Source: Escherichia phage PhaxI
DNA length: 64,000 nucleotides
Sequence record: JN673056
Strand: one strand, 5' to 3'
This document shows, piece after piece, positions 1-64,000 of the stretch. Position 1 is the first letter of the stretch, and each line of letters begins with the position of its first letter. The position numbers and the translations under genes are program-made. The notes beneath the pieces were generated by a model. The model ran no database searches. It worked only from the letters and a program-made list of their open reading frames with translations, and was not told the DNA's origin.

Positions 1-45
1 TTTGGATCTCAGACATCACTAATTTCCCCCAATATTATGGAGTAT

Positions 46-819
46 TTAGCGATCCGCCCAGATTCCTTTCTGTTCTTTATCCATTTTGTGATACAGGCGA
101 ACACGATCAAACATTTTAGAAATAACGTCTTTGCGATCGAATTCGATTATGGTGGGAACAAGGGCATTTTCGTTGGATATAATATTGATTAAACGCTCTA
201 TCTTAACATTAAACATCTGTTGAAACATGACTGAGTATAGGCACAATTGAATACTATAATCTTCTATCATGCTTCGAGTTTTCAGGGTGTTGGATGTTTT
301 GAAATCGATTATGCTAGGGATTCCCTCGTAAACGCCGATGAGGTCAACACGACCAGCAAGACCCAGGACTTCGCTATATAACGGAATCTCCTGTGCGTAT
401 ATCTTGCTCATTTTGTTCAGGTAGGGGAAGACCTGTTTAAACATAAACACGTATTCCCCTGCGGCTTCTAACACTTCCTTCATCGGCCTGTTTTTGAGAT
501 ACAACTCACAAGCCAAATGAAGTTTTTCCCCACGGTCTGCGCAACGATGTGTTTCTATATCAGCAGCTTCATGTCCCAACTTGTCCCGCCAGGCTTCTAA
601 CCATGTGTGGTCACCAGTACGCCCTAACATGGTCGTCACTGAAGTCAGTTTGACTCCAGTGGGAGAAACATAGTGACGACCATTTTCGGTAGTTACGCAA
701 GTCAGTTCCTTAAACGGCAAGGAATATTGCTGAAATGTATGATGACGATTTTCAAAGTCATTAAGTTTGCGCAAAGCCTGTAGAGAAACCATTACATCCC
801 ATCCAAATATTTTCGCCAA
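46..819 (-). CDS. PD-(D/E)xK nuclease-fold protein, possibly gp2-like DNA end protector
   Basis: 257-aa ORF; D...(I)DFK motif near C-terminus; overlaps the next gene as gp2/gp4 do in T4; position next to the head/tail module. Confidence 0.3.
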   Translation of the reverse strand: MAKIFGWDVMVSLQALRKLNDFENRHHTFQQYSLPFKELTCVTTENGRHYVSPTGVKLTSVTTMLGRTGDHTWLEAWRDKLGHEAADIETHRCADRGEKLHLACELYLKNRPMKEVLEAAGEYVFMFKQVFPYLNKMSKIYAQEIPLYSEVLGLAGRVDLIGVYEGIPSIIDFKTSNTLKTRSMIEDYSIQLCLYSVMFQQMFNVKIERLINIISNENALVPTIIEFDRKDVISKMFDRVRLYHKMDKEQKGIWADR

Positions 820-1247
820 TCAATAGCATTCTTCACTTCATATCCGAGTTTGTTCAAACGATCTAAGCAACTTTCGATAAACTTGACTTTGGCTTTCTGC
901 TCCTGAAGCATGCTAGACAATTCGATATAATCATTATCTGCCTTTACCCATACGTCTATATCAGATTTCAGGGGTTTAACTTTTAATGGGCGTTCAACAT
1001 AAACATTGGGCGGCAATTCCCCTGCATAAAATCGGCGTAAATAAAGATCTATTCGGCGGAATTTGCCAGTTAGATACTCAAGATATCTTCCTTCCCGAAT
1101 ATAATGGCGTTGCACAGTCATCCACGAACGACCAATTTTCAATGACATTTGGTCTAAGTTCATGTCTTCAGGATTTACCGAAATAAGAGGATCCAATTCT
1201 GCCATTATATCTTCGGTTTTCATCGTTTCAAGTTTTGTTTCGCTCAT
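792..1247 (-). CDS. hypothetical protein; size and position consistent with gp4-like head completion protein
   Basis: 151-aa ORF overlapping the upstream gene; T4 gp4 is about 150 aa; synteny only. Confidence 0.25.
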   Translation of the reverse strand: MSETKLETMKTEDIMAELDPLISVNPEDMNLDQMSLKIGRSWMTVQRHYIREGRYLEYLTGKFRRIDLYLRRFYAGELPPNVYVERPLKVKPLKSDIDVWVKADNDYIELSSMLQEQKAKVKFIESCLDRLNKLGYEVKNAIDWRKYLDGM

Positions 1248-1285
1248 GATTTATTCCCTGCTGTTTCAACTCTCTGTATTATAAC

Positions 1286-1783
1286 TTATTGTTTATCAAT
1301 TTCGCGGGTGACGCGAGTCGGAGTCAGTTTCAAATATTTGAACGTAACAGTCGTGACCAGTTGGGGAACCGCAGCATCCACATCCACCAATACGTTGTCC
1401 AAAGCTGTGGGACGGGCTTCTTCCAACAACAATTGTAGACCAATAGGTCGATTCATGTTATCAAGAAGGTCGATGGTGATGTCGCGGCTGACAGCTAAAT
1501 CAGATCCAGCATTGGACGCAATCCAATTGTAAATCTGTTCCCAGTTGTACCAACTCTCATCGATAACGAACGTAAATACGATGGGGTCATACGTGAGACG
1601 TTCTGAAGGTATAGAGTTTAGGACATCGCCAGGGGATGGGCCTTCGATACCTTCAGAATACACGCCAGGGATACTGAAGTCATGTATCGAACGGGTTAAC
1701 AGCACCAGGTCTCCGATAGTTAAGCGCCATTTATCGGAAGCCGCGAAATTAGGATTTTCGTTTTTGAATTGTACACCTGTCAT
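1286..1783 (-). CDS. hypothetical virion-associated protein
   Basis: 165-aa ORF in the minus-strand structural block. Confidence 0.35.
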   Translation of the reverse strand: MTGVQFKNENPNFAASDKWRLTIGDLVLLTRSIHDFSIPGVYSEGIEGPSPGDVLNSIPSERLTYDPIVFTFVIDESWYNWEQIYNWIASNAGSDLAVSRDITIDLLDNMNRPIGLQLLLEEARPTALDNVLVDVDAAVPQLVTTVTFKYLKLTPTRVTREIDKQ

Positions 1784-1846
1784 GTTAGCACCTTTGCTGT
1801 GGAGAACGTTTTAGTGTTCCTGATACGTGGATTCAGAAAATGGATC

Positions 1847-2467
1847 ATGACGATGATAATGGTTCTTGTACTTACAAGCTGCCGTATCTTTGTCACGTCC
1901 GTCATTTCTGTCACCGATCTTTGGGATCCTGAAATCAGAACTATACCAGTCAATATTTCTGCTGATGTCGACAAATGTAATAAAAAGTTACTGAATCAAG
2001 TTGTGGCAGACTTCCAGAATTTCCAAACCATACAAGTCGTCGGTTGTTTTTATGATAACAACCAGGCGTTGAGACCGTACTGGAAAACCACGATCCCTCT
2101 ATTGAGGAAAGGTGATGAGGGAAAAATCCCTTATCTGTCTGCCAGTATTTACTACTCACAAAACAACAGCATCATAGCCACATTCAATCCATCTTTCTTT
2201 GAAAAATTGAGGAGATATACAACAGCAAGAAATGTGGAATTGACAATGGATATCACGATATCTTTTCAGATAATTAACAACACAAAAACGCCTATTCGGA
2301 TTGCTACTCAAGGCGTTTTTGTGAATGGGTCTGCTGTTGGAAACGAGATGAACATCTATGAGATAAGGCCAGGGGGTAAGGTTTGGATTCGCCTGAGCGA
2401 TGTTGGAGTGGACTCCCTGATGATCGAAGGCATCGAACCAGTGGGAGTCCTCCCTGCTCGTCATTGA
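1847..2467 (+). CDS. hypothetical protein with N-terminal hydrophobic segment
   Basis: ORF track 1769-2467 starts at TTG; internal ATG at 1847 (residue 27) precedes a hydrophobic stretch MTMIMVLVLTSC; convergent with flanking minus genes. Confidence 0.4.
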   Translation: MTMIMVLVLTSCRIFVTSVISVTDLWDPEIRTIPVNISADVDKCNKKLLNQVVADFQNFQTIQVVGCFYDNNQALRPYWKTTIPLLRKGDEGKIPYLSASIYYSQNNSIIATFNPSFFEKLRRYTTARNVELTMDITISFQIINNTKTPIRIATQGVFVNGSAVGNEMNIYEIRPGGKVWIRLSDVGVDSLMIEGIEPVGVLPARH

Positions 2468-2468
2468 T

Positions 2469-3197
2469 TTATTTCAGGGATTCTTTTAATGCTGGAGTCC
2501 CTATTTTGTCAATAACACCTCCGGCGCACAGATCTTTAGCCCATTCCGCGAGCACGTTAGCAAAAGAGAAATTCAAGCACTCTTTGATCATACTTTCAAT
2601 ATGAGCAAGTTCTGCAGCTATCCCATCGGTGATATCGTTTATAACTCCATTGACGGCGGTTATTGCCTCATTGATATGTCCTGTTACTTCAGCAGCCAAT
2701 TGCTGTAGTTTTGCCATCCCTTCTGAGGCACCTTCCATAATCATGTCATACAATTCCGATATCTTGTTAGTCACAGTCTGGAGAGCGCCTTCCATAGCAT
2801 TCAGCCATTGGCGTCCTAAATCCTGAACAACACCAAAAGCCTTGTTGATCAGATCACAATTGTTTGGTTCCCGTGATATACTTTTCAAACCTGATTTATA
2901 TGAAACGGAAGTCCCAATTCTTGAATACGCTTCATTTACACTCTGGTCGCCATATGTGTTCAGTGTCGTTATCCCCGTGTTGGCAGAGCTATACATGTTT
3001 GTGGCTGCTGTAAGTTTATCTGGTGTTAATCCACCTGCTGACATAGCCACCTGCATCTCCGGAGTCGCGTTGGCAGTTATCAATGGTATATTGGTACTAC
3101 CACTGGTGATTAAATCCTGTGAGGGACCGGAGAGGGACGGAAGCGGGTTGCTAAATGCATTACCAGAGGAAAGGACATCGTAGATTTGTGCGTTCAT
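2469..3197 (-). CDS. hypothetical protein
   Basis: 242-aa ORF; ATG start; late-promoter-like palindrome immediately upstream (3198-3228). Confidence 0.5.
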   Translation of the reverse strand: MNAQIYDVLSSGNAFSNPLPSLSGPSQDLITSGSTNIPLITANATPEMQVAMSAGGLTPDKLTAATNMYSSANTGITTLNTYGDQSVNEAYSRIGTSVSYKSGLKSISREPNNCDLINKAFGVVQDLGRQWLNAMEGALQTVTNKISELYDMIMEGASEGMAKLQQLAAEVTGHINEAITAVNGVINDITDGIAAELAHIESMIKECLNFSFANVLAEWAKDLCAGGVIDKIGTPALKESLK

Positions 3198-3227
3198 AAA
3201 AATACCCCCAATTTTGGGGGTATTTAA

Positions 3228-3422
3228 TCATGGTAGATGATAAATAAAGTTTTCCGAGAACTTTTTGGCAAACTTCTTCAGAAAGATGAATTTGGGGTCA
3301 CGTGGGATACCCTTCATGTCATCTAAAGTAATAAAACAGATGCGCGCCATGAAGTACATGGTAAATGCGACACAAAGCACCAACAGTATTTGTAACATGG
3401 TATAACTCCTCATGGGTGGCAA
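3228..3422 (-). CDS. small hydrophobic protein
   Basis: 64-aa ORF with a predicted transmembrane stretch. Confidence 0.3.
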   Translation of the reverse strand: MPPMRSYTMLQILLVLCVAFTMYFMARICFITLDDMKGIPRDPKFIFLKKFAKKFSENFIYHLP

Positions 3423-3428
3423 ATTTAT

Positions 3429-3896
3429 TTATAACAATCGTTTGGTTTTGGGTTTGCCCATGAGAGTGATATTGACATTTATTCCCGCTTTCTTCATGCG
3501 CTTGATCATGTCTTGCGTCCCAGTAGACGAACCATCCCATAATGCAATTCCAAAGACCCTCAAGATCTTTTTGCTTTGCCACGATAGAGCATTGTCAGCA
3601 TATCTTGGGTTGCGTTGATTCCCTGCGCTTTCCCATAATAATGTATGGTAATTCTTAGGAATTGCCATCGGGGTGATATGGACATAATTGATTTCACACC
3701 AATCACGGGATATCAGGTCGACACCCACCGCTTCGCCTTCTATAAAAGTTTCGATCTCGTGCGGATCTAACAGTTCATCCAGTTTGGTGAATATTTTGTC
3801 CCGTTCGGTTATAGAACGGGAACCCGTTATAAGAACGATATACTTCTTCATAGAACTCACAGCGCCCCAAGATTGCTGATGACGTACAGGCTGCAT
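3429..3896 (-). CDS. Rossmann-like protein with DprA/SLOG-like motifs
   Basis: 155-aa ORF; motifs ITGSRS and WDGSSTGT resemble DprA/SLOG-family nucleotide-binding folds; assignment by motif only. Confidence 0.35.
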   Translation of the reverse strand: MQPVRHQQSWGAVSSMKKYIVLITGSRSITERDKIFTKLDELLDPHEIETFIEGEAVGVDLISRDWCEINYVHITPMAIPKNYHTLLWESAGNQRNPRYADNALSWQSKKILRVFGIALWDGSSTGTQDMIKRMKKAGINVNITLMGKPKTKRLL

Positions 3897-4216
3897 AGCG
3901 GGGTTCCTGACGAACGCGGTTCTATGTTCATCCCTGATAGGCGGATCAGTTCCAGCAAACCGTCGGTGGTCTGATACGCTCGAGTCGAACCGTTCGGACG
4001 ATATAGCTCCAACTCGGTTCGCCCTTCCTTTAATGCGTTGCGGATACGGGTAAAGACACTATGTTCTTGATATTTTTGGCGCAGAAGATCCAAGCGTGTG
4101 ATGACGTTGCGACTACGGGTGCGCCGCCGAGGTGAAGAAACAACCAATTTCATTTCCGGTGATTTACAAGCCATGTTGTAGTCCTCTATTTGTAGGGGAG
4201 GGTATGCGTTTAACAT
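3857..4216 (-). CDS. hypothetical protein
   Basis: 119-aa ORF; start uncertain. Confidence 0.3.
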   Translation of the reverse strand: MLNAYPPLQIEDYNMACKSPEMKLVVSSPRRRTRSRNVITRLDLLRQKYQEHSVFTRIRNALKEGRTELELYRPNGSTRAYQTTDGLLELIRLSGMNIEPRSSGTPLCSLYVISNLGAL

Positions 4217-4241
4217 ACCCCATTCAATGTTTTAGAACAAA

Positions 4242-4706
4242 TTACAGATCCTGACATTGATCACAATAATCGTCATATGTGAAAGTTTCATCACATAACC
4301 CGTCGCGGATCATATCCGCTTTGGCTTCACCAAACCTTTTTAACGTGATGACATTGCCGTCCAGATCGGTGCGCAGCGTCGTGGGCTTATTCTCAACGAA
4401 ATCAAATACAACGAAGAAACCGTCAGTAATATATTTCACGGTTTTATTGGCTAGTTTGCGCATTTGTCCGTTCTTTTTAAAGATTGAAATGCGTAAGTTT
4501 TCAAATTCAGAAATATTGTCATCATGGTTTTTCAGAGCGCTCAACATTTCGTCGAGTTCAACTTCAGGGCGAAACATCTTAACTTTGTCTTCACGGTCAT
4601 ATGAAATAGATGATTGTATATCAGAAATTCCAAATCCATTTTTAACGAATGCGTCGAATTTGCTGAAATTGTTGAATGCCCAGACGGAGATTTTTACGAT
4701 TGCCAT
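4242..4706 (-). CDS. hypothetical protein
   Basis: 154-aa ORF; preceded on minus strand by GTTTAC-N17-TATACT promoter-like element. Confidence 0.5.
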   Translation of the reverse strand: MAIVKISVWAFNNFSKFDAFVKNGFGISDIQSSISYDREDKVKMFRPEVELDEMLSALKNHDDNISEFENLRISIFKKNGQMRKLANKTVKYITDGFFVVFDFVENKPTTLRTDLDGNVITLKRFGEAKADMIRDGLCDETFTYDDYCDQCQDL

Positions 4707-4755
4707 GATGTATGTCCTTCATTTCAGAGTCAGTGTTGTGCTGCTTATGGAATGA

Positions 4756-4784
4756 AGTATACGGGGTTTATTGAAGAAGTAAAC
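4756..4784 (-). promoter_or_regulatory. sigma70/T4-early-like promoter GTTTAC-N17-TATACT
   Basis: On minus strand GTTTAC then 17 nt then TATACT, about 45 nt upstream of the ATG at 4706. Confidence 0.4.
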
Positions 4785-4820
4785 CCCGTTTATTGAAGAA
4801 GTAAACCCCGTTTATTGAAT
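4766..4820. repeat. tandem direct repeat, 22 bp x about 2.5 copies (GTTTATTGAAGAAGTAAACCCC)
   Basis: Two exact units at 4766-4787 and 4788-4809 plus a partial third; each unit is itself an imperfect palindrome and carries the GTTTAC -35-like hexamer on the minus strand. Confidence 0.7.
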
Positions 4821-4831
4821 AAATTTAAAAA

Positions 4832-5068
4832 TTATTTGAAGCGATCCGGAAGGGTGTCGTGAACCTCGGCGCTCAGCACCAGGAACTTGCCGTCTTTAGT
4901 AGGGAAGCAGTAATCTTTCTTGATATGAAGCATGTGTTCAGCTGTAGCTGCTACGCAGTCGTCAGTCACATCAGTCTTCTCACCGACCCACATGCTGGTC
5001 TTGGTGTTCAAAGTTCCCTGGAAGATTGTCCCCGTGAGGGGGCTTGCGCCGATCTTTTTGATCCTCAT
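4832..5068 (-). CDS. hypothetical small protein
   Basis: 78-aa ORF. Confidence 0.35.
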   Translation of the reverse strand: MRIKKIGASPLTGTIFQGTLNTKTSMWVGEKTDVTDDCVAATAEHMLHIKKDYCFPTKDGKFLVLSAEVHDTLPDRFK

Positions 5069-5076
5069 AATTGACC

Positions 5077-5517
5077 TCAGTTAATACGGAACAAATGTGG
5101 ATAGCCACCAGGATGACCCTGGCCAGTAACGAACACGTCGAATTTTGAACCCTTGATCAGGCCAGGCAGATTGCCGGAGTCCAGCAATTCACGGATCTGA
5201 TCCATCGCCAACATCCAGGTTTTGGCAGGTTCGGCTTCTGCTTCTCCTCGATTGAGTACGAGTTCACCTTCGGAATAGAACTTCCCGCTGTCCTTCATAT
5301 AGTACAACGTGATATGAATGTACTGAGGGGACGGAACTAAACGCCAACCGTCGTCGATCAGATCTTGGCGATCATTGTCCAGTGACTGATAATCAATATC
5401 ACCAGATGGCAAACCATAGCTGCGCATGTAGCGGAACTTCTCAACACGATCTTTCACGTCGGAGATGAAGAACTCCTTCGTAGCGGGGCTGATGAATATG
5501 TATTTTTCTTTTGACAT
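5077..5517 (-). CDS. hypothetical protein
   Basis: 146-aa ORF. Confidence 0.5.
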   Translation of the reverse strand: MSKEKYIFISPATKEFFISDVKDRVEKFRYMRSYGLPSGDIDYQSLDNDRQDLIDDGWRLVPSPQYIHITLYYMKDSGKFYSEGELVLNRGEAEAEPAKTWMLAMDQIRELLDSGNLPGLIKGSKFDVFVTGQGHPGGYPHLFRIN

Positions 5518-5577
5518 AATATAGATCTCTCAGTGATAGACAATATCATGATAGCACTGAGGGTAGATAAAGAAAAA

Positions 5578-5895
5578 CTACATGAAATCTTTTACCCATT
5601 CAGGGTCTTCCATAGGAACCCAATTTTCGTATTTGAACATTTTGTACATGTTATAGAACACTCGAATATTATTCCCGTCGTTCATCCGGTTACAAAATCG
5701 TTCATGCCCCCAACCTTCATTCTTCCATAATTGATAGAATTGGTCAGCCATAGCCCAAACGTGTTGTAATGGTTTGGCTCTATTCGTTTGCCAAATGCTC
5801 AGAGAAGAGTTTCTTACTTTATTGGTGGCTGATACCTTTTCCCCAAATCCAGCGGGCTTCTTACGTCCTCTCAGGGAATCTGAAATGGAAGCCAA
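5578..5895 (-). CDS. hypothetical protein; possible C-terminal part of a disrupted homing endonuclease
   Basis: 105-aa ORF; GRKKPAGFGEK segment resembles NUMOD-type DNA-binding motifs; different frame from the ORF at 6027-6425. Confidence 0.3.
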   Translation of the reverse strand: MASISDSLRGRKKPAGFGEKVSATNKVRNSSLSIWQTNRAKPLQHVWAMADQFYQLWKNEGWGHERFCNRMNDGNNIRVFYNMYKMFKYENWVPMEDPEWVKDFM

Positions 5896-6026
5896 CTCTT
5901 CGGGAGTTTTTGTTCTATTCTTATTGGTTGTATTGATTTTGTTTCTTAATTGTTGGTACGCTTCTGTTTGTTGGAAAGCCTTGACACCATCCCTTTGTGC
6001 TTCAGACCAAGTGGTTCCTGTTTTCC

Positions 6027-6425
6027 CTAATTTAATTCTTTCTCTTGTCTCCTTTGTCCTCTTTTTACCTTTGTTTGACGAAGAAATTTTCTGTCGTACC
6101 TTTTCAGAAGGAGTGCCGTATGTGCCCAGATGGACAGGCGTCCCATCTTTACGACAAAGGAAATTGATTCAAACAACCCAGGAAACTTATGAGTCTTTGA
6201 TATTAATAATCCTTCTACGCGTAGAGCATCTTCAGGAGTTTCACATACCATAACAATCTTGGTTTCAAAGAATTCTAACCCATTTTCTTCTATCAAAGAT
6301 TTAACTGGGAAGGAAGAAGTGAAATATGTTGCCCACAAATCATCAGGATGGCAATCTTTGGAATAACGACATCCGTAATAGAAATGTCCTTGTTTAGATT
6401 TTATTCTGTACACATATGGGGTCAT
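6027..6425 (-). CDS. hypothetical protein; possible degenerate GIY-YIG-like N-terminal domain
   Basis: 132-aa ORF; N-terminus YVYRIKSKQGHFYYG loosely resembles the GIY...YIG motif; SD AAAGGAGA upstream. Confidence 0.35.
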   Translation of the reverse strand: MTPYVYRIKSKQGHFYYGCRYSKDCHPDDLWATYFTSSFPVKSLIEENGLEFFETKIVMVCETPEDALRVEGLLISKTHKFPGLFESISFVVKMGRLSIWAHTALLLKRYDRKFLRQTKVKRGQRRQEKELN

Positions 6426-6460
6426 AATGATCTCCTTTCTGAGTAATATAACCCCATATC

Positions 6461-6490
6461 TTAGAAAAGAAAACCCCGCACATGGCGGGG
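6461..6490 (-). terminator. rho-independent terminator downstream of the capsid gene
   Basis: GC hairpin CCCCGC-ACATG-GCGGGG followed on the minus strand by TTTTCTTTTC. Confidence 0.6.
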
Positions 6491-6522
6491 TTTGATTATA
6501 GCGTAAGTCTTTGTTTTAGCTA

Positions 6523-7845
6523 TTAAAACAGCGACTTTATCAGCCCCTTCCTGAAATACGGGTTGCTGTCTTGAGCAATACCGTCAGCAGTCACGTAAAC
6601 CTGCGGGTCTTGGTTAGCCGGAATCTGAACGAACGGGTTAGCACAGATGCCGTAACGGGTTTTGAACGCCATACGCGGAGCGAAGGTGGTTTCACCCTGG
6701 GTGCGGTACATTTCCAGCGGCACATACGGCGCGAAGAAGATACCGGCATCCAGCGCAGTTGCGCCTTTGTATGCCAGAGTGATATATTCTGCTACAGCAT
6801 ACGGGTCAACATAGACGCACATACCGTTGGACAGAACACCAGCGAAGGTCTGGCCAGTCGGGTCAACAGCCAGTTTAGTGTTTTCCTGCAGAACCGGAGC
6901 ATAGTCCAGCATGCCAGACATCGCCAGAGCGGATGCCACGTTCGGAGAACACAGAACACGGTTGCCTTTACCACGACGGGTGTCAACACCGATACCGTTC
7001 GCTTCAACTTCCAGCATGAAAGTCAGGAACTTCCATTTTTCCAGCGCCCAACGACCAGAGATGTCCTGCGCGATATCAACAACACCGTTGGTGCCGAATT
7101 TTTTGAAGCGAACAGCACTGAAGTTCATGGTACGGATGAATTCACGGTTCATTTCCGCCTGAATTTCAGTTACCATCACGTCAGACAGGATATTGTCCAC
7201 GTCTTCGCCGTGAATTGCCATCATATCCTGACGCAGTTCATGGCTGTAATCAGCATACAGGCCGCGAGACTTGGCAGTAACGGTCGCTTTCTGAACGGTG
7301 ATACCAACACGCGCCCACGGATTGGTGGTAGTACCCAGCAGTTCCGCGTCGGTTGACGGCATACCTTTACCGATAGTGGTCACGACAGAGCCGGAACCTT
7401 CGATCTCAGCCTGACTGAAGCCTGACGGGTCGCCAGCCTGCACAGTGCCATCACCAGAGTAGCCGGAATCGGCTTCCTGCATGAACAGTTCTTTACGCGC
7501 CTGAGCGGTAGTAGAACCGTCGCCAACGCCTTGGCGAGCACGCAGTGCGAAGATCTGACCATCAGGACCAGACAGCGGCTGAACGCCGAAGAAGTCCATC
7601 GCGATGTTGATCGGCGCCAGACGTTTTGCCATGTCGATCAGGACTGGCTGCCATTTACCGACAGTGCTGTTTACAGAACCAGGAGCGTCGGATTCGCCCA
7701 GGTTTTTAGCGTTCCACTCGGCCTGGTTTTGCATCAGACGGATGGTTACGTTTTCGGCAGACAGAGGTTGGATGGCTTCAGATTCTTTTTGGAGAACTGG
7801 CAGCCACTGTTTGCGCATTTCTTCGGTTACAAGTTTCTTAGTCAT
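6523..7845 (-). CDS. gp23: major capsid protein, T4 gp23-like
   Basis: 440 aa; IAMDFFGVQPLSGPDGQIFALRARQG matches the conserved T4 gp23 segment IAFDICGVQPMNSPTGQVFALRAV; C-terminal NPYFRKGLIKSLF also gp23-like; strong SD; terminator downstream. Confidence 0.85.
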   Translation of the reverse strand: MTKKLVTEEMRKQWLPVLQKESEAIQPLSAENVTIRLMQNQAEWNAKNLGESDAPGSVNSTVGKWQPVLIDMAKRLAPINIAMDFFGVQPLSGPDGQIFALRARQGVGDGSTTAQARKELFMQEADSGYSGDGTVQAGDPSGFSQAEIEGSGSVVTTIGKGMPSTDAELLGTTTNPWARVGITVQKATVTAKSRGLYADYSHELRQDMMAIHGEDVDNILSDVMVTEIQAEMNREFIRTMNFSAVRFKKFGTNGVVDIAQDISGRWALEKWKFLTFMLEVEANGIGVDTRRGKGNRVLCSPNVASALAMSGMLDYAPVLQENTKLAVDPTGQTFAGVLSNGMCVYVDPYAVAEYITLAYKGATALDAGIFFAPYVPLEMYRTQGETTFAPRMAFKTRYGICANPFVQIPANQDPQVYVTADGIAQDSNPYFRKGLIKSLF

Positions 7846-7936
7846 GATGCTCGTTCCTTACATTGATATTCAGTTAAGTTGAAATTACTTAGTAGTTCAA
7901 AATCAAGCCCCCTTTCGAGGGCTGTGGCTGCTAAAA

Positions 7937-8776
7937 TTAGCCGTTCAGCAAGGCGCTGATCTGGCGACGGACGGCTTCGTTGACTTCTTTGCCAACTTCG
8001 TCTTTGTCGTCGTCGTCTTTGTCGTCGCCAACATCATCACCTTCTTTTTTCTGTTTCTTACCTTCTTTGATGTCTTTTTCAGCCTTGTCACCATCCGGCT
8101 TACCCTTTTCATTGTCTTTACCGACTTTGTCAGAGAAGTCATCTTTACCTTCTACCAGATTACGGAAGGTGCGAACACGCGATTCGAATTCAGACTCGGT
8201 CTGGAATTCAATACCTTCCAGCAGGTTGACAACAGTGTCTTTCTTGGTGTCAACCATGCCTTCACAAATGCGATCAATTACGTCGGTGCGCTGGCGTTTA
8301 GTCTCGCTTTCTTTGAGTTGGCTCAACTCTGTATTAGCCATATTGGCGCGTTGTTCTGCTTCAGCAAGGCGACTGGTGAGGGCGGCAATCTGACCGTCTG
8401 GGTCAGTAGCGAAACTCACACCTGCTTCTTTCAGCACGTTGGAGAAACCAGTGAGGAAGCGTTCAGCAGCTTCAGTTTTGATCTGAGCGTCAATAGCTGG
8501 GGCATTTTTGTTAGCCCATTCTTCAACCACCGCGTTGAGGAATGAGTCAACTTTCCCAGCCAATTGCAGAATGAAATTTTCTTTCAGGTCGGCGATTTCT
8601 TTCTGGTGAGATTCTACCAAATTCAGGCGCTCGACGTTGCCAGCTGCTTCGGTTTCTTGGATAGCTTTCAGACGAGCCGCTTCAACTTTCGATTCCAGCA
8701 AATTGGATACTTTATCCAGGAAATCTGGGCTGATGCCGTTAACGCCTTCAAACAGATTTTGCAATTCAGGTTTCAT
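7937..8776 (-). CDS. prohead scaffold protein (gp22-like)
   Basis: 279 aa; highly charged, helix-rich, lysine/aspartate-rich tail; lies between protease and capsid genes as in T4. Confidence 0.55.
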   Translation of the reverse strand: MKPELQNLFEGVNGISPDFLDKVSNLLESKVEAARLKAIQETEAAGNVERLNLVESHQKEIADLKENFILQLAGKVDSFLNAVVEEWANKNAPAIDAQIKTEAAERFLTGFSNVLKEAGVSFATDPDGQIAALTSRLAEAEQRANMANTELSQLKESETKRQRTDVIDRICEGMVDTKKDTVVNLLEGIEFQTESEFESRVRTFRNLVEGKDDFSDKVGKDNEKGKPDGDKAEKDIKEGKKQKKEGDDVGDDKDDDDKDEVGKEVNEAVRRQISALLNG

Positions 8777-8804
8777 GATAGTTTCCTTCTGAACGATTTT
8801 TCAG

Positions 8805-8811
8805 TATTTAG
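8805..8811 (-). promoter_or_regulatory. late-promoter-like motif CTAAATAC
   Basis: About 30 nt upstream of the scaffold gene ATG. Confidence 0.4.
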
Positions 8812-8822
8812 TGAGCTGAAAT

Positions 8823-9491
8823 TCAGCCCAGATGATTCAATGCTGCATCAAGGCGGCGCAGGAAATCGTCTTCAACCTGGATATTGGTTTTCACCAACTG
8901 GTCTACAACTTTCCCTTTAACATCACGAGGCATCCAAATACCCGAAGCCTCATCAAGCTGCCATTCAACAGATTCACTCACAGCCTTAACATAACAAACT
9001 TGTCCAGAAGGACGGTCGACTGCATCAACAGCGGTGAGCATAAAGCCAGGTTGAACGTCATCATAACCGTTTACTGACTTGGTCTCACCCAGGCCACGTG
9101 TAGACACGGCCAGATTGAAGTCTGCTTCGGCCAATGCACGTATGATTTGGCCTTTTGGTGTATTTAAAATTCGCGCCCGACCGATGGCATTAGTGCCTTC
9201 CCAGCGAAGGGATTCGGTTTTGAGTGCAGCTTCCACCAGATTAGGGAAAGGATAGTCAGGATGTGTGACTTCACCGATTGCGCGACGATCTTGGATATAC
9301 TCTTTGTCGTATGCTTCGACAGCAGGAATACCCACTTTCTGCAGATCATAGTTACGCCCGTTACGGTTGACTTGGTTACACATCACAAACGGACCTTCGA
9401 TGAACATGGCCTTCCCACCAGTTGAGGTTGTGGCCTCACCGATTTGAAGATCCTTCCCTATCGCTGTGATCTCACGCAACAGTTTCATCAT
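8823..9491 (-). CDS. prohead protease (gp21-like)
   Basis: 222 aa; position between portal and scaffold genes (T4 order 20-21-22-23); synteny-based. Confidence 0.5.
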   Translation of the reverse strand: MMKLLREITAIGKDLQIGEATTSTGGKAMFIEGPFVMCNQVNRNGRNYDLQKVGIPAVEAYDKEYIQDRRAIGEVTHPDYPFPNLVEAALKTESLRWEGTNAIGRARILNTPKGQIIRALAEADFNLAVSTRGLGETKSVNGYDDVQPGFMLTAVDAVDRPSGQVCYVKAVSESVEWQLDEASGIWMPRDVKGKVVDQLVKTNIQVEDDFLRRLDAALNHLG

Positions 9492-9498
9492 AAACTCC

Positions 9499-9816
9499 TT
9501 ACTTGTTCTTACTCAGTCCCATCATTTTGCGGAACTTCATAGCCTTTTTCTTGCGGCGCTCGATTTTACGTTGATAGCCCATTCCCATACGCTTTTTAGA
9601 GCGGAGGGCTTTGCGGTTGCCGATCTTGCGAACACGACGTTCGCTGGCGTCCATAACTTCACAACGTGAACCATCAGCCGACAATTTGAACCCAGGGGCA
9701 CATTTCAAGCGGCGGCGGCGTTTACCACGAGCGTTCACTTTATCGATGACTCGCTGCTCGTCCATACGAGAGGCCAGGAAATCAGCGAACGTGGCGATCT
9801 CTGTGATTTCCATCAT
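9499..9816 (-). CDS. small basic protein, prohead core/internal-protein-like
   Basis: 105 aa, very Arg/Lys-rich; SD AAGGAG upstream; position as T4 genes 67/68. Confidence 0.4.
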   Translation of the reverse strand: MMEITEIATFADFLASRMDEQRVIDKVNARGKRRRRLKCAPGFKLSADGSRCEVMDASERRVRKIGNRKALRSKKRMGMGYQRKIERRKKKAMKFRKMMGLSKNK

Positions 9817-9824
9817 GCATCTCC

Positions 9825-9995
9825 TTACTGGCCGTTGTTGTTTGAATTCATATCGGCTGCGATAGAATCCAGAACATATGCTGTGCCTTGGTTTAATAGT
9901 TCTTGACTACGTGCATCAAGTTCCATGTTGCATTCTGCAACAGCAGTTTCAGTGTCACCGTCAATTACTGCACGAACGATATCAATTGCGCTCAT
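9825..9995 (-). CDS. small acidic protein (56 aa), not in ORF track
   Basis: ATG at 9995 with SD GGAGAT; stop TAA at 9825-9827; late-promoter-like CTAAATAT about 28 nt upstream. Confidence 0.45.
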   Translation of the reverse strand: MSAIDIVRAVIDGDTETAVAECNMELDARSQELLNQGTAYVLDSIAADMNSNNNGQ

Positions 9996-10036
9996 GATTT
10001 TGATCTCCGAATTAATTTTCTATATTTAGTTGAACT

Positions 10037-11719
10037 TTAAATACTATCGTCTGTTGAACCGGAGAATGGGATAGTCTCAGGTTTAAACTTCAACGGACTA
10101 ACATCTGAACCGCTATAATTGCCAGTTTCATCTGCTTGAACCTTCGGATAGAGACCTTTCTTCTTCTCTTCCGCGATCTTAGCCTGTTGTTCTTTAACTT
10201 CTTCGTCTGACATACGCAGAACATTCCGCATGACATAATCGATGGAGAATATAGAACCAACAAAAGGCTCAACAGTGTTCAGAGAAGCCAGGCGATCATT
10301 TAATATGGCGTTTTCTTGTTGCTCACGAATATAGCTATCAGAAGTGAATTCAAACTTAATAAACGGCTTGATTTTTTCATTCCAATCTTTTTCGTCAGTC
10401 ACGCCTTTCAAAATTAATTGGCGACGTAAAAACTCCATAAAGAAATGGGAGTAACGACGACGTAACCCAGCACAGAACTTGCTGAAACGCAGCTCTTCCT
10501 GTGTAATCTCCGCGAGGTTGGAACCCCCAATGTTAATAGATCCTTCCTCTTGGAGGCGGCTCTTAGGGATCATTAGAGCATCATAGAGTTTTTCACGGAA
10601 ATAGTTCACGTGATCCATTTCGCCCAATTGATTCCCACCCCCAACAGTCGCAATCTCTGTAGCATTCTGACCTTCGCGGCGCGGCAACCAATAATCCTCT
10701 GCAATACCCATAAGATGGGCATTACCTGTTATCTTACCAGTGGTGCGGTCATATGCGTTGCGGTTTTTGAATTTACCCATCATCATGGTCATGTATTCTT
10801 CAGCAGATTTCTTACCGAGAGTACCGACGTCAAGATAGAATGCGCGTTTCTCAGGGGCGCGAGTGATGGCATAAATTACTGTTGCGTCTTCAGTCGTAAC
10901 CAAGTTGTTCAACGGGCGGATTGCAGGATTTAAAAGCCCTGGGACAATACCGTTAGCCAATGGTTCTTCACCACTATCGATATAAACGATACTTTCGTCA
11001 TCAAACACGAGTTCTTGTTGTGAAGGTTGGAAGTTTTGAGAAGTACCTGATTGACCAGTGAATTGGTTCCGATTATAATTCGGATTGTAATAGTATTTCA
11101 GCGTTACAGATTCGATCGCTTCTATACCACCTTCACGCATTGCCTTTTCAACGATGTACACAGGACGAATACAACGAGAATCCAGCATGACCAATTTCTT
11201 GATCCCGCCCTTCTTATTCGTTGGGTCAACAATCACATGATACGCTTGTCGACCATCTACATACCATTTCCGAATCTTTTGATACGCCGTATTTTCAAAA
11301 TCCATCAAATGAATCACTTCTTTGAAACATTCGGTGATAGATTCTTTGACTGATTCAGAAATACCATCAACTTTGTCAAGATTGACTGTCACCGGAGTTT
11401 CGTCTTCCTCACATGTGACAACGTCATTAACAATGATGTCCACAGCTTTGCGGATTTCTGGCTGCTGGGCCATGGACTGATATTCTTCCACAACTGTTTT
11501 AACGCTGAGAAGTTCACTCTCAACGCCAACATAGTTGTAGGTGTTTGCACCGCCCTGAAGGATTATAGAACCGTCTTGAGCATCGTCCAGAGCAACAACT
11601 GTCGCCTTGGTGAGCAACAATTCATCTTGTTTTTGGGCTAACTTATCGGTGTCGACTTTGGCATTGACTAAACCGCCGCCACCAAACAAACCGAAGAACC
11701 CCATGCCGTATCCAGCCAT
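10037..11719 (-). CDS. portal protein (gp20-like)
   Basis: 560 aa; glycine-rich N-terminus; position between the tail tube and prohead genes; SD GAGGA. Confidence 0.65.
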   Translation of the reverse strand: MAGYGMGFFGLFGGGGLVNAKVDTDKLAQKQDELLLTKATVVALDDAQDGSIILQGGANTYNYVGVESELLSVKTVVEEYQSMAQQPEIRKAVDIIVNDVVTCEEDETPVTVNLDKVDGISESVKESITECFKEVIHLMDFENTAYQKIRKWYVDGRQAYHVIVDPTNKKGGIKKLVMLDSRCIRPVYIVEKAMREGGIEAIESVTLKYYYNPNYNRNQFTGQSGTSQNFQPSQQELVFDDESIVYIDSGEEPLANGIVPGLLNPAIRPLNNLVTTEDATVIYAITRAPEKRAFYLDVGTLGKKSAEEYMTMMMGKFKNRNAYDRTTGKITGNAHLMGIAEDYWLPRREGQNATEIATVGGGNQLGEMDHVNYFREKLYDALMIPKSRLQEEGSINIGGSNLAEITQEELRFSKFCAGLRRRYSHFFMEFLRRQLILKGVTDEKDWNEKIKPFIKFEFTSDSYIREQQENAILNDRLASLNTVEPFVGSIFSIDYVMRNVLRMSDEEVKEQQAKIAEEKKKGLYPKVQADETGNYSGSDVSPLKFKPETIPFSGSTDDSI

Positions 11720-11786
11720 GATCTAAGTCCTCAACGTTTTCTTGTAATTAGTGAGGGGGAATAACATTCCCCCAGCACCGAGGACA

Positions 11787-12320
11787 TTACAAAGACTTGT
11801 CAGAAACGGCTTGGAAATAACGCAAGTCGACAGTGAACTGTGTGTAAGAGTCCATTGCCGACATATCGAGTTCCAGTTGGCCGAGGTTTTGAGGCCAGCC
11901 GCCCTGTAAAGTCCATGTCTTAGTCACGTTGTCATTCGCGTCCAGAAGTTCCATGATGATATCACGGAAATAATCATCTGGATTCGCGCTGGCGCGGTTG
12001 TTTTCACTACCGTTGATGAATTGCTGCCACACTTCAAAAGCATTGTATGGAGCGTTGTTCACCACGTTAATGAACGTCACAGGAAGCGCTTCGAAACGAC
12101 GATCCCCTGGGAACGGAAGTTCACGTCCACCCCAGGGCACCAGAATTTCGCCCAGCTGACCTGTTGGGGTGTTGGTGGTTACAGCCAGCAAGGACACGTC
12201 ACGAATTGTGTCGGAACCAGCAACAAAAGAAGGAAAGTTTACAGTCACACGCCAGCGGTGTTGGCGTTGTACGCCGCCCCCTCGTGACATGGCTGCGCGA
12301 AACTCATTGACTGTCGCCAT
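11787..12320 (-). CDS. tail tube protein (gp19-like)
   Basis: 177 aa; directly downstream of the sheath gene region as in T4; SD GGAGAT. Confidence 0.6.
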   Translation of the reverse strand: MATVNEFRAAMSRGGGVQRQHRWRVTVNFPSFVAGSDTIRDVSLLAVTTNTPTGQLGEILVPWGGRELPFPGDRRFEALPVTFINVVNNAPYNAFEVWQQFINGSENNRASANPDDYFRDIIMELLDANDNVTKTWTLQGGWPQNLGQLELDMSAMDSYTQFTVDLRYFQAVSDKSL

Positions 12321-12350
12321 TTTTATATCTCCAAATAAGAGTACACAATT

Positions 12351-12809
12351 CTAATTAGTCGTCAATCTTTTAATCTTCATGGAAGAAAAATCAAATCCGT
12401 GGTCAACATTGCTTAAAACGGGTTCTATTTCACACAATTCCCAACGGGGATCTATGAGAGAAACAAGACCAATGTGTTCACCTGTGGATGTCAATTTTGC
12501 TGCAGTTTTACCCAGCATATGACTTCCATCATTACCGCCTTTATTCATGTTGTAACCCATCTCATAAGAATTATATTGAGCGATGAGTTGCTTCTCTAAT
12601 TCCCATTTATGGACTTCATCGGTCTGAGCAATTACAACGAAAGTAAATCCAGATGTTCCATACTTACGCATGGCATCATACAATTCACTTTGGACTCCAT
12701 GATGAAAAGCATTCGCAAAATGCTGATCATATCTTCGTTGTGGGTTATTGGTTACACCGATGTAGACCTTTCCATTAGTTATCGTTTCAATTTTGTATGC
12801 GTATATCAT
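12351..12809 (-). CDS. GIY-YIG homing endonuclease
   Basis: 152 aa; N-terminus IYAYKIETITNGKVYIGVTNNPQRRYDQH is a clear GIY-YIG catalytic motif. Confidence 0.8.
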   Translation of the reverse strand: MIYAYKIETITNGKVYIGVTNNPQRRYDQHFANAFHHGVQSELYDAMRKYGTSGFTFVVIAQTDEVHKWELEKQLIAQYNSYEMGYNMNKGGNDGSHMLGKTAAKLTSTGEHIGLVSLIDPRWELCEIEPVLSNVDHGFDFSSMKIKRLTTN

Positions 12810-12876
12810 TTCAAATTCACCTCTATTTTATTTAGTGTTGAACAATTTCGGGGTATTATGCTCTTGGAGGTGTTAT

Positions 12877-13665
12877 ATGATCGGTCATATCTACATGTTA
12901 ACCGTCGGTAAAAAGAAGTATATCGGACAAACTAGAAACGGCGTTGAGTATCGAGTAAATGAACATTTGGGTGAAGCAAGAAGAGGGAATAAAACTATCC
13001 TCTACAACTATATCCGAAAGTATGGAATTACCAGCCAAGAAATATTGCTAGAATGCCATGTCGATGACCTAAACTCTAACGAAATTGAACTCATAAAATT
13101 GCATAAGACTCATATCTCTGAAGGTGGGCTGAATATCAGCCGTGGCGGTCAGATAGACATATCTGGTATGGCCGCAGCATATGATATAGAAAGCAGGGAA
13201 TTCATCGGAATGAAACCAGTTAATGATGCTGGTTGGAATGTTTTGTTTGTGGCAAAACAATACGGTTTAGTACATAAAGAAGAAAGTAAAACAAAAATGT
13301 CCCAATCCCAAGCGGTCGTGTGGACAGAAGAAAAGAAAGAATTGCAATCCCGGCGAATTACAAAGGCATACGAGAATCCAAAATGTAAAGAAAATCTTCG
13401 TATCGCTATGAACAAAGTGCGTATGAATCCTGAATTTCAAGAGAAAATAAATCGATCTCTCGGGAGATGGTTTACACTTCTTTCACCAGCTGGTGAAGAA
13501 TATGAAATCAAGAATCTAAACAAATTTTGTCAAGAACAATGTTTGTGTATAGAATCTTTCAACATGGCATTAGCTGGAAGGATGCAGAATCCCATCCCTA
13601 AACCTTACAGGAAATCTTCATTGAAGAGAACAAATACCACAGGATGGCATATCAGTAGGAAATAA
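12877..13665 (+). CDS. GIY-YIG homing endonuclease with NUMOD-like DNA-binding repeats
   Basis: ATG at 12877 with SD GGAGG (track start 12793 is further upstream); GHIYMLTVGKKKYIGQTRNGVEYRVNEH motif; C-terminal lysine-rich helix-turn-helix-like repeats. Confidence 0.8.
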   Translation: MIGHIYMLTVGKKKYIGQTRNGVEYRVNEHLGEARRGNKTILYNYIRKYGITSQEILLECHVDDLNSNEIELIKLHKTHISEGGLNISRGGQIDISGMAAAYDIESREFIGMKPVNDAGWNVLFVAKQYGLVHKEESKTKMSQSQAVVWTEEKKELQSRRITKAYENPKCKENLRIAMNKVRMNPEFQEKINRSLGRWFTLLSPAGEEYEIKNLNKFCQEQCLCIESFNMALAGRMQNPIPKPYRKSSLKRTNTTGWHISRK

Positions 13666-13690
13666 AAACCCCGCCGAAGCGGGGTTGTTG
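13661..13690. terminator. bidirectional hairpin terminator between convergent genes
   Basis: CCCCGC-CGAA-GCGGGG hairpin flanked by A-run and T-rich stretch. Confidence 0.5.
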
Positions 13691-13692
13691 TC

Positions 13693-15588
13693 TTAGGATG
13701 CAGCAACGATGCCGCCGCCTGATTCGATCTCGGAGAATTCCATATCTGGTCGAACTGCAGCAAAATCCAAATATACCCAATTAATGCTGTACTCAGGCTT
13801 CAACCAAATGCCTGCAACCATGGTGTTGGCTGCGATAACATCAGCAGTGTTGTTATCTTCGTCACACTTGACTTTACCATCGTAGATCGCACCCATATTT
13901 GCCAGTTGGCGAATATAAGGACGAACAGCGTTGCTGAACAGGCTGCGAGTGAACGCATCATTGTTCTCACCAAGGTAATATTTGGCGATTGCAGCGATGT
14001 TCTGTTCTGCCATAATGAACAAGCCACGAACATTGATACGATCGAAAGCAGACGGACGAGTCAGGCCAGTTTTGTCACCATACAACACGATACCTTCATT
14101 GGAGAAGGTTACGATGCTGTTAATCTGGTTGCGGTACAACACGGCACGTTCATCGGAAGACGCAGACCACGCCATTCGATTGTAGTTGTTGTATTTGCCA
14201 CGGTTGTGGAACGCAGGAGATTTGTAGATACCCGCGATTTCAATGCTTCGCGCCCAAACACCTGCGGTGCCACCACAAGCCGGAATCCAACGCATTTTGT
14301 CGTTGTACTTGTCGTACACATATGCCCAGTTATCATCCATGAAGAAATAAGAAGAGTCGCGAACAAGGCTTTCACGCCAAGCAACGACATCATCCATTTC
14401 ACGACCACGGTTGCCAACAACCGTATCACGGAGCGGGGATACGAAAGATACCGTATCTTTTCGCTCAGTAGATAAGTCGATCAATGCTTGTTGCTCAATC
14501 AGTTCTTCACAGTACGCAAATACTGGCTTCGCATCATATGCTTCAGCATTGTTCAAGACTTGGATAGCTGCCACGCGGTTGATGTTATAATCGTCTACGC
14601 CGCCTTCTAATTCAACAACACCTGCGGACAGAGCGGTAGCGAAGGTGTACACCCAATTTGATGTATCATTGATGACATCTTTGAAGTACGCATTCGCGCC
14701 ATCGGACTTTTTGGAACCCTGTGTGTTCTGCATGAGTTCGTATTTTTCGATAATAGAACCAGATGCGCCAACAGTGGTAATCACGGCGGTTGCAGTCAGC
14801 CCCTTATCATCTGGAACAATAGCAGTAACTGTCTGGGGACCAATAGCTTTATGGGTCACGATGACAGTGTTGGACTTCACGACAACAGAAGAATAAACAC
14901 TTGTCAGGGAAGTTAGTGCTGTACCGATTTTGGTTGCCAAATCGGCTGGAGTATCAGTATCCAGATATGCGATATCTTCACCTGCCACACTGATGGTGCC
15001 AGCAGCAGTAGCCGTACCAGAAACGGAGATACGGTCAACCTGACCGACCGCGCCAGCAGAGTCGGTAATGCGACCAACTTTGTCTACGACAACTACATGG
15101 AATTCACCAGACTGAGGTGCGTATGCAAAGTTATTACGGAATTCCCAAGTTGAGAATCCAGCAGCATCACAAACATTGATAGCAATATCATTACCCAGGG
15201 AACCTGGATAACGACCAGTCCAAGTGATGGACGCCGAAGGACTTGCTGTTTCAAAATCCAGTTTGTTTTTGATCGCAATCGCTGTCTGACCTTTGGTAAC
15301 AGAGTTCTTGGCCAGAGGACCAACAACACGGGTCACCCATGCCATAGAGCTGTAAGACAAAAAGTCCGCGATTACGAGAAAATCGGTCGCAGTACTGTCG
15401 TTGGGTTTGAAGAATTTCTTCACCAAACCTGTCTCACCACCAGTCACCAGCACTGGAAGTTCAACTTCACCCCATTGAAATTTGCCGACGGTCGCGCCCT
15501 GAACAACAACGGACGGGGACGTCTGAAGCGTGGCATCACGCTCAGTCCACTGAACGGACGGCGCAACGCTGAAGCTTTGAGTTGCCAT
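13693..15588 (-). CDS. tail sheath protein (gp18-like)
   Basis: about 631 aa from ATG at 15588 with SD AAGGAA (track start 15621 is TTG); size and position match T4 gp18; CTAAATAT motif about 45 nt upstream. Confidence 0.7.
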   Translation of the reverse strand: MATQSFSVAPSVQWTERDATLQTSPSVVVQGATVGKFQWGEVELPVLVTGGETGLVKKFFKPNDSTATDFLVIADFLSYSSMAWVTRVVGPLAKNSVTKGQTAIAIKNKLDFETASPSASITWTGRYPGSLGNDIAINVCDAAGFSTWEFRNNFAYAPQSGEFHVVVVDKVGRITDSAGAVGQVDRISVSGTATAAGTISVAGEDIAYLDTDTPADLATKIGTALTSLTSVYSSVVVKSNTVIVTHKAIGPQTVTAIVPDDKGLTATAVITTVGASGSIIEKYELMQNTQGSKKSDGANAYFKDVINDTSNWVYTFATALSAGVVELEGGVDDYNINRVAAIQVLNNAEAYDAKPVFAYCEELIEQQALIDLSTERKDTVSFVSPLRDTVVGNRGREMDDVVAWRESLVRDSSYFFMDDNWAYVYDKYNDKMRWIPACGGTAGVWARSIEIAGIYKSPAFHNRGKYNNYNRMAWSASSDERAVLYRNQINSIVTFSNEGIVLYGDKTGLTRPSAFDRINVRGLFIMAEQNIAAIAKYYLGENNDAFTRSLFSNAVRPYIRQLANMGAIYDGKVKCDEDNNTADVIAANTMVAGIWLKPEYSINWVYLDFAAVRPDMEFSEIESGGGIVAAS

Positions 15589-15630
15589 AATATCATTCCT
15601 TCTCGGTAGAGTTTCGCTCAATTTGAAAGA

Positions 15631-15637
15631 TATTTAG
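15631..15637 (-). promoter_or_regulatory. late-promoter-like motif CTAAATAT
   Basis: About 45 nt upstream of the tail sheath ATG. Confidence 0.4.
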
Positions 15638-15640
15638 TGA

Positions 15641-17851
15641 TCAATTCTTAAACCACTCATCCATGGTCATCCCTGACATTTCGTTGAAAACTTGAATACC
15701 CCCGAAACCAGGCAAATGCTCAGTTTCGGATGGGGTGTCTCCAACGACTAAACCGCCAAATGGGAATACCTGCTGGGATTCAGTTGAAGACATTCGGTTT
15801 CTCATGTCCTGAGAAATACTTGTAGATGTCAAGTCACTGAACCATTCTTGTTTTACCGCCCATGAATATAAGACCAACGGCATGACACAGTCATCGTGAC
15901 AACCGTCATCGGCTTCATACCGAGCGCCTTTGAACACAAATGTACTGAGTTCATCTATCGTGTCCTGGTCTTCTATCACCAACATTTCTTTCTCAATGAG
16001 CGCTTTCAGGTTAGCACAACCGATAGATCGGACTTTTCTGTTGGTATTGATACCAGGTTCCGGTTTACGTCCACCAATCCGTTTCCCCGTCCCTTTGTTA
16101 TCTGTTGATGTGAATATGATTTCTGGATATTCTATCTCTTGATAAAGAATTGTAATAACCTGACCGCCGACGTCGTTGTTTGTTTCAACAAGGACAGGAC
16201 ATTCCCCGTATTCGGTGCACATATCAGCTATCGTGTATGCATACATCATAGGAGGTATCGTATTATTCCTGTACTTGGCTGCTATGACATGCGGATATTC
16301 AGTTATATCCAGAATTGTTAAGACGGAATAATCTCCTTCCACCCCCTTCCCAGTGTCCGCAATCCCAAAGTAGAGACGTTGTGGGTCGTATTCCTTATAA
16401 ATCTTGGTGAATTCATTAGGTTCCCGATACAACTTGGACGTCATTTTATCTAAGCATTTGGCCGGAATCAATGAACCCACGGAACCACGGAACTTAATGC
16501 CAAATTCTTGATCGAAACGAGCATCCCCCAGACGGGCACGTTGTTTGGTTTCCCAATCTGGATCTTTGGTATATGCCGGAACCTTATACCATGGGACTTC
16601 AGTTAGGTGGAAGTCGTTGTATGGTGGATGGCGTGGATCTGCTTTGGTGACAATATCATAGAACAACCCTCGCTGGCCTTTCGGAGTACTTGTCAAAATA
16701 CAGCGTGATGTATCGGCAGATGCAATGGCTGGGAAAGTTGATTCCCAAAATTCAAAGTCGTTTTCGATAAACGCGACTTCGTCAACATACAGGAGCGATC
16801 GACGACCACGGATGGAGTTCCGAAGACTCGTGGCATAAGCGTATATCTTAGAACCATTCTCAAACTCTATCAGGGTAGAACCAAACTTCTCACAACCCTG
16901 CTGAAGGAAGAATGGAAGGTCTTGGTATGCCTTTCTGATACGGTCAAGAATTTCTATCGCTTGTTTCTCTTTGTTTGCCAGTACTGCGATTTCCTTATCA
17001 GAATGGAACATCGCGTACCAAAGAAGAAACGCCGCCACCACGGTCGTGTTATGACTGAGAAAGCCATTCGTGTAATAACGTTGATCACTAGATTTGACCT
17101 GCAGATCGTACATATGGTGATATTCACCAGTCTGCCAAATCTCACGGATTTCTTCTGGACCTTCGGTCGTCATGATGTATGACCCAGCATTCAGGTCTTT
17201 GGCAAATATCTCCTTCATGTCCGGAGTGAAGAACATATGTTCATCGGCCACGTTAATTCGCCTTCCGGTAACGGTGACAATAACGAATTCCGCATATTTC
17301 TTCGTCTTATGCGCTGCGATAACCGGAACCCAGCCACTATCGGATTGTACAAAGTAACGTTTGCCGAAGCGGCTGTCCACGAACTTGTCATGGTTGCCAA
17401 TGGTATTCAGCGGCACAGCGTGGTTGACGTCCTCGAAGCGGCTGTGAAGCTCCCCTATAGTCAGGAGCAACTCCTCTTGGCTGAGAGTATCGTAAACTGT
17501 GACAAGCGTGTCGCCTTTTACACATTTTCCGGACTGACGAGCCTGGACGACCGCATTAAATCGATAGTCCTGAAAGTCGTGGAACAACTGCTTCTGATAA
17601 TCATGCATATCGAAAAGGATAAAGCCCTTATCGATCGTGGTTATCTTGTAATAGTTGGCGGCGAAGTAGTGTGCATCCATAGAACATTCAACGAATTCGT
17701 CTTCTTGTTCATCTGTCAGCATTAACTCGACTCGAGGAGCACGCACAGAAAGTTTGCGCATGAACGTTTGGTCCATACGCAATTTTACATCGTCTATTTT
17801 GAACCCCGTTTTAATTGGGGCATATTCTATATCACGCTTCTGATACGCCAT
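15641..17851 (-). CDS. gp17: terminase large subunit (gp17-like) containing a mini-intein
   Basis: 736 aa; Walker A QARQSGK is interrupted and resumes with TTVVAAF; overlaps the small terminase gene at its 5' end; SD GAAGGAAG. Confidence 0.85.
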   Translation of the reverse strand: MAYQKRDIEYAPIKTGFKIDDVKLRMDQTFMRKLSVRAPRVELMLTDEQEDEFVECSMDAHYFAANYYKITTIDKGFILFDMHDYQKQLFHDFQDYRFNAVVQARQSGKCVKGDTLVTVYDTLSQEELLLTIGELHSRFEDVNHAVPLNTIGNHDKFVDSRFGKRYFVQSDSGWVPVIAAHKTKKYAEFVIVTVTGRRINVADEHMFFTPDMKEIFAKDLNAGSYIMTTEGPEEIREIWQTGEYHHMYDLQVKSSDQRYYTNGFLSHNTTVVAAFLLWYAMFHSDKEIAVLANKEKQAIEILDRIRKAYQDLPFFLQQGCEKFGSTLIEFENGSKIYAYATSLRNSIRGRRSLLYVDEVAFIENDFEFWESTFPAIASADTSRCILTSTPKGQRGLFYDIVTKADPRHPPYNDFHLTEVPWYKVPAYTKDPDWETKQRARLGDARFDQEFGIKFRGSVGSLIPAKCLDKMTSKLYREPNEFTKIYKEYDPQRLYFGIADTGKGVEGDYSVLTILDITEYPHVIAAKYRNNTIPPMMYAYTIADMCTEYGECPVLVETNNDVGGQVITILYQEIEYPEIIFTSTDNKGTGKRIGGRKPEPGINTNRKVRSIGCANLKALIEKEMLVIEDQDTIDELSTFVFKGARYEADDGCHDDCVMPLVLYSWAVKQEWFSDLTSTSISQDMRNRMSSTESQQVFPFGGLVVGDTPSETEHLPGFGGIQVFNEMSGMTMDEWFKN
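17048..17524 (-). mobile_element. mini-intein (159 aa) inserted in the terminase P-loop
   Basis: Begins CVKGDTLV (intein block A) directly after GK of the Walker A motif; ends YDLQVKSSDQRYYTNGFLSHN followed by extein T; excision would restore QARQSGKTT. Confidence 0.75.
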
Positions 17852-18512
17852 CGTCTTCTTCCTTCACATCAACTGTTTCACCATCAATGATTTCATCTTC
17901 TGGTTGTTGTGCGGCCTTTGCTTGTGCTCTTTCTTCAGCGCGACGGCGGGCATCTTCAATCGTCTTCAATAAATCGCGAGAAGATCGCGCCTTTTTCCCA
18001 ACCGATACTGTTGTTGTTCCGTCTGGTGAAGTTGTAACATCCACTGTCGTGTCATCAACAGGTGGTTCTTTATCACCTGTTACTGCCTTGATGGTTTTCT
18101 GGTTTTCCATCAAGTCTTTATTCAGACCGCGCATGAGTTCACCCAATTCACGGAAAACAGAAAATGCTCGCGGAGCTTCTGTGGATGCAGCCAATTTAGC
18201 GGCTTGTCCCATCATGAACATTGTGGCTTCTTGCATAGCATATGTTGTGTCGCGTATCCGTTTGTAATCCGTTGTAGCATCAGTGTCCGCAAACTCAGGT
18301 ACTTTGGATTCCTTGGAAGCAATATCCTCCAATGAAGGCGGTTCAGGAATCGGCTGATACCCTTCCGGACGTTCACCAAACCATTCACCTGTATTTTCAT
18401 CGAAGTCAATACCTGGACGAGGGGCGACAGCCTCCATCGCCTCCTTCCCGACTTCGTCTCGGGCAGTCACTGCATCAAGCGTGGCGAGTAACCTTTCTGA
18501 CATATTGCTCAT
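17832..18512 (-). CDS. terminase small subunit (gp16-like)
   Basis: 226 aa from ATG at 18512 with SD GGAGGA; acidic; immediately upstream of and overlapping the large terminase gene. Confidence 0.5.
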   Translation of the reverse strand: MSNMSERLLATLDAVTARDEVGKEAMEAVAPRPGIDFDENTGEWFGERPEGYQPIPEPPSLEDIASKESKVPEFADTDATTDYKRIRDTTYAMQEATMFMMGQAAKLAASTEAPRAFSVFRELGELMRGLNKDLMENQKTIKAVTGDKEPPVDDTTVDVTTSPDGTTTVSVGKKARSSRDLLKTIEDARRRAEERAQAKAAQQPEDEIIDGETVDVKEEDDGVSEA

Positions 18513-18514
18513 GA

Positions 18515-19213
18515 TCAATCCTCCGGATGATGTATGCCGTCTTTATCAACTCGGAACCACTCAGGAAGTTCCGACCATGGCATGTTCAAATCATTAGACA
18601 TTTCAATAATTATCTCTTTGATGACGTTTGGGTCCCCACCGCCCGAACCATCATCAACCCAATAATCTTCTCCATAGATGTGACCATGTAATTGAAAATT
18701 GAATGAACAATCTATGTGTGGTGATTCTGTTGCGTCTCCTTCCCAGTTGTCAGAAATCGTGTGATTTACCAACATTATCTTCACGTTCTGATCTTGAGAT
18801 AGCGTATCCGTGTCTTTTATCTGACAATCAATAGAAGGAGTGAACACAGAATAAATTTGTTCTAATACTTGCAACATTTCGACCAATTTTTTAGTTCTGA
18901 TATTGTATTCAAAATCTATAATGATCGGAATGCGTTGTTTGGACCGTGCCGTAGCGGTCGATATTTGGTTGTGGTATGACTTCGTCACCTGTTTATTGAT
19001 TTCGAACTGACCAAAGGACATTGTTGCAAATGGCAGCATATTGGCTGGCACGTTCCTGTTGAGGTCATTACGGCGGCCAATGGCCATATGCAGCGGGATT
19101 TCCATCAAGCCACGTTCGGTTTTGACTTTTAAATCTGACATGATAGCGTTGAACACATGTATGTATTTCAACAATGATTCATGATAGAAATATTTTTCAA
19201 ATGGTCTGGCCAT
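18515..19213 (-). CDS. tail completion/sheath stabilizer (gp15-like)
   Basis: 232 aa; position in the T4 13-14-15-16-17-18 order; synteny-based. Confidence 0.45.
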   Translation of the reverse strand: MARPFEKYFYHESLLKYIHVFNAIMSDLKVKTERGLMEIPLHMAIGRRNDLNRNVPANMLPFATMSFGQFEINKQVTKSYHNQISTATARSKQRIPIIIDFEYNIRTKKLVEMLQVLEQIYSVFTPSIDCQIKDTDTLSQDQNVKIMLVNHTISDNWEGDATESPHIDCSFNFQLHGHIYGEDYWVDDGSGGGDPNVIKEIIIEMSNDLNMPWSELPEWFRVDKDGIHHPED

Positions 19214-19215
19214 GA

Positions 19216-19857
19216 TTATTCCCCGAAGTCTATCTTCATTTTATTGGGCGAAAGATCTTTCTCTATTTCGTCCGCAAATTGGTTATCCGTTTGCAGGCTG
19301 GCGTCTTTGTACACACCGTCTCCTTCCAGATCCTGCAATCGTTTATCGATATCGTCTATTTCAGATACACCTGTATCGAAATCTTCGTTACCGTATTGGA
19401 ACAACGTACATGGTAGGGAATATGTGTACCATTTCCCAAATTGCATGAATTCTTCATCGTTATTCGGGTTATTCACTTTAAATATTTTGTTAGCCATAGG
19501 CAGATATATCAAATCACCTTCTTGAGGCATTTGTTCAAGGCCTGGACCATTACCAATAACTTCTGAAAAACGACGACGAGCAATAGTGAATGTCACTTCA
19601 TCTTGTAATTGGATACCGCCGAACTTTTCCCACATCTGTGTGTTGAAGCCTTGATAATCCTGCATATAAACTTCGATGTCAAACGCTTGGTCGAATTTGT
19701 GTTCGGCCTCGTTTAAAATTGGGTATTTTTCAACAATAGAACGTGGGATATACTTGACGTCAATCCCACGCAATTGTATCATCTCGACCACCAAGTCATC
19801 AATTAATTTTTGAGTACCTTGGTGTGAAGTGTAATTAAAGTATCGAGAAGTAGCCAT
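19216..19857 (-). CDS. neck protein (gp14-like)
   Basis: 213 aa; synteny; SD GAGGAAAA; CTAAATAT motif about 26 nt upstream. Confidence 0.45.
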   Translation of the reverse strand: MATSRYFNYTSHQGTQKLIDDLVVEMIQLRGIDVKYIPRSIVEKYPILNEAEHKFDQAFDIEVYMQDYQGFNTQMWEKFGGIQLQDEVTFTIARRRFSEVIGNGPGLEQMPQEGDLIYLPMANKIFKVNNPNNDEEFMQFGKWYTYSLPCTLFQYGNEDFDTGVSEIDDIDKRLQDLEGDGVYKDASLQTDNQFADEIEKDLSPNKMKIDFGE

Positions 19858-19915
19858 AATATTTTCCTCAAGATTTAAATATATTTAGTTGAATTTGTTT
19901 TTAAGGTGAATCAAT

Positions 19916-20626
19916 ATGATCGTCCTGACAGAAGGAATTGCTTCTAAAAGAATCAAATCATATGCTTCTTCTAGAGGTGGAATATTTCACGGATTTGTCG
20001 GTGGTAAATTTGTCACCAACCAAACTAAGTGCATTTTGTCTTGCGAATTTGGTCATGAATGGAACTCAGCAACTTATGCGAATTTGATAAATAAAGGAAG
20101 TTGGTGTCCTTCGTGTCGTGGAAACAAGAAGATCTCAAATGAAGAAGCTAAAATCAGGATATCGGAGTACGCCGTAAGCAACGGTGGTAAATTCATAAAT
20201 TTCATTGGCGGGAAGTACAAAGACAACGTGACAATTTGTGTCATGGAATGTTCTGAAACGCACAGGTGGGAATCCAGGTACGGTAATTTAGTCAACAGCC
20301 GAAGTTGGTGTCCGTATTGCGCAGAATCGGGTTACAATTATTCTAAGGAAGGTTTCTTATATATTCTAGTCAACGACGAAGGTTGTATGAAAGTGGGAAT
20401 AACCAACTCGCCTAAGAAACGTATAAATTGTTTGAGAAGCACCACCCCGTTTTACTTCAACGTTCTAGAAATATTTAATTCAACTGACGGATTATTTGTT
20501 TCCAGGTTGGAAAGAATTGCCCATAGAATGTGTAAGAGCGCGGGGTATAAGGATTTTGACGGTGCTACCGAATGGTTTGTATACGATGGATCAGTCGTAG
20601 ATTTTATCAGAAATATTTTGAAGTAG
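19916..20626 (+). CDS. T5orf172-type (GIY-YIG superfamily) endonuclease-like protein with tandem zinc-ribbon repeats
   Basis: 236 aa; two repeats of C..C.(FGH/ETH).W......WCP.C; C-terminal GFLYILVNDEGCMKVGITNSPKKR ... EWF matches the T5orf172 pattern; opposite strand to the flanking neck genes. Confidence 0.6.
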   Translation: MIVLTEGIASKRIKSYASSRGGIFHGFVGGKFVTNQTKCILSCEFGHEWNSATYANLINKGSWCPSCRGNKKISNEEAKIRISEYAVSNGGKFINFIGGKYKDNVTICVMECSETHRWESRYGNLVNSRSWCPYCAESGYNYSKEGFLYILVNDEGCMKVGITNSPKKRINCLRSTTPFYFNVLEIFNSTDGLFVSRLERIAHRMCKSAGYKDFDGATEWFVYDGSVVDFIRNILK

Positions 20627-20688
20627 CCATGACTTTACCTCAATTTTGAAGGTATTTAGTCAATCATTAATTCTTTTGAGAATGATAA

Positions 20689-20901
20689 ATGATGGTGGAA
20701 GATATTAAAGAAACTCGTGACGGAAGGCGTGTGAGAATTATCTGTGTAGACGCTAAATCCGCCGATGGTTCATATAACATTGTGGGTCTTATCAAAGACG
20801 AAAAGGGAAATGATTTTATTGAATGGTGGGATGAAAAGAACTTGGTTGATGGTTATATTCTAGCAAATTCAAATCCTTCCGACCGCGACATCAAGTTATA
20901 A
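20689..20901 (+). CDS. hypothetical small protein
   Basis: 70-aa ORF downstream of the endonuclease-like gene; ends at a bidirectional terminator. Confidence 0.4.
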   Translation: MMVEDIKETRDGRRVRIICVDAKSADGSYNIVGLIKDEKGNDFIEWWDEKNLVDGYILANSNPSDRDIKL

Positions 20902-20903
20902 AA

Positions 20904-20927
20904 GAAAGGCGGGATAACCCGCCTTTC
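20904..20927. terminator. bidirectional hairpin terminator
   Basis: AAAGGCGGG-ATAA-CCCGCCTTT perfect 9-bp hairpin between convergent genes. Confidence 0.6.
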
Positions 20928-20929
20928 TC

Positions 20930-21682
20930 TTATCCCATCATAAAATCGATAGGGTATTGCTGGCCAGTACGCAATTCTTCCTCCAACCGCTCTATCTCGG
21001 TCTCGGCCTCACTGAACATACTATCACCATCCAGTTCGATACCACCAGGGAGACGGATGCCTCTTGCCTTCTTAAGCACCTCTGCCCAACGGCGCTTGAC
21101 CAATGCAGTCGCATACGCTTTCAACCACATATCATTCCATGCTTCAGCGTTTTCTTCCGATTCGGGGTCGATATTTTGATAACAACGAAAAGCCAGGGTT
21201 TCATCAACAATGGCAGCAAACTGCGGGTAAAGGCGTCGCTGGAACTTCTTGTACACAAAATTACGGCGAACATTTAAGACGCTTGTGATATCCGACAGGC
21301 GTTGTTGCATGGAAACATAATCAATGAGACGAATAGAAACCAGCGCTGCTTTGGGGACAAGCATTGCTTGAGCCATTTGCCATTGAGGAGTTGCCCAGTT
21401 TCCGATTGACTCAATAGGAGGTCCAGGGATAACTTCAATCACATCGTCAATATCATCGGGAAATTCTATATATCCCTTGTCGATATCTTCTTGTTTAACT
21501 TGGTACAGGAAGAACGCATCTTGGCTACCATCACGATGATATTCCCAAAATTTCTGCAGAGCATCATCGACTGCATCTTCGACTTGTGAACTGTCAAGGT
21601 TAATTTGGATCACAGGAGCGCCCAATTTACGCAAGACATAATTCATAAAAGATTTTTTGTCTCGAATCTTATTGACGGCCAT
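20930..21682 (-). CDS. neck protein (gp13-like)
   Basis: 250 aa from ATG at 21682 with SD AAAGGGGA (track start 21739 is further upstream); synteny. Confidence 0.45.
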   Translation of the reverse strand: MAVNKIRDKKSFMNYVLRKLGAPVIQINLDSSQVEDAVDDALQKFWEYHRDGSQDAFFLYQVKQEDIDKGYIEFPDDIDDVIEVIPGPPIESIGNWATPQWQMAQAMLVPKAALVSIRLIDYVSMQQRLSDITSVLNVRRNFVYKKFQRRLYPQFAAIVDETLAFRCYQNIDPESEENAEAWNDMWLKAYATALVKRRWAEVLKKARGIRLPGGIELDGDSMFSEAETEIERLEEELRTGQQYPIDFMMG

Positions 21683-22010
21683 TGTTATTCCCCTTTTGCT
21701 GCAAATCAGATACAGTAATCCGCAGTGTGCGAACATCATCTGAAAGACTGCTGCTATTGAGTTTTAACTCAGCCATGTTTTGTTTGACATATGCGAGGTC
21801 AGTATTCATGATCGCCATACGTTCACTCATGTCATTCACTTTCTGAAGAACTTGATCCATCTTGTTGGAATCTCGTTCCAATACATTCACGCGCGTTTCC
21901 ATCCCGCCCATGAACCAAAGGAACGATGCTGCCGAGACCAATGCAGAAGCCACGACGGCAGTTAAGATACCACGGATGTCAAGCCCCGTTCTTTCAGCTT
22001 GCGTCGCCAT
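21669..22010 (-). CDS. membrane-anchored coiled-coil protein
   Basis: 113 aa; N-terminal hydrophobic helix then heptad-like region. Confidence 0.4.
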   Translation of the reverse strand: MATQAERTGLDIRGILTAVVASALVSAASFLWFMGGMETRVNVLERDSNKMDQVLQKVNDMSERMAIMNTDLAYVKQNMAELKLNSSSLSDDVRTLRITVSDLQQKGNNNGRQ

Positions 22011-22281
22011 TCTGACCTCCTTCGGGGATTTCGATCCCCAACTTTTCGGCCATCATTTTGATTGTCGCCTCCAGATTAGATATCTGGTTTGATTGTTCAA
22101 CAATGGTGGCTTCACGAGTTTCATTGCGTTGACGGGCTTGCAATGCAGCCATGCCAGCAGCGTGATCGGTGCAAATAATCGCGCCAGGGCAAGAACTGCT
22201 TCTCAACATGGATGCGTGCCCCTGTACTTTCATTCCACGCATATTTTTATCCTCTATTGGTTTGGTGGGCGTAAAGCCCAC
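21994..22281 (-). CDS. hypothetical small protein
   Basis: 95-aa ORF; start uncertain. Confidence 0.3.
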   Translation of the reverse strand: MGFTPTKPIEDKNMRGMKVQGHASMLRSSSCPGAIICTDHAAGMAALQARQRNETREATIVEQSNQISNLEATIKMMAEKLGIEIPEGGQNGDAS

Positions 22282-22295
22282 CTTTCAACATTATT

Positions 22296-25200
22296 TCATG
22301 CCAGAGCAATAAGACGGAAGTCTTTGAATGAAGGAGGAGCAACTCGGTTCCCCCTTACAAGTGCTCTGACTTTCAGTCCAACGAACGGATTGTTGCTTGC
22401 CACAGTCTTATCATACTCATATTCAAAGAATGTAGAACCGTCGTTAACCAGAGGCGAAGTTGGAGTAACGTCTTCCCAATCCACGCTATCCATCTCTTGA
22501 CCTGCTCGGAGCAGTTTTACCTGCACCTTCATGGAGGATTGAGAAGGCAGCATCGCCCCGAAGAACAACTTCACAGTAGAACACGGATTATCAAATCCGA
22601 TGTCCTTTGTCACGTATTTGAAGACATCTTCAAATGGATCCACACCGTATGAGTTGAAGATTACGCTCAGGTCATCGCCATCAATCATTGGAGCAGTGTA
22701 CACGTTGTTTTCACTACGCGTCATGGTGGCTCGGATTTGGAAATCCCCGACCTGACGATAGATACCTTCAGTCGGCAATGCCACGTCAGTGTCAGTTTCA
22801 AACTCAGCCCAATCAGACATAGAATTTGAAGTGGCATCGCGATAACGGTATTCCAATTTCAGAATTGAACCTTCCAGAGCCGAATTGGTAACGCTGGCAT
22901 AGAACATATCAACCAGATAATTGCCCAAGAAAGAAGCATTATCTCCACCGATTTGTCCATTGCTGTCTGCTGCCGTACCGACGTCAATCTTGAATGAAGT
23001 ATAGCTCGCATCTGTCACAGTAAACGTTTTGTTAAGTTGTTCAGGAGTAAAGCCACAACCGCCTGTCAATTCAGAAAGAGTGACATTGTTCCCAGCAACC
23101 AAACCATGACCAGGTGCAAACACAGTCACAACAGAAGACCCGCTTACGCAGTTCAGAGTATTCAATCCCAACGGACGTTGTTTTGGCCCGAGCTTCGGAT
23201 CAAATGTTACAACGTTCTGCCCCGCAGCGAAGTTACAACGATATATGCGGAATTTCATATCAGCCATTTGGTTTGGAGACCATGTAGAACCGTTTGAAGA
23301 AGTGAAGAACACCCCTGTATACGGTTGTTTGGCGATATATTCGTTGGACAGAAGGTTTTTCTTGCCCATTTCCGCGATATACGCGTTGTAATCCTGAGTA
23401 TTCGCCAACAAAACGATAGCAAACTCAGTCGATGCTTGCAGATACACCGGATAATCAAAGGTGAACTTCGTACCGCCGGAAGAGTCTGTAGAGATCGTCA
23501 CTTCAGACGGGTTCAAAGTTTTACGAGTAATGACTGTATGAGAAGGTAAGCCATTCTCCATCTCGCGAATTTCCAGAGTGATCGGAACATCACGTGACTT
23601 GGTAGAGAAGAATACTTCCACGCCTTCAATATACTCGCCGCCATTCTTAGTCGCTACCATAAACGATTGGGCAATCGGATCACGCCATTGGTCGACCACA
23701 ACTTCAGAAGTGCTGGTTTCGGTGCGAGTACTAGCAGTGTAACCCAGGACACGAGTGTTGACAAAGGTCTTTTGAATACCTTGTTTCTTACCGAAAGATT
23801 TATGAACAATTTCTGCATTGGTCAGTGTATCATCCGCAGATTTACTGTCAACAGGGCTATCCGTTAAGCGGAACACGTTGTCGCCTGTGTTGAACTTGAT
23901 TGTATCGTTCTGTGGAACGCGGAATATACCTTTAACAGCACCATTGGCATCAGTGGTGATTGGGTCACCGAAATTACCACCATTCGGTTTGCAATACAGA
24001 TTGACGTCACGACCAGAGAAGAACGCATACATACGAGTGAAAGGTCGCAGCCCAGATGCGTCGAAAGAAATATCGATCTCGCGCATGTATGGGATAACTT
24101 GCGTCTCCACAATCTGTTCACCAGTCATGGTCGTGGTTGTTTTGTCCGTGTATGTATATGCGGTGACATCACGGGCAGAAACAGTCGTGCGGTAAGGATA
24201 TCCCCCCCACACACCACCAGCGCCATGCGGTTCCCAAACACGATCAGAAACAGAAACAGTATGCCATGTTCCGTACACTGAACCTTCTTGTACAGTACCA
24301 CGGGTGTTGATCGTTTCATTGATAATACGCGGCGCAACATAATAGTTTTCGAACCAGTAGTCTGTGGTCGGGTTAATCTTCAAGAAACCTTCCCAATTGA
24401 ATACTGCATACGGGTTAACGTTGATCGTCGTCGTCGCATATTCTTGGTTCACTGAGATTTCAGGCGTGTAATTACAAACCACCATCCCATCCATCACTTT
24501 GTTCCAGCCAACAGGAGTCATGTCAACAACGTTCTGTTGTACAAACGGGCGTAGACGTCCGTTTTCGGTATCGATAGAACCCATCCAATCTTCAGACAAG
24601 TCATCAATCAACCGGAAGTCTTTGAACGGATCAGCTGCAATACCATTTTTGAAACGGGGATTGCCCGTGATGGGGTCGAACACTTGCTGTGTCATCGCTG
24701 AAGATTCCAACTGTGACAGAGAGGTATAGTATTCAACATTGGAAATACGGGTTTCCAGTTTACCGATATCGCGCATTGTATACCGACGATTATCAATAGT
24801 TCGAATTTGGATATCATCAATATTCGGCGTATACGGCGGGATCAACAGTTCATACAAACGCATGGCGTTCGCTGGGATTGCTGGAGAAGCCAGGTTGTTA
24901 GAACTGATGCCACGAGCCACTCCGAACACGCCGTTGTCTGCCAGATAAATCGCGTCGATGCGCGGCAGATAATATTCTGTGTCCAGAATAACTGCAGTGT
25001 TTGGACGAACCATATCTGTGTCAGAAGTTCCGTTGGTGATTTTCGGACGGAAATCCAAACTATCTGCCAGGCCGTACACCGCGCCTGATGTAGAAGATGT
25101 ATAATTCGGGATATCTTTATAATCCATCGAAGTATACGAATCAGCAGAGAAGAAATCACCGGAACTGTGGGCGAAGTATTGATACACCACTGTATACGTC

Positions 25201-27134
25201 CCTGAGATTGCTCCAGCGCTGGATAACAAGTTAGACTTGTAATACCCTGCATCACGCTGTCCGCCGTCTAGGACGAAGCTGGAGGTCACGTCTGCGCCAG
25301 TATCGTTTTTTACCGACACCAATTTCCAACCATCGTGATTCGCCAAAGGACGGCTAGTCTGCGAGGTGAACGTCACTGTTTCAGTTGTTTCAGTGATGGT
25401 CTTCGTTTTGATTGTGGCCGTGGTACGAATCATCAGCGCCAGCAAATTGATTGACTGGTTAGCATTACCACTGCCTAGAGAAATCTGCAGCGCCGAACCG
25501 ACCGGAGAACCAGTCAAAGACAAAGAACCAGAGATATCGAACTGCGCTTCAGAACCATCAGATTTCGCTGCAGAGTACAACGAAAATTCTGGGGAAAAAC
25601 TATATCCCAATGGAGCAGAAATAGAACCCGCGCCGCTGTTGTCCAACGTCACTTTATACGTTCTGAGAACAGTGTAGTTGATATCCACGGAGCCAGTTGG
25701 TGCTAAAGTCTTGACACCGAATACCGGAAGAGAGAAGATCAGATCTATCATAGAACTCTGGTTAAACTGATTGGATTCCAGTTCAGCAGAGAACATGGTG
25801 ATACCGCTTTCTTCGTAAGACACTTTGGTGATAGTGGACGCGTCCCCAGTCACAACTAAATCACGCATGTACAGGCGGAATTCAGTTGAATTGCGTTCAG
25901 CGGATATACACAACGCCGTGGCTTGAGTAGCGCCGGATGCATTCAATAACTTGTATCGCACAGTGCGAGATATTACTGGAACACCTTTGGAGTTCTTGGT
26001 GACCAGATAATTCCCTGTAGCAACTGCGACAGGCGTGTTATTCAGGACATCGGTATCCCGTGCCTTGTCAACGATCACCAACTCTTCCCCGACGTTTTCG
26101 ATACGACGACCGCGAACATAGGAAATACCTGGTTTCATTACAGACACGAATTTACTTTCGTCGCCGCCATCAGCAGCATTGAATACACCACCATTGTTAT
26201 TGACTTTCAGGTGTTCGCGGATGTCGATCTGGTGCGTTGAAACGTTGTAATCGCCGTTGGTTTCATACGTCCGTTGGGCCAACGTGTCTTCCAGAATATT
26301 ATAGGTGGACTGAGTCACCATAGACTGGATTTTACCATCACGAACTTTGGCCAGTTCAACAAAGTCTTCAACCACAGCATCATAATCAAATCGAGATAAG
26401 ACCAGATCTATTCGAAGACGATGAGCGCCTGGGGCTTTGGAGTTAATCGTTCCCTGAGCATTTGAATAAAGGGATTCGTCTTCAGATTCAGTCACGATGG
26501 TTTCAGTGACTTTAAATCCGACGCGGTGGGAAGACGTGTTCGAAGTTTTATCAACGATAAGAGTTGCGTCATCAACGTCTAGGAACATCCCACGAATGAA
26601 GTAAACGCCTTTCGTCATACGAGCAACGATAGAACCAGTCACAGCAGCCGCGATACCATAACCAATACGAATGAAATTATCATTCACGTCGTAAGTCTGG
26701 AAATACAGATTATCGTTAACATGGAATCCGTCAGCATTACCCGCTTCAGTCATCTCAAGGATAGCCAGCATTGTATCAGGAGCAGACAGATCACGTTCAA
26801 GAGACAACACACGCGCTTTGGCGTTATTGTCTTTCCCCAAAACGTAGAGTTCAGAAATACCTTCCAGATCAGTGAATTCAGTACCACCAGCCAAAGTGAA
26901 TTTCAAAGAGACTGCGGCATTGGTAATCGTCAGACCACCAGGGATAACCATAGAACCATCTTTGAACAAATGGTTGCCCAGTTTTTCAATTTGATCCTGA
27001 AGAATAGTCTGCATCTGGTTCAGTTCGCGAGTCTGAACCTTGATAGGCATCGGACGAAAAAGAATCCGTGAAAAACGTTTCCCAGGATTCCAGTCATCCC
27101 AATACGGGCGACGGTTTAAATTTGTAGATTGCAT
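22296..27134 (-). CDS. very large virion structural protein (1612 aa), putative tail fiber/baseplate-associated
   Basis: Single uninterrupted ORF; Thr/Ser/Asn/Gly-rich beta-type composition; CTAAATAT motif about 34 nt upstream; terminator upstream at 27201-27226. Confidence 0.6.
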   Translation of the reverse strand: MQSTNLNRRPYWDDWNPGKRFSRILFRPMPIKVQTRELNQMQTILQDQIEKLGNHLFKDGSMVIPGGLTITNAAVSLKFTLAGGTEFTDLEGISELYVLGKDNNAKARVLSLERDLSAPDTMLAILEMTEAGNADGFHVNDNLYFQTYDVNDNFIRIGYGIAAAVTGSIVARMTKGVYFIRGMFLDVDDATLIVDKTSNTSSHRVGFKVTETIVTESEDESLYSNAQGTINSKAPGAHRLRIDLVLSRFDYDAVVEDFVELAKVRDGKIQSMVTQSTYNILEDTLAQRTYETNGDYNVSTHQIDIREHLKVNNNGGVFNAADGGDESKFVSVMKPGISYVRGRRIENVGEELVIVDKARDTDVLNNTPVAVATGNYLVTKNSKGVPVISRTVRYKLLNASGATQATALCISAERNSTEFRLYMRDLVVTGDASTITKVSYEESGITMFSAELESNQFNQSSMIDLIFSLPVFGVKTLAPTGSVDINYTVLRTYKVTLDNSGAGSISAPLGYSFSPEFSLYSAAKSDGSEAQFDISGSLSLTGSPVGSALQISLGSGNANQSINLLALMIRTTATIKTKTITETTETVTFTSQTSRPLANHDGWKLVSVKNDTGADVTSSFVLDGGQRDAGYYKSNLLSSAGAISGTYTVVYQYFAHSSGDFFSADSYTSMDYKDIPNYTSSTSGAVYGLADSLDFRPKITNGTSDTDMVRPNTAVILDTEYYLPRIDAIYLADNGVFGVARGISSNNLASPAIPANAMRLYELLIPPYTPNIDDIQIRTIDNRRYTMRDIGKLETRISNVEYYTSLSQLESSAMTQQVFDPITGNPRFKNGIAADPFKDFRLIDDLSEDWMGSIDTENGRLRPFVQQNVVDMTPVGWNKVMDGMVVCNYTPEISVNQEYATTTINVNPYAVFNWEGFLKINPTTDYWFENYYVAPRIINETINTRGTVQEGSVYGTWHTVSVSDRVWEPHGAGGVWGGYPYRTTVSARDVTAYTYTDKTTTTMTGEQIVETQVIPYMREIDISFDASGLRPFTRMYAFFSGRDVNLYCKPNGGNFGDPITTDANGAVKGIFRVPQNDTIKFNTGDNVFRLTDSPVDSKSADDTLTNAEIVHKSFGKKQGIQKTFVNTRVLGYTASTRTETSTSEVVVDQWRDPIAQSFMVATKNGGEYIEGVEVFFSTKSRDVPITLEIREMENGLPSHTVITRKTLNPSEVTISTDSSGGTKFTFDYPVYLQASTEFAIVLLANTQDYNAYIAEMGKKNLLSNEYIAKQPYTGVFFTSSNGSTWSPNQMADMKFRIYRCNFAAGQNVVTFDPKLGPKQRPLGLNTLNCVSGSSVVTVFAPGHGLVAGNNVTLSELTGGCGFTPEQLNKTFTVTDASYTSFKIDVGTAADSNGQIGGDNASFLGNYLVDMFYASVTNSALEGSILKLEYRYRDATSNSMSDWAEFETDTDVALPTEGIYRQVGDFQIRATMTRSENNVYTAPMIDGDDLSVIFNSYGVDPFEDVFKYVTKDIGFDNPCSTVKLFFGAMLPSQSSMKVQVKLLRAGQEMDSVDWEDVTPTSPLVNDGSTFFEYEYDKTVASNNPFVGLKVRALVRGNRVAPPSFKDFRLIALA

Positions 27135-27167
27135 TTTGATGCTCCATCGATTGCCATTTTATAGAGA

Positions 27168-27174
27168 TATTTAG
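27168..27174 (-). promoter_or_regulatory. late-promoter-like motif CTAAATAT
   Basis: About 34 nt upstream of the 1612-aa gene, downstream of a terminator hairpin. Confidence 0.4.
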
Positions 27175-27200
27175 TATACAGCCAATAAACAGATAGAAAT

Positions 27201-27226
27201 AAAAACCCCGCCTAAGCGGGGGTTTT
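27201..27226. terminator. hairpin terminator
   Basis: CCCCGC-CTAA-GCGGGG hairpin flanked by A-run and TTTTG. Confidence 0.55.
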
Positions 27227-27291
27227 GTTAAACAGTTACGTTATAATGTTTACTACATCATTAAAATATTGATTAATTTACTACTATGCTG

Positions 27292-29535
27292 TTAATCAGT
27301 ATACGCCATCAAGAACATAATAAGCTCATCATAGCGTACTCCGTACCTTACTCCTGCTGGTTTAACTATTACAACTTCTTCTAACGTTTCTGGATTAATG
27401 ATTATTTCAGAAGACGCTTCCCATTCGTCCTTGCACCAGAATGCGTAATCCTCTGGTTTAAGTCCGTGCTTTGTCAGGATAGAACCAACAGTTTGCGCAC
27501 CAACGCCGAAGTGGACTCGTGCAGACTCTTCTCCCTTAATTTCTATAGCGTCAGTAAACTTATAGCGAATAATATTATTGCGAATTTCATTAGCCGCTTC
27601 CCTTTCCGCACTCTCGTTTGTTGCTGGGGTTTTTACCTTCAGTGTTTCATCGGAGGTGCTTATTGTTCCCGTTGCAGCATAGACAACAGACCATCTATGT
27701 GATGTATATCCTAATACGGTCGTATTGTCTGTATCAGGCATAAATCCATTGTATCCACCAATCTTAAGGTCGCCATTTGGGTTTCCGGATGACGTTTTAC
27801 CATCATAACTTCTCAGAGTTACTCCTTTCGTTCCGGCAGTGGTATCTACCAAGATACCAGCGTTGGTAGAACCTAGAAGCTGAATTCCACTATTATCATT
27901 ACGCAAATCCTGCACAGGTGCTTCAAGTACAGTTGCTGTAAATTTCCATTTTGTATCGGAATAAAATTCAGCAGGTGAAGTATCATCACTTTGTATGATT
28001 ACCGCTTGTTTGCCAGATTCTCTTCTACGACACCAGCAATATTTTTCTGGGTTGGATCCCAGTTACTAGAGACAAGCACCCCATCAAATTCTACTAATGA
28101 TTCAAAAGGTTTACCTACTGCACGCGTTGGGGTTTGGGACAAAAATACCCCAGTTCCAATCAAAGAAATTGTTATACGTACCAACATTATCATCTATCTG
28201 ATACCCACGAGTGCATAATTCGCCAAAATAACCATAGAATCGCAAGTTACCAGCAACTTGGGTGTCACTGCTCACCCTTTTAACAACACGTACCGCACAA
28301 GGTACATCAGCAGGCCAAGTGCCTTGTGTGATGTTCTCTGAATGTCCACCGAATACGCGAAGGCTATCTGTACTTTCAATCCAGAAGCTACAGTTACCGG
28401 TTGCATGGTGCGGGTCGTATATATGAATGCGGGTATTATTATTATCGCCACTCTCTGATCGTTCGAAGAAGAAACCACAGTCAACACGTTCGAAGTTAGG
28501 ATTCATAATGGAATGGTAATAAGCACCACTATTGCTACCACCTACAGTTGGGCCAGGTTTGAACTTGATACCAATCTTAACACCACGTGCTCGTGGGTTC
28601 TCCATTACACAGAACTGCTGAGATACACGCACTGTTGTTTGAGTTTCATTTTCTGGTGCAATAGCATAGGCGATAACGTCAGTGTGGTTACTTGGGTTAA
28701 TTACTGTTGGATTTATAACGTGGCAGAAATCATGACTCATGCGAATACAGGTAATGTTATTGGCACCTGCCACAATCACTGTCCCAGTGAAATCCAGATA
28801 GCGAGTTGACATTACATCCTGGGTATATGAACCGTCAAATTTCATTACGAGGCTATTCGTAATGAGATACTTAGCCCCAGGTCTGCCAACCAACTTACCG
28901 AAAGGTATCCCCTCTAGCCACACTAATGCTTCCAACATTGAGGCAGTGTCATTAGTAACCCCATCTCCAATCGCACCAAACTCTTCAAATGATTTTATTG
29001 TAGTAACCCGATGGGCAATTTGGTCAATTGTTGGACCATACTTTGTTAGGTCAGTTATAAGAGACGTAGCCCCAACACTAACCCAAGCACCCACGCCAAT
29101 CCCGCCAGATTCTTCTGGTGTTGAACTGGCAGGTACACTTTTAGGCAATGCCCCATCCCAACGGTATCTACCATCTGTAAAAGTAACCAATTCATTCTTG
29201 GTATTAACAGTTACACCAGTAGAGAATGAACCAGGTAGAGTTACATACTCTTCACGAGTAACAGCTAATGCACCAAGGTCTACATTACCTCCAGAATGAA
29301 CCAATACACCAGCAGTATTAAGACTGACGGCAGTAGTACCAGCACCAAGGTCAGTAGGTAAGGAATAAGCTCTCTGTGTTACTTTATCATAGATGACTTT
29401 ATAGCCACTTAATACAGCACCGATAGAGAAGTAAACAACCTCAGATTGCTTAACTCCAAAGTGACGAGCTACTGCTTGCTTGTTGGTTAAGATTCCAGTT
29501 GAACCTTTTCCACCTTGTGAGAACAGTTCGTTCAT
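27292..29535 (-). pseudogene. tailspike/tail fiber gene with C-terminal intramolecular chaperone-like domain, apparently interrupted by two frameshifts
   Basis: Three ORF pieces: frame A 28111-29535, frame B 27999-28193, frame A again open from 28062 to 27292 with no ATG (track start is GTG at 27915); C-terminal piece has SDETLK and YGVRYDELIMFL, typical of autocleaving chaperone domains. Confidence 0.5.
28111..29535 (-). CDS. tailspike N-terminal/central portion (474-aa ORF)
   Basis: N-terminal domain VYFSIGAVLSGYKVIYDKVTQRAYSLP...YRWDG shared with the 1036-aa tailspike; beta-helix-like repeats. Confidence 0.6.
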   Translation of the reverse strand: MNELFSQGGKGSTGILTNKQAVARHFGVKQSEVVYFSIGAVLSGYKVIYDKVTQRAYSLPTDLGAGTTAVSLNTAGVLVHSGGNVDLGALAVTREEYVTLPGSFSTGVTVNTKNELVTFTDGRYRWDGALPKSVPASSTPEESGGIGVGAWVSVGATSLITDLTKYGPTIDQIAHRVTTIKSFEEFGAIGDGVTNDTASMLEALVWLEGIPFGKLVGRPGAKYLITNSLVMKFDGSYTQDVMSTRYLDFTGTVIVAGANNITCIRMSHDFCHVINPTVINPSNHTDVIAYAIAPENETQTTVRVSQQFCVMENPRARGVKIGIKFKPGPTVGGSNSGAYYHSIMNPNFERVDCGFFFERSESGDNNNTRIHIYDPHHATGNCSFWIESTDSLRVFGGHSENITQGTWPADVPCAVRVVKRVSSDTQVAGNLRFYGYFGELCTRGYQIDDNVGTYNNFFDWNWGIFVPNPNACSR

Positions 29536-29585
29536 ACATACCTCTTTGTTTTTCTAGTGATATCCCTCCGAAGAGGGGTATATTT

Positions 29586-32369
29586 TTAAATAGAAGAATC
29601 CAATATACGGTAACTAATTAACTTAGTAGGGTCTACAGGATTAATCAGGTTGTAGTACCGTGAAGATACATAATCATTCTCAGAAGAGAACATACCAACA
29701 TACACTTTAGCACCTACACCAGAACAGGCATCCCCACCAGCATTGCTATCCGAGAAGAATGTTAATGAGGAAGTTAATCCGAATATAGAATTAAATGGTA
29801 CGGCTAAATAAGCGCCTCGGAATGACCGTCTGATTCTCTTACCCGTCTGAATATTAAGAATACTCCACCAGAAATATCCAGGTTTAGCACCAATAGCTAT
29901 ATGATATGGTACACCACTTTGTAGTTTAAGGTCGTTAGGTAAATCCCCAGATAAAATTTGGGTTGTACCATCGCCCCCCAATAGCAAAGCAATTGTTTGT
30001 TTTCCAGAAGCGTCTATAACTAATTGAAGATGAAGACTGTTGGATGTATCACTAAACCCTGAACCAATGGCCATGAAGTTAAATACTTCAGCTCCAGATA
30101 TGGTAGGTACTACAACAGCAGCCATGGTAATACCTTCTGGACCTGCTGTTCTTGAATACAGTAATTTATCTTTGTTGGCTTGTGATAGTCTCAGACCATT
30201 TACTTGCCCTACAGAAGATGGGACACTTACATAAACAGGTGTAGTGCTAACACCATCAAATGTAGGGGTCTCGTTCATGGTTTGCAAACCAGTCTTGGAA
30301 TAATTAACCAATCCGTTAATGCTCAGGTCGGAATTGGTGGGGTTGATAATATTGTTATCACCAATAAAGTTAATGCCCATATAACCAGTCTCAACCACAC
30401 CATTAATGGTGACACTACAATCATTAGACAGGAACTGAAAATTGCCTGCACTAGAGTTAGCACCTGAACCACTATTCGCGGCATAATTGAGTCCTACGAA
30501 TCCGTTGATAACTGCATCGCTTTTGTTAAATACGATGTTGTAGAAAGTGTTGTTAGCATTGATGCCGTTACGATTGGTGTTCAATCCGTTCATGGAAATT
30601 GAATATGAATCGCTAATCTCAATGCCATTCCCGCCACAATCTTGTACCTCAATACCATTAATAACCATATTCTGGCTGTTATTAATAGTAATGCCTGGGA
30701 ACTGTCCTACTGTACCATAAGGTTGCCAGTTAGCCCAAATGAATTTACCGCCCAATAAATACGAACCATTACCACAACCATCAAGAACCAGACATTGTTT
30801 ACCGCAGGTATTAACCTGGATATTTGTCCAAGTCCAATCAGTAGTAGCACAACGGACACCCACCTGATTGATGTGGTTGACTAAAAGAGAATCTGTAGTA
30901 ACACTAAAGTTACCACTATCAATATTTAACCCATATTCATCAAAACCTGCTATATGGACCTTAGAAATACACAAGTCGCGTCTTGGGTCTGCGGTAGTGT
31001 GGAACGGATAATCGGCTGAGAGACCTGAAGGAGTTTCTACATAGATACCTGTTGTGCCCGCAGTAAATGGCATGCCTTGTTGTGCACCTGTGCCATATAC
31101 CCCAAAGGCGTCTAATACAATAAGGGAGCATGTATCTTTTATGGTAATACAATTCCCAGTAGCAGAAGGCAACTGATGCAACCTTGAGTAATGTAATCCA
31201 GACCCATAAATAGACGACGTATTATATTTTAACTGGATATTGCTAACGTAATGTGCATCAGTTAATTGTGTGGCCTTACCACTATCCACACAAGATTGTA
31301 CTGGAATAGTATCATCATTAGAACCACCCAAAGCACCAAACATGAATGGGTTAACTCTATCAGCATTAACACGTAACCATGCCGCGCCGCCAACAGTTTT
31401 GATCACAGTACCGTTATTATCAGTCTTTCCTGTACCATCAATTAACGCACGGAATACCCCTCCACCAAGAAGAGTACCCGCAGTGTGTTGCTTAAGAATA
31501 ATGCGTTGTCCATCCATAGTGGGTTCAGTATTCCTGAGATCAGCAACAGAATGGCATTCTCCAATATACTTGGCACCATCATTGCGCCCCAGAGTGTTTA
31601 TCACATTAATAAATGAATCCTCTAAAGGCAACAAATCAACCTGCACATCACCTGGGTTGTAATTCAATTTCCCAGCAGATACAGAAGAAATGACAGAACC
31701 ATCAGGAATGGTTGGTAAACCATAACTGGTTTGCGTCGCTATATCATAAACAACTTTCTTCCCATCCAACAAAGATATGGTGTCCGTACTAACGATGACT
31801 TCAGAGTCTTTTACATTAGCAGAACGGGCGATTTCTTGAATACTTCGGTCAAACGCCGGACTGATATTCGGTTGTTTAACAGACATTTCAGCGACTACCC
31901 AAACGCCTGCAGTCAGTGCAGTTTGCAAAGACACTTTCCCTGTCGTGCTGTTATAGGAATATTCAATTTCGGGTGTTTTGTACTCGCCACCGATATAAAG
32001 AGATTGGACACCATAGGATGTGAAATCAGGAGTGAACTCGGTTTCACCTCCCACGGCCTGAAATTTGTATATGCGGATACCTTTGGCTGTATCTTCTGGC
32101 GAAAGAATTTTATCGAATAAGCAATACACAACATCGCCTTTGGACAATGCGCGCCCGAGATTCAACGTATTTCCTTCGATTTCAAAGTTGTCTAACGGAA
32201 CTTGCATACCACCGTTGATTGTGACTACGCCAGTGACAGGATAGAACGGCAAGGAAAGGAAAGTTTCTCCACCAACATTTGATTTATACGTGAAAGGAAT
32301 CTGGTGGGGAGCTGTGATTACGCCGCCGAATAATTCTTCTACATTTCTGGTCATTTGAAAATACCCCAT
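29586..32369 (-). CDS. tailspike protein with right-handed beta-helix-like domain (927 aa)
   Basis: Asn/Gly/Ser-rich repeats such as NGIEISDSYSISMNGLNTNRNGINANN; related anchor segment near residue 170; CTAAATACCCC motif upstream. Confidence 0.65.
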   Translation of the reverse strand: MGYFQMTRNVEELFGGVITAPHQIPFTYKSNVGGETFLSLPFYPVTGVVTINGGMQVPLDNFEIEGNTLNLGRALSKGDVVYCLFDKILSPEDTAKGIRIYKFQAVGGETEFTPDFTSYGVQSLYIGGEYKTPEIEYSYNSTTGKVSLQTALTAGVWVVAEMSVKQPNISPAFDRSIQEIARSANVKDSEVIVSTDTISLLDGKKVVYDIATQTSYGLPTIPDGSVISSVSAGKLNYNPGDVQVDLLPLEDSFINVINTLGRNDGAKYIGECHSVADLRNTEPTMDGQRIILKQHTAGTLLGGGVFRALIDGTGKTDNNGTVIKTVGGAAWLRVNADRVNPFMFGALGGSNDDTIPVQSCVDSGKATQLTDAHYVSNIQLKYNTSSIYGSGLHYSRLHQLPSATGNCITIKDTCSLIVLDAFGVYGTGAQQGMPFTAGTTGIYVETPSGLSADYPFHTTADPRRDLCISKVHIAGFDEYGLNIDSGNFSVTTDSLLVNHINQVGVRCATTDWTWTNIQVNTCGKQCLVLDGCGNGSYLLGGKFIWANWQPYGTVGQFPGITINNSQNMVINGIEVQDCGGNGIEISDSYSISMNGLNTNRNGINANNTFYNIVFNKSDAVINGFVGLNYAANSGSGANSSAGNFQFLSNDCSVTINGVVETGYMGINFIGDNNIINPTNSDLSINGLVNYSKTGLQTMNETPTFDGVSTTPVYVSVPSSVGQVNGLRLSQANKDKLLYSRTAGPEGITMAAVVVPTISGAEVFNFMAIGSGFSDTSNSLHLQLVIDASGKQTIALLLGGDGTTQILSGDLPNDLKLQSGVPYHIAIGAKPGYFWWSILNIQTGKRIRRSFRGAYLAVPFNSIFGLTSSLTFFSDSNAGGDACSGVGAKVYVGMFSSENDYVSSRYYNLINPVDPTKLISYRILDSSI

Positions 32370-32386
32370 AAAGGATTTGCCAATAT

Positions 32387-32397
32387 GGGGTATTTAG
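32387..32397 (-). promoter_or_regulatory. late-promoter-like motif CTAAATACCCC
   Basis: Minus-strand CTAAATACCCC upstream of the 927-aa tailspike gene; embedded in inverted repeat AAATACCCCAT...ATGGGGTATTT. Confidence 0.45.
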
Positions 32398-32459
32398 GCT
32401 GAACTAATAAAATTTATAATAAGATCCCCCCGCTTTTGGCGAGGAGGGATGGTTGTTAA

Positions 32460-35400
32460 TCATATCAATCCGTAAATGACATTGTGTATTGCAATACCAC
32501 CAACAATAGAGGAAACATTGAAATTAATTTCAGCTTTGTAAGCTCCTGGCGGAACGCAATCCACCAAAGCATAAAAGTTGAACGTGTTTCCTACTGGGAT
32601 GTTATATCCTATGGAATCCGCGACAGCATTTCCTTGCTGGTCCAGGAATCTAATTGATGCCAGGGTGGTTGTTGTATTTTTAGCCCAAAAACCAAGTTGA
32701 AAATAACGCCCAGGCTCACAGTCAATGATTGTCTGGGTGAAATTAGCCGCTGCACCCACTGATGGTACGGATAAGACAAAAGAAGTTGAAAACATTAAAT
32801 CATTAGGGACATCATTTCCTACAGTAGCGGTGACAACGCCGGATCCAGTTTGTGACAGCGCCCAGTTAGATATATTATTAAACTGTCCTGAACCGTTACT
32901 AATACTGTTTATATGAGGGCTTACAATGCATCCTAAATCCCAGTTACTTGTGATAAATCCTGCGCGTGGATAGCAACCTCTAGACATTACTTTTTTACTT
33001 AATCCGCCTATCAACTGCCTTGTGGCAAATCCAGTAGCAATCGTTGTATTCCCATAGAGTGGTAGCGAACAATTATTTAGAATAACAACCCCATCCCCGT
33101 TGTTTACAATAGGTACTGTAGAATAATCATTTGGCAACAGTATCGTCGAATCACTGATGCTTAATCGTGAACTACCATCCACAGTAAACCCAACGAAACT
33201 CTGACCTGGTTGATACTCAATGTTACCGTTTGTGAAAACCATAGTTGCGTTATCAGATAACGCGACAACAGGGTCAAAATATCGTGATTTTTTTACTGCT
33301 GGCAGAGAGCAGCTATCGAATATAAATTGACCATTAACAAACGTGAAAGGTCCACCGTTGTCAACCATCCAACAATGATTAAATTTTATAACCTCACCGG
33401 AATTCGCTGGTGAATTGAAAATAACAGAATTTGTAAAACTTCTGGACAACGTACATTTATCAAAAAGAATACGATATGCATTATCAAGAAACTCAATTCC
33501 GGCAGTTGAGATAAACCCGCAATTAGATATTCTTAACTCTGAGACTTCTCCACTGGTAGAACCACCGATCGCCAATTTCCTGGTCCCTTTTCCAACAAAT
33601 GACACTCCAGTCATTAACGCAGTTGCGTTAATTACATCTCTATTGGTGTAATCCGTGTCTGTATTAACAATGGTTAGATAGTAGCCGCCCGTTGCAGATG
33701 CAGATTCTATTAGAGTACATTTATTTTTTCCAATAAGTGCACCTTTTGCTATATCAAAAATAATCGGTGTTGTTATCTCACCAGAAACAGGGACTACACA
33801 GTCAAATCCGACGGCATTTATTTTATTGATGAATATAGCCAAATCTCCGGTTCCTGTATAACCAGCTTCGTACACATCCACCACACCGTTGAATAATTTC
33901 CTTTTCCAAACGACACCATTGCCTTGGAAAGTAACGATATTATCTACCACAGTATCTGAGTTAACAGCCACCATAACACCGCCACCAAGATTAAACCCGT
34001 CAACATACGAATCAAGAATTATAGAATCACCAATTAATCCTGCTATTGATGATAATTCAGAAACTGATGATACGGTTCCTATATAAGATAAGCCATTCGG
34101 TTTATTTAAATTACTTTTCAGAGATGCAACACCAACACTCAACCATGCACCTAAACCAACGCCACCAGATGTTTCAGGTGTTGAGCCAGCATCGACAGTT
34201 TTAGGAAGTGAACCATCCCAGCGATACTTACCGTTCGTATGGGTGAGTAATTCATTTTTAGTATTGATGACAGCACCAGAATCAAATGTCCCAGACAAGG
34301 TAACATACTCTTCACGAGATACAGCTAATGCGCCCAGATCAACACTACCAGCAGAATGCACAAGCACAGCCGAAGAACTAAGGCTGACCGCCGTGGTTCC
34401 AGTCGGTAGCTCTGGAATAAAATATGATCTCTGTGTTACTTTATCATAGATAACTTTATACCCGCTTAACACTGCACCAACACTAAAATAAACAACCTCT
34501 GTATCTTTAACATTGGTTACACGAGCCACTTCCCGCAAAGTATAATCAATTTGATTATAGATGTTTGGCGTTCCATTGATAATTACAACAACTTCATCCT
34601 CTGCATCCAGTTCTTGCGCAAGAGTGATTTTACTGGTTAATGGATCGAATGTGAACCCCAGGTTTTTATACTGGCGACTTCCGTTTATATCAATGGCTGG
34701 AACATCATCGACAACGATGTCTAACGTGATTTCGGTTTCACCACCAATCGCAGAACCACCATTATAGACCCAGGTAATCGTAGAAGAACTAGAACCACCG
34801 CCATTACCCAATTGAATAGGAGTATATTCTATTACCTGCAATTCAGTGCTGGCTGGCAAAGAAGGACTGAAAGTGATTACATTCCCATCTAATGAATATT
34901 TGGATTCCGCAAGACGTTTTCCGTCAGCATACACGTCCACAATTGTTGGTGGAGTATTGAGAGTGACAGCACTTGTTTCAGACGCCAAAATTTGTGTAAA
35001 GATTTCACGACTGTAGACACGGCCTTGACCAAGACCGACGCCGGATGTGATAACCCAACCTTGTTCATGTCCAGACCAAGTGAACGTTGCTGAAACATTA
35101 TCAGTTGTTATAGCCATGTCTTCAGTGGAACCATACAAATTATTTCCAGAAGGAGACACGGTCAATGGGTAAGTGGCAAATTTCCCATAAGCATCACAAA
35201 TAGTAACGGAATCCCCAATACGCGTAGGGGAAGGGAGAACCACTGTAGATGTCCCTGTGGTATTATTAATGAGATATCCACGACCTTCTAACAAATTGCT
35301 AGAGGGAGCGTGAGGGAGCGTTTCCCAGCGTATTCCACCACCCCCCAAAGACAACCAACCACCGTTTTCGTAATAACCTTCAAATTCATCACTATCAGGA

Positions 35401-35570
35401 TTGTAACGCACAGAAGATGGAAGACCTGTAACTTCAGTATCTTCAGGAAATGTCATTACGGCACCAGGGGAATGCTCAATAGTGCCGGAGTTGTTGAAGC
35501 CTTTTATGTTCGAAGACTCAGAAGTTTCTAAACCCAAAGGGAAAAGAGGCTGTGTTGGTTTGTTGGCCAT
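32460..35570 (-). CDS. tailspike protein (1036 aa)
   Basis: Internal domain VYFSVGAVLSGYKVIYDKVTQRSYFIP...YRWDG nearly identical to the N-terminus of the 474-aa ORF; beta-helix-like repeats; CTAAATACCCC motif upstream. Confidence 0.65.
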   Translation of the reverse strand: MANKPTQPLFPLGLETSESSNIKGFNNSGTIEHSPGAVMTFPEDTEVTGLPSSVRYNPDSDEFEGYYENGGWLSLGGGGIRWETLPHAPSSNLLEGRGYLINNTTGTSTVVLPSPTRIGDSVTICDAYGKFATYPLTVSPSGNNLYGSTEDMAITTDNVSATFTWSGHEQGWVITSGVGLGQGRVYSREIFTQILASETSAVTLNTPPTIVDVYADGKRLAESKYSLDGNVITFSPSLPASTELQVIEYTPIQLGNGGGSSSSTITWVYNGGSAIGGETEITLDIVVDDVPAIDINGSRQYKNLGFTFDPLTSKITLAQELDAEDEVVVIINGTPNIYNQIDYTLREVARVTNVKDTEVVYFSVGAVLSGYKVIYDKVTQRSYFIPELPTGTTAVSLSSSAVLVHSAGSVDLGALAVSREEYVTLSGTFDSGAVINTKNELLTHTNGKYRWDGSLPKTVDAGSTPETSGGVGLGAWLSVGVASLKSNLNKPNGLSYIGTVSSVSELSSIAGLIGDSIILDSYVDGFNLGGGVMVAVNSDTVVDNIVTFQGNGVVWKRKLFNGVVDVYEAGYTGTGDLAIFINKINAVGFDCVVPVSGEITTPIIFDIAKGALIGKNKCTLIESASATGGYYLTIVNTDTDYTNRDVINATALMTGVSFVGKGTRKLAIGGSTSGEVSELRISNCGFISTAGIEFLDNAYRILFDKCTLSRSFTNSVIFNSPANSGEVIKFNHCWMVDNGGPFTFVNGQFIFDSCSLPAVKKSRYFDPVVALSDNATMVFTNGNIEYQPGQSFVGFTVDGSSRLSISDSTILLPNDYSTVPIVNNGDGVVILNNCSLPLYGNTTIATGFATRQLIGGLSKKVMSRGCYPRAGFITSNWDLGCIVSPHINSISNGSGQFNNISNWALSQTGSGVVTATVGNDVPNDLMFSTSFVLSVPSVGAAANFTQTIIDCEPGRYFQLGFWAKNTTTTLASIRFLDQQGNAVADSIGYNIPVGNTFNFYALVDCVPPGAYKAEINFNVSSIVGGIAIHNVIYGLI

Positions 35571-35603
35571 TTGTAATACCCCTAAATGTATTCATGTCAT
35601 CTA

Positions 35604-35614
35604 GGGGTATTTAG
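35604..35614 (-). promoter_or_regulatory. late-promoter-like motif CTAAATACCCC
   Basis: Minus-strand CTAAATACCCC upstream of the 1036-aa tailspike gene; inverted repeat with TAATACCCCTA at 35574-35584. Confidence 0.45.
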
Positions 35615-35616
35615 TT

Positions 35617-36807
35617 TTAGAAAGAAGCTGCAATAGAATAGTCGACAGAACAAGCAGTTGTCGTGTTTGCATTAACAACGGAAATTCTCAATTTACCACC
35701 CACCACAGCCCCTGTGAACGTCACTGTACCGCTCGTACTTTTCTGAACCAACAACTCTGTTTTGATCGTTCCGTCACGAGTTATGGTTACTCGATATGTG
35801 TCAACAACGTTACCTGTCCCCCATTGCGCAGTTACCAGTATTTGACAAAGGTTCACCAAATCAAAATCTGGAAGAGCCGTCGTTCCAGAAGCCGAAACCG
35901 TGTATGACGACAAATTCGTTTTGGTACGATAAACGGCGTTCCCCAAACTATTGTCGATAGAGGTCATCTTGGCATTATACGTTGATACACTAACTTTATC
36001 ACTGGAAAGAGAACTGATGCTGTTATCCAGAGATGTCATCTTCGTGTTGTACGTGCTAACCTCGACTTTATTACCCAGAGACGTATTGATATTGGAGATA
36101 CTCAAATCCAATGACGCCATCTTAGTGTTGTAAGTCGAGGTGTTGACTTTCCCGTTCAACGACGTGTTGATGTTATTAATCTGGGACTCTAAACTCAGCA
36201 TATCTGCATCATACGCTGTCGTTGTCACATATCCATTAAATCGGTTATCTGCAAACAACGCATCAAAAAATGCAGTCATTGTCCAATAATGCGCTCCAGA
36301 ATCTGTTTGTACTGGAACTGAAGTCGGCAACGTTGGTCCGGTATACGCAGACAATCTGGTGAAATCCAAATTGAATTTGTAATATCCGGATGTCAACAAC
36401 TCCCCAGCCAAACCAGAACCAGGCGGGGTAGTGTCTTCACTGACGCCATGCTTTCTCAACATGCTCAGGTTAACACCATCTGTTGAGTTCGTTGGTTCAT
36501 CTGTTATTGAAACAGATTTTCCGGCGGGAACTTGTATGCCCCCATTGGTCACCAACAACGCATTGAAAGTCTTTTTACCATTGATCGTTTGCTCGCCACT
36601 ATCTGTCCGAATAACTTTGTTAGCCAGAGTATCGTTGATTGTGTCAACAGATCTTTTCAACTCATAAGTCAGACGAGCAGAAGGCGGAAACAATGGGTCA
36701 CTAACTTCAAAATCATCAATGACGTCGTTTTTACTTACTTTGTCGTCAACAGAACCCAATATCTGATCTATCTGCTGACCTGTATATTGACTCAGAAATC
36801 GGGCCAT
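35617..36807 (-). CDS. tail fiber-like protein with tandem coiled-coil repeats (396 aa)
   Basis: Four repeats of about 24 aa of the form VxxSTYNTKMxSLDxSISN; SD AAGGAG. Confidence 0.55.
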   Translation of the reverse strand: MARFLSQYTGQQIDQILGSVDDKVSKNDVIDDFEVSDPLFPPSARLTYELKRSVDTINDTLANKVIRTDSGEQTINGKKTFNALLVTNGGIQVPAGKSVSITDEPTNSTDGVNLSMLRKHGVSEDTTPPGSGLAGELLTSGYYKFNLDFTRLSAYTGPTLPTSVPVQTDSGAHYWTMTAFFDALFADNRFNGYVTTTAYDADMLSLESQINNINTSLNGKVNTSTYNTKMASLDLSISNINTSLGNKVEVSTYNTKMTSLDNSISSLSSDKVSVSTYNAKMTSIDNSLGNAVYRTKTNLSSYTVSASGTTALPDFDLVNLCQILVTAQWGTGNVVDTYRVTITRDGTIKTELLVQKSTSGTVTFTGAVVGGKLRISVVNANTTTACSVDYSIAASF

Positions 36808-36810
36808 TTT

Positions 36811-37638
36811 TTAGCTCCTTGTGCTTTCTAGGAATACAGTAAATCCAGCGGGATGAAAATGCTGACGGAAGACGCGCTCAAACACACCTTCAAAATCAGA
36901 TACGTCGCCTGGGACTCCTATAACATAAGTGTATTCATCATAATAGTAATCATCACGCATCCCTGTCGTGCCGTCACATTCAAAATTTCCGTCCAGACCG
37001 CCTATGTCTTCTTTCGTAAAATAGACGCTGACTGGACAACCAAAATATATCCAAAAGAACAATTCAATCGCTTTCTTTGTTCCACGTATTTTATAGATGT
37101 GTTTCAACAATTTCAACCAACGCGGATGATCCAGAGTTCTCCGTTTCGTTCCTTCGATATAAACAGAGAACGTATCGCCCGTGGCCGTCAATAAAGAATC
37201 CGAACCGACTGGGATAAAATGTCCAAATTCTTGAAATGATTTATCAACAGTTCGTTGGAAACCAAAATCATTATACCAGTCATCTATCTGTTTGTTCTTA
37301 TCTTCTATTGACAGTAGCGGCCTTCCGTCGGAATCTAAAAGTTCTTCGGCATCCAGAGCCATCATGTTCTCAAAGGTACGAACCAAGAATTTATCAGACA
37401 AATAATCCTTGGCCTCTGAGCCTGGCTGCTTAACTGGAGAATCTTCACTCTCAGGATTCATCCAACTAGACGTATCTGCCAGATATGCCAAGATCTCTTC
37501 TTGAGTGAACCCCTGCTGTCTATACAACCAATTGAAGAACGTGTCCATAAATTCTATGAACAGAGGGAAATCATTCTGGTAGAACAACGGAGTTTCATAC
37601 TTAACCCCGTTGTGTCCATTATTAAGATCTTTGGACAT
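36811..37638 (-). CDS. baseplate wedge-associated protein (start uncertain)
   Basis: Directly downstream of and overlapping gp6-like gene; ATG at 37638 with SD AGAGGTG chosen over track start 37671 (TTG). Confidence 0.4.
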   Translation of the reverse strand: MSKDLNNGHNGVKYETPLFYQNDFPLFIEFMDTFFNWLYRQQGFTQEEILAYLADTSSWMNPESEDSPVKQPGSEAKDYLSDKFLVRTFENMMALDAEELLDSDGRPLLSIEDKNKQIDDWYNDFGFQRTVDKSFQEFGHFIPVGSDSLLTATGDTFSVYIEGTKRRTLDHPRWLKLLKHIYKIRGTKKAIELFFWIYFGCPVSVYFTKEDIGGLDGNFECDGTTGMRDDYYYDEYTYVIGVPGDVSDFEGVFERVFRQHFHPAGFTVFLESTRS

Positions 37639-39403
37639 AGCGCACCTCTGGCGTAACAACCACATCACCAATCTTGAATACTTGGTTTTGTGTAGCCTGT
37701 ATGTTCTGGTTCAGTCCATCCGGTAACACGACTATGGTCACCCCTTCAGGGTTATAGTTAGAGACCGTGATCTGCTGAAGGTCTACAACCCCATTTGCAT
37801 AATCCACAACCCCTGTTTTTTGAACTAAAAACTCTTTTGTCGTGTCATTGTTATTCACTTTATACATGTTCAGATCGCCATTATCGTCGCGCATGTAGTA
37901 AGTGAAATCCACCTCGGCAGGAAGCGGTTTGAACCCCGTTATTTTCACAGAACCAGGTTTGATACTTCGTCCATAACTGAATGTGAAACTGTCTAAGGCT
38001 CCATAATCAGGTTTGAAATGGCGTTTATAACCAACTGAAGTAATATTCGAGTTGATAGAACGTTCCATTTTTGTAATTGCTTCCTGCAATATTTCTTTGT
38101 CAAACAATTGGTCAAATCCGCCGAGATTATTTTCACCCCATTTAACGATACTGTTTCCAACAACAACTTTCATCTGTTCTTCAACGTAGACTGTAGAAGT
38201 AGGATCCCAAAATATAGTCGTTGAGACTTGGATATATGTGATCTCGGAATCTACCACTTTGGGGGTGATAGATCCCACATTATACTTGTCCAGAGCAGCA
38301 ACGATATCGGCCTTCTCAGCGTCCGAAAGTGTCTCACCAACAGAAGGTATAACAGCGATGTAAACATAGCCAGAATCAGGAGGAGACAGCGTGTCACCAC
38401 CATATGATTTAGCTCGGGAGACGTTGGAGAATAACCTTTCAGTCAATACACCATAATCTGTTTCTGTAACCGCAGCACCATCAGCCTGATAAGCTAAAGG
38501 AGCCAACCGTTTAGTGTCCTCAATAGATTCCGGATCGTCCCCACCTGCGCTACGTTCGGAAACCAATTCTACATCGACCTGGTTAAACCCGCCTATGGAT
38601 GACGCTGATGACAGGCTTGTGATATCATTCCCATCAGCACCAGAAGTTTCTAAGTATTGAAGGAATATGACGTTCCCATCTTCTACTCGACGCGAAAGAT
38701 AACCATCTCCAAATTCAAACACATACAGACCGTCAATACCCAATTCTACGAAATACAGGTAGGCATATTGGCTCAGATCAAATGGAATGTTGTAACGTTG
38801 ATATGTCGTCGAAACGTCGGAAGACTCTGATTCTTGTACTTGCACGACCATATGATTGATATCGACATTCCCAGAAGGAATCGTGTATGTTGAAATCGCG
38901 CTTCCTTCAACATCATATGTCTTGTACAACCAATTCCCCTGTATCAACTTTACATTATTGAACATGTAATAACCGTCTGCGGTCAACGTTGCCGACACTG
39001 GTTTCTCAACAGTAAAGTTGTAGGAACTGCCGTCTTTTGCCCCAACGAACATCACACGCCGATCCATGATGATCTCATTGGGGGCTGTGCTGGCGTCATA
39101 AGGCGTAACTTTGATGTTGACATACATGTATGCTGCCCGATAGTTGTCAGGCGTGTAGGAAAGAAATGCAGCAGATAAACCGACGTTTGAACGTTGATTT
39201 GCTGTCTTCAAATGGCCTTCACCATTAAGCATGTTTTGCATAAAGGCTATGGCGTTCGCGTCAGATGCCAACAAACGAATAATCGCACTAAGACCAGAAC
39301 CTTCAAAGTCATAATCTTTAAAGGTGGGATCAGCTTTCATTCGCTGTTTAATAATGTATTCAAATGCTCTGACGTCGAGTGAAGGAACTGTTTGCGTGGC
39401 CAT
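37622..39403 (-). CDS. gp6: baseplate wedge protein, T4 gp6-like
   Basis: FKDYDFEGSGLSAIIRLLA matches T4 gp6 FLDYDFEGSRLNVLCDLLA; GGDDPESIEDTKRLAP matches GGGDPEDIERIRELGT; ATG at 39403 with SD GGAG (track start 39454 is TTG). Confidence 0.8.
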   Translation of the reverse strand: MATQTVPSLDVRAFEYIIKQRMKADPTFKDYDFEGSGLSAIIRLLASDANAIAFMQNMLNGEGHLKTANQRSNVGLSAAFLSYTPDNYRAAYMYVNIKVTPYDASTAPNEIIMDRRVMFVGAKDGSSYNFTVEKPVSATLTADGYYMFNNVKLIQGNWLYKTYDVEGSAISTYTIPSGNVDINHMVVQVQESESSDVSTTYQRYNIPFDLSQYAYLYFVELGIDGLYVFEFGDGYLSRRVEDGNVIFLQYLETSGADGNDITSLSSASSIGGFNQVDVELVSERSAGGDDPESIEDTKRLAPLAYQADGAAVTETDYGVLTERLFSNVSRAKSYGGDTLSPPDSGYVYIAVIPSVGETLSDAEKADIVAALDKYNVGSITPKVVDSEITYIQVSTTIFWDPTSTVYVEEQMKVVVGNSIVKWGENNLGGFDQLFDKEILQEAITKMERSINSNITSVGYKRHFKPDYGALDSFTFSYGRSIKPGSVKITGFKPLPAEVDFTYYMRDDNGDLNMYKVNNNDTTKEFLVQKTGVVDYANGVVDLQQITVSNYNPEGVTIVVLPDGLNQNIQATQNQVFKIGDVVVTPEVRYVQRS

Positions 39404-39443
39404 GATAATCTCCATCACCTGAGTTTGAATATGGTGTTGAAGA

Positions 39444-39450
39444 TATTTAG
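39444..39450 (-). promoter_or_regulatory. late-promoter-like motif CTAAATAT
   Basis: About 41 nt upstream of the gp6-like ATG at 39403. Confidence 0.4.
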
Positions 39451-39766
39451 CCAACGGGAATCAAAACGCTCGCGCGCGTTTAATTTATTCGAATATACTC
39501 GCGAGGGGGCTGACGCCCTCGCTCGTAACACCGCCTTGACAGGCAGTCCCATTCCGCAGCCATGGAGGCTGCTTCTCGTTGTTCGTTAACACTCACAACT
39601 CGAAGGGCACCGCGTTAAGATACAGTTTCTTGATGTTGTAGAAAAGTAGTTTTTACCTATTAATAATCACTGTCATTATTTTATTGGCCATTCCTGCGTT
39701 TATATTCAATAAACGTATCCCCAATATAATAATGGAGACATTTAATCAATTCGGTGAGGCTCCGGA

Positions 39767-40336
39767 ATGCACATTAACACAGCAATCATGAAACACATTA
39801 TTCCTTTATTGGCAAAATACGAAGGGGAACGTGCCACGAAAATCCCTTTTGGAACAATCACAGATGAAGTGAAACGCCTGACGGGTAAAAGTATCAATTT
39901 CCGTCGCGTTGTTGAATCTGCGTTAGAGTTGGCCCGTTCTGATTTACAAAATCCAACATTTTCATTTAATATTGACGTAACTTCTTCACTTCGACAAGAA
40001 TTGGAAGAATCATCACAAGCGCGGCGCGATCGTTTCCGTCATTTATATGTTCGTAACGAATTTTCCGAAGGTCGTGTTGGTATGAAACTGGAGTCTATTC
40101 GTTCTGATATTTGCTTCACTGTCAACTATGTTTTAGAGCCAGAGAGCCAGCGCATTTATTTTGGCGCGATTATCGGTTTCTATGGGAACTATATTAATGG
40201 TTGGGCAGAACGTGTTGGAATAAAAGAAACCCAGAACAATCATTCCACACCTTCTACCCATTATATGACGCATGAAGCTGCTGGCGAATATGTTTACCTT
40301 CTGCGTCGTGTTGTGAAGTTAGAAGTGTTAAAATAA
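39767..40336 (+). CDS. hypothetical protein
   Basis: 189-aa ORF diverging from the structural block. Confidence 0.5.
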   Translation: MHINTAIMKHIIPLLAKYEGERATKIPFGTITDEVKRLTGKSINFRRVVESALELARSDLQNPTFSFNIDVTSSLRQELEESSQARRDRFRHLYVRNEFSEGRVGMKLESIRSDICFTVNYVLEPESQRIYFGAIIGFYGNYINGWAERVGIKETQNNHSTPSTHYMTHEAAGEYVYLLRRVVKLEVLK

Positions 40337-40393
40337 CGCTTTATTCAATAAATAATTGTAGTAAAGTTAGTTGCATGGAAGGGAGGGAACACT

Positions 40394-40540
40394 ATGTTTT
40401 ACATGATGTTACTCCTCATCCTCCTGATCGGGATTACCTGCTCTCTCCTGGGTCTACCCGATCAGTCCGGTAAACAGTTGCCCACTTCGGCGCATCCGGT
40501 TTTGAGTGAAGGTTCGTCCGCACTGCTGTGGGCAGTGTAG
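40394..40540 (+). CDS. small hydrophobic peptide (48 aa), not in ORF track
   Basis: ATG at 40394 preceded by strong SD GGAGGG; MFYMMLLLILLIGITCSLLG signal-like N-terminus; sits at the start of the RNA island. Confidence 0.3.
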   Translation: MFYMMLLLILLIGITCSLLGLPDQSGKQLPTSAHPVLSEGSSALLWAV

Positions 40541-42811
40541 CTCAAAGGGGAGAGGACTTTTCAAATTAGCTGGGCTGCGGTAAAGTATTAAACACGAGGG
40601 AAATAACACAGTGGGAGTCGGGTTTGCAGCCCAAAACCAGTTAACCCTATTCTCAGGGCTGTTGATAGAGCGTAATAGCACCCTCGCTGGTGTCAGTGGA
40701 CGCACTGACGTCGAGACGAAACTCCTGTGTAGCGTGATAGCTCAGAAAACGAGAGCACCCGTGCAGTCGACACACATATAAGGGAGTCGGGGCGCTAATC
40801 TCCATCACGCGACAACATTATGAATCTCATAGAGGGTTCATAATGTTGCGTCAAAGGGCAACAAGAGGATTCCTGTTGGTTGAATTAACTTGATTCATAG
40901 TTCTGCTGATCTTCCCGGATTCAGAAGAACACCGACAGGACGAGGCCGGATGCGTAAGTTCCGGCAAATCGATGGTGAGGTGGTGCATTGATGACACGGG
41001 GTAGCGCTCAGAAGTGTGGTTCGATTCCGCACCCTCGCCAACAAAAATAAAAGGTTTTATCAATAACGGGTTACAAAGTATAGTTAACTCACTGAACGGC
41101 AAGCTGTTTGAGTCCTGGCCACTCATAGCGATGTGAGACCAAGACAGGTAGGTTTAGGACTCAAACAGGTTTTCGTTCTCGTTGCTTGCGACTTTGCGGG
41201 TTTTTAGAAACTGACCAAGCAAATAACTGCTAATGATTCCGAAGTTCTGATGGCGGCGTAATAGCCTATAAGTCAGTGAGGTCTTCCGATTCCTCATAAC
41301 AAAATTCGGCGCACTAAAATAGGCGGGAGGGTGTGATTAATAAGCTCCCGCCGAACAATGAGCGGAGCGTGTACTTAATAGGTCGATGGGAGCAGACTAC
41401 TTCTGAGAAATCAGGAGCGTACATGAGAAGGTTCGAGTCCTTCCTCCAATCCCAAAGCCGTTATATCTGACTGTCCAAAGGGGATAAGCTCCTGAGTAAG
41501 CAGAGGTGGGTTGCCTAAGTCAGATGGGATGTAAGGTCAGCGCTGGCTAAGCATTTGGGTTCGACTCCCTAAAGCGGCTCCACATCTTTGAGGGCATTCC
41601 GCGTCAGACGCGAGACTGTATGGAGTTTCAGGAGAAAGGCAACTTAAATCCGAGGCAGTAATGCCCTATGAAATATCGGAGCCTGTTGTACACTGAGTGC
41701 CCTCAAAGATGTGTCTCACAGCGCATCAGTTTGCAGTTATGCAAGCTTCAATAAGTTAAAACGCGCCTCGGGCGTTATGGGATAAAGCCTTAAACAGTGG
41801 AATCCCCAGGGCTAGCAATCCCTGTCAAAGAAGTAGCCGTGTGGGGGTTTGCCCCCACAACGCAAATCGAAGTTCTTTGGGTATATCTTTTAACCCTCAA
41901 GGTCTGTACACAGAAGTGGCCGTCCCATGAGTAAGTTAGGCGATATACAACATGTTGGGTCGAACCTGTTAAGCCCAGAGAACTTCGATTTGCGTACTTG
42001 AGAGAGCGTTGTATGAAATAGGGCAATGCCTTGCAGACCTCGACGCCTACACATTCTAGACACTGGTGGGCGCTGGCGAAGATCTCAATATAAGCTGGTC
42101 ATCAAGGGTAGCTCCCTGACCGGACGAACAATGAGAGGCCGAACTAAGGGGAAACCCGAGACAGGCGCAGTATTTTCAAGTTCGCAAAATGAAGAGCATT
42201 AAAGAACTCGCAAAGGACCTGAAAATTGGTATCCCTGGCTTGTACCACTGAGTGTTCTTCATCTTTGGGTGATTCTATGTTGTCGGGCTATCAACCCATG
42301 CTTGCTGGAGCAACCAGCGGCTCTGAATCAACCAGCCAGCCTCGTTTGGTCCGAGCGTTAGAGGACAAGTTGCTTCTGTATGGAAGCTGCGAGTTGTAAC
42401 ATTTGGTTGCAACTTTGATGGCTCTGGATTTTATAAACCATGTCTATGGGTGACGCGGGATCTTTAGTACCAGAGCCATCAAAGTTGTGTCCAACCCGAT
42501 CTTGCAAGCCCGTATCCCTGTATGGTCAAGACTTGCAAGTGGAAAGCCCTGGAAAAATAAACGCCTGTGGTGAGGCTACGGTGCAAGCCAAAGACCCACA
42601 GAAGCGCGTTGCCGTGAGGCGCACAAACAGGCATGCATGAACTGATCATGCACAAACGGGATAAATGGTTGAGAGACCTTGGTTGGTCACACAATAAATT
42701 ATGGGGCGATAGTTTAAGGGACAGCTGTCCGGACAGCGAGTCCCCAGAGAGAACAGGCTGGCGGCCAAACCAGCAAGGAGAGGTGAAAATCCTCAGACCC
42801 CGCCAAATTTT
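40541..42811 (+). ncRNA. ORF-poor structured region with tRNA 3'-half-like modules and long hairpins; candidate large structured RNA(s) or degenerate tRNA-like genes
   Basis: No credible ORF on either strand for about 2.3 kb; T-arm+acceptor+CCA modules near 41015-41040, 41427-41454, 41555-41582, 42779-42805; GAAA-capped 7-bp helix at 41400-41417; 12-18 bp perfect inverted repeats. Confidence 0.35.
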
Positions 42812-42837
42812 GGCCCCGTAGCTCAGTGGTTAGAGCA
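42812..42837 (+). other. tRNA 5' fragment (acceptor strand plus D-arm) without a matching 3' half
   Basis: GGCCCCG-TA-GCTC-AGTGGTTA-GAGC is a canonical acceptor/D-arm, but no anticodon arm or complementary 3' acceptor strand follows; abuts the endonuclease gene. Confidence 0.5.
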
Positions 42838-42874
42838 GACTAAGTAATACCATGTGTGTTGATTGGTATTACTT

Positions 42875-43516
42875 ATGAAAACTTGTGAATTTTGCTCAAG
42901 GGATTTTGGGACCGTACAAGCATTTTGTTCTCATGTGCGACAGTGTAAACAAAATCCAGACAGAATAATAAGAAACAGGTCTGGGGTTAATAATCCCATG
43001 TATGGTAGGAAGGGTAGTAATCAATTCACCAAAGCTATAAAGTTGGGTTTGGAACCACCTAAAGTTAGGGAAGAAACTTCCCGCGCTATATCCGAAAAAT
43101 TAAAAGGAAAGGCGTGGACACAGGAAAGAAGAGAATCCTTTTCTATGAGGATGAAGGAAATCGTAAAAGAAAATCCTGATTCCTATAGTAGCCACAATGT
43201 GTGTGGTAGGTCAAAAAAGTTTGTGATAGACGGGGTTTTATTTCATTCTTCTTGGGAAGTGGTCTTTGCCAATTATTTGAATAAAAGGTCTTTGGCCTGG
43301 GTGAGAGAAGTAGAATCGATACCTTATATTTGGAAAGGTAAACAGCATTTATACTTTCCTGATTTTTACATACCGGAGTTGGATATGTATGTAGAAGTCA
43401 AGGGGTATGAAACGGAAAGAGATCATGCTAAATGGAGTTGCATTGATAATTTGATAATAATCAGGGAAACTGAGATAAATAAAATTATCTCTGGTGAAAT
43501 TATTTCGGGTCTGTAG
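42875..43516 (+). CDS. homing endonuclease-like protein (zinc finger, NUMOD-like motifs, PD-(D/E)xK-like C-terminus)
   Basis: ATG at 42875; CEFCSRDFG...CSHVRQC finger; NPMYGRKGSNQ and ETSRAISEKLKGK motifs; C-terminal FPDF...ELDMYVEVKG nuclease-like motif; stop overlaps the 5' end of tRNA-Met. Confidence 0.55.
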   Translation: MKTCEFCSRDFGTVQAFCSHVRQCKQNPDRIIRNRSGVNNPMYGRKGSNQFTKAIKLGLEPPKVREETSRAISEKLKGKAWTQERRESFSMRMKEIVKENPDSYSSHNVCGRSKKFVIDGVLFHSSWEVVFANYLNKRSLAWVREVESIPYIWKGKQHLYFPDFYIPELDMYVEVKGYETERDHAKWSCIDNLIIIRETEINKIISGEIISGL

Positions 43517-43583
43517 TTTAATAGGTTAGAACAACGGACTCATAATCCGTCAGGTCTCAGTTCAAATCTGGGTGGACCCACCA
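43507..43583 (+). tRNA. tRNA-Met (anticodon CAT); could equally be initiator or lysidine-modified Ile type
   Basis: Hand-folded cloverleaf: acceptor GGGTCTG/TGGACCC, D-stem GTTT/GAAC, anticodon stem ACGGA/TCCGT with loop CTCATAA, T-arm CTCAG-TTCAAAT-CTGGG, discriminator A, encoded CCA. Confidence 0.85.
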
Positions 43584-43689
43584 AACACAATGAGAGAAAC
43601 TGAAGTGAGAAAGCTCGGTTAAACGAGGGAGTAATTCAGGAGTATCTCACCACTAAATAAACCAGTTGTTCAATAAACAATTGGTGAGT

Positions 43690-43890
43690 ATGATGAAAAC
43701 GTTCGGTGATTTTCTTACTGAGTGGGATGGTCTCGCTACCGACAACAAAGAGATTGTTGAGTTTGTTGAAAAGCGAGGCGATAAGTGGGTTGTCCTTGAC
43801 CACACCAAGACTAAAGTTCTTGGGACACATGACACCAAAGCTGACGCGGACGCCCAATTAAGGGCGATCGAAGCGAATAAACATAGTTGA
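43690..43890 (+). CDS. hypothetical small protein (66 aa)
   Basis: ATG at 43690 with SD GGTGAG; CTAAATA motif about 35 nt upstream; sits inside the RNA island. Confidence 0.4.
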   Translation: MMKTFGDFLTEWDGLATDNKEIVEFVEKRGDKWVVLDHTKTKVLGTHDTKADADAQLRAIEANKHS

Positions 43891-44064
43891 AGGGTTCTAT
43901 ATTATGAAGAATATTTGGGCGGTGATTTCCAACAGAATTCGCGCTAGTTGGGAAGGTCGGATGGTGAGCATCAAGAACGGGTCTCATCCAAAAACTTACG
44001 ATCGTTATGATCCTGCCCTGGATCTTCATGCAGAATAAAGAGTGTTTACGAAAGTAAGAATAGA

Positions 44065-44140
44065 GACGATGTAGTTCAGTCGGTAGAACGGTGGACTGTT
44101 AATCCATATGTCGCAGGTTCAAGTCCTGCCATCGTCGCCA
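44065..44140 (+). tRNA. tRNA-Asn (anticodon GTT)
   Basis: Perfect 7-bp acceptor GACGATG/CATCGTC; D-arm GTTC-AGTCGGTA-GAAC; anticodon loop CTGTTAA; T-arm GCAGG-TTCAAGT-CCTGC; discriminator G; encoded CCA. Confidence 0.9.
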
Positions 44141-44824
44141 AATTGAAGTAGAGTATCTCGAAGCGCCTTCGGAAGTGCGAATCGCGCGATAGCTGCCAAT
44201 GTAAGGCTGCAGGATACAGATACCCAGGGGAGTGAGACCTACTTCATACAATTTCAGAAGTGTAGAGGCTACAGTAGTGCGCACCTCACGGAAAGCTACA
44301 CCGGACACTCTGATACAAATCTACCACCGCGTGGATTAGCTGAGGAAGGATGGCCGATGTCCTCAAGCGTGGCCCAGCACGTGGTGGTAGACCAAACACA
44401 GTAAGCGTTGCAGCCAGCTGTGTATAAAATGGGGTGACTCCACATCGGAAACGATGCCCCAACTTCCAGAAATGGTCGGGCGCGAAGCCTGTAAAGTTCC
44501 AGGAGATCTAACCAGAAGGCACTGGTGCCAGTTAACCAATCGGCGCTGATAAGCGCGGGGAGTTGGGCTACGGCAGATCAAATGCACAATCGGGTGTGAA
44601 GCCCGTCCAAATTACGCTCGGTCAAGCAGTCTGTTTGTAGACGGTCGGTGCGGGTTTTGCAAGACCCAAATTGACCATCAAATAGATGAGGCGCGACTCT
44701 CTGGGTTGATCACCAGGGTGCTGAGGTTCAACCCCTCTAACGGACACCAATAAGTCGTTTCGGTCAGGTCAAGAACCCAGATTTAGGTCATGGCTTGGAA
44801 ATTCTTGACCGAAGCGCAGTATAC

Positions 44825-44913
44825 GGAAGGTTGCCCGAGAGGTTTAAGGGACTCGACTGCTAATCGAGTGGGGCTTTTAGCCCCCGAAGGTTCGAATCCT
44901 TCACCTTCCGCCA
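44825..44913 (+). tRNA. tRNA-Ser (anticodon GCT), type II with long variable arm
   Basis: Perfect acceptor GGAAGGT/ACCTTCC; anticodon stem CTCGA/TCGAG with loop CTGCTAA; long variable arm GGGGCTTTTAGCCCCC; T-arm GAAGG-TTCGAAT-CCTTC; discriminator G; CCA. Confidence 0.9.
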
Positions 44914-44916
44914 AAT

Positions 44917-45002
44917 TGCTTCATAGCTCGAGTGGTAGAGCGCAGGAAAGTTTCGAGAGAACAAGGTGCCTGAGGTCACTGGTTCGAATCCAGTTGAAGC
45001 AA
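44917..45002 (+). ncRNA. tRNA-like RNA lacking a foldable anticodon arm (possible Y RNA-like/tRNA-mimic or tRNA pseudogene)
   Basis: Perfect 7-bp acceptor TGCTTCA/TGAAGCA, canonical D-arm GCTC-GAGTGGTA-GAGC and T-arm ACTGG-TTCGAAT-CCAGT, but 35 nt between them contain no 5-bp stem/7-nt loop; no encoded CCA. Confidence 0.5.
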
Positions 45003-45230
45003 TCAGAATAATGAGTGTGACTTCCTGAAGATGAAGAAGGTGTGCATGCCGACTTCATAACAATCTGGGGTTAAAGGAAGTTAAGAAAGCCGGAGGATAT
45101 GCAAAGGTGAAATGCAATAGCTTTTCATTGTCCTGACGGTTTCGGGTTCGATTCCCGACGCACTCTCCCAAACGCCCATTATCAGAAATTGCTGTGAGTA
45201 GTCTTTCCATCCCCACGATGGTTTAACATA

Positions 45231-45258
45231 GCCCGATCAGAAGATCGGGCTTCTTTTG
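45231..45258 (+). terminator. rho-independent terminator closing the RNA island
   Basis: 8-bp hairpin GCCCGATC-AGAA-GATCGGGC followed by TTCTTTTGT. Confidence 0.65.
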
Positions 45259-45297
45259 TCTATAATAAATAGATCTGACTTGTAAAGGAGGTCTATT

Positions 45298-45531
45298 ATG
45301 GCAACTGCTAAGATCACACCAAACGCAAGTACATGGACGCAAGTCTCAGACGGCACATCTTTGAAAACTCTTCAAGTGACTCACGGTTCTGTGTATCTGT
45401 GTGATAGCCCCAGCGCTCCAACGGGTAACAACGCGCATATCATATATCAAGGAAATATGGTCGTTTTAACCCCGCCGACGGTGGGATGGGTTAAGGCAAT
45501 TAATTCTGATGCGACGGTTATCGTTTCTTAA
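45298..45531 (+). CDS. hypothetical small beta-rich protein
   Basis: 77 aa; SD AAAGGAGG; TATAAT-like element upstream. Confidence 0.5.
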   Translation: MATAKITPNASTWTQVSDGTSLKTLQVTHGSVYLCDSPSAPTGNNAHIIYQGNMVVLTPPTVGWVKAINSDATVIVS

Positions 45532-45540
45532 GGAGGGAGT

Positions 45541-46059
45541 ATGGCCATTTTGACATCTCCCTATTTGGGGAATATGCTTCAGACCCATCGCATCAAAACA
45601 GAAGTCAGATTTTCCGGTTTGTCACAACTTCTAACTTCTGGGGCAACTGGAATAGATTTGTTAACTGTGTTGGATGGGAAGACTCCGAACCCTTCTTCTC
45701 CTACTGGTTTGGCTCCGTTCTTTAAATTATCAGATCACAAATTTCACGCGTTTCCTTATGATTCTATTCTTCCGGTGAAGGTCAATATCGTCGGTTCATG
45801 GTCTGGATCCACTTCAAACAGAACCATGATTGTTGACTTTGTTGGCTCTGTTGGGAACCAGTTATCAAGAAGTCGTGATGCTAGCGTACCGCCGCCGGAC
45901 ACCCTGTCTTTCATTACGTTCTTCAGTGTTGACAAGGATGGGAATCTGGCGACAAACGGGGCGCAAATCAAACTGTACTCTTATGGCGGTGACTTCACTA
46001 TTACTGAGGTCGTGTTGATTGCCGAGCAGGTTGTCCCACTCTATATGACCAGTATTTGA
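45541..46059 (+). CDS. hypothetical protein
   Basis: 172-aa ORF. Confidence 0.55.
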   Translation: MAILTSPYLGNMLQTHRIKTEVRFSGLSQLLTSGATGIDLLTVLDGKTPNPSSPTGLAPFFKLSDHKFHAFPYDSILPVKVNIVGSWSGSTSNRTMIVDFVGSVGNQLSRSRDASVPPPDTLSFITFFSVDKDGNLATNGAQIKLYSYGGDFTITEVVLIAEQVVPLYMTSI

Positions 46060-46130
46060 TTTGTTCAATGACAATAAGGGGTTTAAAATTTAACCGTTTA
46101 TAAACCCCTTCATTGATTTGAGGAAACACC

Positions 46131-46814
46131 ATGCGCAATGTAACAATCTGGGATTACAATGATGTTGTTTGTGATCTGCCTCCATTTGCTCGTCTGTACA
46201 CATATAAAGGCAACAAGCGCACTCTGAATGAGTTCTTGTATCCGGCTTACATTTACAGAGACGGGCACCTCGCACCGCGTTCCCTAGATGATACGGGCGT
46301 CTGCACCCCATTTGATCTGAACAAGAAAGGCCAAGCGGTGTTCATCGGTTATTCCAGCGAAGACGATATGGTCAACGGGCGGCGCGGCCTGTATATGGTA
46401 TTCAATTCATTTGAGCAAGCAGTGAATTGGATGTTCAAAAATGGATATGACTTTTATGGTGAAGAGAGTTCTACTGCTCGCCGCCGTAAAGTTAAGAACG
46501 TCGATTTCTACGCTGAGCGCAAGAAATATCTAGATATCGCTCATCAGTATGAGCAGTCCAAGAAATCTGTTTTAATCAAGCCGTGTGTTTCTGTGGCTGA
46601 AGAAGCGAGTGTTGTGGACAATTCCGATCTGAATCAGGCGATCAAATCTTTGAAGCCGACTCCACCGACTCCGCCAGCCAGTCGTGTTCTGAACGATCAG
46701 GGAGCGCCTGTTGGTGTGGATCCTGAACTTCCACCCATCCTTCAGTATCCTCCGAAGGTGAGCGACTCACGCAAATCGTTTTTCCGCCGCCTGATGGATT
46801 TTCTGACCAAGTAA
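46131..46814 (+). CDS. hypothetical protein
   Basis: 227-aa ORF with Pro-rich C-terminal region. Confidence 0.55.
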   Translation: MRNVTIWDYNDVVCDLPPFARLYTYKGNKRTLNEFLYPAYIYRDGHLAPRSLDDTGVCTPFDLNKKGQAVFIGYSSEDDMVNGRRGLYMVFNSFEQAVNWMFKNGYDFYGEESSTARRRKVKNVDFYAERKKYLDIAHQYEQSKKSVLIKPCVSVAEEASVVDNSDLNQAIKSLKPTPPTPPASRVLNDQGAPVGVDPELPPILQYPPKVSDSRKSFFRRLMDFLTK

Positions 46815-46883
46815 CCCGAGATTCTCCTTTTCTATACTCCTGTAGATACGCTATGATAAGCCAATGTCTACAGGAGAAATAGA

Positions 46884-48179
46884 ATGAACGAGAAAGCTCA
46901 GAAACTCTTAGAACACACCAAGCAGATGATAGAAGAAAATGCATCGCCTATCATCTTTGCCCCATACGTCCCTGTTGTCCTTATGGGTGATCGGAAAACA
47001 ATCTTCAATGCTCTCTCACTTGATAGAAATATCATCCATTGGGAAGACTATCTCTACAAACACACCCCGTGCGAACTCGTTGCCAACCCTGAAACTAATC
47101 AGCAGGTCTGGTTCAAACGTGAAGATTACTTCGCGCCGCTGTCTTGTTATATGAATGGTAAGCAGGGGATCAATGGTAGTAAATTGCGTCAGGCCATCTG
47201 GCTGATGGTTGAGCATTTAAAAGCCGGAGGCTCCCCAGACCTTATCCATGGTACAGTTGTTGGTAGTCCGCAGTCCCCTATGGCGACGGCAGTCTCTCGG
47301 CATTTCGGCGGCAAGACAACTACAGTCCTGGGCGCGACCAAACCAACCACCTGTATGAACCACGATATGGTTAAGATGAGCGCCTGGTTCGGCAGCGAAT
47401 TCAACTTTGTCGGTTCGGGTTACAACAGCACTATCCAGCCGCGCTGCAAGAAATTGATTGAGCATCAGAATCCAAAAGCATATTATCTAGAGTATGGGAT
47501 CACTCTGGATCATACGTTGCATTCTCCGGAGAGGATTGCAGGATTTCATATGCTGGGCGGCGAGCAGGTTGCTAACATTCCGGACCATATCACAGATCTG
47601 ATCATTCCTGCTGGTTCATGTAATTCTTGTACCAGCATTTTGACAGGTCTGGCAATGCACCCGAAACCGAATCTGAAAAATGTATATCTGATCGGGATTG
47701 GTCCCAACCGTCTGGACTTTATTGAAAGCCGTTTGCGTATTATTGAAACAGCTAATCTTCCGCACATAACGGATTTCACTCGTTGCTATCACGACACCCA
47801 TTATTATGTGTATGGTAAGAAGGATCTTCAGCATGCCTCTAAGAGCGTTTCGCTGGCTGGCCTCCTGATGGGTATCCGCGAGAAGGGAGAGCCGGAGATA
47901 ACGCTCCCACGCTTTGCAGTACACCATTGGGATTTGCATACAACGAATTGGGTTCGCTATAATGACCTGATGGATTACCAGTGGGGCGATATTGAGTTGC
48001 ATCCTCGCTATGAAGGCAAGGTCATGACCTGGATCCAACAGCATAAGCCAGAACTGCTCAACGAAAACGCTCTGTTCTGGATTGTTGGTAGCAAGCCGTA
48101 TATTGAGCCAATGAAGGCAGCATGCCCCGAATTGTCTATGCCGGAACAAGTTCCCGTGAACGAGTTTACCCCTGATTGA
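46884..48179 (+). CDS. PLP-dependent enzyme-like protein (tryptophan synthase beta-like fold), candidate DNA-modification enzyme
   Basis: 431 aa; GINGSKLRQA resembles the PLP-lysine motif of fold-type II enzymes; SD AGGAGAAA; function inferred. Confidence 0.45.
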   Translation: MNEKAQKLLEHTKQMIEENASPIIFAPYVPVVLMGDRKTIFNALSLDRNIIHWEDYLYKHTPCELVANPETNQQVWFKREDYFAPLSCYMNGKQGINGSKLRQAIWLMVEHLKAGGSPDLIHGTVVGSPQSPMATAVSRHFGGKTTTVLGATKPTTCMNHDMVKMSAWFGSEFNFVGSGYNSTIQPRCKKLIEHQNPKAYYLEYGITLDHTLHSPERIAGFHMLGGEQVANIPDHITDLIIPAGSCNSCTSILTGLAMHPKPNLKNVYLIGIGPNRLDFIESRLRIIETANLPHITDFTRCYHDTHYYVYGKKDLQHASKSVSLAGLLMGIREKGEPEITLPRFAVHHWDLHTTNWVRYNDLMDYQWGDIELHPRYEGKVMTWIQQHKPELLNENALFWIVGSKPYIEPMKAACPELSMPEQVPVNEFTPD

Positions 48180-48185
48180 TCCCTC

Positions 48186-48196
48186 CTAAATACCCC
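48186..48196 (+). promoter_or_regulatory. late-promoter-like motif CTAAATACCCC
   Basis: Exact CTAAATACCCC about 23 nt upstream of the ATG at 48219; part of inverted repeat ATACCCCA...TGGGGTAT. Confidence 0.45.
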
Positions 48197-48218
48197 ATAC
48201 GACCAGTGTGGGGTATCT

Positions 48219-48668
48219 ATGAAAACCTTTCTAGAATTTTATCGCGAATCAACGTTACCTGATTTTACGAATATCGTTTTGTATCATGGGTCTAATGTTG
48301 AATTCGATATATTTGATTTTGAAAAATTTGGCCAGACTGACTCTGGTACGATGGGTGCTGGATTTTACCTGACAGGGGATCCAGAAAAGGCACAGATCTA
48401 CGCAGAAAATGCCGTGCGCTATCGTCAATCTGGTGAACCTGTTGTCATGGCATTTCGTGTTAAGGCCAAGAAGACTCTTGTAATAGATTCCAACAATGTT
48501 TCGGTGTGGGAAAATAAAATGCGAGAGTTGGGGATAAAGCCTGGTAAGATACATGATAATGTGAAAGAACTTGTCAACAAAGGGTTCGATTCTATAGCCT
48601 CTATGAGTGCCAATAACGTTGAGGAAATGGTGGTGTTTAAGCCAGGGCTGGCGACCAGAGAAGCCTAA
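48219..48668 (+). CDS. hypothetical protein with ADP-ribosyltransferase-like motif arrangement (speculative)
   Basis: 149 aa; LYHGS ... GAGFYLT ... VEEMVVF spacing resembles H-Y-E class ADP-ribosyltransferases; CTAAATACCCC motif upstream. Confidence 0.35.
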   Translation: MKTFLEFYRESTLPDFTNIVLYHGSNVEFDIFDFEKFGQTDSGTMGAGFYLTGDPEKAQIYAENAVRYRQSGEPVVMAFRVKAKKTLVIDSNNVSVWENKMRELGIKPGKIHDNVKELVNKGFDSIASMSANNVEEMVVFKPGLATREA

Positions 48669-48703
48669 ATAGTCCAAAGCGGTTTATTCAAGAGGACATT
48701 ACC

Positions 48704-49162
48704 ATGCCAATTTCGAAATTATTTGAAGCGGATTCCCCAGCAGATATGCCTATCTGGACTGGTGTTCAAGACGGGACAACGATTGAATTCTTTGAGCGCG
48801 GGGAAACAGGCGCTGAAGAGATTTATGCTTCCGTACAAGGGACAGACGTCGTCCGCGCCGCCGTAGCTCTTGCTACATTTTTAGAGGACGCCCCGATTGA
48901 CGGTATCCCGTTTGAAGCCCATGTGGACCCAGAAGACCCGACGTCTATCATCATTACAGTCCAGGGTTCTGAATATACATCTTACAGTATTGAGCACGAT
49001 GAAGAAACAGGAGCGCTGTTTATAGCCACGGATCTTCAATTGGAAGATGACGAAATTGAATATCTGAAACAGAATGGTCGTCTTCCAGAGTACTCTGACG
49101 AAGAATTGGATTCAGCGTTTGACAACGTAGACGATGAAGACGACTTTTGGGATGGGAAATAA
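48704..49162 (+). CDS. highly acidic hypothetical protein
   Basis: 152 aa with Asp/Glu-rich C-terminus; SD AGAGGA. Confidence 0.5.
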   Translation: MPISKLFEADSPADMPIWTGVQDGTTIEFFERGETGAEEIYASVQGTDVVRAAVALATFLEDAPIDGIPFEAHVDPEDPTSIIITVQGSEYTSYSIEHDEETGALFIATDLQLEDDEIEYLKQNGRLPEYSDEELDSAFDNVDDEDDFWDGK

Positions 49163-49190
49163 ACAAAGGGGCATTAAGCCCCTTTGTTTT
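49161..49190. terminator. bidirectional hairpin terminator between convergent genes
   Basis: AAAGGGGC-ATTAA-GCCCCTTT hairpin followed by GTTTT. Confidence 0.55.
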
Positions 49191-49563
49191 AGATATCGTT
49201 TGTGTGTACTGTGAATCTCATTGTTACGACATCTGTTCTTTCATCCTTGTGTAATTCGAACTTCAAACCTTCCTTCAGAAGACTCGCCGCCAACAATGTT
49301 TTGAACTTTTCGACTTGCTTGTCTGTTGGGTATTTTTGAGACTTATATGCCTGTTGAAATGCTGTTAATATTTCGTCAAACCTGTTGCCACCAACAGCGT
49401 ACACCATGTCATCAATTTCAACTCCGCGATTTGCTTGGGAAACGAGTTGCTTCTTCATTTTGCAAACAAAGATATCAACGGCTTTTTCAACTATCCCCAT
49501 GGCTTCCCAAATCTGAGCCTGGTCAATCGTAGTCTGTAATTCTTGTGCGAAGTTTTTCATCAT
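49189..49563 (-). CDS. hypothetical protein
   Basis: 124-aa ORF. Confidence 0.5.
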   Translation of the reverse strand: MMKNFAQELQTTIDQAQIWEAMGIVEKAVDIFVCKMKKQLVSQANRGVEIDDMVYAVGGNRFDEILTAFQQAYKSQKYPTDKQVEKFKTLLAASLLKEGLKFELHKDERTDVVTMRFTVHTNDI

Positions 49564-50102
49564 TTCACCTTCCTCGTTGGATATTGGTTAAAGAGTTTGC
49601 CCAGCTTGGACACATTGATAATCGTCTGAGTCTTCCAGCGCTCGATCCCCTCTGGTGTAGTCACGGTTAGGATTGAATAACCCCATATATGGGAACCATT
49701 CAGCACAGCCGCGCTGTGCCCACCAATTTTGTCTTCTAGTTTACAAATGAAAGACTCATATTGCATCGCAGCGTTTCGACGTGCTTCTTTGACAAACAGA
49801 GCATGGCGCTCAGGATCAGCTTTGACAATATCCGGCTTCCCAGGTATGTAAGAAGGATTCACTGCCTGGGTCAAAGAACGGTAGAGCGCATGTTTTGATT
49901 TCATTCTTTGGTAATCTGGATCACCAAACTTGACACCAACCGAAGATGGCCACGGAGCGCACTTCTCGACGTCCCAGCCGTTGGATGCCAGATCGTCCAT
50001 TATGTTCTTGATGACTTTGTTCGCGTACTGCTCAGCAGCATTCTCAGCATCAACCAGCAGAGGCTCAACTGCGATACGGACAGGAGTTTTTGGCATATTC
50101 AT
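49560..50102 (-). CDS. hypothetical protein
   Basis: 180-aa ORF overlapping downstream gene by 4 nt. Confidence 0.5.
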   Translation of the reverse strand: MNMPKTPVRIAVEPLLVDAENAAEQYANKVIKNIMDDLASNGWDVEKCAPWPSSVGVKFGDPDYQRMKSKHALYRSLTQAVNPSYIPGKPDIVKADPERHALFVKEARRNAAMQYESFICKLEDKIGGHSAAVLNGSHIWGYSILTVTTPEGIERWKTQTIINVSKLGKLFNQYPTRKVK

Positions 50103-50150
50103 GATATAGTCCTTCAGTTCAAAGTAAGCCCCCGAAGGGGCTTTGTCATA

Positions 50151-50708
50151 TTAGAGGCGGGAATCCAACCATGCGTTCTTTTCATTCTGCCATTCCCAAG
50201 CGGCCTGACCACCAGCCATAATCACTTCCAGAGAAGGAGTATTGTCATCCTCGCCGCCGTGAAGATCTGGATCAAATCCATCATCTTCCGGATCATCTTC
50301 ACATTCGTTCTGATATGCGGAATATTCAATATAATGCGCTTCGGCTTCGCAATCCATGTCTCCCAGAGCAGTCTCAAGAGTCATTTTACCTTCGGCAATC
50401 AGCTCAGCCGTTGCGTCGTCCAGACCTGCGTCTTTCGCTTCAACAAAGAGTTCATGACGTTTCTGGAAGAGAAAGAATTGCATGGCGGCAGAACGTGAAT
50501 CAAAGAATTCTTGACGAGGAGCGGTGATATCACGCCCATCAATTTTACTTACCATCACGACACGAGAACCGTACTCAACCAGGAAGCGACCGCCTTTTAC
50601 GGGGTTGCTGCCGTCAACTGTGCCCAAAGTGGTGATTACACGGCCTTCTTCGGTGCCGAACAATACAGTTTTGCCGGATTTAGATTGAGCGATAATTTCG
50701 ATTGCCAT
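50151..50708 (-). CDS. hypothetical acidic protein
   Basis: 185 aa from ATG at 50708 with SD AAGGAAAT; GTTTAC-N17-TATACT element upstream. Confidence 0.5.
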   Translation of the reverse strand: MAIEIIAQSKSGKTVLFGTEEGRVITTLGTVDGSNPVKGGRFLVEYGSRVVMVSKIDGRDITAPRQEFFDSRSAAMQFFLFQKRHELFVEAKDAGLDDATAELIAEGKMTLETALGDMDCEAEAHYIEYSAYQNECEDDPEDDGFDPDLHGGEDDNTPSLEVIMAGGQAAWEWQNEKNAWLDSRL

Positions 50709-50756
50709 GATGTATTTCCTTCTCTTCAAATTGTTGTTTGTTCGTACTACAATTAG

Positions 50757-50785
50757 AAGTATACGCCAGTTATTGAAGAAGTAAA
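50757..50785 (-). promoter_or_regulatory. sigma70/T4-early-like promoter GTTTAC-N17-TATACT
   Basis: Same architecture and same TTCTTCAATAA spacer core as 4756-4784; upstream of the ATG at 50708. Confidence 0.4.
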
Positions 50786-50803
50786 CTTTATTCAATAAAT
50801 ATT

Positions 50804-51016
50804 TTAATAAATTTTGAACTCTGCTCCTTTGTACACTGCTGTCCCTCGTTCTATGAGGCCGTCGGGGACAACCACCTTTGTGGGCCATCCACCGTCCGGT
50901 GCCTTGACAGTCAGGCGTGTCTTATGATCACCCAGCTGAATCTGTTCGTAAATCCTTCCTCTTACTATCGTCGCCCCGCCTTGGGTGACGAGCAATCTCT
51001 TGTTTACCACTTTCAT
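50804..51016 (-). CDS. hypothetical small protein
   Basis: 70-aa ORF with ATG start. Confidence 0.3.
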   Translation of the reverse strand: MKVVNKRLLVTQGGATIVRGRIYEQIQLGDHKTRLTVKAPDGGWPTKVVVPDGLIERGTAVYKGAEFKIY

Positions 51017-51057
51017 TCCTTAACACCAAAAGAAAGGGGAGTTTCCTCCCCTCTAAC

Positions 51058-51690
51058 TTATTTCTTCAGATCAGGCCACGCACCAGAGGTCGCAGTAGAC
51101 CCAGCTGGGGGAGCAGACTCAAGATCGGGAGAACCCGACTGAGTAACAACAGTGGGATCTTTGTTAACCACTTTGACCCCAAACTGCTTGAGAGCATCCA
51201 CAGCTTGCGCCTTCCGGCTGTTGCTTTTGTAATGGTTATAACCCTTGATACCGAATGATGCACTAATTGCTGTCAATAACGAATAGGTATACCATTCAGG
51301 TGCGGTATCGAGCGCCTGGAGGCCGCCGATTACTGCTTTGATGAAATCCCCTTTATGATACTCATCAGGGAACAGAATTAGTTCCACAACCGGAGCAGTC
51401 ATGACGAGGATAGCGGGTACGGCCAACACGATAGTCCAGAATTCGTCTTTCCAAGACCCGCCGACTTCGGTGATCTTAGACAGCTCCCAATCTGAGGAGG
51501 ACTTGATAGCCTCTAGCTTGACATCGTGTTTGGCCTGAACAACTTCCCGCTTGTATTGGATCAAATCAGTCCCGAGGTTCCAGAGTTGCTTGAGCGCCCC
51601 TGGGATCATACTCACAAAGGGGATTGCCATAATAAACTCCTTGGTCATTGAACGTTCCTCGGCTAAATTACGGGGACGTGCTAACGGCAC
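51058..51690 (-). CDS. membrane protein (start uncertain)
   Basis: 210-aa ORF with hydrophobic segments. Confidence 0.45.
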   Translation of the reverse strand: MPLARPRNLAEERSMTKEFIMAIPFVSMIPGALKQLWNLGTDLIQYKREVVQAKHDVKLEAIKSSSDWELSKITEVGGSWKDEFWTIVLAVPAILVMTAPVVELILFPDEYHKGDFIKAVIGGLQALDTAPEWYTYSLLTAISASFGIKGYNHYKSNSRKAQAVDALKQFGVKVVNKDPTVVTQSGSPDLESAPPAGSTATSGAWPDLKK

Positions 51691-51709
51691 GGTTAACCGG
51701 AGACAAACA

Positions 51710-54706
51710 ATGACTGTTTTCTATACGAACGTTGCCCGACAGGGTAACGACCTTCTGATTCGTATTGCAGACGACAACGGCAATCGCCGTATGTTGCGTA
51801 AGAAATTCGAACCCACCTTGTATTTACCCACAGCCGATTATTCCAAAGTTGAAAAGATTGGCCTCCTCAATGAACCGTTGGTGTCTAAAAAATTTGCGTC
51901 AATGCGTGACGCCGACAACTATCTGGAGGAATATAAGGAGGTCGAAGGCGCTGCCGTTTACGGACAAACGGATTATGCATATCAATTCATAGCGCATAGT
52001 TTTCCTGGGATGATTACCCCCGATTACTCAAATATTCACATCGCCAACGTGGATATCGAAGTTTTCTCGGCTGGGTGGCGCGATGGAGAAATGACTAAAG
52101 GCCCATTTCCTCACGCGACGATTGAATCCCACACGTTTAAGGGGAGTGAGGCGCGTGTTCGCCGATTCCATAAGCAAGTGTTGGCCAACCATGATTTCGT
52201 TCGAGAGCATTTCCCAGGTTCCTTTATTTCCAACAACGTGACTGACCAGTTCCCTATCATTGATAGTAATGGTAAGATCACACAGAACATGAATGCCGCC
52301 TTCCCTATTACGCTCATCCAGCTTCAAGACATGAACACCAACAAGTTCTATGTCTGGGGTATGCCGTGTTCTAAGGATCGCCATAAATTCAAATATGATC
52401 CAAATGATGAAGAGATAGGTGGTCTTGAGGTTGAATACAAAGAATACACGACTGAACAAGAACTTCTTCGCGCCTTCTTAGATTATTGGTCTGAACGTCA
52501 ATTTGATGGTTGGACTGGCTGGAACATCGAAACGTTTGATAGCCCGTACTTGGTTGAACGTATTACGCAGGTTCTCGGCGAAACCCAGGCAGAGCGCCTC
52601 AGTCCTTGGGGCAAACTCAAGAAACGTTTCATCAAAGACCGTAAAGGCGACGTGACTTCTTATCAATTCGTGGGTTGTCCTATGATGGACTACATGCAAG
52701 TTTACAAGAAACACACGTACACAACCCGCGAAAAATACTCACTGGATTGGATCGCTTATTGTGAACTCGGTGAGAAGAAGTTGGATTATAGTGAAAGCAA
52801 GTCATTGTATGATCTATATTTTAATGATTATTGCAAACACACCCGATATGGTATCAAAGACGTCAAACTCGTGTGGCGTTTAGAACAAAAGCTGCGTTTG
52901 ATACAGCTGATGTTCGTATTGGCGTATCGCACCAAATCTAACTATGAAGACGGTCTTGGGACTGTAGCACCATGGCTGGCGATGTGTTACTATCGTCTTT
53001 ATGAAAAGGGGATTGTCCCTAAAATACAGCGTGTGTATGATGGTCCAACGGACTTTGAAGGCGCATATGTCATGGAGGTTGCACCAGGGATATATTTCTG
53101 GGTATTCTCTGAGGACTTAAACTCCCTGTATCCCCACATCATACAGCAATACAACCTTGGTCCTGAGACTATCGTATCTGACAAGCACACACGTCGCGAT
53201 ATCATTGAGTCCATGTGTGAGGAATTAACCAAAGCGATGAATGATATGACAACGCCTATGAACAAGCGCCGTCATCTCAAAAATCTTCACGACAAGCTGC
53301 AGCGTGCTATTGATGAACGCATACAAGTTGTTGATGAATTGGTCGCGCTGGGTGAATTCCATTTTGAAACATTACGTCGATATAACGTTTCGTTTACCCC
53401 GAACGTTCAGTTCTTCAGTAATGAGAAGATGTCTTTCCTTTCCGAAATTATGCGAGGCATATACGCTGACCGTAAAGGAGAGAAAGCAACTGGCCTGAAG
53501 TATGAGCAATGGGCTGGTTGGTGTAAGGAAATGTCTAAAGGTGATTTCCACCTTGAATCTGCCATGAAGTCTCGTTTCTACGATCCTGAATGGTATGAAG
53601 AACACAAGCATATCGACCTTGATCACCTGACTGAAGTCATGCACAAGTGGGAAGATTTGGGAGTTGCCCAAGATACGTTACAACAAGGTCTGAAGATCTT
53701 GATGAACGCAGGATATGGTGCAATTTCTAACGTCTGGTTTAAAGAATACTTCAACATCAACATCGCTGAAGCAATTACCACTTCCGGCCAGCTGATCAAT
53801 AAATGGAACAAACGCCACACTGATGATTATCTGAACAAACTTTGTGGTACTACTGGTCAGGATTTTGTTATCGCAGGTGATACAGACTCCAACTACATTT
53901 GCATTGAACGCCTGGTCAAGCAATTGTGGCCTGAAGAAAAGGACCATCACAAACTCGTTGATAACATTGACCAATGGATCAAAGAGAATTACCAGCCAAA
54001 AACCAGTGAATGGGCGCAGTTGTTGTGTAATACCATGAACGGGTTTGAGCAGCGCATGGTCTGGGAACGTGAGGTCATCGCATCGTCTGCTGTATGGCGA
54101 GCCAAGAAGATGTATTGCATGGCAGTATACGATAGCGAAGGCATCAAGTATGAGAAACCAAAGATCAAATTCAAAGGTCTGGAAGCGCGTAAATCTACAA
54201 CGCCGGAATGGTGTCGTGAGCGTCTTGTCAAATGTTATGAGAAAGTCCTGCTCGGTACTGAGGCGGAGGTTCAGGAATTAATCGCTGGATACAAAAAGGA
54301 ATATATGGAACTCACCGTGGATGATATCGCTCAGGCATCTGGTGTGAGCGATATTGAGAAGTGGTTAGACGCGAACGGGAATTACATCAGCGGTACGCAC
54401 TTTGCTGCCAAGGCTTGTATTATGTACAACAAGCTGATCGATAAGCACGAAGATCTCGGTCTTCCGCCTATCGAATCCGGTGATAAGGTTAAAATCATCA
54501 ACCTGAAACCTGGCAATCCTGTGGGGAATGATCGCATAGCCTTCCCTGACTTCCTTCCTCCAGAATTGGGATTGGATAAATGGGTGGATTACCACACCAC
54601 GTTTGAAAAGACCTTTATAGAGCCAATTCAGTCTATCTTGGATGTGGTTGGTTGGTCTCATAAACGTCGAGTTAATCTGTTGTCCATGATGGGCAAGAAA
54701 GGTTGA
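51710..54706 (+). CDS. gp43: DNA polymerase, family B, T4 gp43-like
   Basis: 998 aa from ATG at 51710 with SD GGAG; N-terminus MTVFYTNVARQGNDLLIRIADDNGNRRM...KKFASMRDADNYL parallels T4 gp43 MKEFYISIETVGNNIVERYIDENGKER...QKFPSMKDARDWM. Confidence 0.9.
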   Translation: MTVFYTNVARQGNDLLIRIADDNGNRRMLRKKFEPTLYLPTADYSKVEKIGLLNEPLVSKKFASMRDADNYLEEYKEVEGAAVYGQTDYAYQFIAHSFPGMITPDYSNIHIANVDIEVFSAGWRDGEMTKGPFPHATIESHTFKGSEARVRRFHKQVLANHDFVREHFPGSFISNNVTDQFPIIDSNGKITQNMNAAFPITLIQLQDMNTNKFYVWGMPCSKDRHKFKYDPNDEEIGGLEVEYKEYTTEQELLRAFLDYWSERQFDGWTGWNIETFDSPYLVERITQVLGETQAERLSPWGKLKKRFIKDRKGDVTSYQFVGCPMMDYMQVYKKHTYTTREKYSLDWIAYCELGEKKLDYSESKSLYDLYFNDYCKHTRYGIKDVKLVWRLEQKLRLIQLMFVLAYRTKSNYEDGLGTVAPWLAMCYYRLYEKGIVPKIQRVYDGPTDFEGAYVMEVAPGIYFWVFSEDLNSLYPHIIQQYNLGPETIVSDKHTRRDIIESMCEELTKAMNDMTTPMNKRRHLKNLHDKLQRAIDERIQVVDELVALGEFHFETLRRYNVSFTPNVQFFSNEKMSFLSEIMRGIYADRKGEKATGLKYEQWAGWCKEMSKGDFHLESAMKSRFYDPEWYEEHKHIDLDHLTEVMHKWEDLGVAQDTLQQGLKILMNAGYGAISNVWFKEYFNINIAEAITTSGQLINKWNKRHTDDYLNKLCGTTGQDFVIAGDTDSNYICIERLVKQLWPEEKDHHKLVDNIDQWIKENYQPKTSEWAQLLCNTMNGFEQRMVWEREVIASSAVWRAKKMYCMAVYDSEGIKYEKPKIKFKGLEARKSTTPEWCRERLVKCYEKVLLGTEAEVQELIAGYKKEYMELTVDDIAQASGVSDIEKWLDANGNYISGTHFAAKACIMYNKLIDKHEDLGLPPIESGDKVKIINLKPGNPVGNDRIAFPDFLPPELGLDKWVDYHTTFEKTFIEPIQSILDVVGWSHKRRVNLLSMMGKKG

Positions 54707-54766
54707 TTCAATAAACCAAAGGGGGATATAATTCCCCCTGTTATCCCTTTGACAACAGGTATTGTT

Positions 54767-55108
54767 ATGAAACTCAATAAGATTCTTCTGGTGTGTGCTC
54801 TGGCTTTCTCTACCACTGCATGCTCTACCCTTCTGGACGTTGCGTCTACTGTTGACCTCGATGCGCCGACGTTCACCAATCAGCAAGCGGTGAATAAGAT
54901 GGAAGACACCATCAAAGCACATGCAGCTTTGGACAACACCACTCCTGGTCCGTTGCAAACTGTTTGCAATTATGATGATTCCATCCAGGAAGATGAAACC
55001 TATCACTGCACCACTTACGTGAAGGAATCTTCTGTGGTTCTGTATGCAGATTGCACAGAGAGCATGCACGCAACTGGTTATGATCAAGTGGAGAAGTCTG
55101 ATGAATAA
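54767..55108 (+). CDS. putative secreted/lipoprotein
   Basis: MKLNKILLVCALAFSTTACS signal-like N-terminus from ATG at 54767. Confidence 0.45.
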   Translation: MKLNKILLVCALAFSTTACSTLLDVASTVDLDAPTFTNQQAVNKMEDTIKAHAALDNTTPGPLQTVCNYDDSIQEDETYHCTTYVKESSVVLYADCTESMHATGYDQVEKSDE

Positions 55109-55883
55109 TCATGTTGGTCTGTATGATGCCAATTCTAAAATCGGTGGAATGTATCGTATCCTGGTAGACGTAGACTTGACTTTGGTTGATAGCCTCTCCC
55201 CTTGGGTGGATTGGTTTAATATTTCCAATTCAAAAGCTGCTGCGGAAAACATGGGTTGTCACGACTACCCATCTGAATTTCAACCAATCACCAAAGAGTG
55301 CTATATGTCACACGCTGGTGATCTGGCGATCCTCATGCGGGAACGCGCTCACCCAGCATGGTTGACACGCCGTGTGTTTGTTGCTGGTCAATGGATGGAT
55401 TCACCTACAGGACGTGATCCTATGGATTGGTGGCGCATGCCGGACCTGTATGCCAAGATGAACCCGCTTCCAGGCGCTTACGAGTTCCTGGTGAATCTGA
55501 AGAAGATCCTACTCGAAGACTTTGAAAATGTTGAATTGATCGCAGTATCTAAGTGTGAGCCAGAACACGAGCGCAGCAAGCGCCAGTTTGTCTATGACAA
55601 GTTCCCTGGCATCTTCAACGGGTTTGTCAGCACCGACGAAAAGCATCTTTTGGCAGGTGATGTTTTAATTGATGATAACCCGAAATACGTTGAACCCTGT
55701 GCGATGAACAATATTTTTGTCATCTTTGTTCCTCAGGGAAATTATGAAAAACTGGATCTTTCGAACTCGGAAGATATGCTTTATATTAAACCAGTAGAAG
55801 GCCAGAACCACTTCGACTTCCTGAACCGCAATATTGTCGAAGTGGTGAATCGCCTGATTGGCCATTATCAATACGTCCGTTGA
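55101..55883 (+). CDS. HAD-superfamily phosphatase-like protein
   Basis: ATG at 55101 overlapping upstream stop; YRILVDVDLTLVD contains the HAD DxDxT motif. Confidence 0.5.
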   Translation: MNNHVGLYDANSKIGGMYRILVDVDLTLVDSLSPWVDWFNISNSKAAAENMGCHDYPSEFQPITKECYMSHAGDLAILMRERAHPAWLTRRVFVAGQWMDSPTGRDPMDWWRMPDLYAKMNPLPGAYEFLVNLKKILLEDFENVELIAVSKCEPEHERSKRQFVYDKFPGIFNGFVSTDEKHLLAGDVLIDDNPKYVEPCAMNNIFVIFVPQGNYEKLDLSNSEDMLYIKPVEGQNHFDFLNRNIVEVVNRLIGHYQYVR

Positions 55884-56196
55884 GGAGGACATCGTGCAAG
55901 AACAATCCAAGTTTGGGAACCCAGACAAGCGTTCAGGTGATAGCGATATGGATGGCGTTATTATCCATGTGAACAACTTCATTCGTAAACAAACCACACC
56001 CACTTCCGTTGGTGCGGCGCTGGAGTTAAAGCGTGTTCTGATAGAGAACGGTATGGCACCAGATGACGATGAAATTTTCTATAACTTTGAAGACCAGTAT
56101 AAAGTGAAGTTTGTAGAAAACGAACGTCCACAGGTTGCTGTTTTCTGGTCTCCCTGGTTGGGCGGTGTGAGCTGGCGTATTGAGGAAGATGCATAA
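55858..56196 (+). CDS. hypothetical protein
   Basis: 112-aa ORF; start uncertain. Confidence 0.35.
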   Translation: MAIINTSVEEDIVQEQSKFGNPDKRSGDSDMDGVIIHVNNFIRKQTTPTSVGAALELKRVLIENGMAPDDDEIFYNFEDQYKVKFVENERPQVAVFWSPWLGGVSWRIEEDA

Positions 56197-57101
56197 TGGC
56201 TAAAATAATTGTAGTGAAAGGAACATCTGGCACGGGTAAAGGCACCCGTGTTGTTCAGTTCATCGAATGGCTCCGCACTAAGCTGGAGCCTACTGAACTC
56301 ACCTACACCATTGGTGACAAGACGCGCCCATTCGGCCTGAAATTCGAAGAGCTGAAGTTAATCTTCGTTGGCCAGTATACTGTGTCCAACAAATCCGGTC
56401 TGGCTTCCTGGACTTCCATGGATGCTATTCATGCTGCCACAGGCTCGGGTGATATCGCCCGTGATCTGGTCAAAGGCTGGCTGGCTCAGGGTTACACTTT
56501 GGTGTGCGAGGGTGAACCCCTCATGCTATCGGATAAATGGCGTCCTGAATGGATGTTCAAGAACTATCCGATTGAATCTCTGGCGTTGCTTTATTTTGCA
56601 TACCCAGACCGCTATCAGTATGATGCACGCATCCGTGGTCGCTCTGGTAAGGAAGCAGGGGACTCCGGCTGGTCACGCAACGAATCTTACTCCAAGGAGT
56701 TTGAGAAGTCGAAGACTGAAATGCTGGTGCTGGGTTGGGAAGTGGTGGTCAATGACTACAGCGGGCAAGACGTGTTGTATCGTCAATCGCCTACAAACAC
56801 TCAAGAATTCAAAACAGGAAATGATAGCGAATTAGCCATGATGCCGTTTGATGCACCTTTGTGGGTGATTGGCAACGCTATTCATCATCAAATGCGTGGT
56901 GAGTTTCACGCCATGGGTCTGGACATCAAAGATTTCTACGGATTCTGTGAAACTGACCCAATGACGCGTGAAGTCGGTGGGGATGATCCTCTAGCGCATC
57001 GAGTCCCTGAGAAGGCGACCAAATCTAAAACCAAGGCGAGCGCCAAGGGAGAGGTAACAAAGTCCTCTGTATCCCTTCTCGGCCTGTTGAGTAAGGGTTA
57101 G
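56196..57101 (+). CDS. P-loop kinase-like protein, candidate DNA/nucleotide kinase
   Basis: 301 aa; N-terminal Walker A VVKGTSGTGKGT; SD GAGGAAGA. Confidence 0.5.
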   Translation: MAKIIVVKGTSGTGKGTRVVQFIEWLRTKLEPTELTYTIGDKTRPFGLKFEELKLIFVGQYTVSNKSGLASWTSMDAIHAATGSGDIARDLVKGWLAQGYTLVCEGEPLMLSDKWRPEWMFKNYPIESLALLYFAYPDRYQYDARIRGRSGKEAGDSGWSRNESYSKEFEKSKTEMLVLGWEVVVNDYSGQDVLYRQSPTNTQEFKTGNDSELAMMPFDAPLWVIGNAIHHQMRGEFHAMGLDIKDFYGFCETDPMTREVGGDDPLAHRVPEKATKSKTKASAKGEVTKSSVSLLGLLSKG

Positions 57102-57103
57102 AA

Positions 57104-57307
57104 ATGAAACAGATGTCTAAATATTTTGTGTTCGTCGGATTGGTGATGTGTATCACAGCTGTGCTTGTCGGTGTCATGAAATATTTGGGCATCGTTGAGT
57201 TGGATTCAACCGAAATATTGAACGTTTACGCGTTATATTATTTGGGGGGTGCTATCTTATTAACGCCTTTCGTCTATAACATAATTCAGAGTTTCAAAAG
57301 GAATTAA
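57104..57307 (+). CDS. small membrane protein
   Basis: 67 aa, two hydrophobic helices. Confidence 0.4.
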   Translation: MKQMSKYFVFVGLVMCITAVLVGVMKYLGIVELDSTEILNVYALYYLGGAILLTPFVYNIIQSFKRN

Positions 57308-57308
57308 A

Positions 57309-57695
57309 ATGAAAATCCTCATTCCACGCAACGTTGTCGCTGTTGCTATTGATTACCGTGGTGATGCGAAGATGATTAACGCTGTCCGTTATTATCCGGA
57401 ACAGAATAAAATCGTCCCACAATTTCAACTGAATACCAATCCTTCTTCTAAGGATTTCGGTTCTTGGCGTCAAGTGGGTTTGGCTCGTACTCAGGTCAAT
57501 GCCCAGCATTTTATTTCCGAAAAGACGAAAACCGCCAAGCAAATTTGGTGGGTGACGAATGATCGTCGTTTCCTGCCTATCTGGTCTCTGGGACAGCCCG
57601 TAGTAAGCCCCGAAGAAATTCAGCTGGCTCCCGAAGCTGAGCCTGAAGTTGTTTCTCCTGTAGAGGAAGTGAAAGATGAAAATCAAGCATGTTGA
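57309..57695 (+). CDS. hypothetical protein
   Basis: 128-aa ORF. Confidence 0.45.
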   Translation: MKILIPRNVVAVAIDYRGDAKMINAVRYYPEQNKIVPQFQLNTNPSSKDFGSWRQVGLARTQVNAQHFISEKTKTAKQIWWVTNDRRFLPIWSLGQPVVSPEEIQLAPEAEPEVVSPVEEVKDENQAC

Positions 57696-57861
57696 TTTTA
57701 TCTTCATGATGCTGATGTTCGTTATCTTTACGGTTTCGCTGGTCGGCGTCATGGTCACAGAAGGGGTGCAACAGCGCCCATTCTTGGTGATCTGTCCAGT
57801 ATCGATCGCCACTTTCTTCTATCTGGCGTTCCGTGTTGAACTCGGGAGTAAAATCGGATGA
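57676..57861 (+). CDS. small membrane protein
   Basis: 61 aa, hydrophobic. Confidence 0.35.
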   Translation: MKIKHVDFIFMMLMFVIFTVSLVGVMVTEGVQQRPFLVICPVSIATFFYLAFRVELGSKIG

Positions 57862-59093
57862 TACACATTTCTAAAATGCCGCAGGGGTATAAAGCCCCTG
57901 AAAAATGGAAATACCCGATTGATCTGGCAGTAGATTATCGTAAGCCAGAAAATCGCATGTACCTGCTCAAGGCATGGGTGGAGGCGCTATCCTACACTGA
58001 AGAGCATAACCAGCAAGTCCGTCTGATGGATTATGCCATCGAGGTTACAGAAGGCATCACACAGCTCGAGAAGATCGAGCGCAAGATTTGGATGGCCTTT
58101 TTGTGGGGTTGTTGCTATAATGGGATTGGACCATGGACAATTTACAGTGAATTTCCTGTACCCCCACAATCTCCGAAAGAGTTTCAGCGATTTTCTGATT
58201 GGTATAACCTGAACTTTGATCGTATGCGCTTCGATACAGATTGTCGTTATCGTAAGTCGAAGATGATTCCGTGCGTTCAGTCCTATATCGATTGGTTGGG
58301 TGGTAAAACCCAAATGGATTCTTTTCGTTGGATGTTGGAATGCACTACCAAGGAAGACCAGTTCACCGAACTGTGGAATACGGCGATGTCATGGAAATAC
58401 TTTGGCCGCCTGAGCGCATGGAACTTCCTGGAAGCCCTGAACATGGTCTTCGGTAACATATGGGATATAGACGTCCCTGGCTTCATGTTGCGTGACCGCG
58501 ATGGCAGCGAGTCCAACCGCAACGGCGCGGCATTCTTGTCAAACCGTGACGACTGGGTGACCAAGCACGGGAAGAAAAAGATCAACGGTTGTCCTATTAC
58601 AGACGAAGAATGTGATATACTCGAAACCGACCTTGAGAAAGCATTTCAGGAATGCGTTGAAGAGTTCGGCCACATCACGTTTATCAATCGTCTGAACTTT
58701 GAGACCTCCGGTGCTTGTTGGCTGAAGAAATTCTTCCGACTGAAGAATACCCGTTACATCGGGTGGGACGCCGAGCGTACATGGGACGAGATCGATTATA
58801 TGGAGCGTATTTGGCCTGAATACTCCTGTGCGCCTCTCTGGGAAGCCCGTTCCCTCTGGCTACCAGATACCCTGTTGTGCGAAAAAGCTCCTACAGGGCA
58901 CGTTCCTGGCGTCCAGAAGTGGAAGATGCCTGTGTTCTTTGAGACGGGTGTTCCTCTACATATATGGCACCTGCAGCAGGGTACGCGTTGGGAACCATCT
59001 GAGGTTTACACTAATCTGAAAATGCCCGTCCGAAAGATAGAGGACAATCCGAAGTCGACCAGTGTAAACCTCATGTCTTTGTTGAAGCGCTGA
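57858..59093 (+). CDS. hypothetical protein (411 aa), candidate DNA base-modification transferase
   Basis: Large Trp/Cys-rich ORF in the same block as the kinase and PLP enzyme; SD GGGAG; function is inference only. Confidence 0.5.
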   Translation: MIHISKMPQGYKAPEKWKYPIDLAVDYRKPENRMYLLKAWVEALSYTEEHNQQVRLMDYAIEVTEGITQLEKIERKIWMAFLWGCCYNGIGPWTIYSEFPVPPQSPKEFQRFSDWYNLNFDRMRFDTDCRYRKSKMIPCVQSYIDWLGGKTQMDSFRWMLECTTKEDQFTELWNTAMSWKYFGRLSAWNFLEALNMVFGNIWDIDVPGFMLRDRDGSESNRNGAAFLSNRDDWVTKHGKKKINGCPITDEECDILETDLEKAFQECVEEFGHITFINRLNFETSGACWLKKFFRLKNTRYIGWDAERTWDEIDYMERIWPEYSCAPLWEARSLWLPDTLLCEKAPTGHVPGVQKWKMPVFFETGVPLHIWHLQQGTRWEPSEVYTNLKMPVRKIEDNPKSTSVNLMSLLKR

Positions 59094-59129
59094 TATAAAT
59101 ATCCTCACCTATAAAGTGAGGATATTATC

Positions 59130-59297
59130 ATGTTACAAGATCTGTTGGTGTACGCGCTTCCTGGCGTTGTTGTCGGCTTCGTAGCTGGCGCTCTGGTCTT
59201 CCGTAAACACGCGCAAGACGGTGAAGTGATTGTTCAGAAGGGTAAAGACATCCTGGAACAAATCGAAGCCAAACTGGACGAGCTGAAGAAAAAGTAA
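59130..59297 (+). CDS. small membrane protein (55 aa), not in ORF track
   Basis: ATG at 59130 with SD GAGGA; LVYALPGVVVGFVAGALVF hydrophobic helix; terminator downstream. Confidence 0.4.
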   Translation: MLQDLLVYALPGVVVGFVAGALVFRKHAQDGEVIVQKGKDILEQIEAKLDELKKK

Positions 59298-59322
59298 TCT
59301 GATTGCGATTGCGTTCTTCAAT

Positions 59323-59365
59323 AAAGGGGAATGGGTTATTATTAGCCCGTTCCCCTTTCTTTTTG
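59323..59365 (+). terminator. rho-independent terminator
   Basis: AAAGGGGAATGGG...CCCGTTCCCCTTT hairpin followed by CTTTCTTTTT. Confidence 0.55.
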
Positions 59366-59378
59366 CAAGGATTGATTT

Positions 59379-59570
59379 ATGACACCTCAATACAAAATAT
59401 TGGTCACCAGCCGTTGTTATGCTTATGGACAGGGTGAAGCAATATCAGTACACACAGTTGTAGTTGATTTTGAAAACAAAGAACAAGCAGATTTGGCATT
59501 CTATAATATGCAGCAGAGCACAGCTCCTGCCGATATTGGCGTTAAACAAGTTTATACGAAATTATACTGA
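59379..59570 (+). CDS. hypothetical small protein
   Basis: 63-aa ORF. Confidence 0.4.
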   Translation: MTPQYKILVTSRCYAYGQGEAISVHTVVVDFENKEQADLAFYNMQQSTAPADIGVKQVYTKLY

Positions 59571-59581
59571 GGTCCTATATC

Positions 59582-59794
59582 ATGGCAATGCAACGAATTG
59601 AAGACATGTCTGTGCTCGATATGGAAGCGACATTTGGCGACTATTTTGAATCTACCCCGAAACAAAAAGACTCTCGAGTTGGCCGTCTGGTAGTTTCTGA
59701 AGCGTTCACACAGAAGGTTCGCGAAGGTCTTCCACCCGAATATGGATGCTTCCGTAATGGCGCTTCCGTTATCGTCATGGGAGAATCTAAATGA
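59582..59794 (+). CDS. hypothetical small protein
   Basis: 70-aa ORF. Confidence 0.4.
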   Translation: MAMQRIEDMSVLDMEATFGDYFESTPKQKDSRVGRLVVSEAFTQKVREGLPPEYGCFRNGASVIVMGESK

Positions 59795-60177
59795 CGCAGT
59801 CAGGATACAAACAATATTTGTACGATCTGTTCATGAAAGAAACAGACGGCGCATTACATCCTAAGAAAGCGACTATTGTTAAATTGCATTCTGAAGGTGA
59901 TTTGTCTATAGCATATATCCGAAAAGAACTCGATTTGATGGGAATCGAATACGAAGACCACATCACGGATACACGTGCTTTAAAAAGAGCAACAGCAATC
60001 GTTCTTCACACCGTTGCAACAATTATGCATCGCCACCATGTTTCTTTTGACGATGCAATAACTCCACAGTATCATGAAGAACGCTGGGAATTGCTCAAAT
60101 TGAACGGGGCGCACAGTTCTCACAAAAATCAACTCCTTGGTATGACGAAGGAACAACTCGTGGATGGTGTGTTATGA
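59791..60177 (+). CDS. hypothetical protein
   Basis: 128-aa ORF overlapping neighbours by 4 nt. Confidence 0.45.
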   Translation: MTQSGYKQYLYDLFMKETDGALHPKKATIVKLHSEGDLSIAYIRKELDLMGIEYEDHITDTRALKRATAIVLHTVATIMHRHHVSFDDAITPQYHEERWELLKLNGAHSSHKNQLLGMTKEQLVDGVL

Positions 60178-61283
60178 TTTACCTTCTGTTTGTGGTTCCT
60201 GTAATTTTGGCCATCTTGTTTGTGATATATCACCGCAAGACTCATGAGCCAAAGGAGACTTTGATCGCCACGGCCATTGTTATCGTATTGTCTTGCCTTA
60301 TCCAGTCGGGATTATATGCTGCTTTCTCCCTTGGTAGTTCTGGGGACGTGGAAATTTTGAATGGATATGTAACTGATAAGCAACGGAATAAGGTGGGTTG
60401 TGAACATTCTTATGAATGTATGTGCTATTACACAACATCTTGCTCTGGTTCAGGAAATAACCGATCTTGTACACAAACGCGTCATTGCAGCACATGCTAT
60501 GAGCACTCTTATGACGTTGATTGGGACGTATTAACAACCGTCGGTGATCTGAGCATTGACCGTATTGATCGTCAGGGTACTACAGAGCCTCCGCGTTGGG
60601 CACAAGTTAAAATCGGGGAACCTGCGGCACGTGAACATTCATATATGAATTATGTGCTGGGCAACAAAGATTCATTATTCTCTAAATCTGACCAGCAATT
60701 CGCTGAGAATTTCAAAGAGCATATCCCTTCATATCCAAGGGTGTATGATTATTACCGAGTAACCCGTGTTCTGAATATGTCAGGGATGGACATTCCTGTT
60801 GATTACTGGAATGATTATCTGAACGACACTCTGAAAACATTAGGTGCTTCACGTCAGGTTAATATCGTTTGGGTTGTGACTTCTGGCCAGCCTGTTGAAT
60901 ATTTTCAGGGACTTCTATATGCATGGTCCGGCGGTAAAAAGAACGATGTTATTGTAGTCACCGATATTTCAAAGGATATGAAAATTAATTGGGGTAAGTC
61001 TACGTCATTTGCCGACGGCATGAACAACATGGAACTCCATTCTCGTAACGGACTTTCATTGACTGGGAAACCAATGGGTATATCCGTGTTCCAAGAAGTT
61101 GCGGTCAATATCAGTAAGGGATACAACCGAGTTGAGATGAAGGAAATGGAATATCTGAAATGGCGAGATCTTAAAACTTGGGAAGTGATTATCGTCGTGC
61201 TGTTTGGATGTATCCCTTTTACCGCAGTTTTCATATTAGGCCGCATGCAGTACAATGGTCGAACTTATAAACGTTTGTTTTAA
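60174..61283 (+). CDS. membrane protein with Cys-rich extracytoplasmic region
   Basis: 369 aa; N- and C-terminal transmembrane helices; cluster CEHSYECMCYYTTSCSGSGNNRSCTQTRHCSTC. Confidence 0.5.
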   Translation: MIYLLFVVPVILAILFVIYHRKTHEPKETLIATAIVIVLSCLIQSGLYAAFSLGSSGDVEILNGYVTDKQRNKVGCEHSYECMCYYTTSCSGSGNNRSCTQTRHCSTCYEHSYDVDWDVLTTVGDLSIDRIDRQGTTEPPRWAQVKIGEPAAREHSYMNYVLGNKDSLFSKSDQQFAENFKEHIPSYPRVYDYYRVTRVLNMSGMDIPVDYWNDYLNDTLKTLGASRQVNIVWVVTSGQPVEYFQGLLYAWSGGKKNDVIVVTDISKDMKINWGKSTSFADGMNNMELHSRNGLSLTGKPMGISVFQEVAVNISKGYNRVEMKEMEYLKWRDLKTWEVIIVVLFGCIPFTAVFILGRMQYNGRTYKRLF

Positions 61284-61298
61284 CAAGAGGAAGTAAAG

Positions 61299-61868
61299 AT
61301 GTCACAACGTAAAGGTATTTCAATTGGTTGGATTGTTGGGTTGGCGATTCTAGCATTTGCTGTAATTGGGATTGGCAGTGTGGTTAGCTATTTCAATGAC
61401 TTCAACCGCATTGAACAACAGGTCAAAAAGTTCAACAAAGATTCTGAAAACCACCTGAGCAACTACACGCTCAAAGTTCAGGAGACGGCGCAGATTCCTG
61501 ACATGTACAAAAACGGTTTGAAGGAAGTGATCAAAGATACTTTCCAAGGCCGTTATGGCGCGGACGGTTCCAAAGCAGTAATGCAATGGATTCAGGAACA
61601 GAATATTCAGTTTGATTCATCTTTGTACAAAGAGATTCAGGTTGTTATCAGCTCAGGTCGGGATGAATTCCGCATTAGCCAAACTAAAAAATTGGACGCA
61701 TGTGCGATCTATGAAACTAAACTTGGCCAGTTCCCTGGTTCTCTGATAGCAGGAATCTTTGGATATCCGCGTATCGATCTTGACAAGACATGTCAGGTGG
61801 TGAGTGACACCCGCACCCAGGCCGCATTTGACTCCGGTGTCCAGACTCCGATTAACTTCAAAGGCTGA
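61299..61868 (+). CDS. LemA-like membrane-anchored protein
   Basis: 189 aa; N-terminal transmembrane helix then helical domain, size and layout typical of LemA-family proteins; motif-level only. Confidence 0.4.
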   Translation: MSQRKGISIGWIVGLAILAFAVIGIGSVVSYFNDFNRIEQQVKKFNKDSENHLSNYTLKVQETAQIPDMYKNGLKEVIKDTFQGRYGADGSKAVMQWIQEQNIQFDSSLYKEIQVVISSGRDEFRISQTKKLDACAIYETKLGQFPGSLIAGIFGYPRIDLDKTCQVVSDTRTQAAFDSGVQTPINFKG

Positions 61869-61872
61869 TCTT

Positions 61873-62295
61873 ATGAGCGTGAAACTAACCGAATCTCTGA
61901 CGCTGGAACAGCAACAGGCGTTACTGGATGAAGTGGTAATCTCTGCCATCAAGCAGGGCATTATCAAAGACGACACGTTGTTGACGCGCCCCGAAATGAT
62001 CCATCATCTGGTGGTGTGCCTGGGTGAAGCCAATAATCCTCGCAAAAAGATTGTAATGTTCAAAGAAGGCATTATTTATCCCAATGGAAGATTCGCTTGG
62101 TTAACCCTATCGGGAAGTCATCCGGATTTGAAGGATGAACAGAAAGAAATCAAAACTTCTGTTCCGGTAACGCCATACACCGAAGGAGTTGATTTATTGT
62201 CTTGGTTTGAGACTATCAATACCATCTATGTCATGGCACCTGATGGTAAGCCAGCACAGGATCTGCGTGGTGGGGTTGTAGGTTCGGAAGACTAA
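61873..62295 (+). CDS. hypothetical protein
   Basis: 140 aa from ATG at 61873 (track start 61804 overlaps previous gene). Confidence 0.45.
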   Translation: MSVKLTESLTLEQQQALLDEVVISAIKQGIIKDDTLLTRPEMIHHLVVCLGEANNPRKKIVMFKEGIIYPNGRFAWLTLSGSHPDLKDEQKEIKTSVPVTPYTEGVDLLSWFETINTIYVMAPDGKPAQDLRGGVVGSED

Positions 62296-62311
62296 TAGTT
62301 CTTCAATAAAT

Positions 62312-62345
62312 GGGGATAGGGTATTATTGCTCTATCCCCTTTTCA
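62312..62345 (+). terminator. rho-independent terminator
   Basis: GGGGATAG...CTATCCCC hairpin followed by TTTTCA. Confidence 0.5.
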
Positions 62346-62356
62346 TGGGCAAGAAC

Positions 62357-62728
62357 ATGACAGACAAGCCAAGAAAGATAGCGATTATTGGAGGAGGAAT
62401 CGGCGCTCGGACTATGGCCATTATCCTTCAAGAAAAGTTGAAAGGTGTTGAAGTAGAATGTATCAGTGTAGACGATATTCCTAAACGTCGTTGTGAACCA
62501 GGTGAACGCATGATAATTTGTGATGATCTGGTAGAAAGCGAACGCAAAACCTTGGTATCTCAAGCGGTGGCTCAGTTACGGAAGTCAGATATTTCGTATT
62601 GTGAAGCAGAAGCCGATGACAGAGACATAATTGCGTCACAACGTTATCAAAAGCCGCCGCGCCTATATGGAGCCGCCCAACATAAACGTCAGGCTAAGAA
62701 ATATAAAAATCGGAGTAAACGAAAATGA
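62357..62728 (+). CDS. hypothetical protein with glycine-rich Rossmann-like motif
   Basis: ATG at 62357; IAIIGGGIGARTMAIIL motif; basic C-terminus. Confidence 0.4.
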   Translation: MTDKPRKIAIIGGGIGARTMAIILQEKLKGVEVECISVDDIPKRRCEPGERMIICDDLVESERKTLVSQAVAQLRKSDISYCEAEADDRDIIASQRYQKPPRLYGAAQHKRQAKKYKNRSKRK

Positions 62729-63171
62729 CTACTCAAAAACCAACTTATGAGGAATTGGCCACTGCATTGATCCACATGGATGATGCCTTCCAAGATCTCT
62801 TTGGCCAAGTATGCTCTAATCCAGTGATGAATGCTTGGGGCAAGCCCGTTAACTTTGCTGTTATGAACAAACACCGCGAACAGGCAAGTTCAACTATTAG
62901 CAATTTGCGTCAAACGATGGATGTAAAACAACCAAGCATCCAACGGTATCTTGAAAACTTCGATGAGTATTCTTTCAAAGACCTTCTGTTCAAAGATCTA
63001 GTCGAGCAAGAGCAACGCAGACAGAGTAAGAACTGCTCTGAAGTACAATCTTCTGATGAAATTCGTCAGAACATAGAACAAGAATTCGACAATGCATACG
63101 ATCCTATCGGTTTGGCTGTTATGATCGTAAAAGCTCTGTCGTATGCAGCAAAAGGTGAAACAAATGTCTAA
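62725..63171 (+). CDS. hypothetical protein
   Basis: 148-aa ORF. Confidence 0.45.
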   Translation: MTTQKPTYEELATALIHMDDAFQDLFGQVCSNPVMNAWGKPVNFAVMNKHREQASSTISNLRQTMDVKQPSIQRYLENFDEYSFKDLLFKDLVEQEQRRQSKNCSEVQSSDEIRQNIEQEFDNAYDPIGLAVMIVKALSYAAKGETNV

Positions 63172-63370
63172 ACCATTATCTGCTGTGGCTGTAGCAACCC
63201 TTGCTTTGTCCGCCATGGCTGAAGATATGACGCATAATGGTCGTCTCTGGGATGATCATCGTTATGCACAAGGGTGTACCCCTGGGGAACCTGGGCATGC
63301 TCGTCCTTCCGTCAGTCGTCCTAAAAAGGCCAAGACCCATGGAAAGAACAAAAAGAAACGCCGTAAATGA
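63143..63370 (+). CDS. small secreted basic protein
   Basis: 75 aa; signal-peptide-like LSAVAVATLALSAMA; Lys/Arg-rich C-terminus. Confidence 0.4.
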   Translation: MQQKVKQMSKPLSAVAVATLALSAMAEDMTHNGRLWDDHRYAQGCTPGEPGHARPSVSRPKKAKTHGKNKKKRRK

Positions 63371-63539
63371 CGTCATCCCCGAATATCGCCTTCACGCATT
63401 ATCGGAAGGTGAACCCAGATCATCACGATGTCATGTTATGTTTCAAGAAGGTAAAATGATGGCCGATGAAATCCTCTTCCTTCGAGCAGAGGTGATCCGT
63501 TTAAGTAACAATAAACCCCCAAAGAAATGAGGATATGTC

Positions 63540-63893
63540 ATGAGTTCTATTGAACAGCTGATCACACCACAATATGTTTACAGCAATATTGTAGAGCACC
63601 TCCGCTCTCAATTGAATGTGAAGCAGTTGAACACTTCTGAATTGAGTGGTTTAGAAATCACAGAAGTTGAAGTTGCGGCCTTCGGTAGTCGTTATCATTT
63701 TGTTGTCAATCACACTCAGGTTGAACAAGTCACTTCGAGCATTATTGACCTCGGCGCAACGAAGCCTTCCCGCGCAGAGCCGAAATCTGTGACACGCAAT
63801 ATTGTGGGTTATCTGGAAGAGACGTTAGAGCCAGGTGCCACCCACCCGATATTCAATTTCAACGCCACCGTTGTAAACGTTCAGGGAAGTTAA
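63540..63893 (+). CDS. hypothetical protein
   Basis: 117-aa ORF. Confidence 0.45.
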   Translation: MSSIEQLITPQYVYSNIVEHLRSQLNVKQLNTSELSGLEITEVEVAAFGSRYHFVVNHTQVEQVTSSIIDLGATKPSRAEPKSVTRNIVGYLEETLEPGATHPIFNFNATVVNVQGS

Positions 63894-64000
63894 TCCTGAT
63901 TAAAGCCTCCGATCGGAGGCTTTTCTATTGAACCACCCGCCAGTATCATAACCTTACCCAATAATGTGTTCTTCTTTGATCTGAACAGGAATTCTATACT

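Follow-up and report, generated by a model that had tools for sequence, protein, structure and literature searches.

The neck-gene region of Escherichia phage PhaxI raises the question of how plus-strand reading frames came to lie inside a series of minus-strand late genes, and of how the gene behind them is then expressed. The window analysed here is a 64,000-nucleotide stretch of this genome (sequence record JN673056), and all coordinates refer to it. Its minus-strand gene order is gp13, gp14, gp15, small terminase and large terminase. A preliminary description reported two plus-strand genes between gp13 and gp14, and we confirm both open reading frames (ORFs), 19916-20626 (236 aa) and 20689-20901 (70 aa). 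The principal elements of the locus are as follows.

19216-19857, minus strand: gp14-like neck (head-closure) gene, whose start is abutted by the insertion
19916-20626, plus strand: putative free-standing homing endonuclease gene (HEG), 236 aa, with zinc ribbons and a T5orf172/GIY-YIG domain
20689-20901, plus strand: resident 70-aa gene (phrog_4466, 1.3e-42)
20903-20928, unstranded: hairpin with a perfect 11-bp stem and 4-nt loop, found by folding, between the convergent small ORF and gp13
20930-21682, minus strand: gp13-like neck (head-tail adaptor, Ad2) gene (phrog_211, 4e-43)

The gp14 ORF matches Pfam T4_neck-protein (1.1e-26) and phrog_679 (1.7e-74), and its counterparts in phages CBA120, EP75 and Vi01 are annotated as gp14 or Hc2 (head closure Hc2). 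The gp13 frame is open as far as 21739 (20930-21739); the start annotated in relatives is 21682, giving a 753-nt gene, and gp13 is 100% identical in the window and CBA120. The host of the insertion is a ViI-like Kuttervirus.

The 236-aa protein has a zinc ribbon at about residues 9-68, a second at residues 78-136, and a T5orf172/GIY-YIG nuclease domain at residues 146-231. Tandem ribbons and such a C-terminus had been proposed from the letters alone, and the Pfam matches, judged against curated cut-offs that all of them exceed, bear this out. The CapR homology domain (PF21817) is matched in two stretches with 50.2 bits (cut-off 24.2), and residues 146-231 match both MUG113 (PF13455; 37.8 bits, cut-off 22.3) and T5orf172 (PF10544; 29.3 bits, cut-off 20). 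The nuclease domain conforms to the GIY-YIG alpha/beta fold. Residues Y149, K159, G161, R169 and E219, which we take to be of catalytic type (the Tyr of 'GIY', the K/Y-x-G motif, Arg and Glu), are invariant across four HEG alleles that are 60-93% identical. In an alignment of 20 sequences C43, H47, C64, C67, C112, H116, C132 and C135 are invariant or nearly so, and all zinc-ribbon Cys and His residues are invariant between alleles that are only 60-65% identical. In the copy of Dickeya phage Ds20CZ, Cys135 of the second ribbon is replaced by Tyr. None of the Cys/His ligands or nuclease motifs has been lost from the window copy. With dN/dS of about 0.1 between alleles over the whole protein, the gene is under purifying selection. 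The product is a predicted homing enzyme, for which DNA cleavage, a cut site and homing are inferred. A sequence search of solved structures with this protein returned chance matches only (E 0.1 or worse), and tblastn detected no HEG paralogues elsewhere in the window. Translation would start from a Shine-Dalgarno sequence read directly from the DNA:

19903-19909, plus strand: AAGGTGA, Shine-Dalgarno sequence of the HEG

No RNA hairpin that would hide this ribosome-binding site, as found in T4 HEGs, is evident in segment 19858-19960, which folds with -15 kcal/mol (z = -0.31).

Comparison with relatives lacking the cassette had been proposed as a check, and it shows that the HEG is a variable insertion and far from universal. 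Counted as records in the phage collection, 144 related Kuttervirus entries have an empty gp14 junction. The allele of the window occurs in 10 records of Kuttervirus, 1 of Agtrevirus and 15 of Limestonevirus, and a further 21 records carry other alleles at the same site (Se-J allele, 8; Mutine allele, 13). The sequences flanking this locus, which is otherwise syntenic in close relatives, are 99-100% identical. Copies of the window allele in seven Kuttervirus phages are 98.2-99.9% identical, and a related allele occupies the same site in two other genera. The alleles differ in the number of zinc ribbons, with two in that of the window and three in Se-J. The Mutine allele has a left junction and start of the EP75 type, and its 3' 532 nt are 98% identical to Se-J; its origin as a simple EP75/Se-J chimera is only partly supported, as its first zinc ribbon has no close match to either.

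Between the window and Limestonevirus phage Ds20CZ the insert is identical at 715 of 766 positions (93%) and gp14 nt 1-27 at 26 of 27, whereas the flanks have diverged far more (gp15, 74%; remainder of gp14, 74%; gp13, 76%; small ORF, 68%). Because the HEG is 93% identical at the same site in Kuttervirus and Limestonevirus while its flanks are about 75% identical, the comparison indicates that it moved horizontally between phage subfamilies and carried gp14 nt 1-27 with it.

Alignment with the empty site of CBA120 reveals what the insertion did to the start of gp14. The insert measures 773 bp, and the gp14 start is directly repeated over 20 nt at its borders; the repeat search returned the two copies (family D4) at 19838-19857 and 20611-20630, 80% identical and spaced by 773 nt. 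The corresponding elements are these.

19838-19857, unstranded: live gp14 start and left member of the direct repeat (20 nt, with 11 nt exact: GAAGTAGCCAT)
19862-19869, minus strand: GAGGAAAA, Shine-Dalgarno sequence brought by the cassette for gp14, read from the sequence
19880-19888, minus strand: CTAAATATA, cassette-borne late-type motif, 31 nt upstream of the live gp14 ATG
20607-20630, minus strand: what is left of the ancestral gp14 start, an ATG and six further codons (MATSKYF) followed by TGA, from the CBA120 alignment and the repeat
20637-20641, minus strand: orphaned ancestral gp14 Shine-Dalgarno sequence, from the alignment
20651-20659, minus strand: CTAAATACC, orphaned ancestral late-type motif (the plus strand reads ggtatttag)

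Read on the plus strand, the gp14 remnant supplies the last HEG codons and the TAG stop. The orphaned Shine-Dalgarno sequence is GAGGT in the window versus GAGGGT in CBA120 and EP75, a 1-nt deletion; the cassette-borne GAGGAAAA is identical in EP75, Mutine, Ds20CZ, LIMEstone1 and pSal-SNUABM-02. The HEG lies on the same strand as the pre-existing small gene, upstream of it and of the hairpin terminator that the two would share. As reconstructed from these alignments, the HEG has invaded the promoter/start junction of gp14 and left the old motif, Shine-Dalgarno sequence, ATG and first codons at its own 3' end.

The insertion is accompanied by a change in the gene it abuts.

19822-19857, minus strand: recoded 5' end of gp14 (nt 1-36), defined by difference counts against CBA120

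Ten differences from CBA120 fall within nt 1-36 of gp14 and one in the remaining 606 nt (p about 9e-13, Fisher test). In every HEG-bearing genome the recoding falls in nt 12-36, where the codons read CGA TAC, or AAA TAC TTT in Se-J; all empty-site genomes compared read AAA TAT TTC AA. The recoded segment is probably the homing-site region together with a co-conversion tract. Part of the recoding could be older variation rather than immunity, since the gp14 5' end is polymorphic among empty-site genomes too (Det7, SeF3a).

How gp14 is transcribed turns on the two late-type motifs. CTAAATAcCcc has been cited as an Ackermannviridae regulatory motif (PMC7283392), and, according to the 2011 CBA120 paper, the late promoter had not been identified; our literature search found no RNA-seq or transcription-start mapping for any Ackermannviridae phage. 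In the window CTAAATAYM occurs nine times against 1.8 expected, a count reached in 1 of 100 shuffles, and eight of the nine copies are on the minus strand. Twelve of the 17 copies of CTAAATA in the window lie 26-49 nt upstream of an ORF start on the same strand, and a thirteenth is the orphaned motif. The genes preceded in this way include those for the tail sheath, a baseplate wedge, two tail spikes, the head scaffold, a 1612-aa virion protein and gp14. Position and enrichment thus support CTAAATA as the late-promoter core of the Ackermannviridae. Both motifs at the gp14 locus have this core and neither has the full cCcc tail (CTAAATACC at 20651-20659 is followed by TT).

In the empty-site phages CBA120, Vi01, Det7, SeF3a and RPN242 the same motif as the orphan stands 30 nt upstream of the gp14 ATG, and in the window the orphan (20653-20659) stands 29 nt upstream of the remnant ATG; the spacing from motif to gp14 start is 28-31 nt in all genomes compared. 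By this match the motif at 20651-20659 is the predicted ancestral gp14 late promoter, orphaned by the 773-bp insertion. Every genome with the window's allele has a second motif and a Shine-Dalgarno sequence upstream of the live gp14 ATG, and the GenBank record of LIMEstone1 places a 'putative late promoter' -10 signal, on both strands, over the site equivalent to 19880-19888. This proximal motif is probably the operative gp14 promoter.

The minus-strand motif that the preliminary description placed at about 20653-20659 is thus real and, being directed towards gp14, points antisense through the HEG. It lies between the two plus-strand ORFs, however, and so is antisense to the HEG only. That description also overlooked the copy at 19880-19888, which is nearer the live ATG. 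Antisense transcription from the predicted orphan promoter is geometrically plausible; with a second motif and Shine-Dalgarno sequence close to its live ATG, gp14 need not depend on such read-through. Each of the three HEG alleles has kept the distal motif directly 3' of its stop codon. This retention is uninformative about function because the motif overlaps the upstream region of the small ORF and, in two alleles, the HEG stop codon.

The small ORF has a different history. By tblastn it is present in 286 Ackermannviridae phage records (from phages of Salmonella, Klebsiella, Escherichia, Dickeya, Vibrio, Erwinia and other hosts), including every empty-site genome inspected. Judged by this distribution, the ORF and the hairpin after it are resident and lie outside the mobile element. 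The HEG alone was inserted, and the two-gene cassette of the earlier annotation is corrected accordingly. Folding of the hairpin gives -21.1 kcal/mol for the plus strand (z -7.7) and -25.9 kcal/mol for the minus strand (z -6.1); the LIMEstone1 and Maynard records label its counterpart a terminator, and it is a probable bidirectional terminator. A consensus terminator scan of the window did not flag it, probably because its T-run lies partly within the stem. The small ORF/terminator region is 98% identical to that of the HEG-less phage Maynard. An Aglimvirinae donor for the window-specific single-nucleotide differences in this region was considered and dropped, the 14 of 24 matches having been inflated by a 1-nt alignment shift in the hairpin.

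Plus-strand transcription of the HEG and small ORF would require a promoter, for which one region offers candidates.

19727-19782, plus strand: two overlapping sigma-70-like candidates, TTTTCA-16-TATACT and TTGACG-17-TATCAT, inside gp14 and antisense to it

This pair is a possible promoter for both genes. It is partly conserved in the Aglimvirinae, a comparison confounded by the coding constraint on gp14. The early-type motif TTCAAT-N14-TATAAT is matched upstream of the HEG only with two mismatches (19729-19754); with 11 such matches expected by chance, it counts as no more than a candidate.

Taken together, these observations make it very likely that a free-standing T5orf172/CapR HEG invaded the promoter/start junction of gp14 and substituted its own late motif, Shine-Dalgarno sequence and recoded gp14 start. 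In a mixed infection the enzyme would cut the allele that lacks the HEG, within gp14 codons 4-12 or close to them; repair by recombination would then copy the HEG with short flanks, and the recoded gp14 start would shield the carrier genome. The genes gp14 to gp17 would be expressed late from the proximal motif. The orphaned distal motif probably still fires, which would yield a late transcript antisense to the whole HEG and running into gp14; such a transcript could boost gp14 transcription and damp late HEG expression, though gp14 would not require it. A plus-strand promoter lying antisense to the 5' region of gp14 probably drives the HEG and the small ORF as one transcript.

An extension of this scheme, by analogy with I-TevI and CapR, is that the orphan promoter has been kept as a working part. 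Late convergent antisense transcription would then shut the nuclease off at packaging, and the enzyme might bind the half homing-site as an operator. If true, selection would have maintained an antisense timer acting on an opposite-strand HEG within a late operon; we consider this reading unlikely. Somewhat less probable still is the arrangement originally proposed, in which a two-gene cassette sits in the operon and gp14 is transcribed from the single motif at 20651-20659, with an obligatory antisense RNA across the HEG. The motif is oriented towards gp14 and identical to the promoter-like motif of gp14 in empty-site phages, and the hairpin after gp13 implies that gp14 needs a promoter of its own. 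This arrangement is nevertheless hard to reconcile with the residence of the small ORF in HEG-less genomes, or with the motif and Shine-Dalgarno sequence that every window-allele genome carries before the live gp14 ATG, at a distance of 31 nt that fits the spacing at the gp14 starts compared.

We give a similarly low probability to the protein being a domesticated DNA-binding regulator that binds the gp14 remnant or the new promoter and tunes late neck-gene expression or its own, a role not mutually exclusive with homing. There are precedents in CapR, a domesticated relative of T5orf172 HEGs that represses a phage capsid gene (PMC8096241, PMC10448857), and in I-TevI, which keeps its own late promoter repressed by way of an operator similar to its homing site (PMC2988022); moreover, a half-copy of the presumed homing site adjoins the late motif at the HEG 3' end. 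Against a purely regulatory role, the nuclease domain is intact, with Y149, R169 and E219 invariant and the low dN/dS extending over the whole protein, and mobility is indicated by the sporadic distribution, the three competing alleles and a recent transfer across subfamilies that took short co-converted flanks along. Least probable is an inert relic that arrived once by illegitimate recombination and is now decaying without activity. The Cys135 to Tyr change in Ds20CZ and the base lost from the window's orphan Shine-Dalgarno sequence would suit such a relic; purifying selection between alleles, the full set of ligands and nuclease motifs in the window copy, the near identity of the seven Kuttervirus copies and the related allele at the same site in two other genera all speak against it.

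The invasion of the gp14 junction by a HEG is a clean but ordinary case of a known kind of mobile element, and current understanding is not overturned. It illustrates how a phage can survive the natural arrival of a selfish nuclease gene at the beginning of an essential late gene: the insertion appears to bring a replacement promoter, a ribosome-binding site and recoded first codons, and the displaced gp14 start is re-used as the HEG stop. It also documents the movement of T5orf172/CapR HEGs between Ackermannviridae subfamilies. Phages of this family are widely proposed for biocontrol of Salmonella, E. coli O157 and Dickeya. For these genomes gp14 codons 4-12 can be flagged as a probable natural cleavage site, and the right edge of the HEG as a recombination boundary.

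Barth, Dunham & Seed (2023, PMC10448857) described HEGs with T5orf172 and CapR domains that adjoin essential genes of phages and lie at boundaries of recombination. The window HEG resembles those of ICP1 and other phages in having the same two Pfam domains in the same order, repeated zinc ribbons followed by T5orf172, and likewise lies beside essential structural genes, at a boundary of genetic exchange, with a repeat number that varies by allele. Unlike them it resides in the Ackermannviridae, a family absent from that paper; outside the family, its identity to HEGs (in Vibrio, T5-like and other phages) is only about 30-35%, and the duplicated gene start and replaced late promoter are specific to the gp14 locus. 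The zinc ribbon of CapR homology is shared with the CapR of PLE, the domesticated DNA-binding domain of a T5orf172 HEG and a repressor of the ICP1 capsid gene, but the window protein has retained a conserved nuclease domain, and its gene shows the behaviour of a mobile one. I-TevI, a GIY-YIG nuclease with a zinc finger that acts as both homing enzyme and autorepressor, is intron-encoded, has another DNA-binding architecture and shows no detectable sequence similarity to the window HEG.

The closest parallels in genomic arrangement come from T4, where promoters are displaced by HEG cassettes that in turn supply promoters to the genes downstream (PMC2988022). T4 segD, the sole T4 HEG oriented against its surrounding late structural genes (23 and 24), is like the window HEG exposed to antisense late transcription (PMC2988022). 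It differs in belonging to the classical GIY-YIG Seg family rather than T5orf172/CapR, and neither a segD-specific promoter nor a displaced or duplicated host promoter is described for it; the window HEG, unlike segD, has a small resident gene and a terminator on its own strand. At segG, segA, segE, mobB and mobC, as at the window HEG, the host promoter has been displaced and the element supplies a replacement, in the window probably the CTAAATATA motif with its Shine-Dalgarno sequence for gp14, and in the T4 cassettes a functional replacement promoter favours retention of the element (PMC2988022). The promoters of those five elements are embedded in co-oriented HEG coding sequence, whereas the window HEG lies on the opposite strand, its predicted replacement promoter occupies a 58-nt spacer, and the old promoter is still present, orphaned.

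The sequence belongs to a ViI-like myovirus of the Ackermannviridae (Cvivirinae, Kuttervirus); across 18500-22300 it shares 98.8% identity with Escherichia phage EP75, and the region has matches in 266 phage records. ORF calling confirmed the two plus-strand ORFs that had been read from the sequence between minus-strand neck genes:

20930-21682, minus strand: gp13 (the mechanical ORF extends to 21739)
20689-20901, plus strand: small ORF of 70 aa (phrog_4466)
19916-20626, plus strand: endonuclease ORF of 236 aa
19216-19857, minus strand: gp14, second in the minus-strand order gp13, gp14, gp15, small terminase, large terminase
18515-19213, minus strand: gp15, after gp14 and before the small and then the large terminase

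The 236-aa protein is 100% identical to the NCBI entry 'endonuclease [Escherichia phage PhaxI]' and matches phrog_681 'endonuclease' (1e-58); GenBank labels already given to this homing endonuclease gene (HEG) are 'endonuclease' or 'putative GIY-YIG endonuclease'. The zinc ribbons and T5orf172 C-terminus noted beforehand were borne out by Pfam, where the CapR homology domain (50.2 bits, two stretches), MUG113 (37.8 bits) and T5orf172 (29.3 bits) each scored above cut-off. The residues of the nuclease motifs and the zinc ligands do not vary across aligned HEG alleles, and the dN/dS estimate between alleles (~0.1) shows the gene to be under purifying selection. The copy in the Limestonevirus Dickeya phage Ds20CZ (2001-2708 of that locus) carries Tyr at residue 135, where the second zinc ribbon has its final Cys (WCPYYA versus WCPYCA), a substitution that may weaken its DNA binding.

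The HEG is absent from CBA120, Vi01, Det7, SeF3a and Maynard (Kuttervirus) and from RPN242 (Aglimvirinae), all six of which keep the small ORF and the hairpin before gp13. The 70-aa ORF occurs family-wide in 286 records (tblastn), and the gp14/small-ORF junction is uninterrupted in 144; the variable insertion is therefore the endonuclease only. Of the inserted two-gene cassette proposed in the preliminary description, for comparison with relatives lacking it, the endonuclease is indeed variable and not universal, but the small ORF is a resident gene kept in those relatives. The window allele is present in 10 Kuttervirus, 1 Agtrevirus and 15 Limestonevirus records, a Se-J-type allele (309 aa, three zinc ribbons) in 8 and a Mutine-type allele (238 aa) in 13. 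Judged by this occupancy, the three alleles compete for one site.

The minus strand of empty-site phages reads CTAAATACC, then 21 nt including GAGGGT, then the gp14 ATG, so that the motif starts 30 nt ahead of the ATG. In the window this entire ancestral unit (motif, Shine-Dalgarno, now GAGGT, ATG GCT ACT TCA AAA TAT TTC and TGA) is kept at 20607-20659, directly 3′ of the endonuclease, and its plus strand codes the final residues N-I-L-K and TAG stop of the enzyme. The 58-nt spacer ahead of the live gp14 start (19857) is a different one and holds:

19880-19888, minus strand: motif CTAAATATA, 31 nt before the live gp14 ATG
19862-19869, minus strand: Shine-Dalgarno GAGGAAAA
plus strand: endonuclease Shine-Dalgarno AAGGTGA

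The duplicated gp14 start was recovered by a repeat search: two direct copies of 20 nt, at 19838-19857 and 20611-20630, with 11 nt exact and a spacing of 773 nt. The spacer is identical in EP75, Mutine, LIMEstone1, Ds20CZ and pSal-SNUABM-02. The Se-J allele differs at the left junction, yet there too a CTAAATACC precedes gp14, by 28 nt, and the distal motif is retained, overlapping the stop codon of that HEG allele.

In Kuttervirus relatives, identity to the window is 99-100% in the flanks, and the endonuclease region is missing or only 57-76% identical. Against Ds20CZ, of the Aglimvirinae, the pattern is reversed, with the insert closer than its flanks.

Nucleotide identity between the window and Ds20CZ
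Insert (spacer + endonuclease): 715/766 (93%)
gp14 nt 1-27: 26/27
gp14 remainder: 74%
gp15: 74%
gp13: 76%
Small ORF: 68%

As read from these identities, the HEG has been transferred horizontally across subfamilies. The gp14-start remnant in the Dickeya phage is native Aglimvirinae sequence, the same as in empty-site RPN242, which places the right crossover at the extreme 3′ end of the endonuclease. At the other end, 10 of the first 36 nt of gp14 are changed relative to CBA120, against 1 of the remaining 606 (p ~9e-13); the 5′ changes are mostly synonymous, and this end reads CGA TAC (or AAA TAC TTT) in every HEG genome and AAA TAT TTC AA in every empty one. Region 20660-20930 is 94.8% identical to CBA120 and 98.1% to Maynard. 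The small ORF is nearer HEG-less Maynard (98%) than CBA120 (95%), whereas gp13 matches CBA120 at 100%, which indicates a recombination boundary at the right edge of the endonuclease; boundaries at the edges of such genes have been described (PMC10448857). The Shine-Dalgarno region of the window small ORF has a 2-nt deletion (GAGAA--TGATAA versus GAGGAATTGATAA). Two empty-site Kuttervirus genomes have unusual gp14 codons 2-12, SeF3a with TCG AAA TAT TTC AAT TAC ACT and Det7 with ...TAT CTC AAC CAC; such 5′ ends might be target alleles that resist the enzyme, or scars left where an endonuclease was once gained and lost.

CTAAATAYM occurs 9 times in the window (1.8 expected), 8 on the minus strand, and 12 of 17 CTAAATA copies are followed after 26-49 nt by an ORF start on the same strand; tail sheath, baseplate wedge, two tail spikes, head scaffold, the 1612-aa virion protein and gp14 are among the genes served. 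CTAAATAcCcc has been cited as an Ackermannviridae regulatory motif (PMC7283392). In three places (48186-48230, plus; 35570-35614 and 32369-32397, minus) a full CTAAATACCCC motif makes up the 5′ arm of an inverted repeat whose 3′ arm (GGGGTAT...) stops a few nt short of the start codon of the downstream gene, a tail spike in two cases and a 149-aa ORF in the other; these could be terminator/promoter overlaps or 5′-UTR structures. Both gp14-locus motifs are without such a repeat.

A minus-oriented late-type motif pointing through the endonuclease gene is present, CTAAATACC at 20651-20659; it lies between the two plus-strand ORFs and not, as first described, 3′ of both. Folding energies of the 20903-20928 hairpin are -21 and -26 kcal/mol for its two strands (z -7.7, -6.1), and because of this structure gp14 needs its own promoter in every family member; in the LIMEstone1 record the depositors marked a 'putative late promoter' over the proximal motif, on both strands, and the hairpin as a terminator. 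A -10-like element alone suffices for T4-type late promoters, a point restated in the CBA120 paper. The orphan promoter, its motif intact, probably still fires; its RNA would be antisense to the entire endonuclease gene and run on into gp14, making the late antisense transcription first proposed plausible, and gp14 would not need to depend on it. Two sigma-70-like candidates inside gp14 (19727-19782) are putative promoters for the plus-strand pair, and RNA folding found no structure occluding the endonuclease ribosome-binding site. If the orphan promoter were a selected antisense timer or operator, the finding would be of wider interest.

The domain architecture, anatomy and distribution of the HEG are established. 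By analogy with phage homing (PMC2988022), a naive allele would, in co-infection, be cut by the enzyme within or close to gp14 codons 4-12, and repair would then copy the insert with short flanks, the carrier being protected by its recoded gp14 start and split site. The cassette-borne motif and Shine-Dalgarno would restore gp14 expression.

Elsewhere in the window, a second free-standing HEG (12351-12809, minus; 152 aa; phrog_5123 'homing endonuclease with GIY-YIG motif', 2e-93) lies directly downstream of the tail sheath gene in late-operon orientation, and its ATG follows a CTAAATA motif (12829-12835, minus) at a distance of 26 nt; this gene probably corresponds to the segD-like orf195 noted in CBA120. 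The large terminase (15641-17851, minus) has an intein-like insertion in its ATPase domain (about residues 110-262) that begins at Cys (CVKGDTLV...) and ends ...SHN|T; Pfam Intein_splicing scored 29.6 bits, below cut-off. The segment is found in 185 of 187 matching records, in two classes by sequence (82 records at 95% identity or more; 76 at 80-90%) within otherwise near-identical genomes, and Erwinia phage phiEa2809 matched only 20% of the query. A second published Ackermannviridae motif, TTCAAT-N14-TATAAT (PMC7283392), occurs exactly at 39705-39730 and 54707-54732 (plus) and with one mismatch, often as TTCAATAAA, at 43669, 46064, 59317 and 62302 (plus) and 50752 (minus); with at most two mismatches there are 23 hits (11.4 expected). 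The motif probably marks early promoters.

Neither the insertion anatomy nor the three alleles nor the transfer between subfamilies was found described in the literature. Among known families, the T5orf172+CapR homing endonucleases of ICP1 and many other phages come closest, in an account that makes no mention of Ackermannviridae (PMC10448857). By position, the closest analogue is segD, the sole T4 HEG antisense to its late-gene neighbours, and T4 HEG cassettes with promoters for downstream genes parallel the cassette-borne gp14 motif (PMC2988022). The feature is real, and is a well-resolved addition to a known class of HEGs.

Follow-up and report, generated by a model that had tools for sequence, protein, structure and literature searches.

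The tailspike gene TSP1 of Escherichia phage PhaxI is split in its sequence record by two single-nucleotide indels, and we consider it likely, from comparative sequence evidence, that both are base-calling or consensus errors and that the phage itself carries an intact gene encoding a 747-aa protein. As deposited, the gene is not one continuous open reading frame (ORF); with both indels repaired, by the removal of one G and the addition of one T, it becomes a single 747-aa ORF that is colinear with all relatives. The gene lies in the 64-kb window analysed here (the whole stretch of 64,000 nt from record JN673056), which belongs to a Kuttervirus (Ackermannviridae) and, over its first 25 kb, shares 93-95% identity with phages 4HA11, SS3/SS9, SJ3 and others. 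Its neighbourhood on the minus strand is as follows.

35570-32460, minus strand: TSP4, 1036 aa
32369-29586, minus strand: TSP2, 927 aa
29535-27292, minus strand: TSP1 as a whole unit (2244 nt including the stop codon), flanked by TSP2 and vriC and closing the TSP cluster
27206-27221, minus strand: terminator-like hairpin (CCCCGC-TTAG-GCGGGG) followed by a T run
27134-22296, minus strand: vriC, the next gene after TSP1

The order TSP4, TSP2, the present gene and vriC identifies the present gene as TSP1. TSP3 is absent from the cluster, which holds three TSP genes, in agreement with PMC8432352, which gives three as the number in some Kutterviruses and cites the PhaxI paper among its sources for this. 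The hairpin stands 3′ of the whole 2244-nt unit, and a scan of the minus strand of TSP1 revealed no further terminator-like site within the gene. The reading frames of the deposited gene, and the two lesions that separate them, are these.

28111-29535, minus strand: ATG-initiated ORF of 474 aa, ending in TAA at 28113-28111
27999-28193, minus strand: second-frame ORF of 64 aa, real coding sequence in its middle and out of frame at both ends
27292-28062, minus strand: first frame reopened, residues ~502-747 (C-terminal stalk and chaperone), stop codon at 27294-27292
27292-27915, minus strand: ORF of 207 aa, with the GTG at 27915 as its nominal start, in fact a valine codon within the gene, in mid-stalk
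28148-28151, minus strand: lesion 1, an extra G (GGGG, with GGG in SS9, two metagenomic contigs and phage 38)
28033-28147, minus strand: inter-lesion segment of 39 codons, read in the second frame as VFLSQTPTRAVGKPFESLVEFDGVLVSSNWDPTQKNIAG
28031-28034, minus strand: lesion 2, a missing T beside 28032 (GGTG, with GGTTG in the three closest relatives and GGCTG in phage 38)

A sequence-only reading of the locus had described this arrangement of frames, and every one of its layout coordinates was reproduced on the minus strand. The 474-aa ORF is 100% identical to AEW24389.1/YP_007002807.1, annotated ‘tail protein [Escherichia phage PhaxI]’; its residues 1-461 are genuine TSP1, and its final 13 residues (GIFVPNPNACSR and the stop) are out-of-frame read-through. 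The open frames overlap at 28193-28111 and again at 28062-27999, and the reopened first frame contains no ATG ahead of the 207-aa ORF. The peptides TISTSDETLKVK and YGVRYDELIMFLMAYTD, quoted in the sequence-only reading, are present in this downstream frame.

Intact orthologues locate the lesions. The same gene is present in the Salmonella phages SS9, SS3 and SeKF_64 (YP_009883287.1, QEI24108.1 and WWQ71446.1) as one intact coding sequence of 2244 nt and 747 aa, to which PhaxI TSP1 is 96.1% identical at the nucleotide level in a single BLAST piece. These genes resemble that of PhaxI in length, in position between TSP2 and vriC and in domain order, and differ from it by an uninterrupted ORF. 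Pairwise alignment with SS9 gives 81 substitutions, mostly synonymous, and just two gaps of 1 nt each in 2244 nt, placed at 28148-28151 and beside 28032 and lying 118 nt apart with a net change of zero. The proposal that this is one tailspike gene broken by two frameshifts within about 130 nt, with alignment to intact orthologues as the suggested check, is thus confirmed both by orthologues of equal length and by the number and spacing of the gaps. The exact base of lesion 1 cannot be fixed, because the adjoining codon (AAC/AGT) differs as well. After this lesion the true coding sequence continues in the second frame, and lesion 2 brings it back to the first, which in three-frame translation has five stop codons between the two sites. 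The inter-lesion peptide is conserved and aligns in 27 homologues of 33-80% overall identity. In the repaired frame, the junctions read ...FFDWNWVFLSQTPTR and ...NIAGCR, and residues 462-627 include the peptides AVGKPFESLVEFDGVLVSSNWDPTQK and QAVIIQSDDTSPAEFYSDTK.

Two Logan metagenomic contigs encoding spikes 90% and 77% identical, together with phage 38, have the SS9 reading at each of the two positions; among the five sequences compared, PhaxI alone carries the indels. Nor did searches for the break in other collections return an independent copy of it. The sole other member of the protein cluster containing the 474-aa product is the intact SS9 protein, and truncation in independent isolates was not found in that collection; an exact look-up of the 474-aa and 207-aa products in a contig index gave no match; and in IMG/VR neither an exact DNA search with a 36-mer containing the G4 run nor a protein-guided scan for relatives gave any. 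The literature consulted on PhaxI and on Ackermannviridae tail spikes, the scope of which did not extend to the PhaxI genome paper (PMID 23676434), yielded no mention of a TSP1 frameshift.

The repaired protein has the organization of a complete tailspike, with the following recognizable parts.

29071-29265, minus strand: Tail_spike_N (PF18668), residues 91-155, 85.7 bits
28156-28998, minus strand: β-helix receptor-binding/depolymerase body, residues ~180-460, from a homologue model and from PF12708 in relatives
27295-27654, minus strand: intramolecular chaperone, Peptidase_S74-like, residues 628-747
27654-27652, minus strand: codon of Ser628, an invariant residue
27639-27637, minus strand: codon of Lys633, an invariant residue

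Residues 1-211 form an N-terminal anchor that includes Tail_spike_N and is homologous to TSP1 of phage CBA120 (PDB 4OJ5, E = 1.3e-82). For the remainder we used an AlphaFold model of a 79%-identical homologue (P0007) rather than of the PhaxI protein; as a monomer of moderate overall confidence (pLDDT 68), it served for rough domain boundaries only. The model shows short-strand repeats at high pLDDT over residues ~180-450 and a confident chaperone at 640-747, and the segments 461-493 and 593-627, of low confidence, are probably trimer-dependent. In fold comparison it matches the CBA120 tailspikes TSP3, TSP1 and TSP4 best, and also the chaperones 3GW6, 3GUD and 4UW8, and its chaperone superposes on 3GUD with a TM-score of 0.71 (normalized to the target). 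The pectate-lyase-like family PF12708 is matched in 10 of 28 family members. The 474-aa product of the deposited sequence would end right at the end of this β-helix, without stalk or chaperone.

Assignment of the downstream part to the intramolecular chaperones, as the sequence-only reading had proposed, is upheld by matches to solved structures and by retention of the Ser/Lys pair. Searches with the chaperone region returned PDB entries 7Y5S (5.7e-22), 4UW8 (7.3e-12), 3GW6 (1.9e-11) and 3GUD (6.3e-9), and residues ~553-742 match the C termini of solved chaperone-bearing spikes and fibres, 9VVR among them. The Pfam family PF13884 scores 19.9 bits in PhaxI (E = 9.4e-4), just below the gathering cutoff of 22, and is matched at E <= 0.01 by 27 of 28 aligned relatives, with a best value of 2.4e-16. 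Residues S628, D629, K633, H675, G677, A680 and Q681 are invariant in 28 aligned sequences, and the HFGVGAQ core is conserved. In alignments with the solved chaperones, the S-D-x-x-x-K motif falls on their cleavage-site serine and catalytic lysine: TSDETLK of PhaxI corresponds to TADARLK in T5 pb1 and to TANGERK in the 3GW6 construct, whose alanine at the serine position reflects the S911A mutant. It had also been argued that such a domain makes sense only when fused to a spike. Consistent with this, the best eight PHROG matches of the downstream piece, and 11 of 12 overall, map to the C-terminal end of a spike or fibre profile 630-1400 positions long, and the chaperone is fused to the spike in 27 of 27 relatives and in the repaired PhaxI sequence, being detached only as deposited.

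Taken together, these features suggest a protein of four parts: an N-terminal anchor, a β-helix O-antigen-binding/depolymerase body, a short trimeric stalk and a C-terminal chaperone. The anchor would be the counterpart of the CBA120 region that docks TSP1 onto TSP4. The chaperone would aid folding of the trimer and would then cleave itself off at Ser628 by means of Lys633. That such cleavage occurs, and that the two indels are errors, is what we infer from these comparisons.

Several observations bear on whether the break exists in the phage or in the record. The alternative to error that we take most seriously, and still hold to be rather unlikely, is that the indels are real and TSP1 was inactivated very recently, leaving as its sole product the 474-aa protein (the anchor and most of the β-helix); this product probably could not trimerize, and TSP2 (O157) and TSP4 (O78) would be left working. 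The deposited sequence does itself read as broken, and the rest of the window is almost entirely free of broken genes (each of the ~70 set against SS9 keeps to a single frame), which speaks against errors scattered at random and indicates that the record is not globally error-ridden. A loss of TSP1 would also be biologically plausible: PhaxI is assigned the subtypes TSP2-1 (O157) and TSP4-2 (O78) (PMC8432352) and was isolated on E. coli O157:H7, which TSP2 recognizes, so TSP1 would be dispensable in culture, and propagation on O157:H7 only would exert no selection for it. Against a real break, however, stands the fact that one lesion would suffice and there are two; since the five stops between them make that frame unreadable, the second lesion gives nothing and selection cannot account for it. 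By the Nei-Gojobori method, the comparison of PhaxI with SS9 gives a dN/dS of 0.081 for the part upstream of the lesions and of 0.083 for the downstream part, which has 20 synonymous and 6 non-synonymous changes. The downstream part shows no relaxation and was under full purifying selection over essentially all of the divergence time; any genuine break must then be very recent. The gene shows no decay besides the two indels, the Ser/Lys pair and the other invariant chaperone residues being kept, and neither lesion occurs in any other isolate compared.

The same record contains further private indel clusters that are difficult to reconcile with biology. In 260 nt at 40645-40905, PhaxI lacks ~26 single bases, nearly all by run-shortening (CCCC to CCC, GG to G, TT to T), that are present in SS9, 4HA11, SFP10 and SJ3, the latter three being near-identical there; PhaxI covers this region in 701 nt, compared with 726-727 nt in all of the best among 247 matching phage records, and no RNA family was found in the intact version of this 40.6-40.9 kb stretch. 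At 16803-16828, three indels convert the large-terminase motif ATSSDSIRGRSVSLLYVDE to ATSLRNSIRGRRSLLYVDE, and none of 288 matching phage records, Dickeya and Klebsiella phages included, exceeds 85.3% identity to the PhaxI version. Three dropped bases at 55059-55069 and three more at 55918 garble two small proteins. Clusters of this kind, in sequence that does not vary elsewhere, have the look of a locally poor consensus, and a biological origin is hard to credit, which makes artefact the simpler reading of the TSP1 indels as well. Outside the 260-nt stretch, PhaxI has 23 private small indels, a count similar to the 26 of phage 4HA11 and one that speaks against a globally error-prone record, and the remaining coding-region clusters are all net in-frame, as would be equally expected from selection acting on real mutations. 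Breaks in recognizable genes may have been fixed before deposition, and errors that were in-frame, non-coding or within the TSP1 module missed; the receptor-binding module may have had no close database homologue at that time, leaving its errors unnoticed. Two further explanations would accept the deposited sequence and restore function by other means. Programmed recoding, with a +1 ribosomal shift near 28150 and a -1 shift near 28033 that together yield full-length TSP1, appears exceedingly improbable; the frame overlaps leave room for both shifts and are its sole support. No gene with two shifts in opposite directions is known to us. The shifts lack conservation, since the orthologues in SS9, the two Logan contigs and phage 38 keep their frame through both positions. 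The overlap 28062-27999 contains neither a long homopolymer nor an X XXY YYZ heptamer, the nearest candidate, CAG AAA AAT, failing at the first base; a long A or T run for transcriptional slippage is likewise absent, and the first site has just the G4 run. On these grounds we rejected recoding. Separate translation of a short spike and a 207-aa chaperone acting in trans, which is very unlikely, could draw on the GTG-start ORF at 27915. Alignment with homologues shows, however, that this GTG encodes the conserved internal valine of APVQDL, and inspection of the sequence by eye revealed no Shine-Dalgarno motif ahead of it; moreover, the ORF starts mid-stalk, the domain is fused in every relative, its PHROG matches lie with one exception at profile C termini, and chaperones of this class act in cis and are removed once folded (Schwarzer et al. 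2007; Schulz et al. 2010, both cited by PMC8217332). Independent translation was accordingly rejected. Sequence alone does not decide between a real and an artefactual break. The set of outcomes considered originally, namely a pseudogene, a mis-assembly or two indel errors, is therefore supported as a whole, with errors made the likelier by the other private clusters in the record.

The practical value of the error reading lies in curation: TSP1 is probably under-reported in the PhaxI reference record, several sites of which need resequencing. If the indels are errors, host-range predictions based on spike subtype would miss a functional third spike of PhaxI, whose receptor-binding body is common to E. 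coli and Citrobacter prophage spikes. [quoted passage not shown] A real break would show a phage with several spikes losing one that it does not use, which is relevant to PhaxI biocontrol and conceptually not new.

With either outcome for the two indels, comparison with known systems places PhaxI TSP1 in the Kuttervirus TSP1 family, and it is no new kind of system; chaperone-bearing spikes in Ackermannviridae have been described before (PMC11721090). Its closest structural reference at the N terminus is CBA120 TSP1 (orf210, PDB 4OJ5), to which its first 211 residues are homologous and with which it shares the position in the locus. In CBA120, TSP1 uses its TD1 domain to dock onto XD3 of TSP4 (PMC8432352). 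Past residue ~211, however, CBA120 TSP1 has no sequence similarity to PhaxI, and the receptor-binding body of PhaxI differs; PhaxI TSP1 is absent from the CBA120 TSP1-1 subtype as listed in PMC8432352. No CBA120 chain is among the PDB matches to the chaperone region, the CBA120 match being limited to N-terminal residues.

At its C terminus, PhaxI TSP1 is homologous over residues ~595-742 (E 1e-9 to 1e-12) to the chaperones of endosialidase K1F (3GW6), the T5 L-shaped fibre protein pb1 (4UW8) and the neck appendage protein 3GUD, which PMC8217332 assigns to phage GA-1. In contrast to these MEROPS/Pfam Peptidase_S74 chaperones, the PhaxI domain has a sub-threshold Pfam score and is detached from its spike by frameshift in the record. 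The body and chaperone together are 65-81% identical to those of P22-type (Head_binding, PF09008) E. coli prophage tailspikes and of Citrobacter freundii prophage spikes (P0016, P0017, P0019, P0020; P0004, P0005, P0015). Whereas the N-terminal adaptor of the prophage spikes is a podovirus head-binding domain, that of PhaxI consists of the tandem domains of Kutterviruses. Such differing adaptors on a shared body and chaperone represent module exchange between spike families.

Indels confined to the window among the compared relatives extend beyond the tailspike 1 gene (TSP1). One such cluster lies in the large terminase gene:

15644-17851, minus strand, large terminase gene

The cluster (+2, +1 and -3 at 16803-16828) converts the conserved large-terminase motif ATSSDSIRGRSVSLLYVDE into ATSLRNSIRGRRSLLYVDE, and the window's version of this stretch reaches an identity of at most 85.3% in all 288 matching phage records, which come from several Ackermannviridae genera. 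The terminase cluster at 16803-16828, like the TSP1 indels, is probably a sequence error.

A series of dropped bases was found outside the coding regions:

40645-40905, non-coding stretch with dropped bases, between a gp005-like ORF (39767-40333) and the tRNA cluster

Comparison with relatives showed that roughly 26 single bases are missing here, nearly all of them as shortened runs. The missing bases are present in the related phages SS9, 4HA11, SFP10 and SJ3, the last three of which are near-identical among themselves across the counterpart of this stretch. The surrounding span measures 701 nt in the window, whereas it measures 726–727 nt in all the best matching phage records. An Rfam search of the intact version of the stretch returned no match. 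The stretch at 40645-40905 looks like a low-quality part of the source assembly.

Two small genes each carry three dropped bases that are private to the window and leave the net frame intact. At 55059-55069 (AA to A, AA to A and CC to C), the product of the gene at 54767-55105 changes from CTEEQCTATGY to CTESMHATGY; at 55918 (GGGGAAACCCC to GGGAACCC), that of the gene at 55894-56193 changes from FGETPDKR to FGNPDKR.

Other irregularities were observed elsewhere in the window. A private 27-nt in-frame deletion lies at 37426, within the gene at 36811-37671, and a private 22-nt insertion at 4766 (GTTTATTGAAGAAGTAAACCCC), which adjoins GGGG, could form a hairpin. At 5581-6428, a homologue of SS9 gp178 (215 aa) aligns in two different frames, separated by a gap and with identities of only 51% and 71%; the gene here may have diverged or been rearranged, or this may be a further frame problem.

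The record of Salmonella phage 38 looks likewise full of frameshifts: the annotation splits its orthologous spike region (NC_029042.1, 27981-34838) into ten short CDSs, and the aligned stretch contains at least one additional 1-nt gap.

The receptor-binding body and chaperone of TSP1 also occur, at 65–81% identity, in homologous spike proteins found by protein search (P0004, P0005 and P0015-P0020). A P22-type head-binding domain (PF09008) precedes the TSP1-like body in Escherichia coli spikes, one of them source-named 'phage tailspike protein', and in metagenomic contigs; in Citrobacter freundii, the body follows other N termini. This pairing of one body with differing N termini suggests that myovirus and podovirus spikes have exchanged modules, and gives a hint that the TSP1 receptor is an E. 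coli or Citrobacter O-antigen.

The cluster to which TSP1 belongs comprises three genes only:

27292-35570, tailspike cluster (TSP4, TSP2 and TSP1)
32460-35570, TSP4, 1036 aa
29586-32369, TSP2, 927 aa

TSP3 is absent from this cluster; in contrast to the three tailspike genes of the window, 4HA11 has four.

Follow-up and report, generated by a model that had tools for sequence, protein, structure and literature searches.

The tailspike gene cluster of PhaxI

The stretch of DNA analysed here (the window) comprises 64,000 nucleotides of Escherichia phage PhaxI (JN673056). As shown in Table 1, three tailspike ORFs lie on its minus strand and are transcribed in the order tsp4, tsp2, tsp1. Their products of 1036, 927 and 474 amino acid residues match exactly the PhaxI proteins AEW24389, AEW24390 and AEW24391, the last of which is the 1036-residue protein. 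The genes flanking the cluster are collinear with orf209 and orf215-217 of phage CBA120. The region is very probably the tailspike (tsp) cluster of a CBA120-like Kuttervirus (Ackermannviridae), and we are similarly confident that the three ORFs represent TSP1, TSP2 and TSP4 of a CBA120-type branched tailspike complex. Most Kuttervirus members have four tsp genes and a minority have three. The four-gene order tsp4-tsp3-tsp2-tsp1 is not found in PhaxI; tsp3 is located between tsp4 and tsp2 in CBA120, FEC14 and EP75, while only 90 nt separate these two genes in PhaxI.

Each protein has the domain order of its CBA120 counterpart. TSP4 has an AD and three T4 gp10-like domains (XD1-XD3) ahead of a D1-D2 head, TSP2 has XD2-XD3 followed by a head of D1 only, and TSP1 starts directly with a D1-D2 head. 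Residues 1-338 of TSP4 match PDB 7REJ end to end (E = 6e-220; 7RFO likewise, E about 1e-219) and residues 344-1036 match 5W6H, so that the chain is complete from the head through the C-terminus; 1004 of its 1036 residues (96.9%) are identical to CBA120 TSP4. TSP2 is also a complete chain, residues 6-927 matching the full-length TSP2 structure 6W4Q (5W6P was matched as well). It differs from CBA120 TSP2 at 11 of 921 aligned residues (98.8% identical) and retains the catalytic residues D506, E568, D571 and Y623. Residues 1-211 of TSP1 match residues 1-216 of PDB 4OJ5 (E = 5e-83). No protein in the window matched PF09008, the P22-type tailspike head-binding domain, in the Pfam search, and a tandem-repeat scan gave nothing relevant. 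The domain architecture and module swapping of these spikes have been published already, with crystal structures for most parts of the CBA120-type complex (PMC7506556, PMC8825819).

Table 1. Features of the PhaxI tailspike cluster (positions counted from the first nucleotide of the window; TSP4 domain limits from PMC8825819 and PMC8432352; TSP2 domains in the 922-aa numbering)
Feature	Residues	Coordinates	Strand	Remarks
Terminator-like hairpin downstream of the tsp1 locus		27206-27221	-	terminator scan
tsp1 locus		27292-29535	-	2244 nt; one 747-aa gene in relatives
tsp1 part, 207-aa ORF		27292-27915	-	
C-terminal intramolecular chaperone (peptidase S74) domain		27460-27654	-	in the 207-aa ORF
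Frameshifted interval of tsp1		28032-28151	-	DNA alignment with SS9, three-frame translations
tsp1 part, 474-aa ORF		28111-29535	-	
TSP1 beta-helix	~180-447	28195-28998	-	AlphaFold model of homolog P0026
TSP1 neck	between D2 (to 155) and beta-helix (from ~180)		-	
TSP1 D2	97-155	29071-29247	-	
TSP1 N-terminus and D1	1-96	29248-29535	-	
tsp2		29586-32369	-	927-aa ORF
TSP2 neck and O157-specific beta-helix body		29586-31589	-	specificity by analogy; PMC7506556
TSP2 D1-only head	169-244	31623-31850	-	
TSP2 XD3	~95-168	31851-32072	-	
TSP2 XD2	~1-85	32100-32354	-	
12-nt-arm hairpin		32357-32397	-	overlaps the first ATG of the 927-aa ORF
TATAAAT-like box		between hairpins 32357-32397 and 32426-32446	-	motif search
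tsp4-tsp2 intergenic region		32370-32459	-	
Terminator-like hairpin, tsp4-tsp2 intergenic region		32426-32446	-	terminator scan
tsp4		32460-35570	-	1036 aa; baseplate-anchored branching tailspike, by analogy
TSP4 neck and O78-type body	481-1036	32460-34130	-	specificity by analogy
TSP4 D2/TD2	422-480	34131-34307	-	
Putative crossover tract, 36 nt		34186-34221	-	tsp4 nt 1350-1385, codons RWDGSLPKTVDAG
TSP4 D1/TD1	340-421	34308-34553	-	
TSP4 XD3	265-335	34566-34778	-	
TSP4 XD2	189-250	34821-35006	-	
TSP4 XD1	80-178	35037-35333	-	
TSP4 AD	1-75	35346-35570	-	

The likely start of tsp2 is the second ATG, at 32354, giving 922 residues. The tsp4-tsp2 intergenic region is identical to the tsp3-tsp2 intergenic region of FEC14, and a promoter repeat of ~60 nt precedes both tsp2 and tsp3. 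Within tsp2, three +1 changes in homopolymers were observed within 15 nt.

The shared head segment

An earlier note, made from the sequence alone, had described a segment shared by the three proteins. Pairwise alignment confirmed this observation. By pairwise BLASTP, residues 20-197 of the 474-aa protein align with residues 346-521 of the 1036-aa protein (59% identity, E = 4e-60), and the diverged copy reported in the 927-aa protein is present as a weaker match between its residues 178-249 and residues 20-92 of the 474-aa protein (38%, E = 5e-07). Residues 104-249 of the 927-aa protein align with residues 273-417 of the 1036-aa protein (34%, E = 2e-17). This match extends upstream into XD3, a module that the earlier note did not contain. 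No alignment among the three proteins was found by pairwise BLASTP beyond the head and XD3 segments, and tblastn found exactly three head copies in the window. The description "nearly identical" applies to the quoted motif of ~29 residues only and not to whole domains, since the 474-aa and 1036-aa proteins have 55 of 81 residues identical in D1 and 39 of 58 in D2. The DNA sequences of the tsp1 and tsp4 heads are 70-80% identical, for which reason recent gene conversion between these two copies was rejected.

The shared segment is the D1-D2 (TD1-TD2) "head", a known domain of these spikes, with both D1 and D2 in TSP1 and TSP4 and D1 only in TSP2. The Pfam domain Tail_spike_N (PF18668) was found at the D2 position of the 474-aa protein (residues 91-155) and of the 1036-aa protein, and had no match in the 927-aa protein. 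Crystal structures of the homologs from CBA120 show D1-D2 and the beta-helix separated by an alpha-helical neck (PMC7506556, PMC8825819). The head is thus a separable module outside the catalytic body, as had been proposed. The bodies do differ from one another: a beta-helix is shown for TSP2 and TSP4 by crystal structures of near-identical proteins, and predicted for TSP1 from fold matches and from the AlphaFold model of a homolog with 78% identity. That homolog (P0026) was modelled as a monomer with a mean pLDDT of 66, and its stalk (residues 461-633) was unreliable and was left out. The expected modular arrangement of Ackermannviridae tailspikes, with bodies exchanged between spikes, likewise holds. 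Some E. coli proteins (P0034, P0041-P0044) have the same body as TSP1 behind a PF09008 head.

Assembly of the spike complex and host range

In CBA120, ultracentrifugation and domain deletion showed that AD and XD1 (residues 1 to ~180) anchor TSP4 to the baseplate, that TSP2 is bound to TSP4 through XD2, and that TSP1 docks by its D1 head on XD3 of TSP4 (PMC8825819, PMC8432352, PMC11721090). Docking and specificity were transferred from CBA120 to PhaxI, TSP2 and TSP4 being 97-99% identical. By this analogy, the AD/XD1 region would attach trimeric TSP4 to the baseplate, TSP2 would join TSP4 by an XD2-XD2 contact, and the N-terminal D1 head of TSP1 would plug into the acidic XD3 of TSP4, an arrangement to which we give a high probability. 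Charge calculation gave complementary values for the last contact (pI 9.5 for residues 1-40 of TSP1, net charge -9 for XD3 of TSP4), and the internal heads of TSP4 and TSP2 were acidic. A homologous complex of a head and an XD adaptor has been solved by cryo-EM (PDB 9D84; PMC11654681), and it matches TSP1 and TSP4/TSP2 of PhaxI. Only in TSP1, whose N-terminus is formed by the head, would this domain act as a docking plug; the heads of TSP4 and TSP2 are internal, between XD3 and the neck. Each spike would also bear a beta-helix glycosidase body of its own, with O157 specificity for TSP2 and of the O78 type for TSP4. The O-antigen glycosidase activity and the specificities are assigned by analogy with CBA120 (PMC7506556, PMC8432352).

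This bears on the proposal that all three proteins plug through the shared segment into one separate adaptor, with a broad or switchable host range. The segment is indeed conserved in all three proteins, and TSP1 does dock by it (PMC8825819), so that its role as an anchor stands for TSP1. In TSP2 and TSP4, however, the head has no shown docking role and is preceded by AD/XD domains (170 residues in TSP2, 340 in TSP4), and anchoring and branching are assigned to these domains by deletion and ultracentrifugation data (PMC8825819). The published TSP4-N335 and TSP2 XD2-deletion experiments contradict a common anchor, and the cluster contains no separate adaptor gene; TSP4 and TSP2 are themselves the adaptors. 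A search of 26500-37000 found no inverted repeat of at least 18 nt, which rejects a host-range switch by an invertible segment. A common anchor with a broad or switchable host range is therefore very improbable. The modular head/XD architecture explains how several depolymerases are carried at once in Ackermannviridae, and it has already been used to engineer host range (PMC9965104, PMC12737597). In PhaxI, with tsp3 lost, at most two spikes are certainly intact, the O157-type TSP2 and the O78-type TSP4. The predicted receptor set is O157 and O78, possibly with an SS9-type receptor, which is narrower than that of the four-spike relatives.

The tsp4/tsp3 junction

Within a 36-nt tract that lies where D2 ends, PhaxI tsp4 passes from TSP4-type sequence on the 5' side to TSP3-type sequence on the 3' side. 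Upstream of the tract, 92 of 92 nt are identical to EP75 tsp4, compared with 56-57 of 92 for tsp3 alleles. Downstream, nt 1356-1441 are identical to tsp3 of EP75 and FEC14 (86/86), compared with 70-79 of 86 for tsp4 alleles. The tsp3-type stretch was matched at >=99% by 37 phage records, the tsp3 location of these matches being checked in EP75 and FEC14. From nt 1351 to the stop codon, PhaxI tsp4 is about 100% identical to FEC14 tsp3 (585 of 587 amino acid residues), identity to FEC14 is 99.7% over the intergenic region and the beginning of tsp2, and the two phages are collinear over FEC14 tsp3-tsp2 from the junction onward. Relative to FEC14, PhaxI lacks 2413 bp, which correspond to the tsp3 head, an intergenic region and the tsp4 body. 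No tsp3 body or extra head copy was found in the 64-kb window by tblastn.

These data fit a deletion-fusion of tsp4 and tsp3 through the shared head. An unequal crossover within the 36-nt identical tract would have joined the 5' part of tsp4 to a FEC14-like tsp3 neck and body, removing the original tsp4 body and the tsp3 head, reducing the cluster to three tsp genes and leaving the XD3 dock of TSP2 empty. The head is a substrate for homologous recombination because its DNA is conserved among tsp1, tsp3 and tsp4. Recombination among tsp genes has been seen in the laboratory: one experiment yielded a chimeric tsp4, and another the loss of tsp3 together with a truncated tsp4 (PMC11414711). EP75 tsp4 has 79 of 86 nt of the "TSP3-type" neck in common, and therefore this neck stretch moves between tsp3 and tsp4. 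As for direction, FEC14 tsp3 could instead be the recipient of the neck and body from a PhaxI-like tsp4.

With a probability of about 55%, PhaxI may be read as a natural record of branch loss: in one step, an unequal crossover in the 36-nt identical tract at the D2/neck boundary would have created a hybrid TSP4 and cost the phage one receptor specificity, tsp1 would be decaying, and the head would serve in nature both as docking plug and as the hinge of cluster contraction and expansion. If so, the crossover point would not be the TD1 "GTTAVSL" site that has been proposed in the literature, and the junction is a precise natural example of recombination via the shared head.

The tsp1 gene, split in this sequence

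The three tailspike paralogs of the earlier note exist as three ORFs with a head in each, but the 474-aa ORF covers the first two-thirds (5') of a 747-aa gene that is interrupted in this sequence, and is not a natural full-length spike; its annotation as a PhaxI "tail protein" is misleading for this reason. SS9 has an intact 747-aa tsp1 of the same length that is 97% identical. Compared with SS9, the PhaxI sequence carries an additional G in the run at 28148-28151 and lacks one T beside 28032. These two 1-nt indels are 119 nt apart, and three-frame translations showed stops in the frame of the 474-aa ORF between them. When both sites are repaired, an open 747-aa frame with 20 amino acid differences from SS9 is obtained, and the 195-nt gap between the 474-aa and 207-aa ORFs encodes homologous protein in a shifted frame. 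A terminator scan found no terminator between the two ORFs. Salmonella phage 38 was left out as a comparator for tsp1, its record being fragmented into many short ORFs.

The chaperone domain in the 207-aa ORF was found with Pfam PF13884 (22.5 bits, cutoff 22), with PDB sequence matches to 7Y5S (4e-21), 4UW8 and 3GW6 and fold matches to 3GW6, 4UW8 and 3GUD. In the PhaxI sequence it is encoded by an ORF of its own; SS9, and each aligned homolog with this domain, has it within the spike chain. A very recent inactivation or an error in sequencing accounts for the split.

Alternative explanations

PhaxI tsp4 may be an ordinary CBA120-type gene of subtype TSP4-2, under which Sorensen et al. (PMC8432352) filed it, tsp3 having been lost separately via the ~60-nt promoter/hairpin repeats preceding tsp3 and tsp2 and FEC14 tsp3 having later copied its body from a PhaxI-like tsp4. 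The length of 1036 residues and the architecture are identical to those of CBA120 TSP4, the gap relative to CBA120 (1989 bp) corresponds to tsp3 and one intergenic region, and a conserved block is common to the regions upstream of tsp2 and tsp3. We nevertheless find this account doubtful, as the neck (nt 1356-1441) is identical to tsp3 alleles with different bodies and matches CBA120 tsp4 at only 73 of 86 nt, with near-identity between CBA120 and the PhaxI/FEC14 body starting only at about nt 1442; the body, terminator and tsp2 start are 99.7-100% identical to FEC14 and about 96% identical to CBA120. An assembly artefact, in which tsp3 was lost by collapse across the head sequence repeated in tsp3 and tsp4, is highly improbable. 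No second genome with collinear tsp4-tsp2 and no tsp3 was found among 50,697 phage records, and an exact search of IMG/VR with the 92-nt chimeric junction gave no match, as such an artefact would predict. Against it, a 36-nt identical tract is too short for 2.4 kb of unique DNA to have collapsed silently, no remnants of tsp3 or of the tsp4 body turned up elsewhere in the window, and the literature counts PhaxI as a three-spike Kuttervirus (PMC8432352).

For tsp1 the choice is more evenly balanced. The chance that both indels are sequencing or assembly errors, the real PhaxI having an intact 747-aa TSP1 and three working spikes, is about even. Both indels are in short homopolymer runs, as are the three changes in tsp2, and the substitution density between them is about twice the average of the gene. 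The repaired frame, which differs from SS9 at only the 20 of 747 residues given above, is well conserved past the break, so that the gene was under selection until very recently. On the other side, none of the other 52 CBA120-homologous genes in the window has a frameshift (52/52, each in a single frame), so that the record is not generally error-prone and a generally poor record is unsupported as the cause of the split. TSP2 alone suffices for a phage propagated on O157, and loss of other spikes is tolerated, both here (tsp3) and in the laboratory (PMC11414711). That the 474-aa protein is a genuine short tailspike, with the 207-aa ORF supplying a separate chaperone in trans, is very unlikely indeed, even though the 474-aa ORF holds the whole head, the neck and a confidently modelled beta-helix and the 207-aa ORF could start at a GTG. 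Of the homologs with this body, all 21 that were aligned run 250-290 residues further in one chain, the only member of 474 residues is PhaxI itself, the gap encodes homologous protein in the shifted frame, and the chaperone is the C-terminal part of a fibre or spike chain in 3GW6, 4UW8 and 3GUD.

Comparison with known systems

The closest known system is the branched TSP1-TSP4 complex of CBA120 (Plattner 2019; Chao 2022, PMC8825819; Greenfield 2020, PMC7506556), which belongs to the same genus and has the same gene neighbourhood and the same domain order (AD/XD1-3, D1/D2, neck, beta-helix). The TSP1 heads are about 90% identical over residues 1-155. PhaxI has three tsp genes and not four because tsp3, which is O77-specific in CBA120, is absent. 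Its TSP1 body, which is of the SS9 type and ends in an S74 chaperone, is unrelated to that of CBA120 and is interrupted in this sequence. Its tsp4 neck is TSP3-type, which places the head/body junction about 90 nt upstream of the position it has in CBA120. FEC14 (subtypes TSP3-3 and TSP4-7; PMC8432352) is 99.7-100% identical from the tsp3 body to the tsp2 start, where PhaxI has its tsp4 body to tsp2, and 83-100% identical, depending on position, in the 5' part of tsp4. Unlike PhaxI, it keeps the separate tsp3 head and the O21-type tsp4 body contained in the 2413 bp, and its tsp1 is different. Laboratory recombinants of kuttervirus S117 (Sorensen et al. 2024, PMC11414711) arose by tsp recombination through conserved 5' sequence, as proposed here for PhaxI, and were still infective. 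The S117 events were selected with CRISPR-Cas9 and an engineered tsp5, whereas the PhaxI arrangement is natural, with the putative crossover at the end of D2.

Head-on-XD adaptor pairs are also known in Schitoviridae, namely gp63.1/gp66 of G7C and gp48/gp49 of Shigella phage B2 (PDB 4QNL, 9D84; PMC11654681). Like TSP1, gp63.1 and gp48 have the D1-D2 head first (E = 1e-69 and 5e-68 against the 474-aa ORF), and gp49 and gp66 have XD domains like those of TSP4 and TSP2. These phages differ from PhaxI in being podoviruses with two partners and with esterase bodies instead of beta-helix glycosidases. The tsp1 locus ends in an S74-type chaperone, and C-terminal intramolecular chaperones are likewise present in K1F endosialidase (3GW6), T5 pb1 (4UW8) and phi29 gp12 (3GUD). 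Compared with such endosialidase-type spikes and fibres, the PhaxI chaperone is, in this sequence, cut off from the beta-helix by the frameshifted interval, and the N-terminus of tsp1 is a Kuttervirus D1-D2 head.

The tailspike proteins and their shared head

By exact-sequence look-up, the three large ORFs of the cluster are AEW24389, AEW24390 and AEW24391 of Escherichia phage PhaxI, and the cluster flanks are collinear with Kuttervirus CBA120, a four-spike phage.

Features of the PhaxI tailspike (tsp) cluster
Feature	Position	Strand	Remark
474-aa ORF (5' part of tsp1)	28111-29535	-	ORF scan
927-aa ORF (tsp2)	29586-32369	-	ORF scan
1036-aa ORF (tsp4)	32460-35570	-	ORF scan
tsp1 locus	27292-29535	-	Length equal to intact 747-aa TSP1 gene of phage SS9, 97% identical
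207-aa ORF (C-terminus of tsp1)	27292-27915	-	With S74 intramolecular chaperone domain
36-nt tract fitting both presumed parents of tsp4	34186-34221	-	

The segment shared by the three proteins is real and far beyond chance in pairwise BLASTP (E=5e-07 to 4e-60). Residues 20-197 of the 474-aa ORF aligned with residues 346-521 of the 1036-aa protein (59% identity, E=4e-60), and residues 20-92 with residues 178-249 of the 927-aa protein (38%, E=5e-07). The alignment of residues 104-249 of the 927-aa protein with residues 273-417 of the 1036-aa protein (34%, E=2e-17) revealed a second common module, the upstream domain XD3, which the earlier note had missed. Outside these segments BLASTP found no alignment among the three proteins. 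The "near identity" claimed for the 474-aa and 1036-aa proteins applies only to a motif of about 29 residues; by domain they have 55/81 residues (D1) and 39/58 residues (D2) in common, with 70-80% identity between their DNA copies of the head.

Crystal structures of CBA120 TSP4 match the 1036-aa protein (7REJ over residues 1-338, 5W6H over residues 344-1036), the full-length TSP2 structure 6W4Q matches the 927-aa protein, and the TSP1 structure 4OJ5 matches the 474-aa ORF over residues 1-211 (E=5e-83). For the second half of the segment, Pfam gave a Tail_spike_N match in the 474-aa and 1036-aa proteins but none in the 927-aa protein. The segment has been named the head; it consists of D1 and D2 (TD1/TD2) and leads through an alpha-helical neck into the beta-helix body, and the TSP2 head is D1 only (PMC7506556, PMC8432352). 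Since head, neck and body are distinct in this literature, with the neck between head and beta-helix, the segment is a separable module, as had been proposed, and not part of the catalytic body. Both the structure and the genetics of the system had been worked out in detail before; this analysis adds a correction to the 474-aa ORF and maps the natural junction of a probable fusion. The earlier note was sound in its observation and right only in part in its interpretation.

The docking scheme for the PhaxI spikes was transferred from CBA120 experiments. By this analogy TSP4 would be anchored to the baseplate via its domains AD and XD1, XD2 would be the part of TSP2 that binds TSP4, and XD3 of TSP4 would receive the TSP1 head; in four-spike phages XD3 of TSP2 receives the TSP3 head (PMC8825819, PMC11721090, PMC11414711). 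The window proteins match 9D84, the cryo-EM structure of a homologous pair of head and XD adaptor (PMC11654681). Residues 1-40 of TSP1 have a pI of 9.5, XD3 of TSP4 has a net charge of -9, and both internal heads, in TSP4 and in TSP2, are acidic; these charges fit the scheme. Taken together, scheme and charges suggest that the segment, described as an anchor in all three proteins, would serve as one in TSP1 only, the anchoring and branching modules of TSP4 and TSP2 lying upstream of it.

tsp1, split in this sequence

The 474-aa ORF represents only part of a spike. Compared with SS9, tsp1 carries an additional G in the G-run at 28148-28151 and, 119 nt away, is one T short near 28032; SS3 and SeKF_64 match the locus as well as SS9 does. 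Between the indels the 474-aa frame contains stop codons and the shifted frame reads homologous protein; with both sites repaired, an open 747-aa frame results, with 20 differences from SS9. All 21 of 21 aligned homologs with the SS9-type body extend 250-290 residues past the stop of the window ORF. In the AlphaFold model of a 78%-identical homolog, the break falls just after the beta-helix (residues 180-447), ahead of stalk and chaperone. The low amino-acid/nucleotide change ratio, downstream of the break included, shows tsp1 as a gene that, judged by its substitutions, was under selection until very recently.

The break may be real or, about as likely, a sequencing error. An error is suggested by the position of both indels in homopolymers, by a local rise in the density of differences from SS9, and by tsp2, where 15 nt hold three +1 homopolymer changes (30750-30770); however, 52/52 other conserved window genes are unbroken, which argues against a generally poor record. 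These tsp2 expansions (gene nt ~1585-1605; GGTTCGTATTTATTGGGC vs GGTCGTATTATTGGC in CBA120 and FEC14) turn GRIIGG into GSYLLGG in the beta-helix; the altered stretch is either an in-frame patch of an unusual kind or an artefact of sequencing.

A probable tsp4-tsp3 fusion

In CBA120, FEC14 and EP75, tsp3 sits between tsp4 and tsp2, where the window has 90 nt; a search of the 64-kb window for a further head copy found none besides those of the three spike genes. From nt 1351 to its stop, window tsp4 is ~100% identical to FEC14 tsp3 (585/587 aa), and identity to FEC14 runs on through the intergenic region and the tsp2 start at 99.7%. The sequence 5' of nt 1349 is of TSP4 type (EP75 tsp4 92/92 nt, tsp3 genes 56-57/92). 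Over nt 1356-1441 tsp3 of EP75 and FEC14 match at 86/86 and tsp4 alleles at 70-79/86, and 37 records of the phage collection match at 99% or more. In CBA120 tsp4, near-identity to the PhaxI/FEC14 body does not begin until about nt 1442.

On these alignments, window tsp4 looks like a tsp4-tsp3 fusion. In the simplest reading, the old tsp4 body and the tsp3 head would have been lost in a single unequal crossover, a deletion of 2413 bp when compared with FEC14. A less likely alternative is that tsp3 was lost via the promoter repeat that precedes both tsp2 and tsp3. Comparable recombination events have been obtained in the laboratory (PMC11414711), and recombination via the head has been proposed in silico (PMC8432352).

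Receptors and host range

Between the TSP2 proteins of PhaxI and CBA120 there are 11 residue differences, and D506, E568, D571 and Y623 are conserved; PhaxI TSP2 is predicted to recognise the O157 O-antigen. TSP4 has a body of the O78 type (PMC8432352). XD3 of TSP2 would be without a partner in PhaxI. No switch element was found, a search of 26500-37000 having given no inverted repeat of 18 nt or longer. The host range, which had been taken as broad or switchable, would therefore be plural but reduced, tsp3 being missing.

The SS9-type TSP1 body recurs behind P22-type heads and other N-termini. Public proteins show at least three other N-terminus kinds (P0034, P0041-P0044, P0047-P0051), among them PF09008, the head-binding domain of P22 type, in proteins of E. 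coli, and a long, unrelated N-terminus in proteins of ~790 aa. The body is thus a cassette with a wide distribution.

The tsp2 start and neighbouring genes

The first ATG of the 927-aa ORF sits within a hairpin arm, without a Shine-Dalgarno sequence (32354-32369). The second (32354, MTRNVEEL...) follows a GGGG run and corresponds to the start adopted for CBA120 TSP2 (921 aa), so that the true PhaxI protein is probably 922 aa long. A conserved block 5' of tsp2 (32357-32425), in relatives 5' of both tsp2 and tsp3, has a T4-late-promoter-like TATAAAT, then CTAAATACCCCATA ... TATGGGGTATTT, which form a 12-nt-arm hairpin right ahead of the start codon. A 14-mer of the block occurs 4 times in the window (0.3 expected), also at 36-49 and 48186-48199. 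The block may be a late promoter or a translational control element.

Directly upstream of tsp4, a 396-aa ORF (35617-36807), homolog of CBA120 orf215, has several copies of a ~17-residue motif, STYNTKM.SLD.SIS...KV. Its only match, BppL_N-like, is weak, its PHROG is of unknown function, and its product may be a baseplate component of fibre-like or coiled-coil type. Three tRNA genes lie at 43507-44913 (Met-CAT, Asn-GTT, Ser-GCT); the fourth of the CBA120 cluster, Ile-GAT, was not reported by ARAGORN in the window. The cluster adjoins the 1612-aa DUF4815 protein "VriC" (22296-27134), homolog of CBA120 orf209 and 99.6% identical to CBA120. In the spacer 27135-27291, top-matching records share only about 97-118 nt beside the VriC start codon; beyond this match homology ends at the variable tsp1 body, which marks one edge of the recombining cassette.
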